This document shows, in pieces, positions 1 to 64,000 of a DNA stretch of 64,000 nucleotides. The notes under the pieces are model-generated. The model searched no databases. It was not told the DNA's origin and was given only the letters and a program-made list of their open reading frames with translations. Made by a program: the position numbers and the translations under genes. Source of the stretch: a virus (Duplodnaviria > Caudoviricetes); IMG/VR virus record IMGVR_UViG_3300030107_007272, positions 2,023-66,022 of that record; one strand, given 5' to 3'. Numbering within the stretch: position 1 is the first letter of the stretch; each line of letters starts with the position of its first letter.

Positions 1-19
1 AAAATAACCTTTTCATTTT

Positions 20-235
20 TTACTCCTTTATTATTTCTGTATCTTTCATTTTAATAATTTTTATTTTGGTTTCCTCTAACCACTTAATCCATTCATCAAT
101 CTGTGTAATAATTTTCATTTTATCAACATCGTGGTCTTCATTATCAAGTATTTTATCAACCCATTTTTTAATCATAGCAAGATAACCCGATAACCAAGTA
201 GCAATCTCTTTTCTTTCTGTTGTCCATACACTCAT
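20..235 (-). CDS. hypothetical protein
   Basis: 71 aa ORF with AGGAG RBS and an upstream sigma70-like promoter. Confidence 0.75.
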   Translation of the reverse strand: MSVWTTERKEIATWLSGYLAMIKKWVDKILDNEDHDVDKMKIITQIDEWIKWLEETKIKIIKMKDTEIIKE

Positions 236-247
236 TTTGTTACTCCT

Positions 248-278
248 AAAGCTAACTAAAATTAGCTATATTAGTCAA
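248..278 (-). promoter_or_regulatory. sigma70-like promoter TTGACT-N18-TAGCTT
   Basis: Minus strand reads gcTTGACTaatatagctaattttagtTAGCTTtaggag; same form as 46303-46332. Confidence 0.55.
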
Positions 279-387
279 GCACTTTGTAAACTAATTTATA
301 GTTTATTTCATGTGAAGAGGTTTTTACCCACTTCTCTGTGAACGGAGTAAAGGATCGTGTCGCTGATTTTTTTACTTTGAGATTCAT
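271..387 (-). CDS. small hypothetical protein (38 aa, MNLKVKKSATRSFTPFTEKW...), not in ORF track
   Basis: ATG at 387 preceded by AAGGA; TAA at 271-273; ATATTTATA motif just upstream. Confidence 0.5.
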   Translation of the reverse strand: MNLKVKKSATRSFTPFTEKWVKTSSHEINYKLVYKVLD

Positions 388-397
388 TTTCCTTACC

Positions 398-406
398 TAT
401 AAATAT
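398..406 (-). promoter_or_regulatory. ATATTTATA motif, putative phage-specific (late-type) promoter
   Basis: The same 9-mer recurs shortly upstream of gene starts at 5289, 16311, 23927, 37483 and 57213. Confidence 0.5.
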
Positions 407-996
407 TAAAAAGTATACTCTAAACCAACCTTACCCTTGTAAAATTGTTTTGCTTGTAGTTTAGAGACTTCTCCTAAATTATACAACCTTACCTTGTCTG
501 TTAATTTCCAAGAAACTTTAAATTTATCCTCAAACTCAAATGTAGTATTTTCACCATTTTCATCAGGTGGTAAGTAACCATCAAAAGATACTTCAACCTC
601 TATTCTACCATCTTTGTAAGTTTTCTTTTTAACAACACCTATTGAAGCAAAAGTTTGAAAATTCAGACTAAACACATTCTCATTATTATTACGACTTGTA
701 AAACCCCAACTGACACCCTTCCATTTTTTTCGCCAGTCAATTTTTAGATACTTTACATTTTGACTTTCTTTATTCATATACTCTGGTTTGAAATATAAAT
801 AATTATCATATTTCAACCAAACTAAATCGTCAAGATAATATTCACCAAGTTCTCGCTCCCATTGACGATTTATGTAAAAATTATCGTGACTTAAACCAAC
901 GCTTATTTCATAGTCATCAGGATTTGGTTGTACATTTGGTGTCCTAACAGCGAATGAATTGAAAAACATTACACCTGCTAATAAACTATCTAGCAT
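406..996 (-). CDS. putative outer-membrane beta-barrel protein
   Basis: Alternating aromatic/hydrophobic beta strands; C-terminus KVGLEYTF matches the OMP terminal-Phe signature. Confidence 0.5.
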   Translation of the reverse strand: MLDSLLAGVMFFNSFAVRTPNVQPNPDDYEISVGLSHDNFYINRQWERELGEYYLDDLVWLKYDNYLYFKPEYMNKESQNVKYLKIDWRKKWKGVSWGFTSRNNNENVFSLNFQTFASIGVVKKKTYKDGRIEVEVSFDGYLPPDENGENTTFEFEDKFKVSWKLTDKVRLYNLGEVSKLQAKQFYKGKVGLEYTF

Positions 997-1140
997 TTAT
1001 TTCTCCACTTTTCTTCTTTGCTCTGATCTTTTTTCTTTTTTACGCTTTCTTGGCTTTTTGATTCTTCTATCATCACCACTTCTTTTATCTAAACCTATCC
1101 ATTTTTTTAGAGTTTCGATAGCTTCTAAGAATTTACTCAT
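997..1140 (-). CDS. small basic hypothetical protein (47 aa, MSKFLEAIETLKKWIG...), not in ORF track
   Basis: ATG at 1140 with AGGAG RBS; fills the gap between neighbours exactly. Confidence 0.65.
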   Translation of the reverse strand: MSKFLEAIETLKKWIGLDKRSGDDRRIKKPRKRKKEKRSEQRRKVEK

Positions 1141-1353
1141 TTATTTACTCCTAGTTGTTTTATTGATTTTTAACAGGTCAATTTCATAAGGACCACCATT
1201 TTTATCCATCTTACAAGCATTAGTGCTGTAAACTTGTCTCTTACTTGAACCTGTTGTATTAAATATCTTTTCCCACCTTTTATCCCATTCTTTAGGTGAA
1301 ATATTTCTTCTTAATTTATCTCCCTTTCCTGCATCGCTATATTTATTTTTCAT
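1141..1353 (-). CDS. hypothetical phage protein (MKNKYSDAGKGDKLRR...)
   Basis: Start moved to ATG at 1353, which overlaps the upstream stop (ATGA). Confidence 0.65.
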   Translation of the reverse strand: MKNKYSDAGKGDKLRRNISPKEWDKRWEKIFNTTGSSKRQVYSTNACKMDKNGGPYEIDLLKINKTTRSK

Positions 1354-1508
1354 AAATTCCAGCCCATAATAACAAAATGAAAATAAGTATAACCAAAAAC
1401 AATCCACAAAAACATTTTAAAATTTTCCCATTTAATATCTGAGTCTGTTGCCCTTGCTTTATCGTGTGCATCTCTTATAATTTTTTGACCTAACCAATTT
1501 CTAGCCAT
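1350..1508 (-). CDS. small membrane protein (52 aa, MARNWLGQKIIRDAH...), not in ORF track
   Basis: ATG at 1508 with AGGAG RBS; C-terminal hydrophobic helix; TGA overlaps next ATG. Confidence 0.65.
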   Translation of the reverse strand: MARNWLGQKIIRDAHDKARATDSDIKWENFKMFLWIVFGYTYFHFVIMGWNL

Positions 1509-2057
1509 TTAGTCTCCTAATAATTTAGAACCCATTTTCGAGTTTTTTATTTTATTTAAATCACTTTTTATATCGGCTAAACCAACTTCTATTTTTTTAA
1601 TCTTTTTATTAAAGTTATTATTTATCTTATCTAAATCACTTGATAACTCTTCAATTAAGTCATATTGATCGTCATCATCGTGTTTACTTGCACCTAACCT
1701 AAAATCATTTTGAACTGTATAAGCTTTATACTCCTCTAAAGTTACCATATCACCTAATTTTTTGTTAAGTTTTTGTTGTTGATTTAGTATATCTATTAGA
1801 GCATTATCTAACTCTTGACCACTCTCTATAATTTTACCAAGTCTACTCATATTATCTAGCATATCATTTAATTGTTTTATATAGGAGCGAACTGTGTTAG
1901 GATCTGACACTTCTACAAAAGCAGAAACTTTATCATCTGTTTCTTTATATTTTACATCCCATTTTGCTGTTTGTTCTTCAACTTTCGTCACACCGAGGTA
2001 CAAACCACCTACAAAACAAATTAGACATCCTAATGATATAATTATTGTGTTTTTCAT
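1509..2057 (-). CDS. membrane-anchored coiled-coil protein
   Basis: N-terminal TM/signal segment followed by heptad-rich helical sequence. Confidence 0.65.
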   Translation of the reverse strand: MKNTIIISLGCLICFVGGLYLGVTKVEEQTAKWDVKYKETDDKVSAFVEVSDPNTVRSYIKQLNDMLDNMSRLGKIIESGQELDNALIDILNQQQKLNKKLGDMVTLEEYKAYTVQNDFRLGASKHDDDDQYDLIEELSSDLDKINNNFNKKIKKIEVGLADIKSDLNKIKNSKMGSKLLGD

Positions 2058-2069
2058 AATTAACCTTAC

Positions 2070-3191
2070 TTATTTTAATATCGTTATTTTAACAGCATCT
2101 GTATCATTTATTATGTAATAAATTCCAGCAGATATTTTATCGGTATTCCAAATATACTTCCCATCTATGTCAATTTGTTTTATTAGTCTACCCCTTATAT
2201 CATATATAGTCGTATAACCATTTCCAAATATACTTATATGATTATTTGATGGATTAGGAAAGACTATAACTTTATCTTCGTTTAAAACTGAATATTGACT
2301 AGTTAGTTGTTTAAACTCTGAAGGTGTTACTATTGACTCCAAATAATTTATCGCTCGTTGTTGATTCCCACCTATGATTTGTTGTAATAAAAAAATAACA
2401 TCTAAAACATTTATAGAACCATCACTATTTATGTCTGAACTTTCTATTGAACATCCATCATTAGCATGACCTAATACAATATCTACTAATAATAAAATAT
2501 CAAATAAATCAACAAAAGCATCACCATTTAAGTTACCTACATAAAAAGAAATGTTATCACAAGGATCACAATAATCACCAATGCCGTCTAAATCATAATC
2601 CTCTTGGTTAGGATTATATTCCTCTATACAATTATCAACATCATCTAATACACCATCCTCATCCATATCTAATATTAGCGTAGATAAACCTGTTTCTATT
2701 GCCGTAATTATAGCACTCTGATTAAATCCAGATTGTGAATAAATTACTTGTCCAGCACCATTTATGACAATGTTGTGAGGGACATAACCAACACCGAATA
2801 AGGAATAAATGTTACCACCACTATTATCATCTAAAATTGGTAATGTTTGACCAAACGATGTTGCCCAACCTTGACAACTATAAGGTTGATTCCAATCCAT
2901 TCCAGCAGTTACCACTTCTACTCTTTGTCCTAGATATTCTTGATAAATATATTCAATGATCGGAGCCTCCGATTGACAAGGTCCTCACCAAGTTGCGAAT
3001 GAAGCTATGAACACAACTTTATTGTGTCCAACAGAGTCATAAGACCAATAACCATCTCCATTGTAACATATATCGGCACCAAAATCTTGAACAAAATCAC
3101 CCTCAACATATGTCTGTGCTAAAGTTTTATTTGTAAAACCAGAGAACAAAATGAACCCAATTATCCAGTATAATATTTTTTTAACTATCAA
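2070..3191 (-). CDS. secreted selenocysteine-containing TlpA/thioredoxin-fold protein with TSP3 repeats, dockerin-like domain and secretion-type C-terminal tail (373 aa by TGA readthrough at 2985-2987)
   Basis: ORFs 2985-3191 and 2070-2915 are in one frame; junction reads SFATW-(TGA)-GPCQSEAPIIEYIYQEY...; signal peptide; DNC...NPNQEDYDLDGIGDYCD; two GD/N-x-N-x-DG EF-like motifs; VFPNPSN...IYDIRGR...GIYY tail. Confidence 0.85.
2954..2975 (-). promoter_or_regulatory. putative bacterial-type SECIS hairpin
   Basis: Sense CAATCGGAGGCTCCGATCATTG: ATCGGA/TCCGAT stem with G-starting loop 17 nt after the TGA; GC-rich in an AT-rich context. Confidence 0.65.
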
Positions 3192-3298
3192 AAGAACACT
3201 CTCCTTAAAATTTTAATTACAAAAAACCAACTTGTTAAAGAAAATAAAGGTATGATAACAACCCAAACAAACAAATTATACCAATCTATTTTTCTCAC
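3188..3298 (-). CDS. small membrane peptide (36 aa, MRKIDWYNLFVWVVIIPLFS...), not in ORF track
   Basis: GTG start overlaps def stop and TGA overlaps next TTG start; single hydrophobic helix. Confidence 0.55.
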   Translation of the reverse strand: MRKIDWYNLFVWVVIIPLFSLTSWFFVIKILRRVFF

Positions 3299-3918
3299 TC
3301 CATTACCCATCCTTGATTTAACAGGTTATGTGCCTTTTTGTATTTTAATACTTTAACAGCATCACCTCTTTTAATCGTTACTAACTGATTTCTACCTATT
3401 TTCTTTTCCACTTTAACAGTTGTTTCTCGTTTTCTATCTTGAACAGTTTTACCATTCAAGTGATCTATTTCATGTTGAATACAAACAGACTCAAGTAATC
3501 TTTGTTCTTGGTCGTGTTTAGACGCAACTTCCCAAGTACCTTTAGCATCTTTTGAAGACTCAGCTCCACTAAAATACCATTTTGATTTCTCTTGGTCTGT
3601 ACTTATAATTATATCCCTATATCTTTTTGTGGATACTCGTCTGCCAGGAAAAGATAAACAACCTTCAAAAAAATTAATTTCATTTTCCTTTGATATAATC
3701 TTCGGATTGATGAGTACCAAAGGTTTACGAACATTGACAACGGCCACTTGTGCATCAATTCCCACTTGATTAGCTGCCAACCCAATGCCGTCCCCTCTTT
3801 TGTTAAGTATCTGAAATAATTCTGTTGCGATAGCCAATCCTTCTTCAACTGATACCTCACGAAGTTTTTTGTTAATGATAGGGTTGTGTTCTTTTATACA
3901 ATTTATTACTTTCTTCAT
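3295..3918 (-). CDS. def: peptide deformylase
   Basis: Motifs GIGLAANQVG, EGCLS and QHEIDHLNG. Confidence 0.95.
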   Translation of the reverse strand: MKKVINCIKEHNPIINKKLREVSVEEGLAIATELFQILNKRGDGIGLAANQVGIDAQVAVVNVRKPLVLINPKIISKENEINFFEGCLSFPGRRVSTKRYRDIIISTDQEKSKWYFSGAESSKDAKGTWEVASKHDQEQRLLESVCIQHEIDHLNGKTVQDRKRETTVKVEKKIGRNQLVTIKRGDAVKVLKYKKAHNLLNQGWVME

Positions 3919-3924
3919 ATTAAT

Positions 3925-3953
3925 AAGTTACGAAGAAATAATCAATTTGTCAA
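3925..3953 (-). promoter_or_regulatory. sigma70-like promoter TTGACA-N17-TAACTT (likely leaderless def mRNA)
   Basis: -10 element ends 6 nt before the def ATG. Confidence 0.65.
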
Positions 3954-4120
3954 GGTATTTTTTTTATAATATGGGATGGTATTACATAAACAGCACCTGT
4001 ACCAGTAACTATTCTGGTGAATCCCTCAGCAGCCTGTCCCTCAATAACAACTTTCTCTCCACGATGAAGAGCACCTTTATCATTATAAAAGTCTTTAATT
4101 AATATTGCTTTTTGTTTCAT
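3950..4120 (-). CDS. small hypothetical protein (56 aa, MKQKAILIKDFYNDKGALHRGEKV...), not in ORF track
   Basis: ATGA overlap with upstream stop; GAGAGG RBS; beta-rich SH3-like pattern. Confidence 0.65.
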   Translation of the reverse strand: MKQKAILIKDFYNDKGALHRGEKVVIEGQAAEGFTRIVTGTGAVYVIPSHIIKKIP

Positions 4121-4656
4121 TTATAAAACCTCTCTGATGAAGGCATATGACCATTGTGTGATAGAAAACAATTCGGGCATAATAATCTAAGATTATCAAG
4201 GTGATTGTTAGTAACATCACCATCTATATAATCTAATCGAAGAGCAACTGAGTCTTTACCTATTACCATTTCATTATATCCACAAGAGCTACATTCCTCT
4301 TCAACCCATTTTTCTTTTATCAACCTTCTTTTAATATACCCAGCTCTCATTCGGTATTTTTTGCTTCCATCTAATATTTGGTCAAGTGATTTTATCCACC
4401 TTCCATATCCTTTTTTTATACCCACACCTGCTGGATTTAGGTGTTTTTCAAATAAACCATATATTCTAGCATACTTGCGATAAGTTAAGTAACTGACACC
4501 TAACCATCTAGCAGCAGCCATGTTTGATTTGGTTTGTGATTGAGCATCTTCAATCATTTTTTTAGTTACAACTAAACGATGACCTTTGATTCGTATTGGT
4601 TTCTGAAAATTACGACTTGACATAAATTTTTTCGTTAGAATCAAATTGTATCTCAA
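4117..4656 (-). CDS. HTH + HNH-like zinc-finger protein (true start probably 4623)
   Basis: AAARWLGVSY helix-turn-helix; CSSCG...LDYIDGDVTNNHLDNLRLLCPNC. Confidence 0.75.
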   Translation of the reverse strand: MRYNLILTKKFMSSRNFQKPIRIKGHRLVVTKKMIEDAQSQTKSNMAAARWLGVSYLTYRKYARIYGLFEKHLNPAGVGIKKGYGRWIKSLDQILDGSKKYRMRAGYIKRRLIKEKWVEEECSSCGYNEMVIGKDSVALRLDYIDGDVTNNHLDNLRLLCPNCFLSHNGHMPSSERFYK

Positions 4657-4831
4657 CTCCCTCTTTCAAATCAAGAGCAAAGTTGTCATTTGTCTTACGA
4701 TAAATTTTAGAGTCGTTATCTCTAAATAAACGAAAAACCTCACCAGGATTAATTTCAGAGAATCTATCCTCATCAAATTCACTACCCACACTCGGTGGAT
4801 CGTATCTATCTTTAGCATGATCGTTTGACAT
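4610..4831 (-). CDS. hypothetical protein
   Basis: 73 aa ORF in the co-oriented gene run. Confidence 0.65.
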   Translation of the reverse strand: MSNDHAKDRYDPPSVGSEFDEDRFSEINPGEVFRLFRDNDSKIYRKTNDNFALDLKEGVEIQFDSNEKIYVKS

Positions 4832-4833
4832 AA

Positions 4834-5067
4834 TTAATCACTTACCCTTTCAGATTCTTGTAAATCCCTAATTATTTTAGAAATATATTCAAAGTTTTCG
4901 GATACAATTTCAAAAACATTAACCTCCGAATAACTTACTCTAACTGCATCATTTTTTTTATATAATTTGACATCTAATTTAACATAGGCATCATCAATAG
5001 CAGCTTTGATATTTCTTATTTGTACACTAGCATCATTACTTATTTTCATTTTTGTCTCCGAATTCAA
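4834..5067 (-). CDS. hypothetical protein (start probably 5049)
   Basis: ORF; GGAG precedes ATG of MKISND. Confidence 0.6.
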   Translation of the reverse strand: MNSETKMKISNDASVQIRNIKAAIDDAYVKLDVKLYKKNDAVRVSYSEVNVFEIVSENFEYISKIIRDLQESERVSD

Positions 5068-5269
5068 TTTGAATTTGATTTTTGTCTTTTTGTTTTAACT
5101 CCTCAGGCACATTATTAAATGTGCCATCATGGTTGATTAGAAAACTACCAATATCATGATTTAATTTTTGAAGTTCGTTGAATGACAACTGTCTGACGAA
5201 ATGTTTTTCCTCTCTATCAACTATTGTTGCCATTAAATTATTAATATATAAACCTAATTTATCTTTCAC
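5036..5269 (-). CDS. hypothetical protein
   Basis: GTG start with GAGG RBS; ATATTTATA motif upstream at 5289-5297. Confidence 0.65.
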   Translation of the reverse strand: MKDKLGLYINNLMATIVDREEKHFVRQLSFNELQKLNHDIGSFLINHDGTFNNVPEELKQKDKNQIQIEFGDKNENK

Positions 5270-5287
5270 TATAACCTCTTATTACAC

Positions 5288-6523
5288 TTATAAATATAAA
5301 TTACTCTTACAAACAATCAGATTTTTTTCGTATGTGTCTAATGATTTTATGTAAAACTTAAATATGTCATACTCCATCTCACCTATCTCACCACTATCAT
5401 TTAACATTTTTGATAAATTAACTAAAACCTGAAAGTTTTCGTTATTTAATTTAGTGACATTAAATTCTACGCAAATGTCGTGTATATTAGATATTTTACT
5501 GTGACCATATAATTTTATTCTTTCACTTAAATCAAAAGATGTATTTGATTGCTCTTCATTTCTATATTCACTTATATAATCTGAACCAGCATCTAAATAT
5601 ATCTTACTACACCAAGGCTCTAATTCATACAACATCTGTTTATTACAATTGTATGCCACAAAAGCAACATCATACTTCGGTGGAACAATAGGATTTAATA
5701 ATTCATCATGATTGACCATGTGTCCCCACTTACGAATAAAGTTACGAGTAGACCTAAGATTTTGAGCTAGCCACTCTGAGGATTCTCTACCTTTCATAAA
5801 GACTTGACCTGCTGGATTTCTCATAGCTCCATCTTTGAATCTACTACCTCTACAAGTCATATGATATACAAATCCTCTCCAAGTTTGAATAAACTCATAA
5901 CCAGCTAATTGAAACCTATTAAATATATCTGAGTCCTCTTTAGATTGTGGAGCATACAATGGATCATGTCCGCCAATAGATTGGAAGTCGTCTTTGTATA
6001 TAGCCCAAGGAGCGAAGATACCTTGGGTTGGTTTTTTTGTGTAATCCACACCTTCATCTAAAAATGTAATTAGTCCTAACTCATCGAACTCTTCAGGTTC
6101 TATTCCAAAATCTTGTAATATCTTTTCAGGACCATCAGGATGTAGTGGTGGTTCTATTCTTGTAGCAGATACAACTTTACCTCGCTCTAAATGTTTTAGA
6201 ACTTCTTCATCCATTTTAGGACAAGCATACATATCAGCGTGATAAATCATCACGATGTCACTTGTAGCGTATTCATTGATTAATGTATCATAAAGTATCG
6301 TGTGACCTAATCTTGTAGGACCTTCATTACGATGTATTTTTACATTCCCATCCTTTTCAGCAACCTCTTGCATCCATTCCCAAGTTCCATCATCAGAGAA
6401 ATCATCAGCCCAACATATCTCGTGACGATACCCTAAGTTTTTACGAATGCTATTGTAAGACCACTTCAAATATTTTAAATTATTTCTACTTGGTTGTATG
6501 AAACTTATAATTTTATCACTCAT
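5288..6523 (-). CDS. glycosyltransferase family 2
   Basis: ISFIQPSRNN, ADDFSDDGT, YHADMY, EDSD motifs of GT-A/GT2. Confidence 0.85.
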   Translation of the reverse strand: MSDKIISFIQPSRNNLKYLKWSYNSIRKNLGYRHEICWADDFSDDGTWEWMQEVAEKDGNVKIHRNEGPTRLGHTILYDTLINEYATSDIVMIYHADMYACPKMDEEVLKHLERGKVVSATRIEPPLHPDGPEKILQDFGIEPEEFDELGLITFLDEGVDYTKKPTQGIFAPWAIYKDDFQSIGGHDPLYAPQSKEDSDIFNRFQLAGYEFIQTWRGFVYHMTCRGSRFKDGAMRNPAGQVFMKGRESSEWLAQNLRSTRNFIRKWGHMVNHDELLNPIVPPKYDVAFVAYNCNKQMLYELEPWCSKIYLDAGSDYISEYRNEEQSNTSFDLSERIKLYGHSKISNIHDICVEFNVTKLNNENFQVLVNLSKMLNDSGEIGEMEYDIFKFYIKSLDTYEKNLIVCKSNLYL

Positions 6524-7406
6524 CTATTATTGCCCTTCCCTTTAAATTTTTCCAATCTTCTTCTGGTCTAACTTCTAAATTTTTTTCCCAAACCCCATAT
6601 AAAACAGTTGGCTCTATTCCAATATCCTCGGCAAAATCAATCATAGCTTGGATGTCCTTTGGAAAACAACTTCCACCAAAGCCAAATTTACCATCGTGAC
6701 CAGGCACATTTAAATGTGTGTGTCCAACTCTACCATCACTTACAAAACCAGAGACAGCATCTTCCCAATCAACATTAACCTTTTTTGCTATTTGATACAT
6801 TTCATTCATAAAAGATACCTTAGTAGCAAAAAAACAATTACTCATATATTTAATCATTTCAGCAGTTTCATAATTTGTCTCTAATATAGCGACACAGTTA
6901 CCAAATCTATCTTGAATTAGTTTTTTGAAATTTTTAGATTGTTGTTTACTAAAATCAGAGTCATCACTACCAATGATAAAACGACTTTGATTTATAAAAT
7001 CAAAATTAGCAGACTTTTCAGTTAAAAATTCAGGATTAAATAATAGATTTAAATCTTTATACTTTTGTTGTAAAGCCCAGGTTGTACCTGGTAAAACAGT
7101 AGACCTAATTAAAATAACACCTGATGGATTTTGTGTTTGACCTCTACATATATCATTAATTTTAGATAACACATCATCTAAAATATCTGTGTTAAGTGAA
7201 CCATCTTTGTTTGCTGGCGTTGGAACTGATAAAAATATAAAATCTGATTCGTTTACTGTCTCCTCTAAAGTATGAGTTGATTTAAGTGGGTTTTTATCAT
7301 AAACTCTAACTTCAGCCTCACACCCAATACTTGATGAAAAACCAAATCTTACGGCACCACCAACAAATCCATTTCCCACTATGCCTATTTTTTGTTTTAT
7401 TTTCAT
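6516..7406 (-). CDS. UDP-glucose/GDP-mannose dehydrogenase family protein (short form)
   Basis: GIVGNGFVG, SVPTP, RSTVLPGT, NPEFL, GFGGSCFPKD. Confidence 0.9.
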   Translation of the reverse strand: MKIKQKIGIVGNGFVGGAVRFGFSSSIGCEAEVRVYDKNPLKSTHTLEETVNESDFIFLSVPTPANKDGSLNTDILDDVLSKINDICRGQTQNPSGVILIRSTVLPGTTWALQQKYKDLNLLFNPEFLTEKSANFDFINQSRFIIGSDDSDFSKQQSKNFKKLIQDRFGNCVAILETNYETAEMIKYMSNCFFATKVSFMNEMYQIAKKVNVDWEDAVSGFVSDGRVGHTHLNVPGHDGKFGFGGSCFPKDIQAMIDFAEDIGIEPTVLYGVWEKNLEVRPEEDWKNLKGRAIIDE

Positions 7407-8341
7407 TTGAAAACTTTCCTCATCTCATTTAAAAGTTTAGAATAGTCGTTTGTCTGACCTTTATCTATCACTACATTAATATCAGAATTAGATAGTTTTT
7501 TAATGTAAGAGTTTTGTTTAGTTAAATAACCAGGTCTTAATTCTTTACCACTTGGTACATAAAATAAAACGGGCTTTTCGAAGTATGAGCATAGAACACC
7601 ACCACCACCATTACTGGTTATAAAACCCTCGGCACTAGTAAAACACTTCATCTGAAATTCGTTGTATCCATAGTTACCCCTATCCATTTGATTTAAATTA
7701 TAAACATTATCATAATAATCACATAATCCATAATCACTCATAGTGCCTTGATCGGTCATTTCAGAAAATCGATACCCACCTTGTAGAGTTGCCATTTCAT
7801 TTTGGTCTGGTGCAAATTCTGTATTATCTGGTCTCTTATATATTACATTGTATCCAGCCTCTTGTAGATAATAGAACATATTACTTAAAGTATTTAAATT
7901 AAAATATCTTCTTGACTCAGTAATATCATTAGCAGACTCAATATTAAAATTATTATTTACTATAATATAAGGTTTCAAATTATCAAAATGTTTTGTTTCA
8001 TATTGTTTTTTGTATGGTGGCGGAGTCCATTTTGAATAATCTAAAACACCATTTGCTTCTGCCTTTTCTGAGTCTGATAACTCTGAATAATCCTTATTAA
8101 ACAATACCTCAGAATTATGATGAACCCAATTATTTGGTACATCTTTTAAACCATTTGTATTTAAATCAAAAGTTCTGTATTCGTGCCTCTCCTCTATGTC
8201 GTCACAAAAATAATAAAATGCTTTCATACCTTTGCTTGTAATCACCTTTTTTAATTGATTATTTTGATGTAACCAATAAACATAAGGTATGACACAAACT
8301 AATTCTGATGCGAATTCACAATTAACTTTTATTGTTTTCAT
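7403..8341 (-). CDS. putative glycosyltransferase / glycan-cluster protein
   Basis: Cluster context; weak GT-B-like C-terminus (FITSNGGGGVL). Confidence 0.4.
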   Translation of the reverse strand: MKTIKVNCEFASELVCVIPYVYWLHQNNQLKKVITSKGMKAFYYFCDDIEERHEYRTFDLNTNGLKDVPNNWVHHNSEVLFNKDYSELSDSEKAEANGVLDYSKWTPPPYKKQYETKHFDNLKPYIIVNNNFNIESANDITESRRYFNLNTLSNMFYYLQEAGYNVIYKRPDNTEFAPDQNEMATLQGGYRFSEMTDQGTMSDYGLCDYYDNVYNLNQMDRGNYGYNEFQMKCFTSAEGFITSNGGGGVLCSYFEKPVLFYVPSGKELRPGYLTKQNSYIKKLSNSDINVVIDKGQTNDYSKLLNEMRKVFK

Positions 8342-8765
8342 CTATAAAACCTTTAAATTGCTCATCTAATTTATTTTTAGCGTTAGCTCTATTTTCATTA
8401 GCCTTTCTAATTAACTTGTGATTTCTTGTGAAATGTTCTAAGGATGGATTTTCAGATGTGGCTTCTTTTAAATTAGCCCTATCTCCTTCACCAGTTGTTA
8501 TATCATTGTGAATCAACTCTTCAAGGGTTTCAACTATATCATCTGGCTTATAAGTTCTTTTTTCGGATATGTAATCATACTTACCTGTTTCATAAACATC
8601 ATCAAATAAAATAAATAATCTTTCTTTTATTTCCAATATTAATTTTTCTTGATGTTCAATATTTTCATCAACACCTTCTTTCTTAAAAAAATATAATTTA
8701 ATATTCTCTGATATTAATCTATCTAATAATGCTGAAAGCGTATCTATGTTTGTTATGTAACTCAT
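8322..8765 (-). CDS. DUF4254-like helical protein
   Basis: TLSALLDRLISENIK resembles TLSELIDRLSIVQLK of 20780-21178. Confidence 0.45.
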   Translation of the reverse strand: MSYITNIDTLSALLDRLISENIKLYFFKKEGVDENIEHQEKLILEIKERLFILFDDVYETGKYDYISEKRTYKPDDIVETLEELIHNDITTGEGDRANLKEATSENPSLEHFTRNHKLIRKANENRANAKNKLDEQFKGFIDENNKS

Positions 8766-9982
8766 TTACTACTCAATTTAACCTTTGGAAAATATCTTAA
8801 AAACTTATCGTTTTTGTTGTCTCTTGTTTTCAATATTCTTTCTCGTATTTCATCATAAAAATTCCAAGCTAATGGAATGAATAATATCTTATCATCATCG
8901 GAATATGTTTTTAAATGTTCATTAGACTTAATCGGTATATTTGTACCTGGTGTGTAAAGTCCTTGTTTAAGTTCGTTGTCATCAATAATCACATCCAACT
9001 CAACATCGGCAAAATTTAAAAATGTCATACCTTTAGCAGCTGCTCCATATCCAACTAATTTAAAACCATCTCGTTTAGAGTTTTGAAGTAACTCTTTAAA
9101 TTCAGATACTAAGTTCATGATATTTTTTGTATACTCATTATAAGTTTTTTTACTCAACAAACCTCTTTGCCTTTCCACCTCTATTTCGTTGAAAACTTTT
9201 CTTCTACCCTCAAATGTATTTTTAGTAAATCTAAACAAATAACTTATACCGTGAACAGGCGTTTTAATAACATCGGTTAAGGTCAAATTGGTTCTATTGA
9301 CCAACTCATTCATAGAATTGATATTGAAAAAAGAAATGTGTTCGTGATATATCGTATCAAATTGATTATTCAAAATCATCTCTGCCTGTGATGTTTGTAT
9401 GTAAAGAACAGAATCATCATGCATTATCTTTTCACATTCTTCTAAAAATTCCTTTGGATTACTATTATGAGCAAATACATTTTGTGCTACAATCACATCA
9501 ATTAATCCAAAAGTTGACCACCCTTTACGAAAATAATCACAAACAACTTCGTGATTTTTTGAACTTAACTTATGTAGATTTTCAGCAGGATCAACACCAT
9601 AAGTTTTAAAACCCTCATCTTTAAAATAATCTAATTGTGTTCCATCATTACAAGCAATATCCAATACGGTATTACCTTTACCAAATGTGGTAGTCTCAAG
9701 TACATAATCAACAAACCATTTCATATTATCGTGTAGTGTTTTTGTTGTGCCACTAACATACAGATAATCTTTAAATAACAAATCAGGATTTACAACATGA
9801 GTTAACTGAATGTGATAACAATTGTTACATATGTTTACACCAAGTGGATATTCATCCATTTCCTCATTATTGTCGTGATATGAATTTGCCAATGGTTGAT
9901 TGTTTAAATCCAATAATAGTGACATATCACTCGAATCACAACACAAACATTTTTCTAAAATTTTACAATTATTCATAATCAA
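8762..9982 (-). CDS. NDP-sugar C-methyltransferase (class I SAM-dependent, N-terminal Zn site)
   Basis: CLCC...CNNC, LDIACNDGT, FDTIYHEH, VGYGAAAKG, PLAWNF. Confidence 0.9.
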   Translation of the reverse strand: MIMNNCKILEKCLCCDSSDMSLLLDLNNQPLANSYHDNNEEMDEYPLGVNICNNCYHIQLTHVVNPDLLFKDYLYVSGTTKTLHDNMKWFVDYVLETTTFGKGNTVLDIACNDGTQLDYFKDEGFKTYGVDPAENLHKLSSKNHEVVCDYFRKGWSTFGLIDVIVAQNVFAHNSNPKEFLEECEKIMHDDSVLYIQTSQAEMILNNQFDTIYHEHISFFNINSMNELVNRTNLTLTDVIKTPVHGISYLFRFTKNTFEGRRKVFNEIEVERQRGLLSKKTYNEYTKNIMNLVSEFKELLQNSKRDGFKLVGYGAAAKGMTFLNFADVELDVIIDDNELKQGLYTPGTNIPIKSNEHLKTYSDDDKILFIPLAWNFYDEIRERILKTRDNKNDKFLRYFPKVKLSSK

Positions 9983-10883
9983 TTGCTTTACTTCTATCTG
10001 TTTTTTTCATATCATCCCAACTGTCCCTAAGTTCAGTTGCTAATCCCTCAACAGTATCTTTAAATTTAAATCCAAATTGTTTTCTAAACTTTAATGTTGA
10101 TATTGAAAAATTATAAGATTTAGTCTGGTTTTTAGTATTTTTGATTTGTGTAGGATCTGCCTCAAACTCTTTAACTTCAACACCCATCACATTGGCTACT
10201 TCGTAAGCAATTTGCTCAGCAGTTTTATTAAAAGATGCTAAATTATACAAACCTCTTTTATCCTCATTACAATCAATAATTGTTTTTATAGCACCACATA
10301 AATCATTTATACCTAATATAGGCCTCATCGTATCTTTTATGTAAAGTTTTATGTGACCGTCACTTAAAGCACTATTAACCATCGCATTTATCATGACATC
10401 ACTTCTTAAAAAAGGCGAGTACCCATTCACAGTACCAAATCTTAAGGCATAATATTCAACATCAGATTTTTGAGCATATAAATCTGCTGTGTGTTTAGAT
10501 ATATCATACTGGTTGTATGGCTCAAATCCAAAGTATTTTTCATTTACAGTTTTACCACCAACTGAACCATAAACACTCGATGAACTAGCATACACAAGTT
10601 TCTGTTTATCTAGTTTCTCCAACAAATCAATAAAATTTCTAACATTATTATTAAAACAACTATTTAAGTTACCCTCAGACATTTTCACACTTGAGTGTCC
10701 GGCAAGTAAAATTATATTGTCGTACTCTGAGTAATATTCACTTGTTAAATCCTTGAAATCAACATTCTTCTGACCTTTTTTGAACCAATTTATGTCAACC
10801 CCATCAGCTATAATTTCTTTTGATAACCGTGAGCCTATGTACCCATTACTCCCTATTATTAATGTTCTACTCAAAATGGCCAC
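9969..10883 (-). CDS. NAD-dependent epimerase/dehydratase
   Basis: IGSNGYIG, YASSSSVYG, YDISK, LRFGTVNG. Confidence 0.9.
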   Translation of the reverse strand: MAILSRTLIIGSNGYIGSRLSKEIIADGVDINWFKKGQKNVDFKDLTSEYYSEYDNIILLAGHSSVKMSEGNLNSCFNNNVRNFIDLLEKLDKQKLVYASSSSVYGSVGGKTVNEKYFGFEPYNQYDISKHTADLYAQKSDVEYYALRFGTVNGYSPFLRSDVMINAMVNSALSDGHIKLYIKDTMRPILGINDLCGAIKTIIDCNEDKRGLYNLASFNKTAEQIAYEVANVMGVEVKEFEADPTQIKNTKNQTKSYNFSISTLKFRKQFGFKFKDTVEGLATELRDSWDDMKKTDRSKAIDYE

Positions 10884-11770
10884 TCTATTCTATTTGGATT
10901 ATTAGTTCCTGTTATAGGAACAACAAATGTTTCGGAGTCTTCGTTAGGTAATCTACCCCACTTTTGAATAAATCTTTCTGTCGCTCTTCTCTCCCACTCC
11001 ACTAAATGTGGTGGTCTTTTATTATTATCTAACTCTCTTGTACCATTAGGAAACCTCGAAGTTCTTGATGTAAAATGCCAAATAACAGATTTACTTGTCA
11101 TTATAAATTTATATCCTTCCATTTGCATTCTCATAAACAAATCTTTATCTTCCCAATACATTGGTTCAAATATCGGGTCATTACCACCAATGTAAATGTG
11201 ATCTTCAACCCTACAGAAGTAACCAGCTCCACCAGCTTTTCTGACATGAATATCATTATCATGTGTAAATTCAGCAGCCCAATCATCAAAATAATTCTGT
11301 TCAAAATTATCCTCGTGTTCACCAAATTTGTCAAATGGAACAAAAACTGTTCCAGGTCTATAAGGAGGATCGTTTGGAAATATGTTCGGTTGAACTCTGA
11401 ATGAAGAAGCTATTAATCTCTCACCTGGTTTTATATCATCATATAGTTTTAGTAATTCAATATCTTGATTAGGACCTAACCAAAAATCTGAATGTAATAT
11501 ATTGACGAACTCTGTTTTTACCTGACTAACACATAAATCAATACCACCACCGATACCTCGTTGTTCTACATTATCTTTTTCTATGTGATAATCTATCCTA
11601 AGTTCATCAGCGTTTTTTGCTAACCACTCATTAGTTCCATCGGTACAATTTTCAGCAAAAATAAAAATTGGCATATCATTATAATAACAATTCTGTCTAA
11701 TTGATGTAACTGTTAATTTTAAAAATGGTAAATTGTTGTAAGTTGGAATTACTGATGTTATCTTACTCAT
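10871..11770 (-). CDS. glycosyltransferase family 2
   Basis: VIPTYNN, ENCTDGT, LHSDF, WEDKD; paralog of 5288-6523. Confidence 0.85.
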   Translation of the reverse strand: MSKITSVIPTYNNLPFLKLTVTSIRQNCYYNDMPIFIFAENCTDGTNEWLAKNADELRIDYHIEKDNVEQRGIGGGIDLCVSQVKTEFVNILHSDFWLGPNQDIELLKLYDDIKPGERLIASSFRVQPNIFPNDPPYRPGTVFVPFDKFGEHEDNFEQNYFDDWAAEFTHDNDIHVRKAGGAGYFCRVEDHIYIGGNDPIFEPMYWEDKDLFMRMQMEGYKFIMTSKSVIWHFTSRTSRFPNGTRELDNNKRPPHLVEWERRATERFIQKWGRLPNEDSETFVVPITGTNNPNRIEWPF

Positions 11771-12776
11771 TTTCTACTCCGCTTAAATTAGCAAAAAAGT
11801 TATACCAATACATACAAACATTTTCATATGAATACATCTCAACAACTTTTTTTCTAGCATTGTCTATAATATACTCATAATCTTTTAAATTAGCAAGCAA
11901 TTTATATATAGTTTCATTTAAATCAGACCAATCTGGTTTGACTGGCACATAGGTTTCCATTGGTTTAAAAAAATCTGGCTCGGTTATCACTCTTTCCATC
12001 TCTGGTTTAACCAATAAACCACCCCATTGTATTATCTCTAAATCACGATAACATAATTCACCCATACCAAAAGGTGATAAGCCAATCTTTGACCTTTTTA
12101 CAACTTCCATAGTATCCTCTGGATGTAAGTGACCTTTTACTATATTATATTCTTGACTTATCTTTTGTAACTTATCCCAAGCTCCTTTTCTATGTTTCGT
12201 GTAAAGCACATCAGTTCTTACCTCGTGATCAGTATTTCCATCATCTAAAACACCTTGATAAACAGCACAAACATCAATGTCTCTATCACCACCACAAACT
12301 TGCATCTGTTGTAAATGAGGCCAGTTGTGAGCAACATTATAACCAGTAAGTTTTATTTTATCATACACATCATTTGGAATATTGTAACCTCTGTCCAAAA
12401 CCGAGCCTTTACCAAAAAACCACTTGTTAATTATAGTTTTTTCTTTATAATCCTCTTGTGATAATAATTGTTTACGAAATAAATATTTAGCATCGGATTC
12501 AATAAAAACTTCATAAGCACCCATTATTGAAGTAGAGTCTCCACCGTGAAATAAAAAATAATCACCTGTTTTTTTTGATAAATTTTCTAAACCTTTATCT
12601 ATACTGTCTTGTAAAGGTATAGATAAATCAACAAACTCGGTGGCATCAACAAATTCATAATCATAACTATCAGAATCAGTTATTTCTATGCTATAATCTT
12701 TTAACATATTCCTAGTGTGAATTAACCCACTAAAACACTTCATATTATTAGAGTCTGATAATTTTATTTTAATCAT
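11763..12776 (-). CDS. glycosyltransferase (CgeB-like GT-B C-terminal domain)
   Basis: SKIGLSPFGMGELCYRDLE; ETYVPVKPDWSDL. Confidence 0.7.
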   Translation of the reverse strand: MIKIKLSDSNNMKCFSGLIHTRNMLKDYSIEITDSDSYDYEFVDATEFVDLSIPLQDSIDKGLENLSKKTGDYFLFHGGDSTSIMGAYEVFIESDAKYLFRKQLLSQEDYKEKTIINKWFFGKGSVLDRGYNIPNDVYDKIKLTGYNVAHNWPHLQQMQVCGGDRDIDVCAVYQGVLDDGNTDHEVRTDVLYTKHRKGAWDKLQKISQEYNIVKGHLHPEDTMEVVKRSKIGLSPFGMGELCYRDLEIIQWGGLLVKPEMERVITEPDFFKPMETYVPVKPDWSDLNETIYKLLANLKDYEYIIDNARKKVVEMYSYENVCMYWYNFFANLSGVENE

Positions 12777-13732
12777 CCCAACAAATCAATATCATTTTTA
12801 ACCATTTTAGAAACCATATTTTCAAATGTCGTTTCTGGTTGCCAACCTAAAACATCACGAGCTTTTGTCGAATCACCACGAAGCACATCAACCTCAGCAG
12901 GTCTCATAAATCTAGGATCTTGTTTTACATATTTATCCCAATTTGTAACTCCTATATGTTTAAAGGCAGCGTCTAAAAATTCTCGTATAGTGTGGTCTTT
13001 ACCAGTCGCCACTACATAATCATCTGGTTCATTTTGTTGTAACATCAACCACATACATTTTACATAATCAGGTGAGTATCCCCAATCTCTTTTAGATTCT
13101 AAATTTCCCAAAGTGATGTAATCTTCTAAACCCAAGTGTATTCGTGCAACACCATCAGTAATCTTACGAGTAACAAATTCAATACCCCTTCTCTCCGATT
13201 CGTGATTGAATAAAATACCACTACAATTAAACATATCATAAGATTCTCTGTAGTTCTTTGTAATCCAATGACCATATAGTTTAGCAACACCATAAGGACT
13301 TCTTGGATAAAATGGTGTGGTTTCTTTTGCTGGGTTTTCAACCATCCTACCAAACATTTCAGAAGTTGATGCTTGATAAAATTTTATGTCCTTACCGTAT
13401 TCTCTTATTGCTTCTAACATTCTTAAAACACCTAAACCACTAACATCACTAGTTTGTTCTGGTGTATTCCAACTCTCACCCACAAAAGATTGAGCAGCCA
13501 AATTATAAACCTCATCAGGATTAGACTCTCTTAAACATCTTACTAAAGAATTTTGGTCGGTCAAGTCCCCATTGATGAAAGTTATCTGATTCTCAAGGTG
13601 ACCTGTGTTAGTCCTATTTTTGACAGATGACCTTCTCTCCATACCGAAAACTTCATAATTTTTATTTAGTAAAAAATCAGCAAGATGACTACCATCCATA
13701 CCATTAATACCTGTAATTAATACTCTCTTCAT
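12773..13732 (-). CDS. gmd: GDP-mannose 4,6-dehydratase
   Basis: LITGINGMDGSHL, YNLAAQS, FYQASTSE, PRSPYGVAKLY, GILFNHES, FVTRKIT. Confidence 0.95.
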   Translation of the reverse strand: MKRVLITGINGMDGSHLADFLLNKNYEVFGMERRSSVKNRTNTGHLENQITFINGDLTDQNSLVRCLRESNPDEVYNLAAQSFVGESWNTPEQTSDVSGLGVLRMLEAIREYGKDIKFYQASTSEMFGRMVENPAKETTPFYPRSPYGVAKLYGHWITKNYRESYDMFNCSGILFNHESERRGIEFVTRKITDGVARIHLGLEDYITLGNLESKRDWGYSPDYVKCMWLMLQQNEPDDYVVATGKDHTIREFLDAAFKHIGVTNWDKYVKQDPRFMRPAEVDVLRGDSTKARDVLGWQPETTFENMVSKMVKNDIDLLG

Positions 13733-14733
13733 TGTTTCTCCAATACTTTTTCTAAATCATCATATTCATAAAATTTACCTTTACCTGTGAATAATGTTTG
13801 TATGTTTTGTTTTGAAAAATTTAACAGTTTTTGAAAGTTAGAATTTTTCTGATTGATAAATGAATGTGGATTATTCTCCCCTTTAACATACATTCTCTTA
13901 TTTGGATGTCTTCTAGCGTGAACATGCAACACATTTTGACAGACAAACTGCATAAAGTTTTGTCCTAATAATTTTTCCGCCATTATTGATAAACCCTCAT
14001 CATCATTGTAAAGTAAACATGATGGTATGTTAATACCAGACTTAATCAAATCGGATGATAAAACTAAACAGGCACCACTTATCTTTGGGTATTGGATATA
14101 GGAAAAATCAAAATCGTCAGCCTTAGCATTAATTTGATTCATTTTATCAATCGACATTGGTGATTTTGCTTGATTGGGATTAAGATGTCCTTTTTCATCA
14201 TCTATAAACTGTATGTCACGATAATCAACATGAACTAAAGGATTCCAACTAGCATCCCACATTTTTCTATCAGCAAAACTTAATAGGTATCTATGTATAT
14301 TTTGTTGATTAGTATATTCAGATAATGTTTCTATAACTTGAAATGCTTCTTTTGGAAAAAAACTATCAGTCTCACCCCACATTACATAATCAACTTTTTT
14401 ACAATAATTATAATTTAAATCTCTTCTATAATCAGCGTGAAAATAAAACTCATCATTATCGTGTACTTTCCAAACTACATTTGGATGAACTTTTTTTAAT
14501 CGATTCACATTATTATTAAACTTTGCTAATAATTGATTTTTATCTATTTGCTTAGTGTCTATATTTTCTACTTTTTCTGATAAATTAAAACACAAATCTA
14601 TTGTTATGTTATCTTTAGTTTTGACAGGCTCAAGTAAATTTATCATACCATTTATGAAGTCTTCAAACATTTCAATCTCAAACCACATAACATGAGTTCC
14701 AATAACATATTTATTTTTCATACAATGCCTCAT
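13729..14733 (-). CDS. putative GT-A glycosyltransferase (start probably 14721)
   Basis: VMWGETDS DxD-like motif; cluster context. Confidence 0.5.
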   Translation of the reverse strand: MRHCMKNKYVIGTHVMWFEIEMFEDFINGMINLLEPVKTKDNITIDLCFNLSEKVENIDTKQIDKNQLLAKFNNNVNRLKKVHPNVVWKVHDNDEFYFHADYRRDLNYNYCKKVDYVMWGETDSFFPKEAFQVIETLSEYTNQQNIHRYLLSFADRKMWDASWNPLVHVDYRDIQFIDDEKGHLNPNQAKSPMSIDKMNQINAKADDFDFSYIQYPKISGACLVLSSDLIKSGINIPSCLLYNDDEGLSIMAEKLLGQNFMQFVCQNVLHVHARRHPNKRMYVKGENNPHSFINQKNSNFQKLLNFSKQNIQTLFTGKGKFYEYDDLEKVLEKQ

Positions 14734-15490
14734 AAGTTTTTTTCATCCAATGATAAGTTAAGGTATTATTAGTATTGTTTGGTATACCACTAAAATGATA
14801 AATCCAACCAACCTTTGTGAATAATAAATCCTCTGTCAATATTTCTTTTCTAACCATATCTGCCATATTATATTCATACGGTAAAAGTTTATAATCAATA
14901 TTCTCTAAATGTATTAAGAAATTAACAGGAGTTTGGACAGTACCACCATGAAAAGCTCTTTCAACTTTCATTAAATTTTCTTTATTTTCATTATAAAAAT
15001 TAATTACCTTATTAGCAAAATCTCTATGTTTTTCATTATAAATCTCCAAACCAGCATTGTAATAATGACACCAATTAAACATATAACCATCAAAAAAATA
15101 TTTTGAATAGTTTTCCATACTCCTTAAAATCCAATCATAACTGCCTTCGTTATGTACAAAAGTATATTTCCCATCTGTCATTTCAAAAACATTTGGGCAA
15201 TTAGGATGAACAACTGTATCAGCATCTACATACATTATTTGGTCATAATCAATTTTATTAGATTCTAGAATATCGAAAATATAAAACTTTTGCCAAGGAA
15301 TAGCCATATTCTCATTTGGTAATAATAAATCTTCTAAAACAAATAACTCCGCGTTGTTCTTATCACACCATTGTTGCCAAGATTTGACAGAATAAATGTA
15401 AGGATCACTTCTGTTATCTAACCACCTATCACCCTCTAGTTTAGAATTTTTGATTTTGATGTTAAGCATAAATACTACATTTTTTTTCAT
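14711..15490 (-). CDS. glycosyltransferase, GT8/galactosyltransferase-like
   Basis: WQKF, YVDADT, YYNAG, IYHFSG. Confidence 0.75.
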   Translation of the reverse strand: MKKNVVFMLNIKIKNSKLEGDRWLDNRSDPYIYSVKSWQQWCDKNNAELFVLEDLLLPNENMAIPWQKFYIFDILESNKIDYDQIMYVDADTVVHPNCPNVFEMTDGKYTFVHNEGSYDWILRSMENYSKYFFDGYMFNWCHYYNAGLEIYNEKHRDFANKVINFYNENKENLMKVERAFHGGTVQTPVNFLIHLENIDYKLLPYEYNMADMVRKEILTEDLLFTKVGWIYHFSGIPNNTNNTLTYHWMKKTYEALYEK

Positions 15491-16278
15491 TTGTAATTAT
15501 CCTTAATCATATCCCAAGTCTGTCTCATAACCTGCGACCTTTGGTTTTTTGGTATACCTGTGAATCTCCAAACTTTTCCATACTTTATAAAAAAAGGTGT
15601 TTTATCTTCATCTAACTGCCAATTGTGACTAAACAAATCTTTTCGATGCATATGAGTCAAATTAAAAGAAAAAGGAATGTCTAGTTTAACATCAATATTC
15701 ATAATCTGTAATAAGTAATTTATCGGTGTTTGGTCATTTCCCTTTCTAACATCTTTATCCTGTAACTTTATAAAATCATCTTTTTTCTCAAAATAAAGTT
15801 CTTTTAATTTTTCAAAAAATAAGCGATGGTCATCGTTAAAAATCATAAATCCTGAGTTTATGTATTTTGTGAAATTAAATTCGAAATTGTCAAAAATTTT
15901 TTGGTAACCAACCACGCTGTCATAAACCCAGCCTAAATTGTCTCTATCTCTCCAGCCGACAAATTTTCTATCAGTTAAATCGAAAAAGTTAGGGCAATCC
16001 CATTTAATCATCGCTGTGCTATCAACAAGGGCAATCTGGTCAAAATCAACACCAAGATTATCTATCTCATCAAAGACATAAATACATTTTTGCCATTGTG
16101 GTCTATATTGAATAAAATCATTATGTTTCGGTTTATCAAATGGTACAAATAACACATCATTTTTTTCACACCAATATTCCCAAGTATTTCTAGAATATTC
16201 AAAATACTCAAATCCACCGTATTTTTCAGAGTGGTCTTTGTTTTTTAAAATAGGAAACCATACCACATTTTTTTTCAT
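15487..16278 (-). CDS. glycosyltransferase, GT8-like (paralog of 14711-15490)
   Basis: WQKC, LVDST, YINSG, DQTPIN; shared MKKNVV start. Confidence 0.7.
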   Translation of the reverse strand: MKKNVVWFPILKNKDHSEKYGGFEYFEYSRNTWEYWCEKNDVLFVPFDKPKHNDFIQYRPQWQKCIYVFDEIDNLGVDFDQIALVDSTAMIKWDCPNFFDLTDRKFVGWRDRDNLGWVYDSVVGYQKIFDNFEFNFTKYINSGFMIFNDDHRLFFEKLKELYFEKKDDFIKLQDKDVRKGNDQTPINYLLQIMNIDVKLDIPFSFNLTHMHRKDLFSHNWQLDEDKTPFFIKYGKVWRFTGIPKNQRSQVMRQTWDMIKDNYK

Positions 16279-16332
16279 AAATAACCTTTTTGTAATTACT
16301 ATGTCGTATATATAAATATATATTTATTTTTG

Positions 16333-18069
16333 TTACATATCATTTTTAATCATATAAACTACACTAGAAGCGGCATCGACACAATTACCAATCTTACTAC
16401 TGAACAAAATATAGTTTTCATTTTGTTTAGTTATAATTGTTGGTCTTTCATCAGTTTCATCTTTATTTGGTAAAACAGTTCTTATTGTATACATTGAACC
16501 AATATATTTTGATTTTTCTATGTCAGGAAAAAACCTCTTAGAAGATTCAATAAATCTATGTATGTTTGTATACTTTGGTTTTTCTATTAAACCTTTATTC
16601 AAATAATTTTTATAAACTGCTGGTATCTTTGGCTCTTTTCCTATGTTACTAGCATGAATAGCGTGAACAACATTTCCAGCAAGATGATAACCTGTATCTG
16701 AATAAGGATCGAAACACATAAAAGGACCGTCCATAATCACGATACTTTTATTTTTGTATTTATCAGGTAGTTTTAAAACTGGCTTTTCACACAGCTCAAA
16801 CTGATAATCTTGTTTTTCATTAGTAAAATCATTTAAGGAAGAATAAGTCGAATAAATCGTGTGTTTGTAACCAGTCTGTTTATCAAATTTTTTATCTGTT
16901 CTAACATTTATACTAAGTCCACACATTCTTTTTATACAAACTAACCTCAAAGCATCAGGATCGTACAATTTTTCATCAACCTTAATGGTTAAATCACAAT
17001 TAGGTAAACTATCCACTATTTCCCACTCTAATCCAACACTATCTAAAATAGATAAGTATTGTTCAGCGGTCACTAAACTCTCCTCAGATGCTATACCATA
17101 ATAATGTTTTATGTCTCCATTCACTATTGATTGATTATAATATTTTATAAATGATTCCTCATTAGTTTTACACGATTTAATTGTATCAACGCTTCTAGGG
17201 TAATGGTATCCCCTATGTATTCTATATTGATTAATACCAGAGGCTCTTTTTAATATTTGGCTCTCTGACTCATATAAATCAACATCATAACCACTAACTG
17301 CTAGTTTAGTAGCGACAGTAACTCCGTATATTCCCCCACCAACAACAGCACACTTACCATACATCTTTTCTTTAACAAAAGAACTCAACCTTGTAGCAAA
17401 AACACTTCTTTTACAATTTGATTCAAAATCAGCCTGTTTAAATAAAACCTTTTTGAGCATTGTTTCTAAAGCATCACTTTCACAAGTAGGTTTTATGTTA
17501 TGAATTTTTTCTTTATACCAACCAAAATCATACTCGTATCTAAATTTCTTATTTTTAATTTCCACCTCAAAAATCTTATGATTTATATCATTAGTTATTA
17601 TGTTTACATTATCTGGTATTCCAATAGAATCCTCAATAATATCGTGAGTTAAATAAAAATGATGATAAGCCATCCTATCAATAATGTTGGCAGACAATCC
17701 ACCCCACTTTTTGTAAATAAAATTATTTGTCGATTCGATTTTTTCATATACTAAAACATCGTCTACATAGAAACAGATGTCGTTTGCTTCTGCGATACCA
17801 TACAACTCCAATAATGAGGCTGTCGATAGTGTTCCAGGCTTTTCACAAAAAACATTAACTTTTTTTTGTAAAAAATGTTTTGCCTGTTCATAATGAAATT
17901 CATTAGGACTAGCGATTATAACCCAATCTAAGTTTACATCCGACTCCCACCATTTATCTTTAGAACCATAAACCCACTCAACAGATACCTCTGATATATT
18001 ATTTAATTTTGATAATATTTTTTTACCAAAACTACCTTTACCTATTTGCCCTAATCTAATTTTTTTCAT
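16333..18069 (-). CDS. fusion of Gfo/Idh/MocA oxidoreductase and FAD-dependent oxidoreductase
   Basis: N-terminal IASPNEFH...VFCEKP; second domain VVGGGIYG...NQYRIHRGYHYPRS. Confidence 0.8.
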   Translation of the reverse strand: MKKIRLGQIGKGSFGKKILSKLNNISEVSVEWVYGSKDKWWESDVNLDWVIIASPNEFHYEQAKHFLQKKVNVFCEKPGTLSTASLLELYGIAEANDICFYVDDVLVYEKIESTNNFIYKKWGGLSANIIDRMAYHHFYLTHDIIEDSIGIPDNVNIITNDINHKIFEVEIKNKKFRYEYDFGWYKEKIHNIKPTCESDALETMLKKVLFKQADFESNCKRSVFATRLSSFVKEKMYGKCAVVGGGIYGVTVATKLAVSGYDVDLYESESQILKRASGINQYRIHRGYHYPRSVDTIKSCKTNEESFIKYYNQSIVNGDIKHYYGIASEESLVTAEQYLSILDSVGLEWEIVDSLPNCDLTIKVDEKLYDPDALRLVCIKRMCGLSINVRTDKKFDKQTGYKHTIYSTYSSLNDFTNEKQDYQFELCEKPVLKLPDKYKNKSIVIMDGPFMCFDPYSDTGYHLAGNVVHAIHASNIGKEPKIPAVYKNYLNKGLIEKPKYTNIHRFIESSKRFFPDIEKSKYIGSMYTIRTVLPNKDETDERPTIITKQNENYILFSSKIGNCVDAASSVVYMIKNDM

Positions 18070-19591
18070 CTCTATACCAATTATTACTTAATTGAACATT
18101 CAAGTCATTAAAATTCGAGCTTCTAACTTTTATAGGACCTTTTTCAAATGGTATCCTAAAATTCTTATCATCTTCAGCTTGATTAACTAATAAAGTTATT
18201 AAATGATCGTAAGAGTCCATAAATCTTGAATCATCAACCACTAAATCAGCAGTTTCTTTATTTTCAACAAACTGTTTTAAAATAGACTCTAATGTTTGTC
18301 CTTCGGTAATTCTACCAGCAATAAATTTTTTGTTTCCAGGTCTATCTAAAAAACCAGCCTCTCTATAAAGAAATACATCCCCAGCACTATCTATCGCTAC
18401 TGATAATTGTGGAAAACCTGATTTTCTCATTTGCACCCCATTAACTCTAGCTAGTGGTTTTCCAAGAATACCCTCTCCTAATGCCACCATAGCATAACCA
18501 AAATCAACATGAAGATTACGACATTCTTTTTGTCTCCTTTCATTAAATTCTTTAAATATATCAATAAGTTTTTTTCTTTGTTTTTCTGATAAAAAACCAT
18601 CTAAGTGATATTTTCTACCCTCAACATTTTTATCAGCATCATCACTTATATCTGTTACACTTCCAAAATCTTCACGAATGGTTAAAAAATCAACACCTTG
18701 TCCATCAACTTTAGAATTCACATCAACTATATACTCAAGTAATGGTATAATAGTGTCTATATTTTCAGGAATTATAATGTAGTTTATACCTAACTTAACA
18801 TCTGATTTTTTTCTGTTTCTTTCTTTTAAAAATTTTATTATATTATCTTTGACTAATCTATAAGCTTTTTTATGTCGTGTGACAAAATAAGTTGATTCTT
18901 GATCTGTACCATATAACGATACTCTTAATGAATCCAAATCCCAAATTCCAGGTTGACTCTCTAAATACTTTGGTGTTAACATATGAGCATTTGTTATTAA
19001 AGGAACTCTATGACCTAAAGACTTAGCGTGTGTTATTATCTCACCTAAATTAAAATTAGTTAAGGGCTCTAATCCACCTGAAATAGAAATTGTAGAATTC
19101 TTAGGTAGACTCGAAATAATATCTTTATATCTATCAGCACCACTCTTTAGAACTTTTTTCGGATCGTAAGCAGCACTTTGATTTCTACCACAAAATCCAC
19201 AATAATACATACAAGACATACCAGGAAATAAAGCTAATCTTAGTGGAAAATCATATTCATAATTAATTACTTTATCTACTTTACCACTTTTTACATAAGG
19301 TATTATTGTGTTCCAATATTTTCTACCTAAACCATTATGTAAAATCATTTCTTGTAAAAAATCCGAATATCTAATAAAAGAGTTTAAAGTGATAAGTTCA
19401 GCTTTAGTTAAAGATGTCTCCTTCAGCAATTGCTCTTGTGTATACCAAGGCATTTCAGATAAACGATGTACTATTTTTGTCGCTTGAATAATCCATCTCT
19501 CTGGTATATTCTCACCCCCAAATATTTTAATTATTTCTTTTGGCACATCATCTTGATAACTCTGACACAACCATTGTTTAAAAATTTTCAT
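18056..19591 (-). CDS. radical SAM enzyme, DesII-like (dTDP-4-amino-4,6-dideoxyglucose ammonia-lyase family)
   Basis: FPGMSCMYYCGFCGR, SGGLEPLTN, LRVSLYG, DVFLYREAGF. Confidence 0.75.
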   Translation of the reverse strand: MKIFKQWLCQSYQDDVPKEIIKIFGGENIPERWIIQATKIVHRLSEMPWYTQEQLLKETSLTKAELITLNSFIRYSDFLQEMILHNGLGRKYWNTIIPYVKSGKVDKVINYEYDFPLRLALFPGMSCMYYCGFCGRNQSAAYDPKKVLKSGADRYKDIISSLPKNSTISISGGLEPLTNFNLGEIITHAKSLGHRVPLITNAHMLTPKYLESQPGIWDLDSLRVSLYGTDQESTYFVTRHKKAYRLVKDNIIKFLKERNRKKSDVKLGINYIIIPENIDTIIPLLEYIVDVNSKVDGQGVDFLTIREDFGSVTDISDDADKNVEGRKYHLDGFLSEKQRKKLIDIFKEFNERRQKECRNLHVDFGYAMVALGEGILGKPLARVNGVQMRKSGFPQLSVAIDSAGDVFLYREAGFLDRPGNKKFIAGRITEGQTLESILKQFVENKETADLVVDDSRFMDSYDHLITLLVNQAEDDKNFRIPFEKGPIKVRSSNFNDLNVQLSNNWYRDEKN

Positions 19592-20352
19592 ACGGTAGAT
19601 ACACCATGTTTCTGCACAACTTTAGTGGTGCATTTTTGAGCAAATTCTATTGATTTAATTATATTTTTAGAATTAACATACTCAACAACTAAACCAGATA
19701 AAAATGTATCACCTGCACCAGAAATATCCTTTACTGGTACATTTTCAACAGGATACATTGTATCTTGAAATAAACAACCTTTATTGCCTTTAGTCACAAT
19801 TGTCTTATCAATCATAGGATTTTGTTTGAAAAAATCTAAATTTTGTTCATACTCTAAAGAATTTATTTTTAAGTAAGTGCAATCTTCAATCCAATCTCCA
19901 AGTCTTTTTTTAGTATCTACAAAAACATTATCGTTATTTTGACATATAAATTTAATGTCATCTTCATTTAAAAAACCTTTACAATAGTCTGAAATAATTA
20001 TAGCATCAACTTCTACTTCACCACTCATACTTATATAACATTTATTATTTTGTATAGAAGATAGTAAAAGCTCATCTATCCTATCACAATAGTCGTGTTC
20101 ATCCACTCTCAACACCATTTGATTTGATTTATCGTCTACATAACGAATTTTTTTAATACTATTTTTATTTGTAATAGAATATACAGTTGAATTAAGTGCT
20201 TCAACATTTTTGACAACATTATTAGCCATACCAGCATTTGAGCGTTCTCTAATAGGTTGAAAGACTGGCACAGGTGCTTCAGGTGTTAACCTGTTAATAT
20301 CACCATAAATAAAAATATCTTTACAACTATCACCAACCACTAATATCCTCAT
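19588..20352 (-). CDS. PfkB-family sugar kinase, HldE/RfaE heptose-7-phosphate kinase-like
   Basis: RLTPEAPVPV, ISDYCKG, DISGAGDTF. Confidence 0.85.
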   Translation of the reverse strand: MRILVVGDSCKDIFIYGDINRLTPEAPVPVFQPIRERSNAGMANNVVKNVEALNSTVYSITNKNSIKKIRYVDDKSNQMVLRVDEHDYCDRIDELLLSSIQNNKCYISMSGEVEVDAIIISDYCKGFLNEDDIKFICQNNDNVFVDTKKRLGDWIEDCTYLKINSLEYEQNLDFFKQNPMIDKTIVTKGNKGCLFQDTMYPVENVPVKDISGAGDTFLSGLVVEYVNSKNIIKSIEFAQKCTTKVVQKHGVSTV

Positions 20353-20783
20353 AATAAAAAGTCCTCTTTTTCTAACTTGTCGTAAACTTCTTTTTGGCTA
20401 TCACCTGGTGAAACCCTATAAGAATCTGAATCTTTATGATGAGTTGACACTTCAAATATCTTACCATCAGTAAGAGCTTCTAATTGATGTGGTTGTCCTG
20501 GATATTGTCTAACTACCCAACCTGGTGATAATGTCATAGATTGCTTAAGTGCAGTTTCAGTATCTATAAAAGAATAATAAAAATTTCCTTTTTCTACCCA
20601 CCAAGTTTCATCTTTTTCCATATGAAAATGCATTGAAAACTTACAACCCTTTTTAAACTCTAATATCTTACCACAGTACATTTCATTGTTTTCTATGATA
20701 ATTTCTCTGCCCCAACCTTTTGGTATTGTACAGCACTCCTCTACGAACGCATCGGTTCTTATTTCTCCATTTCGCATTGTCAC
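20349..20783 (-). CDS. cupin-fold sugar isomerase
   Basis: KGWGRE, SMHFHMEKDET, PGQPHQL, EVST...DSYR. Confidence 0.8.
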   Translation of the reverse strand: MTMRNGEIRTDAFVEECCTIPKGWGREIIIENNEMYCGKILEFKKGCKFSMHFHMEKDETWWVEKGNFYYSFIDTETALKQSMTLSPGWVVRQYPGQPHQLEALTDGKIFEVSTHHKDSDSYRVSPGDSQKEVYDKLEKEDFLL

Positions 20784-21178
20784 CAGCTAATATCCCAATC
20801 TTTAAATTCAGCAGCAAGGCAATCTATTTTATAGTCTTTCCTACCCCCAATAGACTCTTGTAATTTATTTTTAGCAGTATTTCTTATACCATTTAAACCA
20901 TGAGTTAATTGTAAATTTTCTCCAGCATTAATTCCCTTACGAGCTTGAGACTCGTTATGCCAAATATGTAAATTCATTTGTGCCATAACTATTATTGCCC
21001 TAATGTCATCACCACTTAATATAACACTTTTTTCTGACAATTCCAAGTTAATATCGTGAATAATATCTTTTATTTCTTCAGCATATTCTTTTTTATGTTC
21101 TGGTATAAAGACTTCTTTTAATTGAACTATACTAAGTCTATCTATTAGTTCTGACAATGTTGGTAAATATTTTCTCAT
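20780..21178 (-). CDS. DUF4254-like protein
   Basis: TLSELIDRLSIVQLKE...NLHIWHNE...NGIRN. Confidence 0.55.
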   Translation of the reverse strand: MRKYLPTLSELIDRLSIVQLKEVFIPEHKKEYAEEIKDIIHDINLELSEKSVILSGDDIRAIIVMAQMNLHIWHNESQARKGINAGENLQLTHGLNGIRNTAKNKLQESIGGRKDYKIDCLAAEFKDWDISW

Positions 21179-22113
21179 AAGTTTGTAAAATTCCTATTGT
21201 TATGTTTGATAATCATCTGATACGCGTATAGTAATTCACAAATACCGTCATCTATAGCGTATTTTGGTTTCCACCCTAAAGACTCAAGTTTTTCATTTGA
21301 AACTATATAATCTCTATTATCAAAATCAGTTTTATAGTCATCCTCTTTAATGACAAAATTGTGAATATATTTCTTGACAGTTTCAGCCAACTCTAACTTA
21401 CTCAAGTTAGCATCTGACAAACCTACATTAAATACATCACCTTTCATCCTATCGTAATTTTCGATACAAAATAGAAAAGTACGAGCAATATCTTTGACAT
21501 GAATATAATTTCGTTTGAAATGTGATTCAAATAAAACTATATATCCATCCACAATAGCTTTATGTACAAAATCATTCACTAACAAATCTGTTCGCATTCT
21601 CGGTGAAGAACCAAATACTGTTGCTAACCTCAGACAAACTCCTTTACCACTATTCATAATGTAATCTTCCGCATCACACTTGGTAACTGCATAATGTGAA
21701 AGTGGATTAAATGGACTTTCTTCTGTTATAATCTCCTTAGAACTACCATATTGGCTATTAGTATTTGGCATAATAAGTTTTTGATTGTCATTTAAATTAT
21801 CGACTATACACTTTATCTGTTCAAAATTAACTTTGGTAGCTAACTCTTTGTTCTTATCACATGCAGGACCACCGACAATAGCAGCTAATGGAATAACAAC
21901 ATCATAAGTAGACAAAATAGTTTTCAAAAACTTAAAATTAGTGACATCCGCGTTCATAAATCTAAAATTCTCATGTGAACATAGATGCAATAGTGATGTT
22001 TGTTCATACATTAAATTATCTAATACATCTACTCTACAACCATTATCTAATAAATGTTGAGTCAAAGTAGAACCTAAGTATCCAGCTCCACCTGTTATTA
22101 AAACTTTTACCAT
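21175..22113 (-). CDS. NAD-dependent epimerase/dehydratase (4-keto reductase-like)
   Basis: ITGGAGYLG, YAVTK, LRLATVFGSSPRMRTDL. Confidence 0.9.
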   Translation of the reverse strand: MVKVLITGGAGYLGSTLTQHLLDNGCRVDVLDNLMYEQTSLLHLCSHENFRFMNADVTNFKFLKTILSTYDVVIPLAAIVGGPACDKNKELATKVNFEQIKCIVDNLNDNQKLIMPNTNSQYGSSKEIITEESPFNPLSHYAVTKCDAEDYIMNSGKGVCLRLATVFGSSPRMRTDLLVNDFVHKAIVDGYIVLFESHFKRNYIHVKDIARTFLFCIENYDRMKGDVFNVGLSDANLSKLELAETVKKYIHNFVIKEDDYKTDFDNRDYIVSNEKLESLGWKPKYAIDDGICELLYAYQMIIKHNNRNFTNL

Positions 22114-22400
22114 ATTTTTAACCTTCCTAATAATATATCTTTAAACATAATCCAATCTGAAACCTTAGCATAAAATGGGTTAACAAAAGCAGCTGGTTTG
22201 TTATGCTCAAAAAAATAATGACCACTCCAAGCAAAAGGATATATAACAAAAGGTATTAGTGGTATTAGATACCAATACCAATTATAAACTACAAATGACG
22301 CGAATAATATAGTGACTATTTGGCCTATAAAATGTAAAAGTTTACATTTAGGATGTTCGTGTAATGTTAAATAATACTTATAATATCTCTGTAACTTCAT
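22107..22400 (-). CDS. DUF962/Mpo1-like membrane protein
   Basis: YLTLHEHP..LLHFIG...FAWSGHYFFEHNKPA. Confidence 0.85.
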   Translation of the reverse strand: MKLQRYYKYYLTLHEHPKCKLLHFIGQIVTILFASFVVYNWYWYLIPLIPFVIYPFAWSGHYFFEHNKPAAFVNPFYAKVSDWIMFKDILLGRLKIW

Positions 22401-22422
22401 TAAATAACCTCTTTTGTCGGTG

Positions 22423-23907
22423 TTACCAGCTAGGCATTCTAAGTCTAAATAATGGTTTAAACCTAAAATCTCTCATCCACCTAAAGTGTTTGCCAATAAT
22501 AATTCTAAACACTCTCATCATCATCAAAAATCCACCGAACCAACCATTTTTCTGTATCACATGACTCCACCTATGTGGCTTTGAATATATACTTACAAAA
22601 CCTTCATTTTGTAAATCAACTAAATCTTGAGATGATAATTCACCTACATTAGTAACCGAAGTGCCATATCTACGATACTCTGAAAAATCATCGGTTAGTA
22701 ACTCCATTCCTTGTTCACCCTCAGCTGCTATTGTATGGAATTCTGTTCCAGGATATGGCACGGCTATAGCAAAGTTTGCCTGTTTTACATAAGGATCATT
22801 CTCTAAAAAATCCAAAGTTTTTTGAATTGTAGATCTTGATTCTCCAGGTAACCCTATCATAACTGAATTTGATGCCTCAATGTCATACTTATTAAGTATT
22901 CTGTTTGCCTCAGAATACCACTTTAGAGGAACTTGTTTTTTCATGGTCTTTCTCATCTCTGTATCTACAGTCTCTAAACCAAATGACAGTCTTATCAAAC
23001 CAGCTTTAGCTAACAACGATATACTTTCCTCATCAATTAAGTTTGCTCTTGTACTACCTTCAAAAGTTATATCAAGTCCTTCCTCGATAATTTTTTCACA
23101 TATTATCTTCATGTGATTCTTAAAATATAAAGTTAAAACATCATCTACTATAAAAAAATGTTTAATTCCAAAATCATTAACAACTTGTTTTATTTCTTTT
23201 ACAACAGAATCAGGTGAGCGTTTATTAACAGCAGTTGTATTCAACTTATCAGAGGCACAAAAAATACAATGCCATGGACAACCTCTCATAGTTTGAATAG
23301 ATGTAAAAGGTAATCTACCTTTTAAAGTACCAACTTTGTATTTATCGTACGGTAGTAAATCTCTTGCTGGAAATGGTAAGGAATCTAAATCTCTAATATA
23401 AGTGTTAGGTCCTGTAAAGGAAACTTTACCTGTTTTAGTTCTATAATAAACTCCTTTTACACCATAAGGGTATTTACCTTTTTCAATTTTATTAAAAAGT
23501 TTTAGTAATTGATTTTCACACTCACCATTGTACCCATAATCAAAACAATCATAAAAAGCCTTCTCTCCATCTATGGTGATGTGTTGTCCACCAATTAAAA
23601 TCTTTATCGATGGTTCAGAAGCTTTTAAAGCCATGGCAAATGATTTAGTTGTATGAAAAAAAGGACTTGTACCAGTTAAACAAACTAAGTCTGGTTTTTC
23701 TTCCCTTACCATATTTACAAGGTCACTTTCATCTATCTTCAGTATCTCAGCATCCATTATCGATACATCATGACCACCCTCTCTAGCAATAGCAGCAATA
23801 AGAGCTAAATTAAGAGGTGGTATTACTCCACCAGATTTACGAGCAAAGTAGCCTGAAATCAACCCATAACTACCAGTCCATCTTGGATAAACAACAGATA
23901 TTTTCAT
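22423..23907 (-). CDS. cobalamin-dependent radical SAM enzyme
   Basis: PPLNL...GGQH B12-binding domain; TMRGCPWHCIFC; VMIGLPGE; PYPGT. Confidence 0.9.
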   Translation of the reverse strand: MKISVVYPRWTGSYGLISGYFARKSGGVIPPLNLALIAAIAREGGHDVSIMDAEILKIDESDLVNMVREEKPDLVCLTGTSPFFHTTKSFAMALKASEPSIKILIGGQHITIDGEKAFYDCFDYGYNGECENQLLKLFNKIEKGKYPYGVKGVYYRTKTGKVSFTGPNTYIRDLDSLPFPARDLLPYDKYKVGTLKGRLPFTSIQTMRGCPWHCIFCASDKLNTTAVNKRSPDSVVKEIKQVVNDFGIKHFFIVDDVLTLYFKNHMKIICEKIIEEGLDITFEGSTRANLIDEESISLLAKAGLIRLSFGLETVDTEMRKTMKKQVPLKWYSEANRILNKYDIEASNSVMIGLPGESRSTIQKTLDFLENDPYVKQANFAIAVPYPGTEFHTIAAEGEQGMELLTDDFSEYRRYGTSVTNVGELSSQDLVDLQNEGFVSIYSKPHRWSHVIQKNGWFGGFLMMMRVFRIIIGKHFRWMRDFRFKPLFRLRMPSW

Positions 23908-23917
23908 TTTTTTTTCC

Positions 23918-25099
23918 TTATTTATTTATAAATATATTTAATAAATTAATCAAAGTATTTATTTTTTCTCGTTCTAATGTTGGATAATTGCCAATGTACC
24001 AACTAAAGTTGTGAATGTGCTCTACATTAGGAAACTGACTCAAATCTATTTTTTTATTTTTAAAATAAGGTTGTCTTAACTGATTACCACCTCCCGACAA
24101 GCCTCTTCTAAATTCTATACCATTTTCAGTTAGTAGATTTTCAATTTTATCTCTAACTTCAAAGTCTGGTTCTTTCATAATTACTATAAACGCATAATTA
24201 CATTGACCATCCATCTCAAAGTTAGTATGATATTTTTTGGAATCTAATTTATCAACAAAATGTTGAAAATTTTCAATTCTTTTTTGGTTATTAGAATCCA
24301 ATCTATCTAACTGACATAAACCCAAAACAGCGTTAATTTCTGTGCTTCTAAAGTTATGGGCAGGACCTATGAAAACAAAATCTTGATTCAAATCAGGATA
24401 ATCTACAGCATATTTTTTAATCAAATTTTTATCTGTAAATTCCCTAACCATTCCATGTGACCTCAATGACCTACATAATTGATAAAAATAGTCATCATTT
24501 GTTGACACTATTCCACCCTCTATCGTACTCATGTGATGAGCAAAATAAAAACTAAAATTACTGGCAAATCCAACTGAACCTAGCTTTTTAGTGTTAAAAG
24601 TCGCACCATGTGATTCACACACATCCTCAATAAGTAATATATTATTATCAACACACAATTGTAACAAACTATCGGATAAAGCATTTAGTCCTAAAACATG
24701 AGTTACAAATATAGCTTTCGTGTTTTCATTGATAGCACCTTTTAATTTATCTAAATCAAATGATAAATTATTTAAATTTATATCCACAAAAACTGGATTA
24801 AAACCAGAAAATAAAACCGAGTTAACATCTGATACCCAGGTCAATGGTGGTATTATAACTTCTCCACCTTCAGGATATAAATGCTTTAATGATAACATAG
24901 TTAATTCATTAGCAGCAGTACCTGAGTTAACAAAAACACTATGTTTTACTCCTAACCACTCAGACCATTTGTTTTCAAACTCTTTAACCTTATCACCATT
25001 AGTCAATCTTGGCACAGGATCTTGTTTTAAAAATTCAATTAAACAATCAACATCTTCTCTACTGATGTTATCTGACATTAATGGTAGTGTCAAATCCAT
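23918..25099 (-). CDS. DegT/DnrJ-family PLP enzyme, probably NDP-4-keto-6-deoxyhexose 3-dehydratase (ColD/E1 type)
   Basis: VNSGTAAN, EDVCESHGA, SFYFAHHMSTIEGG with His in place of the Schiff-base Lys. Confidence 0.85.
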   Translation of the reverse strand: MDLTLPLMSDNISREDVDCLIEFLKQDPVPRLTNGDKVKEFENKWSEWLGVKHSVFVNSGTAANELTMLSLKHLYPEGGEVIIPPLTWVSDVNSVLFSGFNPVFVDINLNNLSFDLDKLKGAINENTKAIFVTHVLGLNALSDSLLQLCVDNNILLIEDVCESHGATFNTKKLGSVGFASNFSFYFAHHMSTIEGGIVSTNDDYFYQLCRSLRSHGMVREFTDKNLIKKYAVDYPDLNQDFVFIGPAHNFRSTEINAVLGLCQLDRLDSNNQKRIENFQHFVDKLDSKKYHTNFEMDGQCNYAFIVIMKEPDFEVRDKIENLLTENGIEFRRGLSGGGNQLRQPYFKNKKIDLSQFPNVEHIHNFSWYIGNYPTLEREKINTLINLLNIFINK

Positions 25100-25101
25100 A
25101 T

Positions 25102-26643
25102 TTAATCTCCTAATAACTTTCTCTTTAGTTTAATCTTACAATTTTTTAAAATATTGTTAACTGATGTTTGTCCATATTTTTTCTTAACTTTCGATAAAAA
25201 TTTTTCTGATTGATGATACTCCAAATATGCCTCATCTCTAAACTTTAATATTTGTTTAGATGTTAAATTATCAGTTGGTATTGGAACAGTATTGTAGGAA
25301 TGAAAAGAATAACCCTCATAATCGTTTGGCAGCTCATAACCAGCTTCAAGAGCATCTTTGTACAACTGACTACCTGGTAATGGCATTGCCGAATAACCAT
25401 TCCACCCAAGTGTTGCTAAATCAATCGCTAAATCTTGTGTTTTCCTCATTGACTCCTTTGTGTCTGTTGGTAAACCAAATATGTAATTTGCCATCACATT
25501 TATACCAGCACCCTCTACTTGTCTAACCACTTTTTTTATATCAACATCTTCAAATTTTCCTTTTGAAACTTCTAAACGAACATTTTTATCACCACTCTCT
25601 ATACCAATACCTAACCACCTAATTCCCGCTTCTCTTACTAAATTTAAAATATCAGGCCTTCTAATTGTATCAACTCTTGAATATGCCCACATTCTTAGTT
25701 TTTCACCATAACCCCTTTCAATTAAACCCTCACAAAATGGTTTATAATACTTCGGATTTAATAAAAACATTTCATCAATAATTCTTATATTTTCGACACC
25801 CATATTGACTAACTTATCAAATTGTTTTAGGACAAAATCAGTAGACCAATACCTCATTTTATTATAATTACCAGCCACTCCGATAGGATCATCATCATCA
25901 CGATTCAGTATATTAATCATACAAAACTCACATCTAAATTGACAACCTAATGAGGTGCTTATTGAAGCATATGGTGTTCTTTTATTTGAGTCATACTCAG
26001 CGTGCCACATCGGGCACCTGTATAAATCGAATGGTTTTTTATTATATGGCAACAAATCCCAAGCGTATCCAGGTAAATCTTCATCCATTTTATGACCAGG
26101 CACTAACTTTGACGGCGGTGTCAATACTGATTTTCCACTTTGACGATAACCAATTCCTCTTATACTACTGAGATTATTTAAATAGTTTTCATGTGACAAT
26201 AAATCTCGTAAAGCATATACTCCCTCATTCGTAAAAACTATATCTATACTTGACTCTCTGTCAAGGGTTTCGTAAGGTAAGGCTTGAACATGAGAACCAA
26301 TATAAGCTATCGGTGTTTCAATGCCACTATCTTTTACTTTAGTAGATAAAGATACAGCACCACTCATCATTGTTGTACCAGCATTTACATTTTGACCGTA
26401 TACGACAAAACATATTAATCTAGGATTCTTATCTTTAATCACTTGTATTGAGTCCTCGTGTTTTAAATTTAAAGCACCAGTATCAAGTATATCTACCTTG
26501 TACCCAACCGATCTACACGACTCTGCTAGTAAACAAGCCCAAGCAGGTGGTTCTATCCCAGCATAGTCTTTTGCCAAATCTTGGTAAATACCTTTAGAAT
26601 TACTTGGTGCTATAAATAAAACATCAATCATCCCATAGCTCAT
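25102..26643 (-). CDS. cobalamin-dependent radical SAM enzyme
   Basis: B12-binding N-terminus; TSLGCQFRCEFC; YIFGLP; PLPGS. Confidence 0.9.
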   Translation of the reverse strand: MSYGMIDVLFIAPSNSKGIYQDLAKDYAGIEPPAWACLLAESCRSVGYKVDILDTGALNLKHEDSIQVIKDKNPRLICFVVYGQNVNAGTTMMSGAVSLSTKVKDSGIETPIAYIGSHVQALPYETLDRESSIDIVFTNEGVYALRDLLSHENYLNNLSSIRGIGYRQSGKSVLTPPSKLVPGHKMDEDLPGYAWDLLPYNKKPFDLYRCPMWHAEYDSNKRTPYASISTSLGCQFRCEFCMINILNRDDDDPIGVAGNYNKMRYWSTDFVLKQFDKLVNMGVENIRIIDEMFLLNPKYYKPFCEGLIERGYGEKLRMWAYSRVDTIRRPDILNLVREAGIRWLGIGIESGDKNVRLEVSKGKFEDVDIKKVVRQVEGAGINVMANYIFGLPTDTKESMRKTQDLAIDLATLGWNGYSAMPLPGSQLYKDALEAGYELPNDYEGYSFHSYNTVPIPTDNLTSKQILKFRDEAYLEYHQSEKFLSKVKKKYGQTSVNNILKNCKIKLKRKLLGD

Positions 26644-28456
26644 TTTCTATTAATTCAGGATAAACTCTTTTTTGACCTATCGGTTTTATATACATATTCT
26701 CATTAAATTCTTCATCTGACAAATAAGGGTACATATCTTCGATGGGCGTTTCCCATCCTACAATTTTAGGATCATAAGTATGATACTCGTGACAATTTAA
26801 ATCCATAACAATAGCACCATCGTAATTTAAAAAGTCTTTGATTTGTTGTCTAACTTTTCCATAATCAGAACCATCCTCAACCACCATTGTTGGCACTTTA
26901 TAAGCATCAACTATATCAATAAAATTAGGGGGATTATAACCAACAGGACCACAAGCCTCAGCTCTACCTTGAAAATTAGTTTCTTGGAATGCCTTTGTTA
27001 TACCATAAATGTGATTATTTAAGATGATAGTTTTTACTGGTATGTTGTAATTCACTATGGTCTGCAACTCTTGTATATTCATATTGAATCCACCATCACC
27101 AATCACACAAACTACATTTTGGGATTTGTCAGCAGCGATTGCTGCTCCTATAGCACCAGCAAAAGAAAATCCCATTGGCGAATTACCATTGTTAGTAAAA
27201 TATCGTTGTCCTACTTTAGTTTCAAAGGCGTGATTAGAAACCACAATATTACCACCACAATCGGCGACAAATATATCGTTGTTATTCATCTCTTCTGATA
27301 AAATTCTTATAAAGGCATACGGATGTGGATATTTTCGTGGTTTAAACATATCCTCTGTTACTGGATCATATTTAACTTTCCACTCCATAACTTTATCAAC
27401 CCATTGACTAAAGTCTGGCAAGTCTTCAGACTTAAGTCTCTTCATTAACAAATTAATAAATAACTTCGCATCTGAATATATACATTCTTCAAATGGAACT
27501 TGTTGTAACTTTTTTTGTAAGCCAGCTTTATCAACATCGACCATATACTTTTTAGCCTCTCTGGCAAAGGTATGAATATTACCACCAGTTATTCTTCCTG
27601 ATATTCTACTGCCAATAGCTAATAATAAATCAGAATTTTGAATACCAAAATTTCTACCAGCTCCACCATAGGTGCCTATTCTGCCACCATAATACTCGTA
27701 ATCTGAACAAACTATATCAAGTGCATTCCAAGTAGGAAACATAGGAATTTTTAATTCTTTACCCAACTCAAGTAATTCATCAACTGCACCACTTAGTCTA
27801 ACACCACCACCTATCATTAAACAAGGTCTAACACTATTTTTTAAGTCATCAATGTAAGTGTCTATTTGTTTGTTTATAGCATCAACATCAAAGGTAGTTT
27901 TCAAACCAACATCATATCCTAATAATGTTTTCTCATCAATATCTTGTTTCTGTACATTTATAGGAATGTCTAGTAAAACTGGACCAGGTCTACCCTCAGT
28001 TGCTAAATGAAGTGCCTTCTCTAGTTCATACTTAACATCTTTTGGATTTGTAATTGTTTTAGCATATTTGGTCATCGGTTCAACAACACTTACAATATCA
28101 GTTTCTTGAAACCCTATCTGTCTAATACTTTTATCTGGCCTCATAAATTGAGAATTTATTTGACCTGTTATAAATAAACATGGTATTGAATCATAAAAAC
28201 AGTTACCAATTGGTGTTACAAAGTTCATACCACCAGGACCACTAGTAGCTAAGGCAACTCCAATTTTACCTGATATTTTGGCGTGTCCTTCAGCAGAAAA
28301 ACCACCACCTTGTTCATGCATTACAGCAACATATCTAATCTTATCATTTCTCGTAAATGCATCTACTAAATCACCATTTGCTGCTCCATAAACAAGGAAA
28401 ACATCTTCAATTCCATAATCAGCCAAATAATTAATAATATAATCTGCTACTTTCAT
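26624..28456 (-). CDS. thiamine pyrophosphate enzyme, acetolactate-synthase-like (YerE-like by context)
   Basis: MHEQ, ATSGPG, GFQETD, GRPGPV, GDGGFNMNIQEL...LNN. Confidence 0.9.
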   Translation of the reverse strand: MKVADYIINYLADYGIEDVFLVYGAANGDLVDAFTRNDKIRYVAVMHEQGGGFSAEGHAKISGKIGVALATSGPGGMNFVTPIGNCFYDSIPCLFITGQINSQFMRPDKSIRQIGFQETDIVSVVEPMTKYAKTITNPKDVKYELEKALHLATEGRPGPVLLDIPINVQKQDIDEKTLLGYDVGLKTTFDVDAINKQIDTYIDDLKNSVRPCLMIGGGVRLSGAVDELLELGKELKIPMFPTWNALDIVCSDYEYYGGRIGTYGGAGRNFGIQNSDLLLAIGSRISGRITGGNIHTFAREAKKYMVDVDKAGLQKKLQQVPFEECIYSDAKLFINLLMKRLKSEDLPDFSQWVDKVMEWKVKYDPVTEDMFKPRKYPHPYAFIRILSEEMNNNDIFVADCGGNIVVSNHAFETKVGQRYFTNNGNSPMGFSFAGAIGAAIAADKSQNVVCVIGDGGFNMNIQELQTIVNYNIPVKTIILNNHIYGITKAFQETNFQGRAEACGPVGYNPPNFIDIVDAYKVPTMVVEDGSDYGKVRQQIKDFLNYDGAIVMDLNCHEYHTYDPKIVGWETPIEDMYPYLSDEEFNENMYIKPIGQKRVYPELIENELWDD

Positions 28457-29382
28457 TAATCCCTCTTTGTAGTTATCGGTGTAACACTATGTTTTGGTTT
28501 AGCTAAATTCTCAACCCTATCTTTTTCATACTTCCAAGCAGAGTCACCAAGTAGTTTATCTAGTTCCTCTTCTTTGATTTCATAAAAATTTTCTTGTGCT
28601 GGAAACTGACCGTCTTTAACTTCATTTTTATATGATTCAAGTGCTGTTTGTATTAATTGACCAGCTTCACAGTATCTTTTTACGAACTTAGATTTAAACT
28701 CCCAAAACAAACCTACCAAATCGTGCATAATAACAAGTTGACCATCAACTCTATCACCTGCTCCGATACCATATACTGGAATATCAAGTTCTTCTGCTAT
28801 AATACCAGCTGGTTCTGTTGGCATGGCCTCTAATAGTAATGCTGAACATCCAGCATCTTGTAGTCTTTTTGCTTGGTCTAAAACTATTTCGGCACTTTTT
28901 GCAGTTTTACCTTGTACTCTATACCCACCAAGTTTAGCACGAGTGTGTGGTGTTAATCCCAAATGGCTCATAACCATAATACCCGAGTCACATATTGCCT
29001 TAATCCTTTCAACCATAGCACCTTCAACTTTTACCATATCCATACCAGCGACTATAAATCTCCCAGCATTTCTAACCGCTAATACATTAGATTCTTGATA
29101 AGACATATAAGGCATATCACCTATTAGAAAAGCGTCTTTTGCTCCTCTAGATACAGATTCACAATGATTTATCATCTCATCCATTGTAACTGGTATCGTA
29201 GTTTTATAACCATGTGTTGTCATCCCACATGAGTCACCTACAAGAATAGCATCAACACCGGCTTTATCTGCTATTAGTGCTTGTGGATAATCATAGGCAG
29301 TAACAAGACAGGTTTTTTCTTTTATTCTTTTATGTTTTCTTAATTTTATTATTGTAGTTTTAGTTCTACTATCTGCTGGCAT
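28456..29382 (-). CDS. panB: 3-methyl-2-oxobutanoate hydroxymethyltransferase
   Basis: TAYD, LVGDS, DMPYMSY, VKVEG, HLGLTP, GIGAG..DGQLV. Confidence 0.9.
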   Translation of the reverse strand: MPADSRTKTTIIKLRKHKRIKEKTCLVTAYDYPQALIADKAGVDAILVGDSCGMTTHGYKTTIPVTMDEMINHCESVSRGAKDAFLIGDMPYMSYQESNVLAVRNAGRFIVAGMDMVKVEGAMVERIKAICDSGIMVMSHLGLTPHTRAKLGGYRVQGKTAKSAEIVLDQAKRLQDAGCSALLLEAMPTEPAGIIAEELDIPVYGIGAGDRVDGQLVIMHDLVGLFWEFKSKFVKRYCEAGQLIQTALESYKNEVKDGQFPAQENFYEIKEEELDKLLGDSAWKYEKDRVENLAKPKHSVTPITTKRD

Positions 29383-29430
29383 TATAAACTCCTATTTAAT
29401 TAATTAATTTAGATAAAAAATGTTTAAAAG

Positions 29431-29907
29431 TCAATGTTTTTTTTCGTCTCTTTTTGATAAAATTGGATTTTTAGTTGGCCAATCTATGTTTAACGATTTA
29501 TCATTCCACGATATAGTAAATTGATCTTGAACATCAGGATAATCGCCTTCATAAGACCACTTATATAAAAATACGGCACTATCACTAAGCACATAATGAC
29601 CGTTTCCATATTTTGGTGGCACTAAAATAATTTTTTTATTTTTATCTGATAATATCAATGAACTCCATTCTTTAGTAATTGGATTCACAACCACAAAGTA
29701 TAATTCACCAAATAAACAAGTGGCTAGTTTCCAAGATTTTTCATCACCGTGTATACCTCTTAAAACATTTTTTTTAGATGTGCTAACTTTATCGTGATTG
29801 AATTTTAAATCAAAATCATTACTTTTCCAAATAGTCCATAAATCACCTCTATGATCAGAAAATATATCTGGTTGAAAAACTTTAACACCTTTTATCATTA
29901 TAAACAT
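29431..29907 (-). CDS. rmlC: dTDP-4-dehydrorhamnose 3,5-epimerase family
   Basis: DHRG, SKKNVLRGIH, GNGH, ISWND..LNIDWP..PILSKRD. Confidence 0.85.
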   Translation of the reverse strand: MFIMIKGVKVFQPDIFSDHRGDLWTIWKSNDFDLKFNHDKVSTSKKNVLRGIHGDEKSWKLATCLFGELYFVVVNPITKEWSSLILSDKNKKIILVPPKYGNGHYVLSDSAVFLYKWSYEGDYPDVQDQFTISWNDKSLNIDWPTKNPILSKRDEKKH

Positions 29908-30928
29908 CCTCTAATTGTTTTTCTACTAATTTGTAGTTGTAGATTTCATTTAAAGTTTCCCAGGCGTGATTTAACACCCTAAACCTATATGTCTCGTCTT
30001 TCAAATATTGAACGAATTTTTCTTCCAATAACTTAGGATCGTTATTAGCTGTTTCTGGATAGAGATAAAAGTGAGATTCATTAAGTCCACCTAAATTTAT
30101 TGAACCTACTGCTGCTACTTGAATACCTTGCATACCAGGTTGTGTATATAAAGGATCCATATTGATATGAAAAAGTGAGGGCGACCATAAATTAATAAAA
30201 TCCTTTTGTGATAAATAAGCAAATTTTTGACCTGGTTTCAAAGGTTTATGTTTTAGTGGCAGATTATATTTATTTGACAAGTAACTAGCAAACATATAGG
30301 TTTCACCTGTCCTATGAGTAGAATTTGGTAAATAGGCGTAAATAGATAACTCTTTTTCCTCAGAGTAAAAATTATCATAATAACCATTTATGTTTATAGG
30401 ATGTGAGATATAATAATCAATTTTTTTACCTAACTGTCTCTCTATGTCTTCAATTTGTGGTAACTGTTTCATTATACTATCACCTGGAACAGCGTGTGAT
30501 GCTACCACATCACAATCTTTGAAAAATCTAATTCTATTTCTAACCCTTTGTTCTTGCCTACCCTCACGAAATGGAATTTCTATCTCTTTAAACCAACCGA
30601 CAATTTTTGCATTAGGATATTTATCTCTCAAAACATCAACTTTAAAATCATTATAACTACCTGGATCTAAACCTTTTCTTTCATTTCCATAAAGTATGAT
30701 GTCAAAATCAATGTCTGGTAACTCTGAACCTTTCTTAAACCACTCATCCAAATGTAAATAACAACCACCATCCCATAAAAATGGGTAATTCCAACCACCC
30801 ATAAAAAGCGTAGGATCTACAGAGTGAAAAAAAGAATATGGTTTATCATCTTTGAAAGAATAAGCGGTGCCATTTTTTACATAAAATGACTCTACACCAG
30901 CGACATCCAAAACATAAGCTAGTTTCAT
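29882..30928 (-). CDS. putative glycosyltransferase (paralog of 30932-31972)
   Basis: Shares GWNYPFLW, LY(G/A)NER, WFKE, SLFHINxDP, QPG blocks with its neighbour. Confidence 0.55.
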   Translation of the reverse strand: MKLAYVLDVAGVESFYVKNGTAYSFKDDKPYSFFHSVDPTLFMGGWNYPFLWDGGCYLHLDEWFKKGSELPDIDFDIILYGNERKGLDPGSYNDFKVDVLRDKYPNAKIVGWFKEIEIPFREGRQEQRVRNRIRFFKDCDVVASHAVPGDSIMKQLPQIEDIERQLGKKIDYYISHPININGYYDNFYSEEKELSIYAYLPNSTHRTGETYMFASYLSNKYNLPLKHKPLKPGQKFAYLSQKDFINLWSPSLFHINMDPLYTQPGMQGIQVAAVGSINLGGLNESHFYLYPETANNDPKLLEEKFVQYLKDETYRFRVLNHAWETLNEIYNYKLVEKQLEDVYNDKRC

Positions 30929-30931
30929 TAC

Positions 30932-31972
30932 TTAGCCTTCATATTTATCGAATACATCTAACAACTGCTTTCTAACCACATCATAACTGTAAAGTTCATT
31001 AACTTTATTCCAAGCATATTCTATGGCTCTAAATCTTGAATACTCATCCATTAAATATTCTTTAAATTTTTCCTCTACGACTTTCAAGTCAGTAGTTGCT
31101 GTTTCTGGAAAAAGGTGTTGATGAGACTCGTTCATACCACCTATGTTTAATGAACCAACACAAGCCACTTGTATAGCTTGCTGACCTGGTTGAGTTATGT
31201 GTGGATCTAAATTAATATGGAATAAAGATTGTGACCACGACTCGATAAATTGTTTTTGTGACATATAAGAAAAATCTTGACTTATTTCGAGTGGTTTAAA
31301 CCTAAGAGGTACATTATATTTAGTGGCTAAATATTTAGAAAAATCCCATGTATTGACTCTTCTATATACAGGATTAGTCAAATAGGAATATACTGATAAC
31401 TCTTTTTCATTAGAATAAAACGAATTAAAAAGACCTTCGATGTTTATCGGACAAGATATGAAGTGTTTAATCTCCAAACCCAATTTTTTTTCTATTTGTT
31501 TGATTACTGGTAAATCTTTCATACAAGACAAAGCACCTAGAATCATATTATTACCAAATCCTTTTAACCACTCAATTCTATTTTCCTCTCTTAATCTTTG
31601 TCTTCCAGGTCTTTCTGGTAAATGAACTTCCTTAAACCAAGCAAATATTTTAGCATTTGGGTATCTCTCTTGTAATCTCTCTGTAGTATATAAATGTTTT
31701 GTATCCGGATCTAAACCAACTCTTTCATTAGCATATAATATGTAATCAAAATTTTCATCAGGAAAGTCTTTATCTTGTTTAACCCACTCTGATAAATTTA
31801 AAAAACAACTATCTTCCCAAAGAAAAGGGTAATTCCATCCAGCCATATGTAGACTAGGAGACACAGCATGAATATGTGTATATGGTTTATTCGTTTGATA
31901 ATCATAAGACATACCGTCTTTCATATAAAAAGATATTTGAGCACAGGCATCATAAATAAAACCAAACTTCAA
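30932..31972 (-). CDS. putative glycosyltransferase
   Basis: Start moved to TTG at 31972 (TTGA overlap with upstream stop, GGGG RBS); tandem paralog. Confidence 0.55.
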   Translation of the reverse strand: MKFGFIYDACAQISFYMKDGMSYDYQTNKPYTHIHAVSPSLHMAGWNYPFLWEDSCFLNLSEWVKQDKDFPDENFDYILYANERVGLDPDTKHLYTTERLQERYPNAKIFAWFKEVHLPERPGRQRLREENRIEWLKGFGNNMILGALSCMKDLPVIKQIEKKLGLEIKHFISCPINIEGLFNSFYSNEKELSVYSYLTNPVYRRVNTWDFSKYLATKYNVPLRFKPLEISQDFSYMSQKQFIESWSQSLFHINLDPHITQPGQQAIQVACVGSLNIGGMNESHQHLFPETATTDLKVVEEKFKEYLMDEYSRFRAIEYAWNKVNELYSYDVVRKQLLDVFDKYEG

Positions 31973-32844
31973 TTTATAATCCCCTTGATATATTTCGATA
32001 GTTTTTTCTTTGGTGACCAATCTAATATTTGATTTGCTTTTGAATAATCACATAATGTAACATCATATTCGCCAGGTCTTGCTGGAATGTACTCAACCAC
32101 ATCTTGACCGAACATTTCAGTTACTTCCAAAATTGAATGGTTAACTCCACTACCTAATTCAAATATTTCTCCAGCATATCTCATATCAACAACACCATGC
32201 ATAGCTTCGTGACATTTTACAATCCCATCAACTATATCGTCTATGTGTGTAAAATCTCGCCTTTGTTCTCCATCACCTGTAACTGTAAGTGGTTTACCCT
32301 CACGATATTGTTTTTCAAAAATCCCTATTACAGTAGCATAAGTTCCACTTTCTAACTGATGAGGACCGTATACATTATAAAACCTACAGATTGTTGTTGG
32401 TAAATCATAAACTTTACCGTAAAGTTCACACAATTGTTCCCCACCAAACTTAGACCAAGCATACGGACTACCCCACAATCCGTGATGAAAAGAACTAGAA
32501 CCAGCAAAAACAAGAGGACATTGTTTACCTCTAGCCCACTCTAATATATTAAGTGTGCTATCAAAATTATTTTGAATAGCAGTTACTGGATCTTTGATAG
32601 ACGGTTGTATTCTAGCAAGTGCTGCTAAATGAAATATTGTATCTGGTTTTTCCATAAAAAAATCATAGTCATAAACATGACATAAATCCACATCAAAGTA
32701 TTGAACATTTTTATGTTTTATCTCGTTACTTTTTTTACCAGTTGAATAATTATCTAAACACACGACTTTATGGTCATCAGCCAACAATCTCTTTATTAGG
32801 TTTGTTCCTACGAATCCAACTCCACCTGTAACTATTATTTTCAT
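31969..32844 (-). CDS. NAD-dependent epimerase/dehydratase
   Basis: VTGGVGFVG, FHLAA, PYAWSK, RFYNVYGP, GDGEQRRDF. Confidence 0.9.
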   Translation of the reverse strand: MKIIVTGGVGFVGTNLIKRLLADDHKVVCLDNYSTGKKSNEIKHKNVQYFDVDLCHVYDYDFFMEKPDTIFHLAALARIQPSIKDPVTAIQNNFDSTLNILEWARGKQCPLVFAGSSSFHHGLWGSPYAWSKFGGEQLCELYGKVYDLPTTICRFYNVYGPHQLESGTYATVIGIFEKQYREGKPLTVTGDGEQRRDFTHIDDIVDGIVKCHEAMHGVVDMRYAGEIFELGSGVNHSILEVTEMFGQDVVEYIPARPGEYDVTLCDYSKANQILDWSPKKKLSKYIKGIIN

Positions 32845-33464
32845 TTCAAAATCTCTGAATATTTTTTATTCTGCTCCATTTGTCTATCTATTGTTTTTGG
32901 GTGAATAATAGAATATTTTTGTTCCATTGGTAAGTGAGCATAAGTTTGAAAACCTGTTATCATCTCGTGAACTGGCCTCTCCCAACGAATATTTGGTCTG
33001 TTACGAAAAACACGACCTTGCCAGTCGGGATAATTTACCCAACCTTTTTCATTTACTTGCCAACGCCAATAACGAATATGTTCCTCTGTTAAACCCTCTA
33101 CAGTATTTATTCTAGGCAAGTAAATTAAATCAACTTGATTACCCTCTAATATCTCATGAATATCCTTCATAAACCAGTGAGATATTAATTCATCCGCATC
33201 TAAATTAAAACTGTAATCACCTGAACACATATTTTTTAAGTAGTTCTTTTGTGTGGCAAAATCACCTAAAAGATTTCTTTGCTCAAAAACTATGTTTTGA
33301 GTGGACACATAAAAATCTAAAATTGATTTAGTTTTTTTATTATCGGAGAAGTCGTCAAGTATTACAATTTCATCTTGTGGTTCTTTATATTTAACCAAAC
33401 AATCTAATAGCTTTTCAAGACTATCTGTTTCATTGTGAACTAATATAGAATAACTAATTTTCAT
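32841..33464 (-). CDS. glycosyltransferase family 2
   Basis: HNE, LDDFSD, LDADE, YPDWQGR, PVHE. Confidence 0.85.
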   Translation of the reverse strand: MKISYSILVHNETDSLEKLLDCLVKYKEPQDEIVILDDFSDNKKTKSILDFYVSTQNIVFEQRNLLGDFATQKNYLKNMCSGDYSFNLDADELISHWFMKDIHEILEGNQVDLIYLPRINTVEGLTEEHIRYWRWQVNEKGWVNYPDWQGRVFRNRPNIRWERPVHEMITGFQTYAHLPMEQKYSIIHPKTIDRQMEQNKKYSEILK

Positions 33465-33919
33465 TAAATAAATTCTGAATTTATCTGTGTAACCTTTAAT
33501 GATGACAATTTAGTAAGTTTATATGACCTATATGCTTGCTTAAAATACTTATCAGCTGATATGATGTCACTATAAAATCTATTAGGTGACATAGCACTTC
33601 TTTTCTTTGAATTAGATATTTGAATACGAAAATAATCTTCTTTTAAAGATAGTAGATTTTCAACCTCGTCTATCTCAGTTTTTTTAAAGTCAGTAACTTG
33701 AAATAATTTTTTTAATTTAGTTGGATTAAGATAATTTAAATTTAGTCCATCTAAATTTTTATTTTTTTTATTATTATTTAAAAAAAGAAGTATAGGTCTT
33801 GAATCAGTTACACCTTGCTCTGAATAATTAAATGTAAGTATCATACCAGGTAATAACCTACTAGCAGCAATAGTTTGAATAGATTTAATTATTCTTCTGT
33901 TGTTGTATCTTGTGGCCAA
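33464..33919 (-). CDS. hypothetical, weakly like T4 gp2 DNA end protector
   Basis: PGMILTFNY...D.RP...GLNLNYL pattern. Confidence 0.35.
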   Translation of the reverse strand: MATRYNNRRIIKSIQTIAASRLLPGMILTFNYSEQGVTDSRPILLFLNNNKKNKNLDGLNLNYLNPTKLKKLFQVTDFKKTEIDEVENLLSLKEDYFRIQISNSKKRSAMSPNRFYSDIISADKYFKQAYRSYKLTKLSSLKVTQINSEFI

Positions 33920-34304
33920 TTAACTTCTCCAATTTTTCTACCATTTTAAAAGCATCAGCAAATGATGGTACTTTGACTTCAGTTTTAGGATCAACATGAG
34001 CAAAAATTCTCCATTTTAATTCACCCTCTTCAACCATAGGAACAACATTATAATTTTCTGTTGTAAACACCGATGGTGCCCAATATCTACCCTTATCTGT
34101 TTCGACACATACATCTTTAAAATCTTTAGGAAAGGGTTGTATATGAGTTTTCATATTACTATTTGAAGCATATCCACAGGCTAAACACTGCATATTCTGT
34201 TCGTTATCACCCAATAAAACCATAGACTCCATTATCTCACCACCGACAATAGAACAATCAGAACCATTATTTGGACATTTAACTCTTAATACAAAGTCTT
34301 CCAC
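33885..34304 (-). CDS. hypothetical Cys-containing phage protein
   Basis: CPNNGSDC and CLACG. Confidence 0.6.
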   Translation of the reverse strand: MEDFVLRVKCPNNGSDCSIVGGEIMESMVLLGDNEQNMQCLACGYASNSNMKTHIQPFPKDFKDVCVETDKGRYWAPSVFTTENYNVVPMVEEGELKWRIFAHVDPKTEVKVPSFADAFKMVEKLEKLIGHKIQQQKNN

Positions 34305-35659
34305 TAAGTTACCTTTTTAAGTTTTGGTAATTTTATTTTAGGTGCTGTTGTTTTACTCTCTCCAACTTTTTTTAACTTAGGTAATTTTAAGCTAACTGGT
34401 TTTGGAATTGAATCTAAAGCCCCATCCAAAATTTTATTAAATTCTTTTGCCATAGCATTTAATGAAAACTTTCGTCTATTATTTTTACCCAAACGAGTAG
34501 CTTTCTTTTGTATCAGTTTTCTTTTCTTATGAAAAGTTCTAATCTTTCTAACTACATCACCTTCATTTACATTGAACCACTTTGAAGGCTCTATAAGAAT
34601 CGGTGGCCAAAGAGCAGACTTTGGAACTTCCTTTAAAAAACCAGTCATCAATAATGATTCAGAATCAGTTAAAAAATCAAGATGTCCACTCCAATTTGTA
34701 GCGATAACAGGTAAGTCACAACAACTTGCTTCTAACATTGGTCTTCCAAATCCCTCTCCATGAGTACAGGTAATAAAAGCAGCAATTTTAGGATGATTGT
34801 AAAGAGTTGACATTTCCTCAATTTTAAAATCACCGTGTATCAAATAAACACTTGGTAAATCAACGCCCTTAAACATATCTTTAACTTCTTGTATCTTTTT
34901 CTTTGTTTCATGTTTATCAAGAATACTAAAATTAGCTCCATTGGTCTTTAAAACTAACGCCGGAGGATTTGATATATTCGCAAACGACTTAAAAAATGAT
35001 TTGATTAATACACCTATGTTTTTTCTATCTTCACCAAAACCACCCTTATTCCATTGTCCAACATGAAGATAAGCAAAGTCCTCTTTAATTAGATTATTAA
35101 GTTCTTCATACAGGTCTTTTTCTAATTCGTGTTTTTTCTTAGGATAATAAATATCAGTATCCACTCCTTCAAACAAAACATGAATAGGTTTATCGTTTTT
35201 TACAATACCAACTTTAACCTTTTGTCCATCAGGCCTCTCTTCCATTTTATCATAGGTACATTTTTTAAATGTAGCTGCTGTGAACTTTGAAGGCACTATA
35301 TTTAAACTCATTCTATTCATACCCTCTAAAAACTCTGGCGAAACAACATCAGTTTCAACACCAGCAGTTATACCAATATTTACCTTTGCTCCATTCGCAA
35401 ACTCGTTAGGTATTCTAACATCTATAAGAACATCAGGCTGACCTTGTATTTTATCTTGAGTTGTAAAACAATCTAACAACCTTTTATGTCTCAACACATC
35501 TGGTCTCAAATGATTTCTTGGGGTGCTACCCCATCTAACATCAAGACATTTAATATCTAAATCTTCCCTATGTATAATAGAATAAAATATAGAACGAGCA
35601 TGGTCACCATAACCACTACGAGTGCTAAAAGGTGCAATCATTAATACTGATTTTTTCAT
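34304..35659 (-). CDS. glycosyltransferase family 4
   Basis: TRSGYG, RKNIG, HGEGFGRPMLEA, ATNWSGHLDF. Confidence 0.9.
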   Translation of the reverse strand: MKKSVLMIAPFSTRSGYGDHARSIFYSIIHREDLDIKCLDVRWGSTPRNHLRPDVLRHKRLLDCFTTQDKIQGQPDVLIDVRIPNEFANGAKVNIGITAGVETDVVSPEFLEGMNRMSLNIVPSKFTAATFKKCTYDKMEERPDGQKVKVGIVKNDKPIHVLFEGVDTDIYYPKKKHELEKDLYEELNNLIKEDFAYLHVGQWNKGGFGEDRKNIGVLIKSFFKSFANISNPPALVLKTNGANFSILDKHETKKKIQEVKDMFKGVDLPSVYLIHGDFKIEEMSTLYNHPKIAAFITCTHGEGFGRPMLEASCCDLPVIATNWSGHLDFLTDSESLLMTGFLKEVPKSALWPPILIEPSKWFNVNEGDVVRKIRTFHKKRKLIQKKATRLGKNNRRKFSLNAMAKEFNKILDGALDSIPKPVSLKLPKLKKVGESKTTAPKIKLPKLKKVT

Positions 35660-37014
35660 ACTGCCTCCAAGCTATATCTTTTTTTAGGTATCCAATTTTC
35701 AAAAGCACCATTCATAGACTTAATAAAATTTTGTCCCATAACTTTTGCCGTCAATTGATTTTTTTCACAAAATTCTGTGCCTAACGCACCAAGTCTTTTT
35801 CTTTCACTCCTACCCATATCATATAATTTTCTTAAATGCACAGCAGCATCCTCTGGTTTACATCTATCATCCCAAATATAAGGTGTCGGAATAGAACCTT
35901 GTAAAGATCGATTCGAAGGATAAACTGGAAAAGCCCAATCACCGTGTTCTTTATATACTCCCTCATGATTTGAACCTAACTCTACATAATCTTCGGGTGT
36001 TAAATATTTACCATTTTTCTTAAATCCACATTGGTCTTGTAATCCACCTGTAACATTTACAATAATTGGTGTTCCAACAGTCATCGCCTCACAACTACCT
36101 AAACCAAATCCTTCATTACTAGCTAAATTAATATAAACATCAGCAGAGTTAAATAATGTATTCATTTCTCCATCATTAAAAGCCCTATTATCGGCATCAT
36201 AAGAAAAACAAATATCATAATCAGGTATAAGATGTTTTTTAATTCTAGGTAAATCTGTACCATTTTCATCTTTAGGAGTACAATGAAAAATAAGGACACA
36301 CTCTTTTTGTTGTTCAGTTGTTAATTCATCCATAAAATATTTGTAAGCAAGTAAAACATCACCTGGTTGTTTTCTTCTGATGTTTCTATTACTATAAAGT
36401 ATCTTAAACTTTTTATCGGCCATACCATGTTTAGCATCAAAATCAAAAATTTTAACATCATCATCTTCCATCTTGAAAAACCTTCTAGAAGAAATACCGT
36501 GTGGAACATATGTTATTTGCCAATCTTCATACTTTGGTAATAATCTTTTATTAATACCGTAAGTTTGTTTGGATATTCCCATCAATAAATCAGAACTCTT
36601 GTAGTAGTTTGTATTGTACTGTGGATCTGGTAAATCGTCCCAAATATTGTAATAAAATATTGGCATAGTTTGTCTGATTTCAGCTTCCATATTATAAAAC
36701 CAAATCCAAAAACGAGGATCTGTATAATGAAGAATAGCATCAGGTTTCTCCATTTCAATAACTTCTCTTAATATGTCCTCATTACCATACCCATCAACAG
36801 GAAATATTTTTAGGTAACCATTCTTGATACCAAAATCATCGAGTCCTTGTGACATATCAATAATTTTACCTTTTTCAGGATGATTTATAGCACCACCTAT
36901 CTGAACCCAATCGTATTCATTCAATGTTTCGAATACAATGTCTTTAGATACAGTAGCGACTCCACTATGCATCCTCAAGTCATCTGACATTAGTAATATT
37001 TTTTTCTTAGCCAT
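35656..37014 (-). CDS. glycosyltransferase family 4
   Basis: SDDLRMHSGVA, YVPHGI, NRNIRRK, SNEGFGL..EA, GGLQDQ. Confidence 0.9.
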   Translation of the reverse strand: MAKKKILLMSDDLRMHSGVATVSKDIVFETLNEYDWVQIGGAINHPEKGKIIDMSQGLDDFGIKNGYLKIFPVDGYGNEDILREVIEMEKPDAILHYTDPRFWIWFYNMEAEIRQTMPIFYYNIWDDLPDPQYNTNYYKSSDLLMGISKQTYGINKRLLPKYEDWQITYVPHGISSRRFFKMEDDDVKIFDFDAKHGMADKKFKILYSNRNIRRKQPGDVLLAYKYFMDELTTEQQKECVLIFHCTPKDENGTDLPRIKKHLIPDYDICFSYDADNRAFNDGEMNTLFNSADVYINLASNEGFGLGSCEAMTVGTPIIVNVTGGLQDQCGFKKNGKYLTPEDYVELGSNHEGVYKEHGDWAFPVYPSNRSLQGSIPTPYIWDDRCKPEDAAVHLRKLYDMGRSERKRLGALGTEFCEKNQLTAKVMGQNFIKSMNGAFENWIPKKRYSLEAV

Positions 37015-37249
37015 TTATAAGTTTCCTCGTATCATCTCCACTATAATCTTTTGGAAAATATTTGTTTAAAACACTTAATTTATCATCATATTCTGCTATT
37101 ACTGCCAACTCTTTTTCAATTGTCTCCATTATGTCAGGATGTTCGGCAACACCTACTCTATTTTGTAGTAAGTTTTCAACATTCATACGATGTTTTTCAA
37201 TCTCTCCTTCAAAATTAATCTTACAAGCTCTTATTAGTTCATATCTCAT
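37007..37249 (-). CDS. hypothetical protein of a type seen in marine T4-like phages
   Basis: KHRMNVE...VGVAEHPDIMETIEKEL. Confidence 0.7.
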   Translation of the reverse strand: MRYELIRACKINFEGEIEKHRMNVENLLQNRVGVAEHPDIMETIEKELAVIAEYDDKLSVLNKYFPKDYSGDDTRKLING

Positions 37250-37452
37250 TAAAACTGACTCCCACTCGTGTAAAGTTTATCGTAACTTTCAATTTTTTCT
37301 CTAATAGAGTTGTCGTGGATATATTGATGAACAGACCTATTTACTAGCTTTTGTAAATTCATAGATGTATTAACAGTTTTGAACTTAAATTGTTCATATA
37401 ATGATTTAATTATTTTGACAGAAGTTAATTTTGTTAAATTATCTTTTTTCAT
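37249..37452 (-). CDS. small ribbon-helix-helix-like DNA-binding protein
   Basis: LTSVKI strand followed by two helices (LQKLVNRSVHQY); ATATTTATA motif upstream. Confidence 0.5.
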   Translation of the reverse strand: MKKDNLTKLTSVKIIKSLYEQFKFKTVNTSMNLQKLVNRSVHQYIHDNSIREKIESYDKLYTSGSQF

Positions 37453-37496
37453 AACCTTTTCCTTATTGTTATAACTCGTATATATAAATATATAAT

Positions 37497-37913
37497 TTAA
37501 TCAATAACAATAGTTTTTTTTCCAAACTTTTTAGCATAATTTATTGTTGACATAGAACCTTTAGCAACATCACCTCTTGGTATAAACGCCACAACATATT
37601 CTGAATGGATGGCAATCTGTTTATTACGAGCAAAAAAGTTTTTGACACTATATGGTTTACCATAATTTCTTTCGTGTAATGGACAATAAAGATTGTGTGC
37701 TTTGTGTGCTGGTGGATATTCCTCATATTGTAAACCCAACTCAAGAGCATATTTTTTAGCATAAAAGTCAGCGCCCTTACTCGCACCGCCACTAACTATT
37801 ATTGTATCTAAACCTTTTTCTGTTTTTAACTTAAAGATAAACTCTTTTATCTTCTTTCGGTTTTCGTATATACGACTACCTACAATTCCTACCTTTAAAG
37901 GATTTTCCCCCAT
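37497..37913 (-). CDS. SLOG/DUF2493 (YspA-like) protein
   Basis: IVGSR, IVSGGASKGAD, FARN, SMSTINYA. Confidence 0.8.
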   Translation of the reverse strand: MGENPLKVGIVGSRIYENRKKIKEFIFKLKTEKGLDTIIVSGGASKGADFYAKKYALELGLQYEEYPPAHKAHNLYCPLHERNYGKPYSVKNFFARNKQIAIHSEYVVAFIPRGDVAKGSMSTINYAKKFGKKTIVID

Positions 37914-38758
37914 TTACAATGCTCCGTATCATAAAATTCACAAAACTTACATACCTTACCTGGTTTTGCAGCGTAAGTTCTCTCTAACAAATAGTTTCCA
38001 CTCTTGTCAAATACATCAGTTCTAAACTCTTCAAACTTCTTCATAGTCTTATTAATACTTGGAACTCCGTTTGCTGGCTCAAACTTCTGTAACCTTGTTA
38101 TTGGAAAATCAGGATTTTTTGCTATCTTTCTTTTTAGTATTAAGAAGTAGACATCAATCTTGTCTAAGGAAACATCAAACAATTCAGAGTAAAACTTTTT
38201 GTAAATTAACAACTGAGACTTTTTGTTGAAGTCTTTCTTTTGAAAGTCTGTCCAACCACGAGTAGCAGTTTTTAAGTCAATTATAACAATTCTACCAGAT
38301 ATTTTGTTCCTTAATACGACATCTAAAAAACCCATCATTTGTACACCCTCTTGAACATCTTTTAAAATAGGAAACTCTATACCGACCAATTCCCAATTCT
38401 GTTTCATAAAATATTTATTACGATACTTTCTGAAATGTTCTAATATTGCAACACCATCTTGATAAAACTCCATCATTTCATCTTGGTTACAAGGCAACAC
38501 TTTTTGACTTTCTTTTATCTTTGTAAACTCTGTAACCATTTCTTCTTTCAATCGAGACTCCATATCAAGTTTATCCGCCGCAACAATAGATTTGTTATAC
38601 ATTACCGAAAGATATTCTTGAATTACAGTATGCATCGCTGAACCAAAAAGAGTGTGTATGTTACCAACAAATACTCCTAATTTATCGATATAACGAAGTT
38701 TCCATTTAAGGTTACAATCGTTGTAAGTGCTAAACTGACTATGTGAAATGTGAGCCAT
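37895..38758 (-). CDS. PD-(D/E)XK exonuclease (RecB/Cas4-like)
   Basis: ISHSQ...C, FGSAMH, GFLDV, IIDLKT, QLLIY, CKFCEF...C. Confidence 0.85.
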   Translation of the reverse strand: MAHISHSQFSTYNDCNLKWKLRYIDKLGVFVGNIHTLFGSAMHTVIQEYLSVMYNKSIVAADKLDMESRLKEEMVTEFTKIKESQKVLPCNQDEMMEFYQDGVAILEHFRKYRNKYFMKQNWELVGIEFPILKDVQEGVQMMGFLDVVLRNKISGRIVIIDLKTATRGWTDFQKKDFNKKSQLLIYKKFYSELFDVSLDKIDVYFLILKRKIAKNPDFPITRLQKFEPANGVPSINKTMKKFEEFRTDVFDKSGNYLLERTYAAKPGKVCKFCEFYDTEHCKWGKIL

Positions 38759-39369
38759 TATATTATCTCGTCAATCATCCCATATTTCAAACAAGTTTCA
38801 GCGTCCCACATTAAATCGTGCTTTAGTATTTCATCCAACTTTTTCATAGGTAGTTTTGTGTATTGTTTGTAAATATTTTTTATAGATTTCATCATCAAAT
38901 CAAGGTTTTGTTTTTCATCCTCAAAATTAGAGTATGTACCCCAAAAACCAGTTGACAATTGATGAATTAACATATAAGAGTTTCTACTCATGAACCTTTT
39001 CGTACCAACTACTGTCATAAAAGTAGCAGCACTTGCTGAAAACCCATCTACATAAGTCCACACAGGTACTTTACACCTTATAATTGTATCCATTGAAGCA
39101 ATTCCACTTACAATTGTTCCACCACCAGAGTTTATTAAAAGTTTTATAGGTGGTTTTTCAATATCAAGAGTGTTGGATAAGGTAAGTGCTTTAGTTTCCA
39201 ATTCACTTACTTTTTTGTTCAACTCACTACAAGCATTTCTATTTACACTCGAATAAAAGTAAATTTTATTATCTTGAACTGATATGTGTTTTTCAACGAC
39301 TTCACCAGCAGTTTTCCTAATTGGTTTTACTTTTTTTTCACCCCAATATCTCTCCATCACTTTCCCCAT
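38758..39369 (-). CDS. clpP: ClpP-like protease
   Basis: INSGGG, FSASAAT (Ser), LIHQ (His), AETCLKYGMIDEI. Confidence 0.8.
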   Translation of the reverse strand: MGKVMERYWGEKKVKPIRKTAGEVVEKHISVQDNKIYFYSSVNRNACSELNKKVSELETKALTLSNTLDIEKPPIKLLINSGGGTIVSGIASMDTIIRCKVPVWTYVDGFSASAATFMTVVGTKRFMSRNSYMLIHQLSTGFWGTYSNFEDEKQNLDLMMKSIKNIYKQYTKLPMKKLDEILKHDLMWDAETCLKYGMIDEII

Positions 39370-39770
39370 TTTCCTCTCCCTACAATCGTTGCCATTATTC
39401 CATAGTTAGATACATCAAGATAAGCGTCCTCTAATGGCTCATCTTTAACGGCTGATTTTCTGTTGTTCATTAATAGTGTTTTTACTCGTTGTAATTTATC
39501 ATTCATACGAAACCACAAACCTGTAAGAGATAGTTTTATCTCTTCTGGTGTTTGTAACTGTGTCCCAACTGAGATATTACCTGGACCATAATCGTGTTGT
39601 TTGTGAAGAAATAATTTATATTGTTCCCTTTGAATTTTTTTAAACTCTTTAGTCATTTCTGGCCATTCCCTTTCCATCTGTGAAATAACTGATGAACCAT
39701 TCATTCTTCTTTCTACATCATCAACAGGATCGATAACTTTAATGTCTAACTCTCTTTCTTTTATATTCAT
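39357..39770 (-). CDS. nucleotide modification-associated domain 1 (DUF1599) protein
   Basis: KQHDYG...RMNDKLQR...EDAYLDVSNYGIM. Confidence 0.8.
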   Translation of the reverse strand: MNIKERELDIKVIDPVDDVERRMNGSSVISQMEREWPEMTKEFKKIQREQYKLFLHKQHDYGPGNISVGTQLQTPEEIKLSLTGLWFRMNDKLQRVKTLLMNNRKSAVKDEPLEDAYLDVSNYGIMATIVGRGKWGK

Positions 39771-39778
39771 AACTTTAC

Positions 39779-40150
39779 CTATTTTATTGTTAAATGTGAT
39801 AATTGTAATATAATGATAATAACTGATAAAAACAAGCTTATTATTGTTCTTGTATCAGGTACTTCATTTAGTAAAATCCATGTTAATAAACCAAATGTCA
39901 ATGTGCCAATCCCAAATCCGATTGGACGAACATACCAATAATTTCCAAAATACTCATAATACCATTTAGTCCCATAAAAGAAAAGAATACTTATTGGTAT
40001 ACCACCTAATATAATCCACCACCAGGTTTTAGCCCATTCATATTTAAATTGACCTTGCATATGAAACCAAGCCCATATATGACCTAAAAGAGAAACTGCA
40101 ATTGCCATCCAAACCTTACTCATAATTTCTCCAATAATTTTCAAATTCAT
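39779..40150 (-). CDS. small multi-pass membrane protein (start probably 40123)
   Basis: Four hydrophobic helices; GGAG before MSKVW. Confidence 0.7.
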   Translation of the reverse strand: MNLKIIGEIMSKVWMAIAVSLLGHIWAWFHMQGQFKYEWAKTWWWIILGGIPISILFFYGTKWYYEYFGNYWYVRPIGFGIGTLTFGLLTWILLNEVPDTRTIISLFLSVIIIILQLSHLTIK

Positions 40151-40754
40151 TTTTTGATTTAAACAAATTATCTTTTTCTTCGATAATACTTTTTATTTTT
40201 TTGATTGAGCCTATGTTTGTTGTGTTACCACTCCCAGGTGTTCTAGATGCTACTCTCCATTTTTCTGTAAAAAATATTTCTATATTCGAAATAGTATTTT
40301 CCTCTCTATTGTAAAGTATACCAAACACAAAATGTTCTTTATAAGAATCATAAGGATAAACAGTATTTTTACAACTCATAGTGTCTCTAAAGTATCCTTT
40401 ATAAGTGCCTAATGTCATACCATTAATTACATCATCGTTTTTTTTGTATGAACTTTTTTCATCAACAGCATAAATGTCACCAGTTTTATTACACTTTAAA
40501 GTAACATCTGGATATTGATTTTGTTTTTTAGCAAATTCAATTGTATAATTATTTTCTTTACAAAACTTTTTCCAAACATTCTCTAATTGTGTCTCAAATA
40601 ATTTACTAATTACTTTTGTATCAATTGGTATTTGAAAATTATTACCATAACAATCAACCAAACCATTACTTAAAGTCCATTTACCATCATGAGATAAGAC
40701 CTTATGAAATGTATTTAAATTTTTATTGACTAGTTTTTTTAACAAATTACTCAC
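40116..40754 (-). CDS. EcoRV-family type II restriction endonuclease
   Basis: DTKVISKLFE, QNQYPDVT, AVDEKSSY, TLGTY, GSGNTTNIGSI, FENYWRNYE all parallel EcoRV motifs. Confidence 0.85.
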   Translation of the reverse strand: MSNLLKKLVNKNLNTFHKVLSHDGKWTLSNGLVDCYGNNFQIPIDTKVISKLFETQLENVWKKFCKENNYTIEFAKKQNQYPDVTLKCNKTGDIYAVDEKSSYKKNDDVINGMTLGTYKGYFRDTMSCKNTVYPYDSYKEHFVFGILYNREENTISNIEIFFTEKWRVASRTPGSGNTTNIGSIKKIKSIIEEKDNLFKSKNEFENYWRNYE

Positions 40755-41170
40755 TTAACTCCCATTTTTTTTATTTCTTTATCAGATTTACCATATTTTT
40801 GTAACAAAGATTTTAACTCATTTGTTGTCATTAATTTAAAATATTCACCGGCTTGTAACTTACTAACCTCAAAATACTCTTGTATGAAAGGGACAACTTT
40901 CTCGTTCACTTTTGTTTTTTTACCACTAAGATACCTTAGAAAAGTTTTCTTATTTGGAAGTAATGAACAATAGAACTTATAGACAGCAGAATGTGGCATT
41001 ACCTCTATTGTTAGTTTTTGAAAATGATTTACAATCGGTAGATAATCATTGTTCATACTTAAGTAACGATTTACCATAAACGGACTAAACTTCTTTTGTT
41101 CTTCCTCTGAAAAACTATCCCAAGGTCTTTTCTTAGTGAATAGTTCGTCTATCCACTTAAATAAGTTCAT
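40751..41170 (-). CDS. clamp loader small subunit (T4 gp62-like)
   Basis: FSPFMVNRYLS...YFEVS; next to clamp loader and clamp. Confidence 0.75.
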   Translation of the reverse strand: MNLFKWIDELFTKKRPWDSFSEEEQKKFSPFMVNRYLSMNNDYLPIVNHFQKLTIEVMPHSAVYKFYCSLLPNKKTFLRYLSGKKTKVNEKVVPFIQEYFEVSKLQAGEYFKLMTTNELKSLLQKYGKSDKEIKKMGVK

Positions 41171-41396
41171 CTAATTCCTGTAGTGGTAGCATCTCTCCAC
41201 AATTTCCACAATTGAAAACTTGGATTGGAGCGATAACTTCTTTACCAGTAGGTGACACAATAGCAGATATTTTCTTTATGACATAACCTTGTATGAAAAC
41301 TGGATTTTCACATTTCTGACAAACCATAGTTTCGGCGTCTTGTAAGTCAACCTTCACTTGTTGTTGTGGTAATGGTTTCATTGGTTTCATTGTCAT
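41157..41396 (-). CDS. zinc-ribbon protein
   Basis: CQKC and CGNC. Confidence 0.7.
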   Translation of the reverse strand: MTMKPMKPLPQQQVKVDLQDAETMVCQKCENPVFIQGYVIKKISAIVSPTGKEVIAPIQVFNCGNCGEMLPLQELDELI

Positions 41397-41397
41397 T

Positions 41398-42306
41398 TTA
41401 TAATCTCCTTAATATATTAGCAATAGTAGCCATAAAATTTATCTCTTTATCAACTACTAACACATCTTGATAAGCACCGTTTGATATATCTACAATAACT
41501 TCTGGTAGTTTATCAACTGATATATTTTCTACTTCATCATACAAAAAACGATATAGCTCTGTGTAATCTGTAAAGTTACTGTCAGCCACAAACTTACGAA
41601 TAGTTCTTAAGTCAACACCATTTTGTATCATCTCTAAGAACTGAAGTTTGAACTCATTATGTAACATTCCATCTTTGTCTATTTTTAACTGACCATCAAT
41701 CGCCTGTCTTTGTAAGTCGTTAATAACTTTTCTTAAGTCAGGATAACCAGCAGTTACAACAAGTGCCAAATCATCTAAATCAAAAGAGATATTCTCTTTT
41801 TCCAAAATATACTTAGCGTGAACAGCGACATCTTTCTTTGATGGTGGAATAATCTTATAGGTTTGACATCTACTCTGAATCGGGTCAATAATCTTCTCGA
41901 CATAATTACAAGTCAAGATGAACCGACAATGAGCAGAGAAAGTCTCCATAAGATTACGAAGAGCCGGTTGAGCTGAATTAACATTAAGATAATCAGCCTC
42001 ATCCAAGATTACGATTTTATTTGGTTTGAATCCAACAGAAGAAGCAAAGTTCTTTAGCTTGTCCCTAACCAAATCTATGTTTCGTTCATCCGAAGCATTA
42101 ATATAGAGATAGTCACATTCAATAGCGTTTACGATAATCTTGGCAAGGGTTGTTTTACCCCCACCGGCTCTACCATATAATAATAGGTGTGGAACATTTT
42201 GTTCTTCTATAAACCTCTCGACTTTTGTCTTAAGAGTTTCATTACCAACATATGTATCTAATGTCGATGGACGATAACGCTCCACCCATAATCCATGTGA
42301 ACTCAT
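41398..42306 (-). CDS. clamp loader AAA+ subunit (gp44/RFC small subunit)
   Basis: WVERYRP, GRAGGGKTT, LDEAD, SRC. Confidence 0.95.
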   Translation of the reverse strand: MSSHGLWVERYRPSTLDTYVGNETLKTKVERFIEEQNVPHLLLYGRAGGGKTTLAKIIVNAIECDYLYINASDERNIDLVRDKLKNFASSVGFKPNKIVILDEADYLNVNSAQPALRNLMETFSAHCRFILTCNYVEKIIDPIQSRCQTYKIIPPSKKDVAVHAKYILEKENISFDLDDLALVVTAGYPDLRKVINDLQRQAIDGQLKIDKDGMLHNEFKLQFLEMIQNGVDLRTIRKFVADSNFTDYTELYRFLYDEVENISVDKLPEVIVDISNGAYQDVLVVDKEINFMATIANILRRL

Positions 42307-42307
42307 A

Positions 42308-43030
42308 TTAAACCTGCTGTGACACTAAGTAATATTTTACATTGAAGTCATCAATACTAAACTCAATATGAGCAAGTCCTTTATCACTAATCTGTAAAAC
42401 AGCTTTAGAACATTCTTTGTTTGCATTCAGAACTTCCTTAAACAAGTTAGCATTGAAAACAATAGAATCAGTTAGATTAACTGCTCCACTTTGAGCTTTT
42501 ATACTAATACGATTCGAGTTGATGTCACTAAAACCGATGACGAACTCTACACCACCATCAACTGATTTGACAGCAAAATGTTCTACATCAGCAAGAGCAC
42601 TTTTACCACGAATAAAAGAATTTATAAACTGAGTGTCAATATTAATAAGAGTGTTAAACTCAGGAACATTTTTCATTTCTGGTACATCAGGAATAACACC
42701 AATAGCAGCAAGCACATAATCAACTGAAATATTATTATCAGTAAAGTGAAACGCCACAGGTTGCTCCTCATCTGATGGTGATTTGATTAAATCAAAATCT
42801 ACTTTATCAGCAAGCGTTGCCATCATTTTTGATAAAAGAGGTGTATCATAAACACCAACTTCAAAGTTTGGTAAACTCTGTTTACTTAATGTTAATTCAC
42901 CCAAAAGACTCTTATCTGGTGATATAAAACGAGTAGAAAGTGTGTCGCCATTTGACTCCCACTTAACTGAATTTATACTACCACCAAGATTGTACTTTTG
43001 GATAAAGGTATCTAATGTGATTTTATTCAT
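42308..43030 (-). CDS. sliding clamp (gp45/PCNA-like)
   Basis: 240 aa beta-rich protein ending KYYLV between polymerase and clamp loader. Confidence 0.75.
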   Translation of the reverse strand: MNKITLDTFIQKYNLGGSINSVKWESNGDTLSTRFISPDKSLLGELTLSKQSLPNFEVGVYDTPLLSKMMATLADKVDFDLIKSPSDEEQPVAFHFTDNNISVDYVLAAIGVIPDVPEMKNVPEFNTLINIDTQFINSFIRGKSALADVEHFAVKSVDGGVEFVIGFSDINSNRISIKAQSGAVNLTDSIVFNANLFKEVLNANKECSKAVLQISDKGLAHIEFSIDDFNVKYYLVSQQV

Positions 43031-43056
43031 TATTATTATTCTCCATATTATTATTT

Positions 43057-43085
43057 AATTTACGAATTATTTGTTTAAATGTCAA
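43057..43085 (-). promoter_or_regulatory. sigma70-like promoter TTGACA-N17-TAAATT
   Basis: Intergenic, upstream of the clamp gene and its GGAG RBS. Confidence 0.65.
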
Positions 43086-43086
43086 G

Positions 43087-45612
43087 TTAAAAAAACTTTT
43101 CAATTGTATTTTTTTTGTCTACTGGCATATCCCAAGACATAGCATCATAAAACATTTTTATCTTCTTACTTAATGCCTTATCAAATAGTTTGTCTCTATC
43201 AACATACTTGTTAATAAAATCAATGATTTGTTGAGGATCATCATAACCTTTATAAGCAATCCCATCAATATTGTAAGGATTCGTCTTAAGATAAACCCAA
43301 CGAACTTTATTACCATTTGAAATAGGTTCGTGATTTGTAGTTTTGAAATGTTTTAGTAAGTCATTATATATAACCGAAGCTTTGGTGTGTACTGGCGAAC
43401 CTTTCTTCATAGATGTAAACATTGTCTTACTATCAAAACCACCTTTTGATTTATCAACATACTTAGTCATACCCTTAACACCTGTTGGAAGAGCAATCTT
43501 ATCTAACTCTTCGTTTTCTAGGTTTTTCTTAAAGTTAAGAATAAACTCATCAATCTTTTCTTTAGGCACTTTAGCAAGAATAGCTTTAAGAACTTTAGTC
43601 ATAAAATCACGAAATGCTGGGGGAAATGAACTCCGAACAATATCCAAACCTTTTACATCAAGTTTTTCTACCTCTAAACCAGCATCATTAATAATCCATT
43701 GACCATATCGTTTTTTAGTAACCCAAAAAGCAGACTTAGCAATCAACTCTTGTTTAATCTCAAATCTATGGTTACTTCTAATATTTAGAAAATTATTACT
43801 AAAGTAATCATAGGATTTATTAATATAATCTTGAACCTCACTAGCAATATCAAGTATTTGTTCGGTCATAAACTTATCATCTGTCACATCAGCATTTGGT
43901 ATTCTATTTTTTACAAGAGGAAGAGCAGAGTAGAAAACTGAGTCTGTATCTGTATAAATACAATAATCTTTATCATCTTTAAGTATTTTGTTGTAGTAAC
44001 TATTAGCAATCTTCTCCGTAAACTGAATTAGCTTTTGACCAGTCGTTGTCGTTCCTTCGGCATTGTCTATATCATAAAACCTAAATACTGTCAATCCCAA
44101 AACGCCGTACAGACTATTTAGAAGAATCTTTTGCACCAACTGTCTTCTATCAAAATATCCATGTAGTTCATCATTACCCTCTTGTCCATACTTCTTTGCC
44201 AGTTTCCTATACTCTACTCTTTCATTAAACCATTTCTCAAGTATTGCTGGTATAACACCCTTTTTGGACAAATCATACAGAACACCGTTAGAAGAAATGG
44301 ATACATTATTTTTATTAAAAAAATCTTTTAACTCACCACTTGTAAAAGTTCTAATAACTTTTTTACCTTTGTTTACTGTGTAGTGTTTATCAATACCTTT
44401 TATAAATTCTTCCGCATCCCAACCATTTATCTTACCTATTTTAGTTTCTGGCGACATATTCAGAGACATAATGATACTCGGATACATAGATGTTAAATCT
44501 AAATCAAACACCCAATCGTATCTACCTGGTATTGGTGCTTTTACATAAGCACCAGCAAACCTACCCTCAGAACCATCGTATGTTACATCAGCACCCTTAC
44601 TCGGAGCAACTAAACTTAAACTACGAAGATAAACTAACATGGCACCTTCAATGTAACGAGAACTAAAGTAAACCTCTTCATAAGGTATCCTACCTAAATG
44701 TGATACAGCACGAGCCAAGTCCAAGAGTTTAAACTTTTGGTCAAGTGCTTTAACTATCTCAACATCGTTTAGATTATATTCAATAAACTTATCAATATCA
44801 TTTTTGTATAGGTCATCTAATGTTCCCTCATACTCAACCTTACCCAACCCTACCTCTATTGTTCCGATATGGTCTAAACGATAACTTGATTGTTGTGTGT
44901 ATGTAAACTTTCTATAAAGGTCTAAATAATCCAAAGAACTAACACCAGCAATTCTGTACATCTTTTTGTTAGGATTATATTTTACGATTTGAATTGGTGA
45001 TAGAGCATTAGCAAACTCTTCACCTAAAACTTTTGAAAGACGATTATATAAATAAGGAATGTCAAACCCATTTGTATTCCAACCAGTAACAACTGTTGGT
45101 TTTACATCTATCCAATATTTTAGAAACTCTTGTAATAATTGACTTTCGGTGGAATAAAAACGAATATCAACTTCATCCTTGATATTATCTTGTCCCTCTC
45201 CTAAAACATAAACACGATACTTTTCATCATATTTAGTATACATAGCAATTGAGGTAACTTTATTATTTGCCTTTGATGGTTCTGGAAAACCATCAGTAAC
45301 TTCTACCTCAATATCAAAAAATAATTCTTTATGTTCTTTTGATGGTTCATCAGAATCTTCATATCTATCTAAAAGAATACGAGTTTCCAATGGAACATCA
45401 GACTCAAATACACGACCAGTCTTGAAGTCTTCCTCTGTCCAATATGTAACTTTCTTTAGCTTGTCCCCATAAATAGAACGATATGTGCCACTCCCATCAC
45501 GCACATAAGCATAATTTTTAAATATAAAGTTTTGATAACCAGCAACATCATCCCAAAGATGAACTTCTACTTGATTACCACCCCTTTTTTCACACCAAAT
45601 ATTTTGGTAAAT
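43087..45612 (-). CDS. family B DNA polymerase (gp43-like), probable ATT start
   Basis: FDIEVE exonuclease, DLTSMYPS, KILLNSLYG, YTDTDS, KKRY; frame open for 36 more codons upstream of the listed GTG (IYQNIWCEK...HLWDD). Confidence 0.92.
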   Translation of the reverse strand: MYQNIWCEKRGGNQVEVHLWDDVAGYQNFIFKNYAYVRDGSGTYRSIYGDKLKKVTYWTEEDFKTGRVFESDVPLETRILLDRYEDSDEPSKEHKELFFDIEVEVTDGFPEPSKANNKVTSIAMYTKYDEKYRVYVLGEGQDNIKDEVDIRFYSTESQLLQEFLKYWIDVKPTVVTGWNTNGFDIPYLYNRLSKVLGEEFANALSPIQIVKYNPNKKMYRIAGVSSLDYLDLYRKFTYTQQSSYRLDHIGTIEVGLGKVEYEGTLDDLYKNDIDKFIEYNLNDVEIVKALDQKFKLLDLARAVSHLGRIPYEEVYFSSRYIEGAMLVYLRSLSLVAPSKGADVTYDGSEGRFAGAYVKAPIPGRYDWVFDLDLTSMYPSIIMSLNMSPETKIGKINGWDAEEFIKGIDKHYTVNKGKKVIRTFTSGELKDFFNKNNVSISSNGVLYDLSKKGVIPAILEKWFNERVEYRKLAKKYGQEGNDELHGYFDRRQLVQKILLNSLYGVLGLTVFRFYDIDNAEGTTTTGQKLIQFTEKIANSYYNKILKDDKDYCIYTDTDSVFYSALPLVKNRIPNADVTDDKFMTEQILDIASEVQDYINKSYDYFSNNFLNIRSNHRFEIKQELIAKSAFWVTKKRYGQWIINDAGLEVEKLDVKGLDIVRSSFPPAFRDFMTKVLKAILAKVPKEKIDEFILNFKKNLENEELDKIALPTGVKGMTKYVDKSKGGFDSKTMFTSMKKGSPVHTKASVIYNDLLKHFKTTNHEPISNGNKVRWVYLKTNPYNIDGIAYKGYDDPQQIIDFINKYVDRDKLFDKALSKKIKMFYDAMSWDMPVDKKNTIEKFF

Positions 45613-45615
45613 AAC

Positions 45616-45939
45616 CTACTCCCATACTATACTTGATTCTAAATCACCATACATTAACAAACTATTTAAGATTAACTCATCGTTATCTGTCCAATTTTCA
45701 TCGTGGTCTTCCCAATAAACCTCACCTGTATCATAGTTATATATTTGCTCGACATCAACATCACCATCAACATAATCCCACACAACAGATAAATTATTTA
45801 TATCATTTATCTCTTGTTGTGAAATACCATTTAAAACGCCAGCTTCATTTAATAATCCAAGAAGTGTAATCTCCCTAACATTAGTTCCCAACTCAGAAAC
45901 TCCTATTAAGTAATCACTACCATAAATTGACTCTTTCAT
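45616..45939 (-). CDS. acidic hypothetical protein
   Basis: 107 aa ORF, GGAG RBS, TAATG overlap. Confidence 0.7.
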   Translation of the reverse strand: MKESIYGSDYLIGVSELGTNVREITLLGLLNEAGVLNGISQQEINDINNLSVVWDYVDGDVDVEQIYNYDTGEVYWEDHDENWTDNDELILNSLLMYGDLESSIVWE

Positions 45940-46277
45940 TATACATACTCCGGATGACCATTCATAGCGGCATCAAATTCTGCTTGTGCTTTTGGATTAT
46001 CAAATACAATTTCATCATCTAACATATAAGTAGGAAGCAAACCTTCCTTATCAAACCACTCCAATACTAAATCAAAATCCTCTTCTGATAAATGAGTGAA
46101 CCATTCTTTATCACAATCCACAACATTTATAGGATCGTCAGGATCAAATGAACCATCGGCCATTATAGACATAGTATCGCCAGTTGATGTATTAAATACA
46201 CAACCAACAGAGTCCAATATCTTAATATGACCAAGATTATTTTCTTCTGTTAGATTTTCTTTTGTGAATAAAAACAT
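45939..46277 (-). CDS. acidic hypothetical protein
   Basis: 112 aa ORF downstream of a promoter, AAGGA RBS. Confidence 0.7.
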   Translation of the reverse strand: MFLFTKENLTEENNLGHIKILDSVGCVFNTSTGDTMSIMADGSFDPDDPINVVDCDKEWFTHLSEEDFDLVLEWFDKEGLLPTYMLDDEIVFDNPKAQAEFDAAMNGHPEYV

Positions 46278-46302
46278 TTATTTTTCCTTTTCTTTACATA
46301 TA

Positions 46303-46332
46303 AAGCTACTAATAAAATAGTATATAAGTCAA
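46303..46332 (-). promoter_or_regulatory. sigma70-like promoter TTGACT-N18-TAGCTT
   Basis: Just after the terminator; drives two small genes and probably the polymerase. Confidence 0.6.
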
Positions 46333-46344
46333 GCATTTTTTTGG

Positions 46345-46371
46345 AAAAATGGGGGCAAATAAATGCCCCCA
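46345..46371 (-). terminator. intrinsic terminator after the TonB receptor gene
   Basis: TGGGGGCA-tttatt-TGCCCCCA hairpin followed by TTTTT. Confidence 0.8.
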
Positions 46372-46383
46372 AATTTAACCATT

Positions 46384-49149
46384 TTAGAAATTAACAGAAA
46401 GTCCTAAGTTGTAGCTTCTTGGTGTTCCAAGAAATACTTCAGCGTTATGAGCAGCGTGAACTTTATCACCATACCCATTGTACCTACTGTTATCAACTGC
46501 ATCTTGAATAAAAACATCATCAAGAGCGTTAAAGACATGACCACTAATAGTCATATCCAAACCAGCAATCTCTGGTAACTTATAAGATAAATGTATGTCT
46601 AACTTACCATAAGATGGAGTTTTCCATACTTGCTCTCTATCAGCATCACCTTCAACCTCACGAGAGTCAGGACTCCAATCAGCATAATGGTCATCATACC
46701 ATCTATAAAGTCCTTGTAGACTCAATCCCTTGATTGGTTTCAATGTAAGTCCACCAACATAAGCAGTTTGTGGCATATCACCAACTTTTAGATTATTTAG
46801 AGCATACTCATACTCAGTAGAAGTTTGTCCAATGATTTGACCATCATCGTTGTATTCCATCTCTGTATAGTCGCCTACAGCGTCTCCATCAAAATACCAA
46901 TCACCTTTACTGAATGCTACATCTAAATCAACCATTTCGTGTAGTGCAACTTTAGCCTCAACCTCAACACCACTATGACTTTGGTTTACACCAGTCAAGT
47001 AAATAATGTCGGTATCACCTGAGTCACCTTGTCCAGTTGTAACGGACTTGGTTAGGTTTCTGTCTTTCCATTGAGTATTGTAGTAACTACCTTTGACAGC
47101 AACTAACTCACTTCTGTATTCACCACCTATTTCATTAGAAATGAATTTTTCATTATCAGGATCAGAAGATACATTACCATCGTAATCAATCACATTATCC
47201 AAGATTGGTGGTTTCTGAACATATCCGATATTAGCAAATGCTGATAGTCTATCATCAAGATTATATCTACCACCACCTTTTACTTGAAAGGTTGTGATGG
47301 ATGGAGCTTCAACTACGGTTGTGTTCTTCTTAGTGGCATCATCAGCATCAGTAGCAAAATGGTCAAGATAAGAATATCCAATAGTAGATACACCACCCAT
47401 ACCATAAAGGTTGAACTTGGCTATGTCGTATTTACCTTGTACAAAAGCACCAAACCAATCAACAGTTGTTTCATTGTGATAAGCAATTATATCACCCAAA
47501 CCAACTTTCTTACCATCAGGTGCGTTGTCATCGGCAAAGTCTACATAGTAGTCCCCACCAAGTAAATCACGAACTTCTCTAGCGTGTTCAATACCCGCAG
47601 TTCTCCAATCAATACCAACTTGAACTTCCAAGTCATCATTCACATCATAGTTTAACTTTGAAATTAAACCATAAGTGTTCTGTCTATTGATTGAATTACG
47701 AAGAATACCAGTTGAACGATTTTCAGTATCAGACCAAGCAGAATCTACATTAGCAGAGTTCTGAGCAATCTCTCCATCCCAATCCCACATCCAAGGTGAG
47801 CTAGCCCACCAGTTGTTTCCTTCAATAGCAGGTTTTCTACTGACACTACCATAAGTGCCTGTACCACCACCTGAACCACCAGACCAATATAATACAGATG
47901 ATAAACTCATATCATTATTTATATCGTAAAAGTGATTTAGGTTTACAAGTGGTTTATGAAAGAAGTTTTCTCTTTCATTCAACAGATTTGAATTGTATCT
48001 GTCGGTTGTTCTCGCTCCATACATATACCAGTATTGTTGTCCTTTATAGTCTGAACTAACAGGAGCCCAATTCTGATTAAAAAACCTTCCAGCTTCATAT
48101 TCAAACTTATTACCAGTGACATAAGCTGAATCATCGTATCCACCGATACTACCAGCCAAGTCTTGTGAATAAGTTGCTATGTTCTGTTTATACAGGTTTT
48201 GACCATGACGCTGTGGAGCACCAATGGCGTATAACTCAAATCGTTGGTCATCACTTACAGCATAACTCGCTCCCGCGTAATATGCCCAAGCATCTGTCCA
48301 AGTTCCATCAATTAAACCATCACCAGTTTTACGAACTATCGTTCCACTTAGTGCCAGTTTATCACCTATTAGACCTGTGTTATAGTTGATTGTTGTTTTC
48401 AAGAAACCATTTACGCCAGTTTCTTGTTTGAATTTACCACCCTTATCGTGAGCAGCAGGATCGGTGATTATGTTCATAGTTCCACCAATTGATGGTGTAG
48501 CAAGATTAACAGCCGATAGACCTCTTTGCATCTGAATGGAAGAAGTAGCATCTCCTACCCCATCCCAATTAGACCAATAAACCCATCCGTTCTCCATATC
48601 ATTTTGGGGAACACCATTTATCATGACGGCTACATTTCGTTGGTTGAATCCACGAACATTGATACGAGCATCACCCGCACCACCACCTTGTTGTGTAGCA
48701 TATACTGATGGTGTAGTGTTAAGAATCATTGGAATGTCTTGTGAACCAAGACGAACTTCCATTTCCTCTTTACTAACATTAGTATAAGCAACAGGTGTTG
48801 TTTCATCAGCACGAGAGGCCAAGACCTCAAGAGCTGACATTGTAAGTGCACCGACTTCTAAAACAAAGTCTAGACCTACATTTTCTTCACCCACCACTAT
48901 ATCTTTTGATAATGATGAGTACCCAATGAAAGAAGCTGTAATTGTATAATCACCAGAACCTCCTGGTAGGTCTATAAAATAAGAGCCATCTTCTAAAGAT
49001 GTAGCCCCTAAATCAGTACCCTCTACTATTACATTTGCTCCCATCAAAGGTTTACTTCCATCACTTACAATACCTGACACTCCTTGTCCAAGAAGAACAA
49101 TTGGTGTTAGAAATGTTAGTAACGAAAGTAGTAGATTACGCTTGTTCAT
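46384..49149 (-). CDS. TonB-dependent outer-membrane receptor with N-terminal carboxypeptidase-regulatory-like domain
   Basis: Signal peptide; PLMGANVIVEGT; plug RINVRGF...VMINGVP; C-terminal GTPRSYNLGLSVNF. Confidence 0.93.
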   Translation of the reverse strand: MNKRNLLLSLLTFLTPIVLLGQGVSGIVSDGSKPLMGANVIVEGTDLGATSLEDGSYFIDLPGGSGDYTITASFIGYSSLSKDIVVGEENVGLDFVLEVGALTMSALEVLASRADETTPVAYTNVSKEEMEVRLGSQDIPMILNTTPSVYATQQGGGAGDARINVRGFNQRNVAVMINGVPQNDMENGWVYWSNWDGVGDATSSIQMQRGLSAVNLATPSIGGTMNIITDPAAHDKGGKFKQETGVNGFLKTTINYNTGLIGDKLALSGTIVRKTGDGLIDGTWTDAWAYYAGASYAVSDDQRFELYAIGAPQRHGQNLYKQNIATYSQDLAGSIGGYDDSAYVTGNKFEYEAGRFFNQNWAPVSSDYKGQQYWYMYGARTTDRYNSNLLNERENFFHKPLVNLNHFYDINNDMSLSSVLYWSGGSGGGTGTYGSVSRKPAIEGNNWWASSPWMWDWDGEIAQNSANVDSAWSDTENRSTGILRNSINRQNTYGLISKLNYDVNDDLEVQVGIDWRTAGIEHAREVRDLLGGDYYVDFADDNAPDGKKVGLGDIIAYHNETTVDWFGAFVQGKYDIAKFNLYGMGGVSTIGYSYLDHFATDADDATKKNTTVVEAPSITTFQVKGGGRYNLDDRLSAFANIGYVQKPPILDNVIDYDGNVSSDPDNEKFISNEIGGEYRSELVAVKGSYYNTQWKDRNLTKSVTTGQGDSGDTDIIYLTGVNQSHSGVEVEAKVALHEMVDLDVAFSKGDWYFDGDAVGDYTEMEYNDDGQIIGQTSTEYEYALNNLKVGDMPQTAYVGGLTLKPIKGLSLQGLYRWYDDHYADWSPDSREVEGDADREQVWKTPSYGKLDIHLSYKLPEIAGLDMTISGHVFNALDDVFIQDAVDNSRYNGYGDKVHAAHNAEVFLGTPRSYNLGLSVNF

Positions 49150-49180
49150 TCGCGTTCTCCTCGTTGTTCATTAATGAAAG

Positions 49181-49214
49181 GACACATTTTTCTACAGGTG
49201 TGTCGTCTGCCTGT
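49181..49214 (-). promoter_or_regulatory. candidate H-type pseudoknot in the TonB receptor leader
   Basis: ACAGG-cagac-GACACA-CCTGT-agaaaaa-TGTGTC: two perfect interleaved stems. Confidence 0.45.
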
Positions 49215-49716
49215 CCGCAAAGTCATCTCCAGGATTCCATTGACAACCTGTCAATCCTCCTGCTTGTAATGCTTTTAAGGTTCTAAATACTTCATCCGCA
49301 CTTCTTCCTGTATCTAACTCGTTACAAGAAGCGTGTCTGACAACATCATTTTCATCAAGAATAAAAGTTGCCCTTAAACAAACACCAGCCAAATTATCAA
49401 CAACTCCTACCTCTGAAGATAATCTCAAACCACAATCAGCTAATAATATATGTTTTATTTTTGATAATTCTTGATGTTGTTTTTTCCAAGCTATTTTACA
49501 ATATTCATTATCTCCACTTATACCAAACACAATAACCTCATCACTAATACTATCCATAGCAATAATTTCAGTAGGGCAAATAAAAGTAAAATCTTTAGGA
49601 TAAAAATATATAACCTTCCATTGACCATGATAATTTGTGCTATCAATTTGTACTATCTCGTCTTTATCAACCCCATCAAGTTTAAAATTTGGAAATATTT
49701 CGTTTACTCCAATCAA
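49192..49716 (-). CDS. peroxiredoxin (AhpC/TSA)
   Basis: YFYPKDFTFICPTE, RATFI, GRS..E..R; start set to TTG at 49716 after GAGGGAG. Confidence 0.9.
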   Translation of the reverse strand: MIGVNEIFPNFKLDGVDKDEIVQIDSTNYHGQWKVIYFYPKDFTFICPTEIIAMDSISDEVIVFGISGDNEYCKIAWKKQHQELSKIKHILLADCGLRLSSEVGVVDNLAGVCLRATFILDENDVVRHASCNELDTGRSADEVFRTLKALQAGGLTGCQWNPGDDFADRQTTHL

Positions 49717-49717
49717 A

Positions 49718-51712
49718 CTATTTTTCTCCCTCAGAAATTGATGGTATTTCACAACTATCATTATTACAAAATTTATCTACATCTGCTTCTTCATTTTTTA
49801 TAACACCGAAAGACAACTTACCTAACTTACTCAATTCCTTATTATATTCATCCTCATCTATTGCTTCATATGGCATCTGTTTATACGCACCATAGTCGTG
49901 TCTTGGTAATAAACTAATACCTTTCAAATGATATTGATAATAATTTAGAGCAGGAGCAATTTGGTCTGCCTCTGTTTCAGGATTAAATGTAACCGTGCAA
50001 CTTACTTGGTTGTCTGCCCAATGTCGTTGTAAAAACGCAGCTAACGAGAATTGTTCCCATATGGAGAGTTCAGAAGCAGTTCTGATTCCTTCTCCCACAT
50101 CTACGGGCACTTCGACAACCATAGTAGTATCTTCTGAACCAAAAGCTGGTTCTAAATTATATCCAGCCTTTTTTAAAGGTTCTAATAATTCTGAATGTTT
50201 TGATAACCTTATTCTTCTTATATAAAATCTTGATTCGGGATAATGAAGACCTGGTGTAGCACCAGCTAACAATGATACAGTTCCACTCGGTTTCACACTT
50301 GTAGTTTTAATTGATTTTGGAACAGCAAACCAATCTGAATATATTTTATCCCAATCTTGTATGACATCATACCCATCATTCAACCATTCTTTAAAGTTAT
50401 CTAGTCCTCTGTTAGTAACAAATTGAGCAACTCCACTAACACTACATCCTATTCTTCTATTTCTTAACATTACTCGATTTGTATCCGACCAATGTGTTTT
50501 ACCAAGAGTTACTGTTTTAGCATAAAGGTAAGCATACTTCAAAGTCTTAGCATAATCATCAAAATCATCATGATTGTTTGGGAATGTTTCTACTAAACAA
50601 CATAACTCATAGGACTCTAAAGATTGCTCTAAACAAGGATTACCACCTGCAACTCTATGGTCTTTATTGTCTCCACCATTTTTCATACGAGAGTATTTTC
50701 TCATATTATGTAACCAAGCAAATCCAGGCTCACCATTGTCTACAATTCTTTTAGCGGCCTCTGTGTAATCCATACCTAACTCTGCGAATATACTATTATT
50801 TGATGTCCAACCATAAGTTTCTCTATGTGGATTTACTTTATAATTTTTTAAATCTAAGTATTCTTCGGAGTGTGAATCTCCAAATACAATTTCGGCAGTT
50901 CTTCTAACATTACCAGCAACAACACATTTTCCTATTAGATTCATAATATCAACAATTGTGGTTACTGTTATTGGTTCTCCACTATTTTTTTCTAATACTT
51001 TTCTAATATCCTCGTGCACCTCTAATAATGGCTCATGTCCACTTGACACTCCACCAAAACCTTGAATTGGCTCACCTGCTGGTCTAACCTTTGAGTAATT
51101 AAATTTAATTGGAGCTTGACCATGAAAGTAACTTTCTAATAACAGTTTAAGTGATTCCACCCAACCTTCTCGTGTATCTGGTATCTCGTATACTTGTTTA
51201 TCTCTATCTTTTTGTACACCTTTTATTACTATCTCTCCAGCACCTTTTGTATCAAACCCAACACCAACACCCAACATACTAGCATCCATAAGGAAACAGA
51301 AAGGTTTAGCATAATCTTCTTTTATTGTTTTTGTTGATACAAAGGCACAATTGTTTAGGGCGGCATATAATCCCTTTTTCTCTGTGATAGGCGTTCCCAT
51401 CGCCCACAGACCGCGACCAGGAGGCAAGAACTTCATAGTAAAAATACGCTCGTACATATCTTGAGCACTTTTTTGAGCTTGCCACGGATTCCACCCTAAT
51501 TGATGTGATTCAATCCAATTCATTTGCATTGAATAAGTTCCTTCAACTACACGCTGAACAGTTTCCCACCATCTTTCGTTTTTTCCATCTTCTTTAATTC
51601 TTGAATAAGTTCTCATATAAACCAATTCACCAAGACCATTAAAACCAAACGGAGCTTTTTTTCTTTTGTATTTATTGATAAAATTCTCCGATAGAACAAA
51701 CTTCTTACTCAT
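49718..51712 (-). CDS. nrdJ: monomeric class II adenosylcobalamin-dependent ribonucleotide reductase
   Basis: RTYSR, FLPPGRGLW, LNNCAF, NPCLEQ, TSVKPSGT, C-terminal FCNNDSC. Confidence 0.93.
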   Translation of the reverse strand: MSKKFVLSENFINKYKRKKAPFGFNGLGELVYMRTYSRIKEDGKNERWWETVQRVVEGTYSMQMNWIESHQLGWNPWQAQKSAQDMYERIFTMKFLPPGRGLWAMGTPITEKKGLYAALNNCAFVSTKTIKEDYAKPFCFLMDASMLGVGVGFDTKGAGEIVIKGVQKDRDKQVYEIPDTREGWVESLKLLLESYFHGQAPIKFNYSKVRPAGEPIQGFGGVSSGHEPLLEVHEDIRKVLEKNSGEPITVTTIVDIMNLIGKCVVAGNVRRTAEIVFGDSHSEEYLDLKNYKVNPHRETYGWTSNNSIFAELGMDYTEAAKRIVDNGEPGFAWLHNMRKYSRMKNGGDNKDHRVAGGNPCLEQSLESYELCCLVETFPNNHDDFDDYAKTLKYAYLYAKTVTLGKTHWSDTNRVMLRNRRIGCSVSGVAQFVTNRGLDNFKEWLNDGYDVIQDWDKIYSDWFAVPKSIKTTSVKPSGTVSLLAGATPGLHYPESRFYIRRIRLSKHSELLEPLKKAGYNLEPAFGSEDTTMVVEVPVDVGEGIRTASELSIWEQFSLAAFLQRHWADNQVSCTVTFNPETEADQIAPALNYYQYHLKGISLLPRHDYGAYKQMPYEAIDEDEYNKELSKLGKLSFGVIKNEEADVDKFCNNDSCEIPSISEGEK

Positions 51713-51780
51713 AAACTTTTTTTCCTCATGTTAACGATATTATGTGATAGGACACAAACATAAATATTAACAACCATCTC

Positions 51781-52857
51781 TTAATTCTTTTTAAATACAA
51801 AAATTGGTTCATATTTATATCCAGCACCCATCACACTTGATAATGTTAGTTGTAGTGTATCACTTTGAACAAACCCAAGTTCCTTTGCTATCCTCTGAGT
51901 CTCTTGCTCTATGAACTTATATCTCGGTGTATTAGCAATATTGATTAACATATATTTACCATCCTTCAAACCTCTGTAACAGTTCTCTATTGTTTTTCTC
52001 AAAAAACCATTTACCCATTCTTCTTTTGTTGGAAACTTTTTGTAACTTTGTGTATCTTCGTCACTATACTTCTCTGTATCAAAATAAGGTGGTGATGTAA
52101 AACATAAATCTAAAGAGTTTTTATCTGGTTCAAACTCTTCACTACCTAATTTATGTAATTCTACTGTCTTTGTCAAGTAAAAAAAATCTTTTCTTATCTT
52201 TTTTAATCCCTCAAAAGTTTTTGATGATGGTTCTGTTCCAATATACTTTTTTCTTGAACTTGCCAAAAAGCCTAATAACCTACCGCCCCAACCACAACTC
52301 ATGTCCCAAATGACATCACCACCAAACTTTTCATATATAAATTTAGCAGCAGTTGGTCGAAAGTTACTTACGGCTTGTGTGCCAGTATAAATTTTTAACG
52401 ATTGTCTAAATCTATTTTCTCTAAATTTATTTTTATCAATACCTTCTTCACCAGCAAATTGTGTTGAACACCATCTCCAACACTTTTTAATTACTGCTCT
52501 AAGTTTTTCATCGTCCATAAATGTCTCCATAGGAGTTCTTGGGGCATTACCACACCTAACATTTACCCAATGTGGAAAATATGTCCAAGCCAAGCGAAGA
52601 CAATGCATCGTCTGAATTATTTGATTATCTTTAAAAATAGTATCTACATCAAATTTCTGTAATTTTCTCATATGAGTGTGTTTTTCATCTTCTCGAACTT
52701 GATAATGTGGAAATCCTTTTTTACGCCAATAATTAAAAATAACCTCTATCCCATAATCTAAGTCATAACCACGAAGATTACTTGTAACTCTTTCATATTC
52801 CACTTCATTCTCATCATACCCAAAAACATTTGTTAATATATCAGGATTATTATTCAT
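51781..52857 (-). CDS. DNA amino-methyltransferase (N6A/N4C)
   Basis: DMSCGWGGRL SAM motif; FTSPPYFDTE catalytic motif. Confidence 0.88.
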   Translation of the reverse strand: MNNNPDILTNVFGYDENEVEYERVTSNLRGYDLDYGIEVIFNYWRKKGFPHYQVREDEKHTHMRKLQKFDVDTIFKDNQIIQTMHCLRLAWTYFPHWVNVRCGNAPRTPMETFMDDEKLRAVIKKCWRWCSTQFAGEEGIDKNKFRENRFRQSLKIYTGTQAVSNFRPTAAKFIYEKFGGDVIWDMSCGWGGRLLGFLASSRKKYIGTEPSSKTFEGLKKIRKDFFYLTKTVELHKLGSEEFEPDKNSLDLCFTSPPYFDTEKYSDEDTQSYKKFPTKEEWVNGFLRKTIENCYRGLKDGKYMLINIANTPRYKFIEQETQRIAKELGFVQSDTLQLTLSSVMGAGYKYEPIFVFKKN

Positions 52858-54226
52858 TCATTAAATCCTCATAACGAGCAGATAACATTTCTTTAACTTG
52901 ATTGTCACGATTGTTAATTTTATGTTGAACATTTTTACCTTGAACCGAACCACTCTCAAAAATCTCTATTTTACCAATATTTGTATTTATACGAGCAGGA
53001 TAAGTTAACCCATCAGGACCAAATCTATTTTTTATGACATGAAAACGACCAGTATTACCTATTTTATCTTCTATCTTACGACTCAATGACATTACGAAGT
53101 CTGCTGTCATTACTTTTGCATAAGACTCAGCGACTTTTGTAGCCTCAATTACATCTTCATCTAAAGCACTTCTGTTTGCCTGACTTGCTGTCCATATTGG
53201 AACTTGTAACTCACCAGCTAAACCTCTCAAGTCTTCATAAATATTACCTAGAGCGTGTCTCATCTCTTGTGATTTGTGAACATCCCTCATGATGTCAGCA
53301 TAGTCTACCAATACCATATCTACTTTTTTACCAAATGTGGTTACTTTTTTCAAATGAGCAGAAAGAGTATTTACAGTACAGGCTTTAGTCGGATAATATT
53401 TAATCGTCAAATTACCTTTTAGATTAAACAACTTTTCCATCACTTCTTCTTTGTGATACTTTAGATTCTGACTTTCCACTCCACTAAAAATACTATCATA
53501 TCTTAAACCAACATAAGCCTCGTTTAACTCTAAAGTGTAATGAACCACATTTAGCCCTTGTGATAAACCATAAGCACCCATAGCACTTAACACCCAAGAC
53601 TTACCAATACCAGCAGGTGCTACGACAACACCTAACTCACCACCACCTAAACCACCTTGCATCAACTCGTTTATAATATCCCAAGGAGTTGGTGATGTGA
53701 CACGAGCAGATTCTTCATATCTGGCATCAATGTCCACTAAATAGTCGTGACCTAGATTTCTCTCAACACCAGCTTGCATCGCCGAGTCAATAAGTGATTT
53801 TATTTCATCTGTATTACCATCAACCTCTAGTATCTTGGCAGATTGGATAACAGCATCTTTTAAAACTTGTGTTTTGTGGAAGTCTAATGCCTTGTCTTTG
53901 ATATATTCCAAATCTTCGGCTTCCATATTCTTAAAAACTTCTTTAAGTGAATCTTTTACATTTACTTGTAATAAATCTGAATCAATCTCTTTTATTTTTA
54001 TCTTAAAAACTTCCATCGTTATGGTCGTTTTATATTCATTATAATATTCACGAATTGTTTTTACAACCCATTTAAAACCATCATTGTTTATATACTTTTC
54101 ATCTAATATATCAACGATTTGTTCTAAAAATAACTTATCAGTTATTAAACATACAATAAACTTTACTTGAAAGCTATATCCAAATTCTGAAATGTTTTTT
54201 GTTTTACTCATTTTTTGTTTTTCCAA
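52850..54226 (-). CDS. replicative helicase (gp41/DnaB-like)
   Basis: APAGIGKS, YTLEL, VDYAD, WTASQANR, KNRFG. Confidence 0.93.
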   Translation of the reverse strand: MEKQKMSKTKNISEFGYSFQVKFIVCLITDKLFLEQIVDILDEKYINNDGFKWVVKTIREYYNEYKTTITMEVFKIKIKEIDSDLLQVNVKDSLKEVFKNMEAEDLEYIKDKALDFHKTQVLKDAVIQSAKILEVDGNTDEIKSLIDSAMQAGVERNLGHDYLVDIDARYEESARVTSPTPWDIINELMQGGLGGGELGVVVAPAGIGKSWVLSAMGAYGLSQGLNVVHYTLELNEAYVGLRYDSIFSGVESQNLKYHKEEVMEKLFNLKGNLTIKYYPTKACTVNTLSAHLKKVTTFGKKVDMVLVDYADIMRDVHKSQEMRHALGNIYEDLRGLAGELQVPIWTASQANRSALDEDVIEATKVAESYAKVMTADFVMSLSRKIEDKIGNTGRFHVIKNRFGPDGLTYPARINTNIGKIEIFESGSVQGKNVQHKINNRDNQVKEMLSARYEDLMNE

Positions 54227-55266
54227 TAGTGGTCGAGAATATTAAACTCTGTTAACCAGTTATCAAAATTAGGTATCTGTCCCCATAATTTATCCTTTAC
54301 AAACAAAGTTTGCAACTGATATTTTACTAATTTTGGCACCATTTCTCTAACCGAATCTCCTATTTTTAGTTTTGTTTGATTTTTTATGTTAGGATCTCCT
54401 AACTGCATTAGAAGATAATTTCTTTTTATTATCAACTCACTATCTTGTATCATTTTTGATATTCTTGTATTTCTTGAATTTGCCATATCCAAAAGGTCTT
54501 TTGTGTTAAAAACTCTGTCTTCAACCAAAAGTGGAAACTCTTTTATCAAAGTTTTCACACCTATGCCTCTAACACCAGGTATTTCATCTGATTTATCTCC
54601 CTCTACAACCCTACAAGTTAACACATTTTGTGGGTAAACTCCAAACTCTTTTTTTATTGTTTCTCTATCATATAATATTTTTTTAGTTGGTGAGTAAAGT
54701 TTTACCCTTTTATCAACCAACTGATAGAAATCTTTATCAGCTGACATAATAGTGAATTGACTTTCTTTCAGAACAAGATTACAGATATAACTCATTATAT
54801 CATCAGCTTCTAAATTATCTATTGATACAATAGTTAGTGGTAAACATTCTAAATACTCTACCAATCTTCTAAGTTGTAACGCCATACTTTCTCGTTCATC
54901 ATGAGGTCCTCCACCCCAATTTACCAACCGATTTAATCTACTTCTAATTTTACGACCAGCTTTATATTGTGGAAATATTTTTTGCCGTGGCTTGGAAGAG
55001 TTTTTACCATCAAATACTATTACACAACGAGTCGGTTTAAACTTGTTGATTGTATATCTTATTGATTTTAAAAACCCAACCAAACCACCAACATGGGCGC
55101 CATCCTCATTTAAGGATGGATTGACGCTGAAACTACGAATAAATGTATTAAAACCATCGACCAACAAAACATGGTCGTTTAAGTTTTTAGTTTCAGGATT
55201 TACTTCAATCTCATCCTTAAACTCGTAGAATCTTTTATTTAATAAGTTTCTACTTGTTTCACTCAT
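54208..55266 (-). CDS. 5'-3' exonuclease / RNase H (PolI N-terminal-like)
   Basis: LVDGFN, VFDG, YKAGR, EADD, SADKDF, GDKSDEIPGVRGIG. Confidence 0.92.
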   Translation of the reverse strand: MSETSRNLLNKRFYEFKDEIEVNPETKNLNDHVLLVDGFNTFIRSFSVNPSLNEDGAHVGGLVGFLKSIRYTINKFKPTRCVIVFDGKNSSKPRQKIFPQYKAGRKIRSRLNRLVNWGGGPHDERESMALQLRRLVEYLECLPLTIVSIDNLEADDIMSYICNLVLKESQFTIMSADKDFYQLVDKRVKLYSPTKKILYDRETIKKEFGVYPQNVLTCRVVEGDKSDEIPGVRGIGVKTLIKEFPLLVEDRVFNTKDLLDMANSRNTRISKMIQDSELIIKRNYLLMQLGDPNIKNQTKLKIGDSVREMVPKLVKYQLQTLFVKDKLWGQIPNFDNWLTEFNILDHYWKNKK

Positions 55267-56356
55267 CCGCGAACTCTTGGTCTGTTGTTACATCATCAAT
55301 ACCTAACTGACCTGAATCATATTTTAGTATTAACTTTTTACAGATAGAGTCGTAGATGTATTCTTGTGTATCCACATCAGAAATAAGTGAACCAAAGTCT
55401 TTGGATTGGAATTTATGCTCTTTATCATTTTGGTCAACAAAAGTATACCAAGCACCAGCTTGTTTCACTAACTTATGGTCTTTCATTATACCTAACCAAC
55501 TTCCATAGTCATCAATACCTTTGTCAAAATAAAGGGGAAACTCAGCACTTCTTAAAGGAGGACCTAATCTATTCTTTATAACTTGAGCTCTAATCTTGAT
55601 TCCAATAGTGTTCTTTTTGGTATCTTTTATTTGTCCCATATTTTTTAGACGAATACGAGTAGAAGCATGAAATGGGAGAGCTTTACCACCAGAAGTAGTC
55701 CAAGGATCTCCAAACATCACACCAAGTTTCTGTCTTAACTGATTAGTAAAGATTAAACATACTCTTTGACGAGCAATAAGTTGTGTAATCTTTCTCATAG
55801 CTTTAGACAAGACAATGGCTTTACTTGTAGCCCAACCATCTTTGTCGAAGTCAGCATCCATCTCTACTTTAGTTGAGGCAGCAGCTAAACTATCTACAAG
55901 TATTGTAACTAATTTGTCTTTACTAGATTCTCTTATTTTAGCAACTATTGTTTCTATTGTATCGAAAATATCTTCTATTGTTTCCAAATGAATGTATAAC
56001 ATACTATCGGTATCTATTCCGATTGCTTGTAAGAATTCAGCTGAAACAGCAGACTCGGTATCTATATAGACAGCAAGTCCACCTTTCTTTTGGGTAGAAG
56101 CAAGAGCGTGAGCACCAATAAGTGATTTACCACTTCCCTCTAATCCATTTATCTCTGTAATCCTACCAGCAGCTAAACCACCATGAGGTCTATTTGATAT
56201 TGCTAAATCTAATAAGGTAGAACCTGTTGAAATCCAATCAGTAACATCTGTCGGTGTATCTTGTACACCATCTAGAAAATATGCTACTTGATGAGATTTA
56301 AATTGTTTATTAAGTTCACCAGCTAAAACTTCAGCCAGTTCGTCTCTGTTTGACAT
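55259..56356 (-). CDS. recA: RecA/UvsX recombinase
   Basis: GRITEINGLEGSGKS, YIDTE, VDSLAA, NQLR, GGKALPFHAS. Confidence 0.93.
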   Translation of the reverse strand: MSNRDELAEVLAGELNKQFKSHQVAYFLDGVQDTPTDVTDWISTGSTLLDLAISNRPHGGLAAGRITEINGLEGSGKSLIGAHALASTQKKGGLAVYIDTESAVSAEFLQAIGIDTDSMLYIHLETIEDIFDTIETIVAKIRESSKDKLVTILVDSLAAASTKVEMDADFDKDGWATSKAIVLSKAMRKITQLIARQRVCLIFTNQLRQKLGVMFGDPWTTSGGKALPFHASTRIRLKNMGQIKDTKKNTIGIKIRAQVIKNRLGPPLRSAEFPLYFDKGIDDYGSWLGIMKDHKLVKQAGAWYTFVDQNDKEHKFQSKDFGSLISDVDTQEYIYDSICKKLILKYDSGQLGIDDVTTDQEFADE

Positions 56357-56374
56357 TTATTACTCCTTAAAAAT

Positions 56375-56409
56375 GGGTGAGCCGGAAAAAGGAGGAAACC
56401 AGCCCACCC
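56375..56409 (-). promoter_or_regulatory. GC-rich hairpin (terminator/attenuator) whose loop carries an anti-SD sequence
   Basis: GGGTGGGCTGG-TTTCCTCCTTTTT-CCGGCTCACCC, then ATTTTT and AAGGAG. Confidence 0.65.
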
Positions 56410-56419
56410 TACCACGCGG

Positions 56420-57166
56420 TTATGAATTAAATAATTTATCGAAATCGTCTTCTACATTAGCAGAAGCTTCAGTTGTCACCATTTCTGGTTCTTTACTATC
56501 TTCATTACCACCATCATTATCTGATGGATTTAAGAAATTAGATAAGTGTTCTTTTAATTCATCGAAAGTTGGTTCATTGTACAACTCTTTGATGTCTGGT
56601 TGTTCTTCGAGTAACTTCTCTAATACATTACTGTCATCAGAGAGTGGTGTTTGATTTGGTTTGACACGAATGGTAGTTTTACCATATTGATTACCAGCTT
56701 CAGCAGGTGTTTGTCTTTCAACAACAATGTCACGACCATTTGTAGAATCAGAAATATCACCATAATCCGGATCTGCTATGATAGATAATAGTTCTTGATA
56801 AACAGTTTTACCAAAACCCCAAAATTTAACACCTTCGGATTCTTCACCACGAACTACTACAGGAACGAATGTTCTCATCTTTGGTTCAATTCTTTTACCT
56901 TGAATCCACTCGTCTTTATTACCACTACCTTTTAATTTATCAGCAAATTGTTGAACTGGATCTGGTCTACCATACGAAAGTGGTGACAACACAGTTTTAT
57001 TTGCTACTAAACTGTAATGAAAGAACAACTCACTAAAAGGATTGTTCTTGTCATGCTTATAAGGCACAATTCTAATTTGAGATTTTCCAGGTTGAGGTTT
57101 CCAAAACGCATTTGTTTGTGTGTTCTGTAACTGATTGAGACGGCTTTTTATAGCATCTAAGTCCAT
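56420..57166 (-). CDS. single-stranded DNA-binding protein (gp32-like)
   Basis: FWKP...IRIVP, FWGFGKTVY, YGDISD..GRDI, acidic tail DDFDKLF. Confidence 0.85.
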   Translation of the reverse strand: MDLDAIKSRLNQLQNTQTNAFWKPQPGKSQIRIVPYKHDKNNPFSELFFHYSLVANKTVLSPLSYGRPDPVQQFADKLKGSGNKDEWIQGKRIEPKMRTFVPVVVRGEESEGVKFWGFGKTVYQELLSIIADPDYGDISDSTNGRDIVVERQTPAEAGNQYGKTTIRVKPNQTPLSDDSNVLEKLLEEQPDIKELYNEPTFDELKEHLSNFLNPSDNDGGNEDSKEPEMVTTEASANVEDDFDKLFNS

Positions 57167-57212
57167 TATTATTCTCCTAGTTTAAGTTTATGTTTATTAT
57201 TATTGTTATACC

Positions 57213-57221
57213 TATAAATAT
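57213..57221 (-). promoter_or_regulatory. ATATTTATA motif
   Basis: Recurring intergenic 9-mer upstream of the SSB gene. Confidence 0.5.
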
Positions 57222-57256
57222 TACTAAAGTAAGATTTGTAAGTAACCAATTTATAT

Positions 57257-57285
57257 AATATACAAACTTCTAATGAAAAAGTCAA
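57257..57285 (-). promoter_or_regulatory. sigma70-like promoter TTGACT-N17-TATATT
   Basis: Intergenic, upstream of the SSB gene. Confidence 0.65.
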
Positions 57286-57824
57286 GATAATTTTTTAATA
57301 ATTTTATCAACTTTTTCTTCTAAGGCAGACAACCTATCTTCTACTGTTGTAGGTTTAGTTCTATGTGCCATTAGTTGATTGTATACCATATTAATCATTC
57401 TATCTCTATCTATGATATTTGATGGAAGATTATTTTTATTTTTCTCATACCATAATATAACATCTTTTTTCCAAATATCAAAGTCTTTTTTTGAAGAATT
57501 TTGTATGTTTAACTTTGGCATTGGTTTAAGTGGTATTCTTTTTTGAATGGGCTCTGCTCGTAAGAATTTTTTAACATCTTTTATATCTCTATATCCTACT
57601 AAAGATGTCCCAATATTAGAATTATGCATCAAAGGAGTAATTCTCTGTAGCTTATTCATTCTAATTATGTTGTCGTATGTTAGTTTTGTTTTTTTGTCGT
57701 CAATAGAAAGTATCTGAATTTTTTGTTCTTTCTGAAGTGTTTTATTTATTTCTTTTATTGACGGCTCCATTTTTTTACACCAGGCACATCCACTCCTAGT
57801 GAAAAAGTATATTGGTGATGCCAT
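57282..57824 (-). CDS. thioredoxin-like protein with C-terminal extension
   Basis: YFFTRSGCAWCKKMEP CxxC motif. Confidence 0.75.
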   Translation of the reverse strand: MASPIYFFTRSGCAWCKKMEPSIKEINKTLQKEQKIQILSIDDKKTKLTYDNIIRMNKLQRITPLMHNSNIGTSLVGYRDIKDVKKFLRAEPIQKRIPLKPMPKLNIQNSSKKDFDIWKKDVILWYEKNKNNLPSNIIDRDRMINMVYNQLMAHRTKPTTVEDRLSALEEKVDKIIKKLS

Positions 57825-57825
57825 A

Positions 57826-58221
57826 TTATAACTCGATTATTTTTAGTATCCTCGTTGGTATTTTTTGTAAACCCTCTTTATTTGAAATTAAAATCATATT
57901 TTTATATGTGTCCCATTCTACCTGATAATTTGTATCTAACACTCCATTATTAATTGTTTTAATTAATTCATTTAGTGCATTAATAGTATAGAGTGTATTT
58001 GTTATTTTCTTTCTATGTAAAGATATAGTATTATTAACAGAATTAAAATCTATTTTATCATCTTTATTTACATTGTATGTACATATTAACTCTTTTTGTT
58101 TTTCTTCATTTTGCAATACATAAATTTTATCGAACACAACCTTGAAGTTTTTCGTGATGTCACGAATTGATTGTTCAAGGTTATGTTGAGTCGTGAATGT
58201 ACATAGTAATTGTGTTTTCAT
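57826..58221 (-). CDS. hypothetical phage protein
   Basis: TQLLCTF...ISLHRKK..NTLYTINALN. Confidence 0.75.
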   Translation of the reverse strand: MKTQLLCTFTTQHNLEQSIRDITKNFKVVFDKIYVLQNEEKQKELICTYNVNKDDKIDFNSVNNTISLHRKKITNTLYTINALNELIKTINNGVLDTNYQVEWDTYKNMILISNKEGLQKIPTRILKIIEL

Positions 58222-60011
58222 TATTCTTCTTCCATTCTTCTAGCATCTCGCTCGTCTTTTTCTTTTTTTAATTCTTTTGAAAGTTTAGTTAATTGTTCAG
58301 GTGTCCATTTATCTGTATCAAACGAACCTACTTTTAAAGCTAATGCCATAAAAGGTGTTTGTCCTAATTCCATAACAGGCGCTGAACCGATACCTCTTGA
58401 CCGACCAGCCATATAAAATAAAGGATACTTCATTTCATTTTCATGTTTAAATAATATCTCACCAGAATCGTAGTTTATTTCTATTTTATCAGCCATAAAT
58501 TCTTCTAAATCTTCCGGCTCTTTACTACCACCCCTTACTTCATCTATTCTCTCAAGCAATACATCTTTAAACTCTGAACCAAATAAATCTGTCAAATTTT
58601 TCTCATCCAATACCGCACCATCGGGTGGAATACCGTACATCGTTATGAAATCATCAACACCACCATCTTTTAATTTTTTATTTAGACCTAAAGTATCTAA
58701 AACATGCATTGATTTTAAAACATGACGATTCATACCTACTTTAGCAGCATCAGAAGCATTCAATACAGAAAAAGCTTTTTGTGTTAAAAAATCATCGGAT
58801 TCTCTAATATATTTTTCTCCCTCTTTATCTTTTATTTGTAAAAGTCGGTGAAAGGCTTTCATATCTTTGCCTCTCATTTTTTTGTTATTGATTTTTTCTA
58901 ACAACTCTTCAGGATTTCTCAAAATGTCAATATATGGTGATAGTTTTACTTTTTTTATCTCTTCATCACTTAAACTGTTTGCCATTTCTAATATATCTTT
59001 AGCTTTATATTTACTAGCTGATTTAACGAATCTTTCTGCTCTATCTTCATTATAATTTTTTATTGACATCGCCTCTGCCAACTCAGCGTGTTCTTCATCA
59101 GGCATTTGTTCTTTTAAGTCTTCTAATAATAATTCAGATTGTTTAGCCCAACCACCATTATTTAAAAATACACTTCCGTCTTGTTTGAGTGATATTCCTA
59201 CATTTTTACCATCTTTAGTTTTAACAAACATATCGGCTGATGTTTCTAACTTTTTATCAACTCCAATCGCTTCTCTTCCTTCAGGTGTATCCCAAGAAAC
59301 ATCTTCAATATCTTCTATACCTATTTTTTGTTCAACCGCACTTAAAGTTGACATGGTAGCACCAACCCACTTTTGATTTAAAAAAGTATCTTTGTCTTTA
59401 GCAATATTTGTCAAAAATTCTTTTATTTCCTCTGGTGATTTACCATCTTTTAACATACGAATACCTGTATGAACAGCTGCTTCACCAGCTCTTGATGTAT
59501 CAGTTCCTAATCCAACTCCCTTACGACCACCAGATTCTGTATCTTTTTCTGCTTGAGTTTCTGTATATTTTAAAGTTTTTTCTACAGTATCATGATCTTT
59601 TGCTAATAAATCTTTTTTAAATCTTGGTTTAATGTCATTGTCATCTTTACTAACCAATCCTTTTTCTACATCACCAAACTCTTGTGGTGTTACATCTTGT
59701 CCACTTGGTTTTTCTTTTTTCTTTTCGTCATCTTTTTTATCTACCTCTTCATAATCACCACCTTCGATAGCATCATCCCTTGATTTTTTGGATTTAAATG
59801 CAACAACATTACCAGTGTCTTTTTTCTTTGCCGTAAATGTCTCCTCTTGTTCTAAAGCTAAAATTACACTATCAATTATATCTTTATCAATACCTTTTCC
59901 AAAACATATTTCTTTTAACAAAACCAAATGATAATCGTTTTTAGGATTAGGTATCCCATTAGGAACAATTTGTCTCCACTCTATAAAAAGTTTATCTAAA
60001 CTAAAAGGCAT
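58221..60011 (-). CDS. large hypothetical protein, possible PD-(D/E)XK-like domain
   Basis: 596 aa, K/E-rich linker; SADMFVK...VGISLKQ. Confidence 0.6.
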   Translation of the reverse strand: MPFSLDKLFIEWRQIVPNGIPNPKNDYHLVLLKEICFGKGIDKDIIDSVILALEQEETFTAKKKDTGNVVAFKSKKSRDDAIEGGDYEEVDKKDDEKKKEKPSGQDVTPQEFGDVEKGLVSKDDNDIKPRFKKDLLAKDHDTVEKTLKYTETQAEKDTESGGRKGVGLGTDTSRAGEAAVHTGIRMLKDGKSPEEIKEFLTNIAKDKDTFLNQKWVGATMSTLSAVEQKIGIEDIEDVSWDTPEGREAIGVDKKLETSADMFVKTKDGKNVGISLKQDGSVFLNNGGWAKQSELLLEDLKEQMPDEEHAELAEAMSIKNYNEDRAERFVKSASKYKAKDILEMANSLSDEEIKKVKLSPYIDILRNPEELLEKINNKKMRGKDMKAFHRLLQIKDKEGEKYIRESDDFLTQKAFSVLNASDAAKVGMNRHVLKSMHVLDTLGLNKKLKDGGVDDFITMYGIPPDGAVLDEKNLTDLFGSEFKDVLLERIDEVRGGSKEPEDLEEFMADKIEINYDSGEILFKHENEMKYPLFYMAGRSRGIGSAPVMELGQTPFMALALKVGSFDTDKWTPEQLTKLSKELKKEKDERDARRMEEE

Positions 60012-61194
60012 AATCTTTTAATGTTCCGTAGGTGTTTCCAACTTTCGTGTGTATAATGAAATCATCTTGTTGTAAGATTTTCTGAATATCATATATTGTT
60101 TCCTTACCATCTTCCTTAGAATAGTCAAACAGAAAGCTGTCGTAGTTGTAATGAACTATGTTTGTTTTCTTTGTTAATAAATATGTGTGTAATTTATTTA
60201 AGATACTAACATTACGCTCAGTTTCATAAGACTGAATGTAGTAGTTAAATAACTTTTGAGCATTTAGGTCACCTAAATTATCTCGTTTCATTGGTCGTTT
60301 ATAAATATGTGATAAAATATGATTCCGAGTCATATATTCGTCATAGAAAACTTTCACTAAGTTTTCAACTCCTCTGAAGAACTCGCTTATTTTAGCAATA
60401 TCTTTTCTTACACCACCATATAAGTTTTTGAATGTAATGTTTTTTGCTTCGTCTTTAGTTACACCGAGGTCTTCTGCTAACTTATCGTATACTGAGTCTT
60501 TACCAAAATCATAGTCAATCAGCTTGGCAATCAACCTTGGATGATATGACTCAAAATCAAATTCTACAAATATATCGTTAAGTGGAGAGAATGCCTTTCT
60601 CATATCAGGTGTTAGAGCAGCAAAGTTCAGATTATGTATTGAGTTGGATGGTCTTGATGTAGTTGTAAAAAAATTATAATTTTGATATATCTTTTTTTTA
60701 TGAATATATTTTAACATATGGTCACCGAATATCTGAGTAAAATCTGTATTCACTCCAATACCATTTAACTCTAATTCACCAAAAGCTGTTTTGAAATCAT
60801 CGTGGAACTTTTTTAGTTTTTTGAAATCAACCATATTGGTATAATGTGGTACATTCTCACACAATTGTTCTATCATCTTGTCTAATGGATAATAATATGT
60901 GAAATCATCTTGGTCGTAAAAGTTATCCCATTGTATGTGGTCGAGTGGTTTATTAGTCATCCAATAATTTAGAATGTCAGCACAATATTGTGGACGACCA
61001 GCAAAATCAACGGCATGACCAGCTTTCCAATCATCAATCAACATACCCTCATTTGCATAGTTTATTTGAACTGATTTATCTTCATAATGGTCAGCATAAA
61101 CTAACTTGCCTTCTATCACATCATACATTAAGACTATGTTATTTAACGGGTGAGATTTTGACCAGTTAGGCTTTGAAGTAACCATTTTAATCAT
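60001..61194 (-). CDS. short family A DNA polymerase-like protein
   Basis: TTTSRPS, motif A FDFESYHPR, motif B KNITFKNLYG, NYYIQS, motif C YNYDSFLFD. Confidence 0.82.
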   Translation of the reverse strand: MIKMVTSKPNWSKSHPLNNIVLMYDVIEGKLVYADHYEDKSVQINYANEGMLIDDWKAGHAVDFAGRPQYCADILNYWMTNKPLDHIQWDNFYDQDDFTYYYPLDKMIEQLCENVPHYTNMVDFKKLKKFHDDFKTAFGELELNGIGVNTDFTQIFGDHMLKYIHKKKIYQNYNFFTTTSRPSNSIHNLNFAALTPDMRKAFSPLNDIFVEFDFESYHPRLIAKLIDYDFGKDSVYDKLAEDLGVTKDEAKNITFKNLYGGVRKDIAKISEFFRGVENLVKVFYDEYMTRNHILSHIYKRPMKRDNLGDLNAQKLFNYYIQSYETERNVSILNKLHTYLLTKKTNIVHYNYDSFLFDYSKEDGKETIYDIQKILQQDDFIIHTKVGNTYGTLKDYAF

Positions 61195-61199
61195 ATGTT

Positions 61200-61228
61200 A
61201 AGTTACATATGAATTTTTGAAATGTCAA
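61200..61228 (-). promoter_or_regulatory. sigma70-like promoter TTGACA-N17-TAACTT (likely leaderless)
   Basis: -10 element ends 5 nt before ATG at 61194; no SD. Confidence 0.65.
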
Positions 61229-61245
61229 GTAATATTTATTTTTTG

Positions 61246-64000
61246 TTATTGCTGTACAACGCCTCCACCACCTTGTAATCCACCACGGTCTCGTCCTCTG
61301 GTTGCTGCTGTTTCTTCATAAACTTCAGGTGTTTCTTTTTTTTGTTGTAATTGTATGACATCATCTAAGGCTTCTTTTCGTAGGGTATATTTTTGAAAAA
61401 GTTCATTAAAAAAATCATCTGTAGACTTTTTTAGATATTTTTTAGGAAATACTAAAGTTGTAAACGCATTCGCATCTTCAAACTCCTCGAATTGAACAGT
61501 TTGAAATTCATCCTCTTTATCTTTTATTTTCCAAAAAATACCATATAGAAAAACAAAACCATCAATAGGATTAGCTATATTTTCTACTATTCCGTCTCTA
61601 ATAACTTTATTAATTTTTTGTTGTTTTGCTTCTGTCTTTAAGTAATCATTTACTGCTGTTACATTTTCATCTCCAAAAATATCTCCAGCTATATTTCTAG
61701 TGTCAGACACTGGATCTTGAATTAAATCGCTGTAAGCAGAGCTCGGACTAAAATTTCCAAAAGTGTTTATTAATTGTGGAAACGCATAAATCTGCGTAAC
61801 AACATCAGCCCTATCTCCTGGTCGTTGAAATAAGGTTGTTGACTCCACTTCAAAATCTTTAAATTTTTCCCAATCAAAATATTCATCACCCAAAATAAAA
61901 TCACTTAATGTCATCAAATAAGCTAAGTATTTTGATATATCATATTTGTTTGTCTTAATGTTGTCACTTTTAAAACCAAACGGCACGAAAAATTTAAATT
62001 TGCTATTCCTTTTCGATGCCTTAATTTTTTTGAAAAAAGATTCATTTTTTGTTGAATCAAATGTCCAAGCCTTAGAATTTATCGTTATTTGTTTTTTAAA
62101 ATCATTACCAGTTTGTTCTGATGCTAATGTTAATTTTTTTGGTTCTAGAAAATTTGGAGGATAATACATCATGTTTTTAAGATGTGTGTTTCCAAAAAAT
62201 GATGATGGAAAAATTTTATTTAATTCATCTTCAGCTGAAGTCCAAGTCATAGTAAGTTGGAACTTATTATAATCATCATTTTTATTATCAGCATTAGCAA
62301 AATATTTTTGACTTGATTTTAACCTCATAACAGTAGTGTAACTCGTTTTCCAATTTGATGTCCCAACAGCGTGGTCAACACCTACGATTTGAAAATAAAC
62401 TCTTTCTTGCCAATGTTTTGGTAAAAAGTTTACAGTAAAATAATCACCTATTGACAAAAAATTATTCCCATATACCTCTAAAGCTAAACTTATCGGTAAA
62501 ACTGGTGATATACTACTGTCATCAGACGATAGGCCAAAATTCTTTATTTTTGCCTTTTGTAAATAATATTCTCTCTCTGTATCAACAGTAAACTGATTTT
62601 TTATGACCACAGGTCTTTGGGCAAAAGTTTTTATTTTGTTTTCTAAAGAACCTGAAATTTGTTTTTGTTCTCGTCTAAAATCATCTCTTTCATCTCTCAA
62701 AATTGTTTTAAATGATTTATATTTTGATATTGAAGTCTTAGCAATAGTGCTATATTGTTCTTTAATTGGAGTAGAGTCATTTCTACTTGTAGAACTTTCT
62801 ATAACTTTTTGTATATCTACATCTAAATTCCTACTTATATCTGGTTTATCACCAATGATCGGTAAATGCCTAACTTGTTGTTTTTTACCTGAGCTTTGTA
62901 ATGCATTTAGTAAATTAAACTTCATCAATTCCAATTCATCAAAAAGTTGTGGTTCTGACAATCCACCTATGGCAATCATACTCGATAATCCTGCTTTTGG
63001 TGTTTCAAATTTTAAATCAACATTTTGTACTACTGAATCACCACTAGTTATGTCGAATATTAAAATATCATCCTTTTTTTCAGGTATGCTTGGTGTTAAA
63101 TTTATATCATAAAAAGTTAAAGAAGTCTCTGACTCTGCATTTTGTAAAAATTTAATGTTTATGATATTACCAGAATCTTGATATATTTTATCAAAAATAA
63201 ATTCTAAGGCATCATTAACATTTGTGCTCCTACTAAATGCTTCAGATATTAGCGGTACTGAAATAAATAACTCTCTTAATGGTATTTTTTCTCTACCTTT
63301 ATTGTGTTCTGTAATTTTATTATTTCCAGGATAACCACCCTCATATAAATCTTGATTTGGTTTATATCTATTAGATGTTTCTCCAACATTCCAAGAATCA
63401 GGATACAAAAAAGAAGTAATTTCGTCTTTTAATGTTGGTGTTGTTTTCATCATATTAAATAAATCGTTATCCCATCTAACATAACTGTTCCTACTGCTGA
63501 ACTTAGGCAAATCAACATTTTTATCGGGTGTGATGTCACCTTCCCAATATGATATAAAATTATTTAAAAATCTATCTTCAAACAAAGCATAAGATATATA
63601 TAATGATTCCTTATTATCTAAATATTTTTCAGAACCAAAATTTTGGTAAAAGACACCACTTTCTGTTGCATATTTAGGTATCAATAAAGATTCATACGAC
63701 TTTTTTGTTGATTCAGCGACATCATTAAAAAAATCTTTTATTAATTTTTTTTTCTGTTCTCGTGGTAAAGGATATTCATTGTTTGTGTCTAATATACTCT
63801 CTATTTCAACATTATAACTAGTAACATTATTTATATAATATCCTAATATTAACTCTTCGATGTGATTATTAAAAATAAATTTTAAATTGTTATCATCACT
63901 AACCTCTTTATCTAAAAGATGATAATTACGAGACACAAATTCTAAAGTACATCTAAAAGATTGATTTTGATCTACTGAAACATCGTATTTCAAGACTTGA
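61246..64000 (-). CDS. large putative virion baseplate-hub/tail protein, 5' end outside the window
   Basis: Frame open to the window edge; ISLALEVYGNNFLSIGDYFTV...FQIVGVDHAV..WKTSY resembles the hub (gpD/gp27-like) C-terminal fold. Confidence 0.55.
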   Translation of the reverse strand, partial: QVLKYDVSVDQNQSFRCTLEFVSRNYHLLDKEVSDDNNLKFIFNNHIEELILGYYINNVTSYNVEIESILDTNNEYPLPREQKKKLIKDFFNDVAESTKKSYESLLIPKYATESGVFYQNFGSEKYLDNKESLYISYALFEDRFLNNFISYWEGDITPDKNVDLPKFSSRNSYVRWDNDLFNMMKTTPTLKDEITSFLYPDSWNVGETSNRYKPNQDLYEGGYPGNNKITEHNKGREKIPLRELFISVPLISEAFSRSTNVNDALEFIFDKIYQDSGNIINIKFLQNAESETSLTFYDINLTPSIPEKKDDILIFDITSGDSVVQNVDLKFETPKAGLSSMIAIGGLSEPQLFDELELMKFNLLNALQSSGKKQQVRHLPIIGDKPDISRNLDVDIQKVIESSTSRNDSTPIKEQYSTIAKTSISKYKSFKTILRDERDDFRREQKQISGSLENKIKTFAQRPVVIKNQFTVDTEREYYLQKAKIKNFGLSSDDSSISPVLPISLALEVYGNNFLSIGDYFTVNFLPKHWQERVYFQIVGVDHAVGTSNWKTSYTTVMRLKSSQKYFANADNKNDDYNKFQLTMTWTSAEDELNKIFPSSFFGNTHLKNMMYYPPNFLEPKKLTLASEQTGNDFKKQITINSKAWTFDSTKNESFFKKIKASKRNSKFKFFVPFGFKSDNIKTNKYDISKYLAYLMTLSDFILGDEYFDWEKFKDFEVESTTLFQRPGDRADVVTQIYAFPQLINTFGNFSPSSAYSDLIQDPVSDTRNIAGDIFGDENVTAVNDYLKTEAKQQKINKVIRDGIVENIANPIDGFVFLYGIFWKIKDKEDEFQTVQFEEFEDANAFTTLVFPKKYLKKSTDDFFNELFQKYTLRKEALDDVIQLQQKKETPEVYEETAATRGRDRGGLQGGGGVVQQ

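What the first reader, a model, noticed from the sequence alone, without database searches (positions are those of the whole stretch)
2070..3191. Hidden phage selenoprotein: W-U-G-P-C thioredoxin fused to TSP3, dockerin and secretion-tail domains
Seen: the track's two ORFs (2985-3191 and 2070-2915) are in one frame, separated only by TGA at 2985-2987 and 23 sense codons. The join reads VVFIASFATW-TGA-GPCQSEAP, so the stop sits exactly on the first Cys of the canonical WCGPC active site. The full 373 aa protein has a signal peptide, a TlpA-like fold, Ca-binding TSP3 repeats, a dockerin-like pair and a PNP..IYD..G..GIY tail. Established: UxxC replacing CxxC is the hallmark of bacterial selenoproteins. 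Inference: the phage borrows the host Sec machinery (no selA/B/C/D seen here) to make an exported seleno-oxidoreductase. Phage selenoproteins are rarely described and gene callers would split this one.
Basis: partly seen in the sequence, partly recalled or inferred. Interest (0 to 1): 0.92.

Follow-up and report, generated by a model that had tools for sequence, protein, structure and literature searches.

The report
Phage-borne secreted thioredoxin-like selenoprotein gene
A marine T4-like phage carries a gene for an exported thioredoxin-like enzyme whose active-site residue is written as a UGA "stop" that is almost certainly read as selenocysteine by the machinery of its probable Marinimicrobia host, which makes it a rare case of a selenoprotein gene in a bacteriophage.

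Summary
One minus-strand frame (3191..2070, 373 codons) is interrupted only by TGA at 2985-2987, on the first Cys position of a W-C-G-P-C redox motif.

The selenoprotein reading is strongly supported:
- The same TGA sits in the same column in all 35 related genes read at DNA level. These came from 10 viral loci and 24 bacterial loci; every bacterial locus whose title names a phylum is Marinimicrobia.
- More distant homologues carry Cys there (102 of 110).
- A hairpin 11-13 nt downstream covaries, uses codons rare in this phage, and is missing from the Cys forms.
- Both sides of the TGA are under purifying selection (dN/dS 0.20 and 0.10).
- TGA is an ordinary stop elsewhere in the window.

Five Marinimicrobia genomes with the gene have selA and selB (5/5), selD (4/5) and tRNA-Sec (3/5). 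Six phage records have none of the machinery genes searched.

The contig is phage: it holds a T4-like replication module.

The protein is a signal peptide, a ResA/CcmG-like fold, TSP3 repeats, a dockerin-like module and a T9SS sorting domain. It belongs to the known "Prx-like thiol:disulfide oxidoreductase" selenoprotein kind.

What looks new is the phage carriage; my literature searches found no described case. Selenium incorporation, the host and the function remain inferred.

The parts
2070..3191 (-). Complete selenoprotein gene: TTG start 3191-3189, Sec codon 2987-2985, TAA stop 2072-2070; 373 residues
   Evidence: dN/dS against the phage homologue L001 is 0.109.
3201..3205 (-). AGGAG ribosome-binding site, 9 nt before the TTG start
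   Evidence: Read directly. Function inferred.
3117..3191 (-). Predicted Sec-type signal peptide (residues 1-25: KK, hydrophobic helix, T-L-A|Q)
   Evidence: Sequence. The AF2 model has helix 2-17. Homologues share the pattern. No signal-peptide predictor was available, so this is inferred.
2682..3116 (-). Thioredoxin-fold domain of ResA/CcmG/TlpA type (residues ~26-170) with the U-G-P-C redox motif
   Evidence: Pfam Redoxin 35.4, AhpC-TSA 34.4 and Thioredoxin 28.2 bits, all above cut-off. phmmer to ResA 4nmu gives E=1e-9 with U aligned to the first Cys of CxxC. AF2 pLDDT is 90-97. Foldseek to ResA gives TM 0.82-0.86.
2985..2987 (-). UGA read as selenocysteine (residue 69)
   Evidence: TGA in the same column in 35/35 homologous genes. 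Cys in 102/110 distant homologues.
2959..2973 (-). SECIS-like hairpin (AUCGGA-GGC-UCCGAU), beginning 11 nt after the UGA; a possible 3-bp lower stem extends it to 2953-2976
   Evidence: 31 sequences: 91.9% of cells paired, 4 of 6 pairs with compensatory changes, covariation 0.240 against 0.088 in shuffles (0/500). Built from rare codons. Cys forms pair in only 25/54 cells. The lower stem is weak at 62%.
2550..2675 (-). Calcium-binding thrombospondin type-3-like repeats (residues ~173-214)
   Evidence: phmmer to thrombospondin-2 gives E=1.3e-13. Pfam TSP_3 scores 18.1 bits, below the cut-off of 25.
2379..2531 (-). Dockerin-like module (residues 221-271)
   Evidence: Pfam Dockerin_1 scores 23.4 against a cut-off of 22.9. 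Residues 158-273 match the C-terminal module of NCBIfam Omp28_seleno at E=7e-28.
2073..2264 (-). Type IX secretion C-terminal sorting domain (residues 310-373)
   Evidence: TIGR04183 scores 25.5 against a cut-off of 23. Pfam PF18962 scores 26.3 against 27. The AF2 model is all-beta for residues 309-371.

Best explanation
The interval is one gene of a T4-like marine phage. It encodes a 373-residue exported selenoprotein.

Shown:
- The reading frame is continuous apart from one UGA.
- That UGA occupies the nucleophilic first position of the redox motif (U-G-P-C) of a ResA/CcmG-type thioredoxin fold.
- The UGA is conserved in every close relative examined, in phages and in Marinimicrobia bacteria.
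- A conserved, covarying hairpin follows it 11 nt downstream, where a bacterial SECIS element should lie.

Inferred mechanism:
- In the infected cell the host's SelB with Sec-tRNA(Sec) binds this hairpin and inserts selenocysteine at the UGA. The phage records held carry no Sec machinery of their own.
- The signal peptide takes the protein across the inner membrane.
- The C-terminal sorting domain hands it to the host's type IX secretion system.
- The protein ends up on or outside the cell surface, held or docked through its calcium-binding TSP3 and dockerin-like modules.
- There it acts as a highly reactive selenol/thiol oxidoreductase on disulfides or oxidised groups of surface proteins.

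The gene was exchanged between Marinimicrobia and their phages more than once. In the phages it is kept under purifying selection as a host-derived auxiliary gene.
For: Frame and motif.

TGA conservation:
- 35/35 genes in 34 loci carry it (10 IMG/VR, 24 GTDB genomes; 15 of the 24 are titled Marinimicrobia, Neomarinimicrobiota or Fidelibacterota, and 9 are unnamed 'bacterium').
- 18/18 full-length database hits show W at the column, and some run on as '...LLKW', the mark of code-4 gene calling of TGA.
- Most other hits begin just after the TGA.

Cys homologues: 102 of 110 hits that cover the column have Cys, 3 have W and 5 have another residue. In a sample of 201 genomes of the phylum, 42 have a match. 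Of 49 matches that span residue 69, 35 contain an in-frame TGA and 14 contain none.

Not a recoded genome: TGA ends 23 of 63 long minus-strand ORFs.

SECIS-like hairpin:
- 91.9% of cells paired, 4 of 6 pairs with double changes, covariation score reached by 0 of 500 shuffles, slid controls 0.113 or lower.
- It uses TCG, GAG, GCT and CCG, which make up 5.5%, 36%, 60% and 7.5% of their codon families in this phage.
- Cys-form relatives that keep the peptide E-A-P use other codons; Cys forms pair in 25/54 cells.
- selD of the same bacteria has a hairpin at the same distance from its own UGA.

Selection: dN/dS against L001 is 0.197 upstream and 0.097 downstream of the TGA, at dS 0.63.

Host machinery, in 5 Marinimicrobia genomes carrying the gene: selA 5/5, selB 5/5, selD 4/5, tRNA-Sec 3/5 over cut-off, T9SS SprA 4/5.

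Phage records: no tRNA-Sec, selA, selB or selD in the window's own record. No tRNA-Sec over cut-off and no selB in 5 related records of 42.7-94.2 kb.

Phage identity: DNA polymerase, clamp loader, UvsX, SSB, helicase, exonucleases, RNR and prohead protease; the polymerase is 46% identical to that of a Microcystis myovirus. All 10 viral loci share further genes with the window, whereas the bacterial loci share only this gene.

Fold: AF2 mean pLDDT 87; ResA, CcmG and Etrx are the top Foldseek hits.

Exchange: phage and bacterial copies interleave in the tree, with at least 2 switches forced by well-supported branches and 5 by parsimony.
Against: - There is no direct evidence of expression, of selenium incorporation or of export.
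- The host is inferred from shared genes only.
- The hairpin lies inside codons for a conserved peptide, so part of its conservation comes from the protein. The codon-usage and Cys-form controls reduce this worry but do not remove it. In the Cys-form control, 5 of 14 loci gave no motif with my pattern and were dropped, and three Cys forms still paired in 4-5 of 6 positions.
- No Rfam SECIS family matches.
- Among the sequences used for the hairpin count, L003 departs most from the consensus hairpin and may fold differently.
- The phage records are 25-51% complete, so phage-borne Sec genes elsewhere in these genomes are not excluded.
- A ResA-type reductant normally draws electrons from an inner-membrane partner. 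No electron source is evident for a protein outside the outer membrane, so the biochemical role is the weakest link.
- The first AF2 model, from a shallow alignment, was poor (pLDDT 65).
Confidence: 0.85

Rival explanations
1. The UGA is decoded, but not as selenocysteine. Near-cognate read-through (Trp or Cys) or low-level suppression gives a full-length protein with an ordinary residue, at least during phage infection when Sec supply may be limiting.
For: No selenium data exist. The phage brings no Sec machinery in the records held.
Against: Exclusive use of TGA in 35/35 genes, alongside Cys forms in more distant relatives, is the classic Sec/Cys pattern. The hairpin is tied to the TGA forms. 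Bacteria with the gene have selA, selB and selD. If Cys served as well, a TGT or TGC would be expected among the close relatives, and none of the 35 has one.
Confidence: 0.06
2. The contig is not a phage but a Marinimicrobia genomic island or a mis-binned host fragment. On that reading this is an ordinary bacterial selenoprotein gene.
For: The record is a fragment (CheckV 36%). No capsid, terminase or tail genes lie in the window; only a prohead-protease-like gene does. A large block of sugar-metabolism genes looks cellular.
Against: A full T4-type replication and recombination module is present: polymerase, clamp loader, UvsX, gp32-like SSB, helicase, exonucleases and RNR. All genes lie on one strand and are tightly packed. 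Ten further IMG/VR contigs share various genes with it, while the flanks of the bacterial loci share none. The phage proteins have a shorter architecture than the bacterial ones.
Confidence: 0.05
3. The UGA is a real stop. The locus would then be a split or decaying gene giving a 68-residue secreted peptide and, at most, an internally initiated C-terminal fragment without an active site.
For: This is how table-11 gene callers read it. Most database entries are the truncated C-terminal part.
Against: The break falls inside a thioredoxin fold, between strand 1 and helix 1. Both halves are under purifying selection, and the TGA persists at dS 0.63. The same 'break' appears in 35/35 genes across two kinds of genome. 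The downstream part would lack a signal peptide while keeping a secretion tail.
Confidence: 0.03

Closest known systems
Prx-like thiol:disulfide oxidoreductase selenoproteins (PF00578-related; UxxC or UxxU). They are listed as 'predicted with high confidence' in the review PMC13188914 and as the 'Prx-like protein' family of the Sargasso Sea study PMC1088965 (passages read in both).
   Same: AhpC-TSA/Redoxin-type domain with a thioredoxin-like U-x-x-C motif. Abundant in surface-ocean metagenomes. Cys homologues exist. One relative here has two adjacent Sec codons (L030), which compares with the 1-2 Sec given for that family.
   Different: Here the domain is fused to TSP3 repeats, a dockerin-like module and a T9SS sorting domain, and the gene sits on phage genomes. 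Neither paper mentions phages: 'phage', 'virus' and 'viral' each give 0 hits in PMC13188914, and 'phage' gives 0 hits in PMC1088965. I did not compare sequences with the reference accessions of that family.
ResA / CcmG (DsbE) / TlpA and the surface thioredoxins Etrx1 and Etrx2 of Streptococcus pneumoniae
   Same: Same fold (Foldseek TM 0.77-0.86 on the target). The active-site motif is in the same place. The location is extracytoplasmic.
   Different: Those proteins use Cys and are membrane-anchored or lipoproteins facing the periplasm or wall. They are fed by CcdA/DsbD (recalled). This protein has Sec and a T9SS tail, and it scores far below NCBIfam's cut-offs for ResA (56 against 170) and TlpA (25.8 against 230).
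Omp28-related selenoprotein (NCBIfam NF045500)
   Same: It shares the TSP3 plus dockerin-like C-terminal module (residues 158-273 match profile positions 257-376 at E=7e-28). In three Marinimicrobia loci a protein with this module and an N-U-P-Y-C motif lies about 2.2 kb from the thioredoxin-like selenoprotein.
   Different: The N-terminal catalytic part is unrelated, and the whole-protein score is 98 against a cut-off of 200. It is not a member.
Selenoproteins of eukaryotic viruses (glutathione peroxidase homologues of molluscum contagiosum virus and fowlpox virus; recalled, not read here) and phage redox auxiliary genes such as phage thioredoxins and glutaredoxins (recalled)
   Same: A virus carries a host-derived redox enzyme. 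For the poxvirus cases, it depends on the host's Sec insertion machinery.
   Different: Those use eukaryotic 3'-UTR SECIS elements. This one has a bacterial-type hairpin just after the UGA, is secreted, and is in a bacteriophage.

Membership tests
Bacterial selenoprotein (UGA decoded as Sec) | In-frame UGA conserved among orthologues | tested here: met
   35/35 genes read at DNA level. 18/18 full-length database hits show the code-4 'W'.
Bacterial selenoprotein (UGA decoded as Sec) | Homologues with Cys aligned to the UGA | tested here: met
   102/110 distant hits have Cys. 14 of 49 matches within the phylum have no TGA.
Bacterial selenoprotein (UGA decoded as Sec) | SECIS stem-loop immediately downstream of the UGA, with a G in the apical loop (the consensus is recalled) | tested here: met
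   A 6-bp hairpin starts 11 nt after the UGA and has a GGC loop. It shows covariation and is absent from Cys forms. No Rfam family matches.
Bacterial selenoprotein (UGA decoded as Sec) | selA, selB, selD and tRNA-Sec available in the translating cell | tested here: inconclusive
   They are present in Marinimicrobia genomes carrying the gene: 5/5, 5/5, 4/5 and 3/5. That these are the phage's hosts is inferred.
Bacterial selenoprotein (UGA decoded as Sec) | Selenium in the protein | not testable with these tools
   Needs 75Se labelling or mass spectrometry.
Prx-like thiol:disulfide oxidoreductase selenoprotein family | PF00578-type domain with a UxxC (or UxxU) motif | tested here: met
   AhpC-TSA scores 34.4 bits against a cut-off of 26. 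The motif is U-G-P-C. The family definition comes from PMC13188914 (passage read).
ResA / TlpA / DsbE subfamilies (NCBIfam) | Score over the curated cut-off | tested here: not met
   ResA 56 against 170, DsbE 29.3 against 123, TlpA 25.8 against 230. The fold is shared.
T9SS type A cargo | C-terminal sorting domain | tested here: met
   TIGR04183 scores 25.5 against 23. Pfam scores 26.3 against 27, just under. The model shows a beta-sandwich.
T9SS type A cargo | N-terminal signal peptide and a T9SS in the host | tested here: inconclusive
   The signal peptide was read by eye. SprA is present in 4/5 Marinimicrobia genomes. The host is inferred.
Omp28-related selenoprotein (NF045500) | Whole-protein score over the cut-off | tested here: not met
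   98 against 200; only the C-terminal module matches.
WAxxUGC ResA-like selenoprotein (NF041054) | Whole-protein score over the cut-off; WAxxUGC motif | tested here: not met
   37 against 300. The motif here is F-A-T-W-U-G-P-C.
Phage auxiliary (host-derived) gene | Lies on a phage genome, has cellular homologues, and is kept under selection | tested here: met

The most novel reading that the evidence does not exclude
A whole group of uncultured T4-like phages of Marinimicrobia (SAR406) carries a functional selenoprotein gene with its own bacterial SECIS. On this reading the phages exploit the host's selenocysteine recoding during infection to place a selenol-based oxidoreductase on the infected cell's surface through type IX secretion. 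The enzyme might protect or remodel surface proteins, or change receptors. This would be the first described bacteriophage selenoprotein. It would also tie phage fitness to selenium supply and restrict host range to Sec-decoding bacteria.
Probability: 0.55. Interest if true: 0.82.

Novelty: new variant of a known kind. Interest (0 to 1): 0.72.

Why it matters
If the gene is translated as predicted, several things follow.
- Selenocysteine recoding, a costly and host-specific process, is used by bacteriophages. Phage auxiliary genes then extend to the 21st amino acid.
- The gene gives a strong, independent host marker for a group of abundant but uncultured marine phages: Sec machinery, T9SS and Marinimicrobia homologues.
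- It exposes a systematic annotation error. Hits in the protein databases are either cut at the UGA or carry a false Trp from code-4 gene calling.
- It points to a family of surface-exposed selenoproteins in SAR406 bacteria whose substrate and electron source are unknown.
- Selenium availability in the ocean could influence phage-host interactions.

Tried and rejected
- Alternative genetic code (TGA as Trp or Gly): rejected. TGA ends 23 of 63 long ORFs on the coding strand, and homologues have Cys at the column.
- Other hidden selenoproteins in the window: a scan for in-frame TGA with 35 or more open codons on both sides gave only this site as credible on the coding strand. The hit at 4666-4668 joins an overlapping non-gene frame.
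- Rfam: no SECIS family or any other RNA family matched in the window.
- GenBank phages: no homologue in 50,697 records beyond two weak thioredoxin-domain hits in gut contigs.
- Promoter and terminator scan: not above chance (15 found against 16.8 expected; 0 terminators). Not used.
- The first structure prediction, from a 20-row alignment, was poor (pLDDT 65). It was replaced by a 60-row alignment (pLDDT 87).
- The lower 3-bp extension of the hairpin is weakly supported (62% paired, no compensatory change) and is not claimed.
- A weak tRNA-Sec-model hit in a related phage record turned out to be tRNA-Gly(TCC).
- Literature: nine searches and passages from seven papers gave no description of a phage selenoprotein. 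[quoted passage not shown] Subscription journals and supplements were not searchable, so 'not in print' holds only for this library.
Full report
OBSERVATION

On the minus strand a frame opens at TTG 3191-3189, 9 nt after an AGGAG, and closes at TAA 2072-2070. It is interrupted only by TGA at 2987-2985. The junction reads ...KVVFIASFATW-UGA-GPCQSEAP.... Table-11 ORF listing splits it into a 68-codon and a 281-codon ORF in the same frame. The read-through product has 373 residues.

WHAT THE PROTEIN IS

Pfam gives Redoxin (35.4 bits), AhpC-TSA (34.4) and Thioredoxin (28.2) over residues ~48-158. It also gives Dockerin_1 (23.4 against a cut-off of 22.9), Por_Secre_tail (26.3 against 27) and TSP_3 (18.1 against 25).

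NCBIfam adds the T9SS sorting domain above cut-off (TIGR04183, 25.5 against 23). It also gives a strong partial match of residues 158-273 to the C-terminal module of the 'Omp28-related selenoprotein' model. ResA, DsbE and TlpA match only below their cut-offs.

Against the PDB, residues 58-152 align to ResA (E=1e-9), with residue 69 on the first Cys of ResA's CxxC. Residues 175-214 align to the calcium-binding type-3 repeats of thrombospondin-2 (E=1.3e-13).

An AlphaFold2 model from a 60-row alignment has mean pLDDT 87, with 90-97 in the thioredoxin domain. An earlier 20-row model was poor. Foldseek places the domain with ResA (TM 0.82-0.86 on the target), CcmG/DsbE, the secreted mycobacterial DsbE/DsbF type and the surface thioredoxins Etrx1 and Etrx2 of pneumococcus.

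The N-terminus (KK, a hydrophobic helix, T-L-A|Q) looks like a signal peptide. No predictor was available, so this is read by eye.

IS THE UGA A SENSE CODON?

(a) Conservation of the TGA
- The large protein database gave 191 hits. All 18 hits that cover 94% or more of the query have Trp at the column. Several run past the true stop as '...LLKW...'. That is the signature of Prodigal-type code-4 calling on short contigs, so those 'W' residues are TGA codons.
- Most remaining hits start a few codons after the UGA.
- I then fetched DNA: 10 loci from IMG/VR and 24 from GTDB species genomes. All 34 loci, and a second copy in L019, have TGA in exactly this column (W-U-x-x-C). None has TGT or TGC. One (L030) has two adjacent TGA codons.

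(b) Cys homologues
- An exhaustive HMMER search with the N-terminal 164 residues found 9,799 proteins at E of 0.001 or lower. Among the best 149 read, 110 cover the column: 102 have Cys, 3 have W and 5 have another residue.
- In a sample of 201 genomes of the bacterial phylum, 42 have a match at E of 1e-20 or lower. Of 49 matches spanning residue 69, 35 contain an in-frame TGA and 14 contain none. I did not check the position of the TGA individually in those.

(c) Not a recoded genome
TGA terminates 23 of 63 long ORFs on the coding strand, in a tightly packed gene array.

(d) Selection
Against the phage homologue L001 (86% nucleotide identity, dS 0.63), dN/dS is 0.197 for codons 1-68 and 0.097 for codons 70-373. 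The TGA is kept.

(e) Only one such site
This is the only credible in-frame TGA on the coding strand of the window.

THE RECODING SIGNAL

Eleven nucleotides after the UGA lies AUCGGA-GGC-UCCGAU (window 2973-2959).
- In an ungapped alignment of 31 sequences the six pairs are formed in 91.9% of cells.
- Four pairs show compensatory double changes; for example C-G, U-A and A-U alternate at one pair.
- The covariation score of 0.240 is reached by 0 of 500 shuffles (mean 0.088). Partners slid by 1-3 columns give 0.113 or less.

The hairpin overlaps the codons for a conserved x-E-A-P peptide, so I ran two controls.
- First, the codons used (TCG, GAG, GCT, CCG) are 5.5%, 36%, 60% and 7.5% of their families in this phage's genes. 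The palindrome is therefore made of disfavoured synonymous choices.
- Second, Cys-form relatives from the same phylum form the corresponding pairs in only 25 of 54 cells, including three that keep E-A-P. This covers 9 loci; 5 further loci gave no motif with my pattern and were dropped; three Cys forms reached 4-5 of 6 pairs.

In addition, the selD genes of these bacteria, themselves with an in-frame TGA, have a GC-rich hairpin starting about 12 nt after their UGA.

No Rfam SECIS model matches. That is unsurprising for so short a family-specific element, but it is a negative result. A three-pair lower stem is not supported (62% paired).

WHO SUPPLIES THE MACHINERY?

The window's record is an IMG/VR virus record of 66,022 bases, with a CheckV completeness estimate of 36%. 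It has no tRNA at all in the window and no match to tRNA-Sec, selB, selD or selA.

Five related viral records (42.7-94.2 kb, 25-51% complete) have no tRNA-Sec over cut-off and no selB. The one weak hit is tRNA-Gly.

Five bacterial genomes that carry the gene have selA (5/5), selB (5/5), selD (4/5) and tRNA-Sec over cut-off (3/5). They also have the T9SS translocon SprA (4/5). All are MAG-sized assemblies of 1.6-2.4 Mb, so the misses may reflect incompleteness.

IS IT A PHAGE, AND WHOSE?

PHROGs identify the following in the window:
- a T4-type DNA polymerase (E=7.5e-196)
- clamp loader
- UvsX-like recombinase
- single-strand DNA-binding protein
- DnaB-like helicase
- exonucleases
- ribonucleotide reductase
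- a prohead-protease-like protein

The polymerase is 46% identical to that of Microcystis phage Mel-JY01 and 32-34% identical to cyanomyovirus polymerases. No capsid, terminase or tail gene lies in the window.

All 10 viral loci share further genes with the window, and different ones in different loci. The bacterial loci share only the selenoprotein gene, plus a module of a neighbouring gene.

Of the 24 bacterial loci, the 15 with an informative title are all Marinimicrobia, Neomarinimicrobiota or Fidelibacterota. The other 9 are unnamed 'bacterium'.

In a maximum-likelihood tree of the thioredoxin domain (36 rows, quick search, SH-aLRT only), phage and bacterial copies interleave. Parsimony needs 5 changes of label, and well-supported branches force at least 2. 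The window's gene sits in a supported group of 5 viral and 2 bacterial rows. The tree is unrooted, so I do not claim a direction of transfer.

The bacterial proteins are longer. Some are about 500 residues with an extra domain of ~140 residues. Others are about 800 residues with an FG-GAP propeller. Nearly all end in a T9SS sorting domain.

Host assignment to Marinimicrobia is thus well motivated, but it is inferred.

HOW IT PROBABLY WORKS

Shown: the gene structure, the conserved UGA, the hairpin, the fold and the secretion signals.

Inferred:
- Host SelB with Sec-tRNA(Sec) reads the UGA.
- The Sec translocon and T9SS export the protein.
- The TSP3 and dockerin-like modules bind calcium and hold the protein at the surface.
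- The U-x-x-C centre reduces or exchanges disulfides, or reacts with oxidants, on surface proteins. The nearest worked-out analogy is the pneumococcal surface thioredoxins.

What the phage gains is speculative. It might protect the infected cell's envelope or alter surface receptors. The source of reducing power outside the outer membrane is unexplained.

COMPARISON WITH WHAT IS KNOWN

The catalytic domain fits the long-known 'Prx-like thiol:disulfide oxidoreductase' selenoprotein kind: PF00578-type, UxxC or UxxU. That family was among the most abundant selenoprotein families in the Sargasso Sea (PMC1088965 and PMC13188914; passages read). It is not a member of NCBIfam's ResA, TlpA, WAxxUGC or Omp28-related families.

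Searches of the held library found no description of a bacteriophage selenoprotein.
- A 2026 review of prokaryotic selenoproteomes and two 2025-2026 resource papers contain no occurrence of 'phage', 'virus' or 'viral'.
- A 2021 marine survey says the selenoprotein families it examined lack, or have very few, viral sequences.
- Marinimicrobia phages are known only from single-cell contigs in the paper I read (PMC4611503, passages).
- Supplements and subscription journals could not be searched.

VERDICT

The gene is a new, phage-borne and architecturally distinct variant of a known selenoprotein kind. Proof of selenium incorporation, of the host and of the function remains to be obtained.

Noticed in passing
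L043:65-469 (viral record G208, which holds L010): A related phage record encodes a tmRNA (Rfam RF00023, 93.6 bits; ARAGORN also finds a tag peptide) and a tRNA-Gly(TCC). They lie about 13 kb from that phage's selenoprotein gene.
   Followed up: partly
L011:2805-3944, L012:2748-3947, L014:2703-3914: In three Marinimicrobia loci a second gene with an in-frame TGA (motif N-U-P-Y-C) lies about 2.2 kb upstream of the thioredoxin-like selenoprotein. It carries the same TSP3 plus dockerin-like C-terminal module, which is probably the 'Omp28-related selenoprotein' of NCBIfam. I did not scan it against that model.
   Followed up: partly
L030:6253-6258: One Marinimicrobia homologue has two adjacent TGA codons (W-U-U-P-C).
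   Followed up: no
L040, L041, L042 (selD of genomes G003, G002, G005): selD of these bacteria has an in-frame TGA (G-A-G-U-A-C-K) followed about 12 nt later by a GC-rich hairpin. selD is therefore itself a selenoprotein there.
   Followed up: partly
window 5288-37014: A very long run of sugar-nucleotide and polysaccharide genes sits in a T4-like phage. It includes family-2 glycosyltransferases, a UDP-glucose/GDP-mannose dehydrogenase, epimerases/dehydratases, a C-methyltransferase and an aminotransferase. This suggests extensive modification of a surface glycan or of phage DNA or particles.
   Followed up: partly
window 3295-3918: A peptide deformylase gene lies directly upstream of the selenoprotein gene (Pfam E=1.3e-26). 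A homologue is also near the gene in L001 and L010.
   Followed up: partly
L019:6202 and L019:7795: Two tandem thioredoxin-like selenoprotein paralogues, both with TGA, lie in one Fidelibacterota contig. Up to 4 matches per genome were seen in the phylum sample.
   Followed up: no
protein database hits P0005-P0025: Full-length entries of this family in public protein sets were produced by code-4 gene calling. They carry a false Trp at the Sec position, and some have read-through tails after the true TGA stop.
   Followed up: yes

Follow-up and report, generated by a model that had tools for sequence, protein, structure and literature searches.

The nuclease gene and its place in the replication operon

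The window described here is a stretch of 64,000 nt within a 66,022-base contig of a marine T4-like phage of the lytic type. On its minus strand, it carries an orphan gene for a restriction endonuclease of the EcoRV family, in exactly the position and orientation given by the original prediction (Table 1). The gene lies inside the replication operon, as had also been stated, with genes for gp62-like and gp44-like clamp-loader subunits and a B-family polymerase nearby. It forms a precise insertion of 631 bp, consisting of a single ORF, between the genes of the small clamp-loader subunit and a membrane protein. The insertion is bounded by the 7-base direct repeat TGAGTAA, and the distance from copy to copy equals the insertion size. 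In the DNA run X5, two contigs join across the nuclease gene, skipping 647 and 669 bases and carrying 16 and 38 replacement letters, respectively, which gives a net difference of 631 in each case. Gene-carrying and empty-site genotypes occur together in one sample. In relatives, the alignment places the beginning of the membrane-protein gene at the clamp-loader stop, and the small clamp-loader subunit is 78–94% identical in relatives whose clamp loaders are 93–99% identical. The likely true start of the membrane-protein gene is the ATG at 40123 (MSKVW...) and not the ATG at 40150 given by the ORF finder.

Table 1 Coordinates of the nuclease gene, its flanking features, and the methyltransferase-like gene in the window
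Feature	Position	Strand	Basis and remarks
Small membrane protein	39779..40123	-	Downstream neighbor; alignment with relatives
TGAGTAA repeat, downstream copy	40116..40122	-	Nuclease TAA stop inside; overlaps membrane-gene ATG (40123); read directly and alignment
Orphan EcoRV-family Type IIP restriction endonuclease gene	40116..40754	-	212 aa, GTG start; ORF, PF09233
TGAGTAA repeat, upstream copy	40747..40753	-	Clamp-loader TGA stop inside; overlaps nuclease GTG; read directly and empty-site alignment
Small clamp-loader subunit (T4 gp62-like)	40751..41170	-	phrog_225, E 4.4e-18; upstream neighbor; stop overlaps nuclease start
Large clamp-loader subunit (T4 gp44-like)	41398..42306	-	phrog_168, E 1.5e-78
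Amino-methyltransferase-like protein, 358 aa	51781..52857	-	PF01555, 33-38 bits over cut-off

The nuclease matches the PF09233 profile with an E-value of 3.9e-54 and 184.1 bits (cut-off 25), with residues 19–211 covering profile positions 2–215 of 244. A search of the PDB returns EcoRV chains at E about 5e-30, and the identity to EcoRV is about 32%. The top Foldseek match of the AF2 model (pLDDT 88, pTM 0.86) is the EcoRV–DNA complex 1az0_A (TM 0.84, rmsd 2.3 Å, E 6e-18). The catalytic motif that had been claimed is present in the translation as QYPDVTL and AVDEKSSY, and so is the proposed recognition loop GSGNTTNIGS. In the PDB alignment, E54, P82-D83, and D98-E99-K100 align with the EcoRV motifs, and each of these positions is either invariant or conserved to 90% or more among 20 aligned homologs. 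We take their equivalents in EcoRV to be E45, D74, D90, and K92; K92 is named in a PDB title and Asp74 in the accessible part of PMC4081073. The recognition loop comprises residues 174–183, corresponds to the EcoRV loop in the PDB alignment, and is invariant in the 20 homologs, among which Q78 of the Q-loop QN is likewise invariant and N79 nearly so. The nuclease shares with EcoRV the Pfam family, the fold, the E/PD/D-x-K residues, the Q-loop QN, and the GSGNTTNIGS loop; its membership in the family, with intact catalytic and recognition residues, is established. EcoRV cuts GATATC to blunt ends (GAT/ATC), and the phage nuclease is presumably active with the same specificity.

The homodimer model scores 0.71 compared with 0.00 for the best control. 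At least 94% of the contacts are shared between its runs, and the partner pLDDT is at least 90; likeness to solved EcoRV dimers may explain these values. Among proteins solved as pairs, 20 of 30 reach the mark set for the dimer score, compared with 1 of 23 single-chain proteins. The predicted interface lies at residues 22–59, meaning that the modeled dimer would use the N-terminal region as EcoRV does.

In contrast to EcoRV, which has 245 aa, the nuclease is a short form. Alignment A1 shows that it lacks the ∼19-aa internal insert and the C-terminal tail of longer homologs. It also lacks the positively charged C-terminal subdomain, a feature of EcoRV itself and not of every PF09233 member, and the end of the protein coincides with that of the engineered C-terminal deletion mutant 2ge5. 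According to the accessible part of PMC4081073, this subdomain contributes to binding, bending, and cleavage by EcoRV. Furthermore, the middle residue of D-x-K is E in the nuclease, I in EcoRV, and I, V, A, L, or Y in other aligned family members. The absent subdomain and insert and the unusual E would fit a protein that is inactive or has another role (other specificity, DNA-binding, or nicking), in which case the absence of GATATC described below would be coincidental. This is a very improbable reading, since the catalytic and recognition residues are all intact with a loop equal to that of EcoRV, other natural short forms of 197–216 aa, also devoid of the C-terminal subdomain, recur in several clades, and the zero count of GATATC is both specific and replicated. 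In addition, the gene is under purifying selection, with a dN/dS of 0.12 at a dS of 0.52 (versus L005). The sole sign of expression is one exact 235-nt metatranscriptome contig, which could be DNA carry-over; gaps in the coverage of the locus in the RNA runs X19 and X20 carry no weight.

No methyltransferase gene adjoins the nuclease, as had been claimed, and the only PF01555-type methyltransferase-like gene is 11 kb away. PF02086 and PF00145 have no match in the 66-kb contig, which represents about 36% of the phage genome, so that a methylase or sites could lie in the remainder. The methyltransferase-like protein contains the motifs DMSCGWGG and then TSPPY in its translation, and copies of its gene with 81% identity are found in the nuclease-lacking relatives G001–G005. 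This PF01555-type gene was considered as the cognate partner and rejected: being conserved without the nuclease, it belongs to the core genome and was not acquired together with the nuclease.

GATATC in the window and its close relatives

The hexamer GATATC had been reported as apparently missing, and exact counting bears this out with 0 copies in the 66,022-base contig, where 17–32 are expected. For the window, 100 dinucleotide-preserving shuffles give 14.87 ± 3.93 copies, and Markov models from order 1 to order 4 give 17.0, 25.3, 31.5, and 23.3. The Poisson probability of a zero count ranges between 3.5e-7 and 2.1e-14 across these expectations. GATATC is the most depleted strand-collapsed hexamer (order-4 z of -4.8). 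The pentamer ATATC, said to occur well over a hundred times, is found 174 times on the plus and 82 times on the minus strand, and the letter before it is A, C, or T in every case. The other palindromes named in the original prediction are in place, namely GAATTC at 5060, 8312, and 56033 with three further copies and AAGCTT at 1721 (given as near 1722) with six further copies. The description of GATC as frequent holds for its bare count of 57, but the word is in fact 3-4 fold under-represented (185–239 expected).

Several other words are also absent, which had escaped the earlier reading. ACGT is totally missing (0 versus 80–98 or about 100 expected), as are ACATGT (0 versus 9–28), AGTACT (0 versus 7–18, and near zero in all five relatives too), and, in the window, GGTACC. 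Pfam reveals no nuclease matching the ACGT and ACATGT purges among 16 genome-specific or weakly conserved ORFs, most of which belong to a biosynthetic island, and four neighbors of the nuclease. ACGT, ACATGT, and AGTACT are thus fully purged with no matching phage nuclease found, which shows that a complete purge alone needs no self-encoded enzyme. Accordingly, pressure from an EcoRV-type R-M system of the host might have removed GATATC, and the nuclease might have been captured from such a system and tolerated since the sites were already gone. We regard this course of events as unlikely in view of the comparisons described below.

For comparison, 80 related loci were collected with the large clamp-loader gene as marker. 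Within this T4-like lineage (lineage 1), the PF09233 gene is rare, with 3 of 81 scored loci carrying it. The two other gene-carrying contigs (L003/L005 and L004), whose nucleases are 87–88% identical to that of the window, contain 0 GATATC each. Five long relatives without PF09233 contain 24, 13, 14, 9, and 21 copies, in sum 81 versus 88.8 expected in 290.5 kb, and 48 loci that cover the empty insertion point contain 167 versus 130.6 expected. The gene-lacking relatives hence do not share the avoidance. Whole-record searches with PF09233 matched 0 of 5 and 0 of 5 records. Hidden divergent nuclease genes in the relatives were rejected as well, as a profile of 91 homologs and the window protein matched only L003, L004, L005, and the window. 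The proposal of a stand-alone nuclease with self-protection by site avoidance is supported by these comparisons, and neither of the refutation tests that could be computed contradicts it.

In the word contrast of lineage 1, GATATC ranks second of 1,780 hexamers. The gene-carrying phages of this lineage differ from their relatives in the avoidance of ACATG-type words and ACGT as well. Such a difference at several words suggests a different exposure to host restriction, which could also explain GATATC. The distant fragments G006–G008 point in the same direction, since they contain 0 GATATC versus 15.5 expected in sum and have no PF09233 match within the 8–11% of each genome that is covered.

The T5-like lineage and the EcoRV family at large

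The nuclease gene recurs in an unrelated, T5-like lineage (lineage 2), again as a single ORF, located between the genes for a DNA-binding protein and thymidylate synthase. Its 13 gene-carrying contigs contain 0 GATATC versus about 25 expected; since they are near-duplicates, which inflates Poisson P-values, the ranks and the zero count are relied on. In 69 gene-lacking loci of the lineage, 143 copies are found versus 157.6 expected. GATATC ranks third of 2,071 hexamers in the word contrast of lineage 2. It is the only zero-count word among the eight most depleted hexamers of this lineage and the only word common to the lists of eight from both lineages. The small sub-lineages L142–144 and L184–186 lack GATATC with no gene visible. 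Gene presence and GATATC loss co-vary in two unrelated phage lineages.

The same pattern extends across the family. Summed over locus rows, 68 loci with an adjacent methylase contain 163 GATATC versus about 173 expected, and 14 orphan loci whose two flanks are both covered contain 2 versus about 45.5 expected, with a count of zero in 13 of the 14. Hence, GATATC is kept where a methylase is adjacent and lost in orphans. The remaining orphan, L127/G026, keeps two sites although its motifs are intact. In L129, L131–L134, L135, and L136, a divergent 514-aa DPPY methylase adjoins the nuclease, and these loci were not counted among the orphans. Viral orphans fall into separate clades of a quick tree, which points to repeated capture.

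These observations bear on the role of host pressure. Lineage 2 misses only GATATC, with GATC and ACGT at their normal frequency, and the joint occurrence of gene and purge in two lineages, together with its dependence on methylase status throughout the family, speaks against it. A useless passenger would moreover decay, yet the gene is under purifying selection, and the enzyme would be pointless against the DNA of a methylated host. No close cellular donor was found among 5.8 billion proteins; the best match outside the nuclease's own small clade is 45% identical. Large genomes with many missing words weigh on the opposite side. In G030, GAATTC is missing (0 versus 266 expected), and a search of G030 and G031 for the EcoRI family gave no match, which is weak evidence because the control matched 0 of 14 genomes. 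Of the 64 hexamer palindromes, 24–37 are absent from G030, G031, and HGTV-1. These three, which also lack GATATC, were therefore rejected as strong replicates.

Proposed mechanism, known systems, and meaning

The reading that we consider probable is that of an active homodimeric EcoRV-type nuclease, captured without its methylase, which leaves the site-free phage exempt while host or rival DNA is cut. The nuclease would cut unmethylated GATATC as a homodimer. The 631-bp single-ORF cassette would have entered an ancestor of the T4-like marine phage within the replication-gene operon, where the nuclease would be translationally coupled to the clamp-loader genes. Its cognate methylase would not have accompanied it, as judged from the DNA covered (about 36% of the genome), and the absence of GATATC from the phage genome would take the place of methylation. 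With no GATATC in the phage, each infection could produce the enzyme and leave the phage DNA uncut. The nuclease would act on any site-carrying DNA inside the cell, be it the host chromosome, leading to host shut-off and nucleotide supply, and/or co-infecting relatives at about one site per 3.6 kb, which is the density of GATATC in the gene-lacking relatives. Hints as to the host point to Bacteroidota. The timing of expression and the target, be it host or competitor DNA, are both matters that we infer.

A related explanation, nested within the mechanism just described, sees in the gene a selfish homing-type cassette with the same enzymology, whose persistence would chiefly serve the cassette. 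During mixed infections, the enzyme would cut the many GATATC sites of relatives lacking the gene, and recombinational repair templated by the genome of the cutting phage would copy in the gene together with site-free alleles. T4 seg/mob marker exclusion is the system to compare herein. Like the free-standing homing genes of T4-like phages, the nuclease gene is a single ORF between conserved genes and polymorphic among relatives; the insertion is precise in two lineages, with the 7-base repeat as bounds, and presence and absence are found inside one sample. A RecA/UvsX-like recombinase is encoded in the same genome, and the relatives have GATATC sites at distances between 176 bases and 1.5 kb from their empty insertion point (window positions 40930, 41742, and 42273 in the alignment). 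Homing genes, however, are of the GIY-YIG, HNH, or LAGLIDADG type, and their target, close to the insertion point, is long and degenerate, whereas the nuclease belongs to the PD-(D/E)XK restriction-enzyme family, GATATC near the insertion point is no denser than the genome average, and the gene is rare in the T4-like lineage. We therefore give this explanation only a small chance.

Among known systems, EcoRV itself stems from an R-M system of E. coli, unlike the phage nuclease, which is part of a T4-like replication operon and has no adjacent cognate methylase. Compared with Type II R-M systems in general, no linked cognate methyltransferase was found in the 66-kb contig. T4 destroys host DNA by the endonucleases II and IV (denA, denB), from which its own hydroxymethylcytosine DNA is exempt. 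The likeness consists in a nuclease of a T4-type phage that destroys host DNA and spares phage DNA; T4 discriminates by base modification, and here it would be by the absence of a 6-base word.

PacI of Pseudomonas alcaligenes is a solitary enzyme without a methylase whose carrier is said to survive through a site-free genome (accessible part of PMC3488263); the phage contig likewise has 0 GATATC in 66,022 bases. PacI belongs to the HNH enzymes, has a site of 8 bases, and is carried on a bacterial chromosome (accessible part of PMC4081073); the phage enzyme, by contrast, is of the PD-(D/E)XK type with a presumed 6-base site. Extrapolated from 17–32 per 66 kb, about 50–90 GATATC would have to be missing from a full genome of roughly 180 kb. 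The endonucleases of chloroviruses (e.g., PBCV-1) are thought to degrade host DNA early and to feed nucleotide pools, and their genes are stated always to adjoin methylase genes, with methylation protecting the virus (accessible part of PMC7019647). The T4-like phage differs in that its contig holds no methylase and protection would come from site loss. The GATC R-M system of Marseillevirus, present in one clade only, has been suggested to serve against competitors that infect the same cell and lack the system; it is a complete pair with the protective methylase packaged in the virion (accessible part of PMC7253447), whereas the phage nuclease has no adjacent methylase.

The only match in a collection of 50,697 phage records is gene 181 of Halogranum tailed virus 1 (HGTV-1; one virus, two records), which is 38.8% identical and annotated "Restriction endonuclease EcoRV". 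HGTV-1 has no PF02086 methylase and contains 0 GATATC in 143,855 bases. It differs in being an archaeal virus and in its variant loop GTTNNIGS, and because it lacks 37 of the 64 hexamer palindromes, its missing GATATC is not specific to the nuclease. In the accessible text of PMC8651126 and PMC3950731 on haloarchaeal viruses, a word search returned no mention of EcoRV or avoidance. The R-M systems of archaeal viruses are the subject of S1 Text of PMC8651126, which may be relevant to HGTV-1. The literature searched contained no description of an orphan restriction enzyme in a phage together with loss of its site.

The pairing of an orphan restriction-enzyme family with a missing cognate word is a rule for which genomes can be scanned, and it can be used to predict the specificity of enzymes and to recognize phage weapons in metagenomic data. 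Behind other missing words, such as ACGT and ACATGT here or those of G030 and G031 (0.5 Mb each), there could be nucleases of unrecognized families. The naturally short EcoRV variants (197–212 aa) are a supply for enzymology. The idea that orphan genes for restriction enzymes serve, in natural phage populations, as homing or exclusion cassettes with genome-wide reach is doubtful at present. If true, a phage purged of one word would carry the matching nuclease without a methylase and shred co-infecting relatives and the host chromosome at dozens of sites, both the gene and site-free alleles would spread through recombinational repair, and the phage's own weapons would, besides host defenses, shape genome composition at the level of words. 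When phages avoid restriction sites, the usual interpretation is escape from host defenses. A missing word that matches the phage's own enzyme, replicated in an unrelated lineage, suggests a second cause, namely that a phage has to be compatible with an offensive nuclease of its own. Loss of the targets, and not their methylation, seems to be what protects this phage. For marine phages of the T4-like and T5-like kinds whose DNA is unmodified, this suggests a simple means of distinguishing their own DNA from that of host or rivals during degradation; they may rely on a six-base "password" missing from the phage genome.

Identity and setting of the nuclease

The EcoRV-like endonuclease of the original prediction is confirmed as an ORF that matches the Pfam Endonuc-EcoRV family (PF09233) over residues 19-211 (E 3.9e-54, 184 bits) and EcoRV chains in the PDB (E about 5e-30). 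The motifs on which it had been recognized align in the PDB comparison, with QYPD83 opposite EcoRV QNHYPD, D98-E-K100 opposite D-I-K, and the GSGNTTNIGS loop being EcoRV's own. Among 20 aligned family members, the recognition loop, E54, Q78, and K100 never vary, and conservation at D83 and D98 is at least 90%. Structurally, the AlphaFold2 prediction (pLDDT 88) fits the 1az0 EcoRV-DNA complex at a TM of 0.84 and an rmsd of 2.3 Å. A homodimer model scores 0.71 against 0.00 for the best control (interface residues 22-59), a pass that may merely mirror the likeness to EcoRV, since EcoRV dimers are already solved. Unlike EcoRV, the nuclease is a short form that lacks an internal insert of ~19 residues and the C-terminal subdomain, its end coinciding with the engineered deletion mutant 2ge5. 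A review (PMC4081073) assigns this subdomain a role in binding, bending, and cleavage.

The contig, an IMG/VR viral record with a CheckV completeness of about 36%, carries all its genes on one strand. The proposed location inside a replication operon holds: nearby are gp44-like and gp62-like clamp-loader genes and genes for a B-family DNA polymerase, a DnaB-like helicase, a RecA/UvsX-like recombinase, a 5'-3' exonuclease, a second exonuclease, a class II ribonucleotide reductase, and a ClpP-like protease. The polymerase finds its best cultured-phage match in Microcystis phage Mel-JY01 (46.7%; cyanomyoviruses, about 34%). The phage is a member of an uncultured T4-like lineage (lineage 1). The T9SS sorting domain and the Plug domain of a phage-encoded SusC-like protein, present across relatives, hint at a Bacteroidota host. 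A biosynthetic island includes seven ORFs unmatched in relatives and encodes B12-binding radical SAM enzymes, a TPP enzyme, ketopantoate hydroxymethyltransferase, NAD epimerases/dehydratases, a C-methyltransferase, oxidoreductases, and an Mpo1-like protein.

The claimed lack of an adjacent methyltransferase also stands, as no PF02086 or PF00145 methylase is found in the contig (about 36% of the genome). A PF01555-type protein, with an N-terminal region of about 180 residues besides its methyltransferase motifs, is rejected as a partner acquired with the nuclease because it is 81% conserved in relatives lacking the nuclease. The DUF1599 and SLOG/DprA-like genes are kept in relatives and may be a sign of some DNA or nucleotide modification.

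In relatives with an empty site, the gp62-like gene runs into a small membrane-protein gene, the stop of the former overlapping the start of the latter (...AAATGAGTAAG). In the window, as in contig L005, one ORF stands between two TGAGTAA copies, and the start/stop overlaps on both sides of it are preserved. DNA run X5 contains two contigs that span the gene position, each a net 631 bases shorter, and an exact 573-nt contig covering the gene; therefore, both genotypes coexist in one sample. Compared with L005, the gene shows a dN/dS of 0.12 at a dS of 0.52. Its expression data consist of a single exact 235-nt metatranscriptome contig, which may be carried-over DNA.

Coordinates of the nuclease and other features (window positions unless a locus is named)
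Feature	Position	Strand	Remarks
Nuclease ORF	40116..40754	minus	212 aa, GTG start; sole ORF there
TGAGTAA copies	40747-40753 and 40116-40122		631 bases apart
PF01555-type amino-methyltransferase-like core gene	51781..52857	minus	358 aa; DMSCGWGG then TSPPY
DUF1599 "nucleotide modification associated" and SLOG/DprA-like proteins	39357-39770 and 37497-37913	minus	just downstream of nuclease
SusC-like protein	46384-49149	minus	921 aa; CarboxypepD_reg and TonB-dependent-receptor Plug domains
T9SS sorting-domain protein	2070-2915		
Biosynthetic island	about 6500-32000		e.g. 16333-18069, 22423-23907, 25102-26643, 26624-28456, 28456-29382
Peroxiredoxin (AhpC/TSA)	49192-49761	minus	only window genome among its relatives
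Peroxiredoxin, lineage 2	L115:3126-3704		close to nuclease
514-aa DPPY methyltransferase	L129 about 8814-9845; L131, L132 about 10550-11800; L133, L134 10397-11938; L135, L136 989-2530		

GATATC and other words in lineage 1

GATATC is absent from the window, as had been noticed by eye, and from the full 66,022-base contig. The window expectation is 14.87 ± 3.93 in dinucleotide shuffles and 17.0 to 31.5 under Markov orders 1 to 4, and no hexamer is more depleted (order-4 z-score -4.8). The suggested comparison of relatives agrees. Among 80 related loci gathered via the clamp-loader gene, tblastn and the family profile find the nuclease, besides the window, only in L003/L005 (one contig) and L004, and these contigs contain no GATATC. 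Five long relatives (~80% nucleotide identity to the contig) give no PF09233 match and hold 24, 13, 14, 9, and 21 sites (expected 28.6, 17.1, 15.8, 11.4, and 15.9); the 48 loci covering the empty insertion point hold 167 (expected 130.6). At the relatives' rate, 18.4 sites are expected in the contig (P = 1e-8; Bonferroni 1.8e-5 over 1,780 hexamers). The window genome is distinguished by substitutions at 24 alignable positions that carry the site in relatives; 17 of the changes are synonymous and 7 are not.

A more distant group, G006-G008 (L108-L111; clamp loader about 62% identical), has no gene in the recovered 8-11% of each genome. GATATC is absent there (4.4-6.7 expected), GATC occurs 2, 0, and 1 times (46-69 expected), and 0.6-1.8 kb of additional DNA separates the two clamp-loader genes.

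We consider it probable that the gene encodes a putative GATATC-cutting enzyme, of presumed activity and specificity, that is kept without a methylase because, as proposed, the phage carries no target. The main rival, which we regard as unlikely, is that the host drives GATATC avoidance and the nuclease is a captured passenger gene. For it speak other purged words: ACGT is missing from the window and the whole contig (80-98 expected in the window, 80-102 across window and contig), and ACATGT, AGTACT, and GGTACC are missing from the window, where GATC, CATG, and TGCA are under-represented 2.5-4 fold. Among 16 genome-specific or weakly conserved ORFs and four nuclease neighbours, Pfam identifies no nuclease matching the ACGT or ACATG-type purges, nor is a methylase matching the ACGT loss found in the contig; host restriction can therefore yield total purges. 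It may also differ between the window lineage and its relatives.

The ACGT loss is patchy among relatives (G004, 0 against 56.7 expected; G001, 28 against 178; L034, 33 against 30.6) and does not track with the EcoRV-like gene. ACATG-type words are rarer in the window genome than in its close relatives G001-G005 (CATGTA 2 vs 29.8, ACATGT 0 vs 12.5, ACATG 53 vs 114), and ACATGT is likewise absent from L005. AGTACT and GGTACC are missing or almost so from the window genome and all five close relatives.

Methylase partners across the family and a second lineage

The family survey comprises 80 metagenome loci, 28 loci (L112-L139), and L003, classed by methylase profile, with class totals summed over per-locus rows; L129 and L131-L136 are counted as methylase-adjacent for a divergent DPPY methylase. 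The 68 methylase-adjacent loci contain 163 GATATC (first-order expectation about 173), and the 14 orphans with both flanks covered contain 2 (about 45.5). Thirteen orphans have none; the exception, L127/G026, has intact motifs and keeps both sites. Whole-record counts are consistent with this split. Viral orphans fall in separate clades of a quick tree, a pattern that points to repeated capture of the gene.

The divergent methyltransferase directly adjoins the EcoRV-family genes and scores only 24.5 bits against PF02086; standard profiles easily miss such a gene. Two of its contigs bear giant-virus MAG names. G030 (517 kb), G031, and Halogranum tailed virus 1 (HGTV-1) carry the nuclease gene, no PF02086 methylase, and no GATATC, which adds little support because, out of 64 hexamer palindromes, they lack 28, 24, and 37, respectively. 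G030 (L211-L236) and G031 (L245-L264) are viral genomes of about 0.5 Mb; G030 lacks GAATTC (266 expected), CGATCG (214), and TCGCGA (189), and G031 every GTAC-containing word.

Scanning viral contigs with the family alignment yields 27 more loci, 13 of which form one GC-41% group, lineage 2, whose NAD-ligase is nearest to T5-like phages (45.7%). Its nuclease has 197 residues, shares 43% identity with the window nuclease, and is again a single ORF, between genes for a DNA-binding protein and thymidylate synthase. A peroxiredoxin gene occurs in the window genome and near the lineage 2 nuclease, probably by coincidence. Across 106.7 kb, the 13 gene-carrying contigs contain no GATATC (first-order expectation about 25). 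Among loci without the gene, the 20 that cover the insertion point contain 37 (47.1) and the 49 others 106 (110.4). GATC and ACGT occur in lineage 2 about as often as expected. GATATC ranks third of 2,071 hexamers in the all-word contrast, the P-values of which are inflated because the contigs are near-duplicates. Of the eight most depleted words it alone has a count of zero, and no other hexamer is shared by the two lineages' eight-word lists.

An orphan nuclease in a phage

Reports on chloroviruses (PMC7019647) and marseilleviruses (PMC7253447) describe restriction-modification pairs with the methylase always adjacent, in contrast to the window phage. PacI (PMC3488263) is solitary like the window nuclease but bacterial rather than phage-borne. 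Such pairs and solitary PacI are already known; no earlier report of a phage orphan restriction enzyme with a purged site was found in the literature searched. A bolder version nested within the favoured reading, a selfish homing-type cassette, seems improbable to us. With an active enzyme kept in a genome free of its target, the nuclease would serve to attack host and/or competitor DNA.
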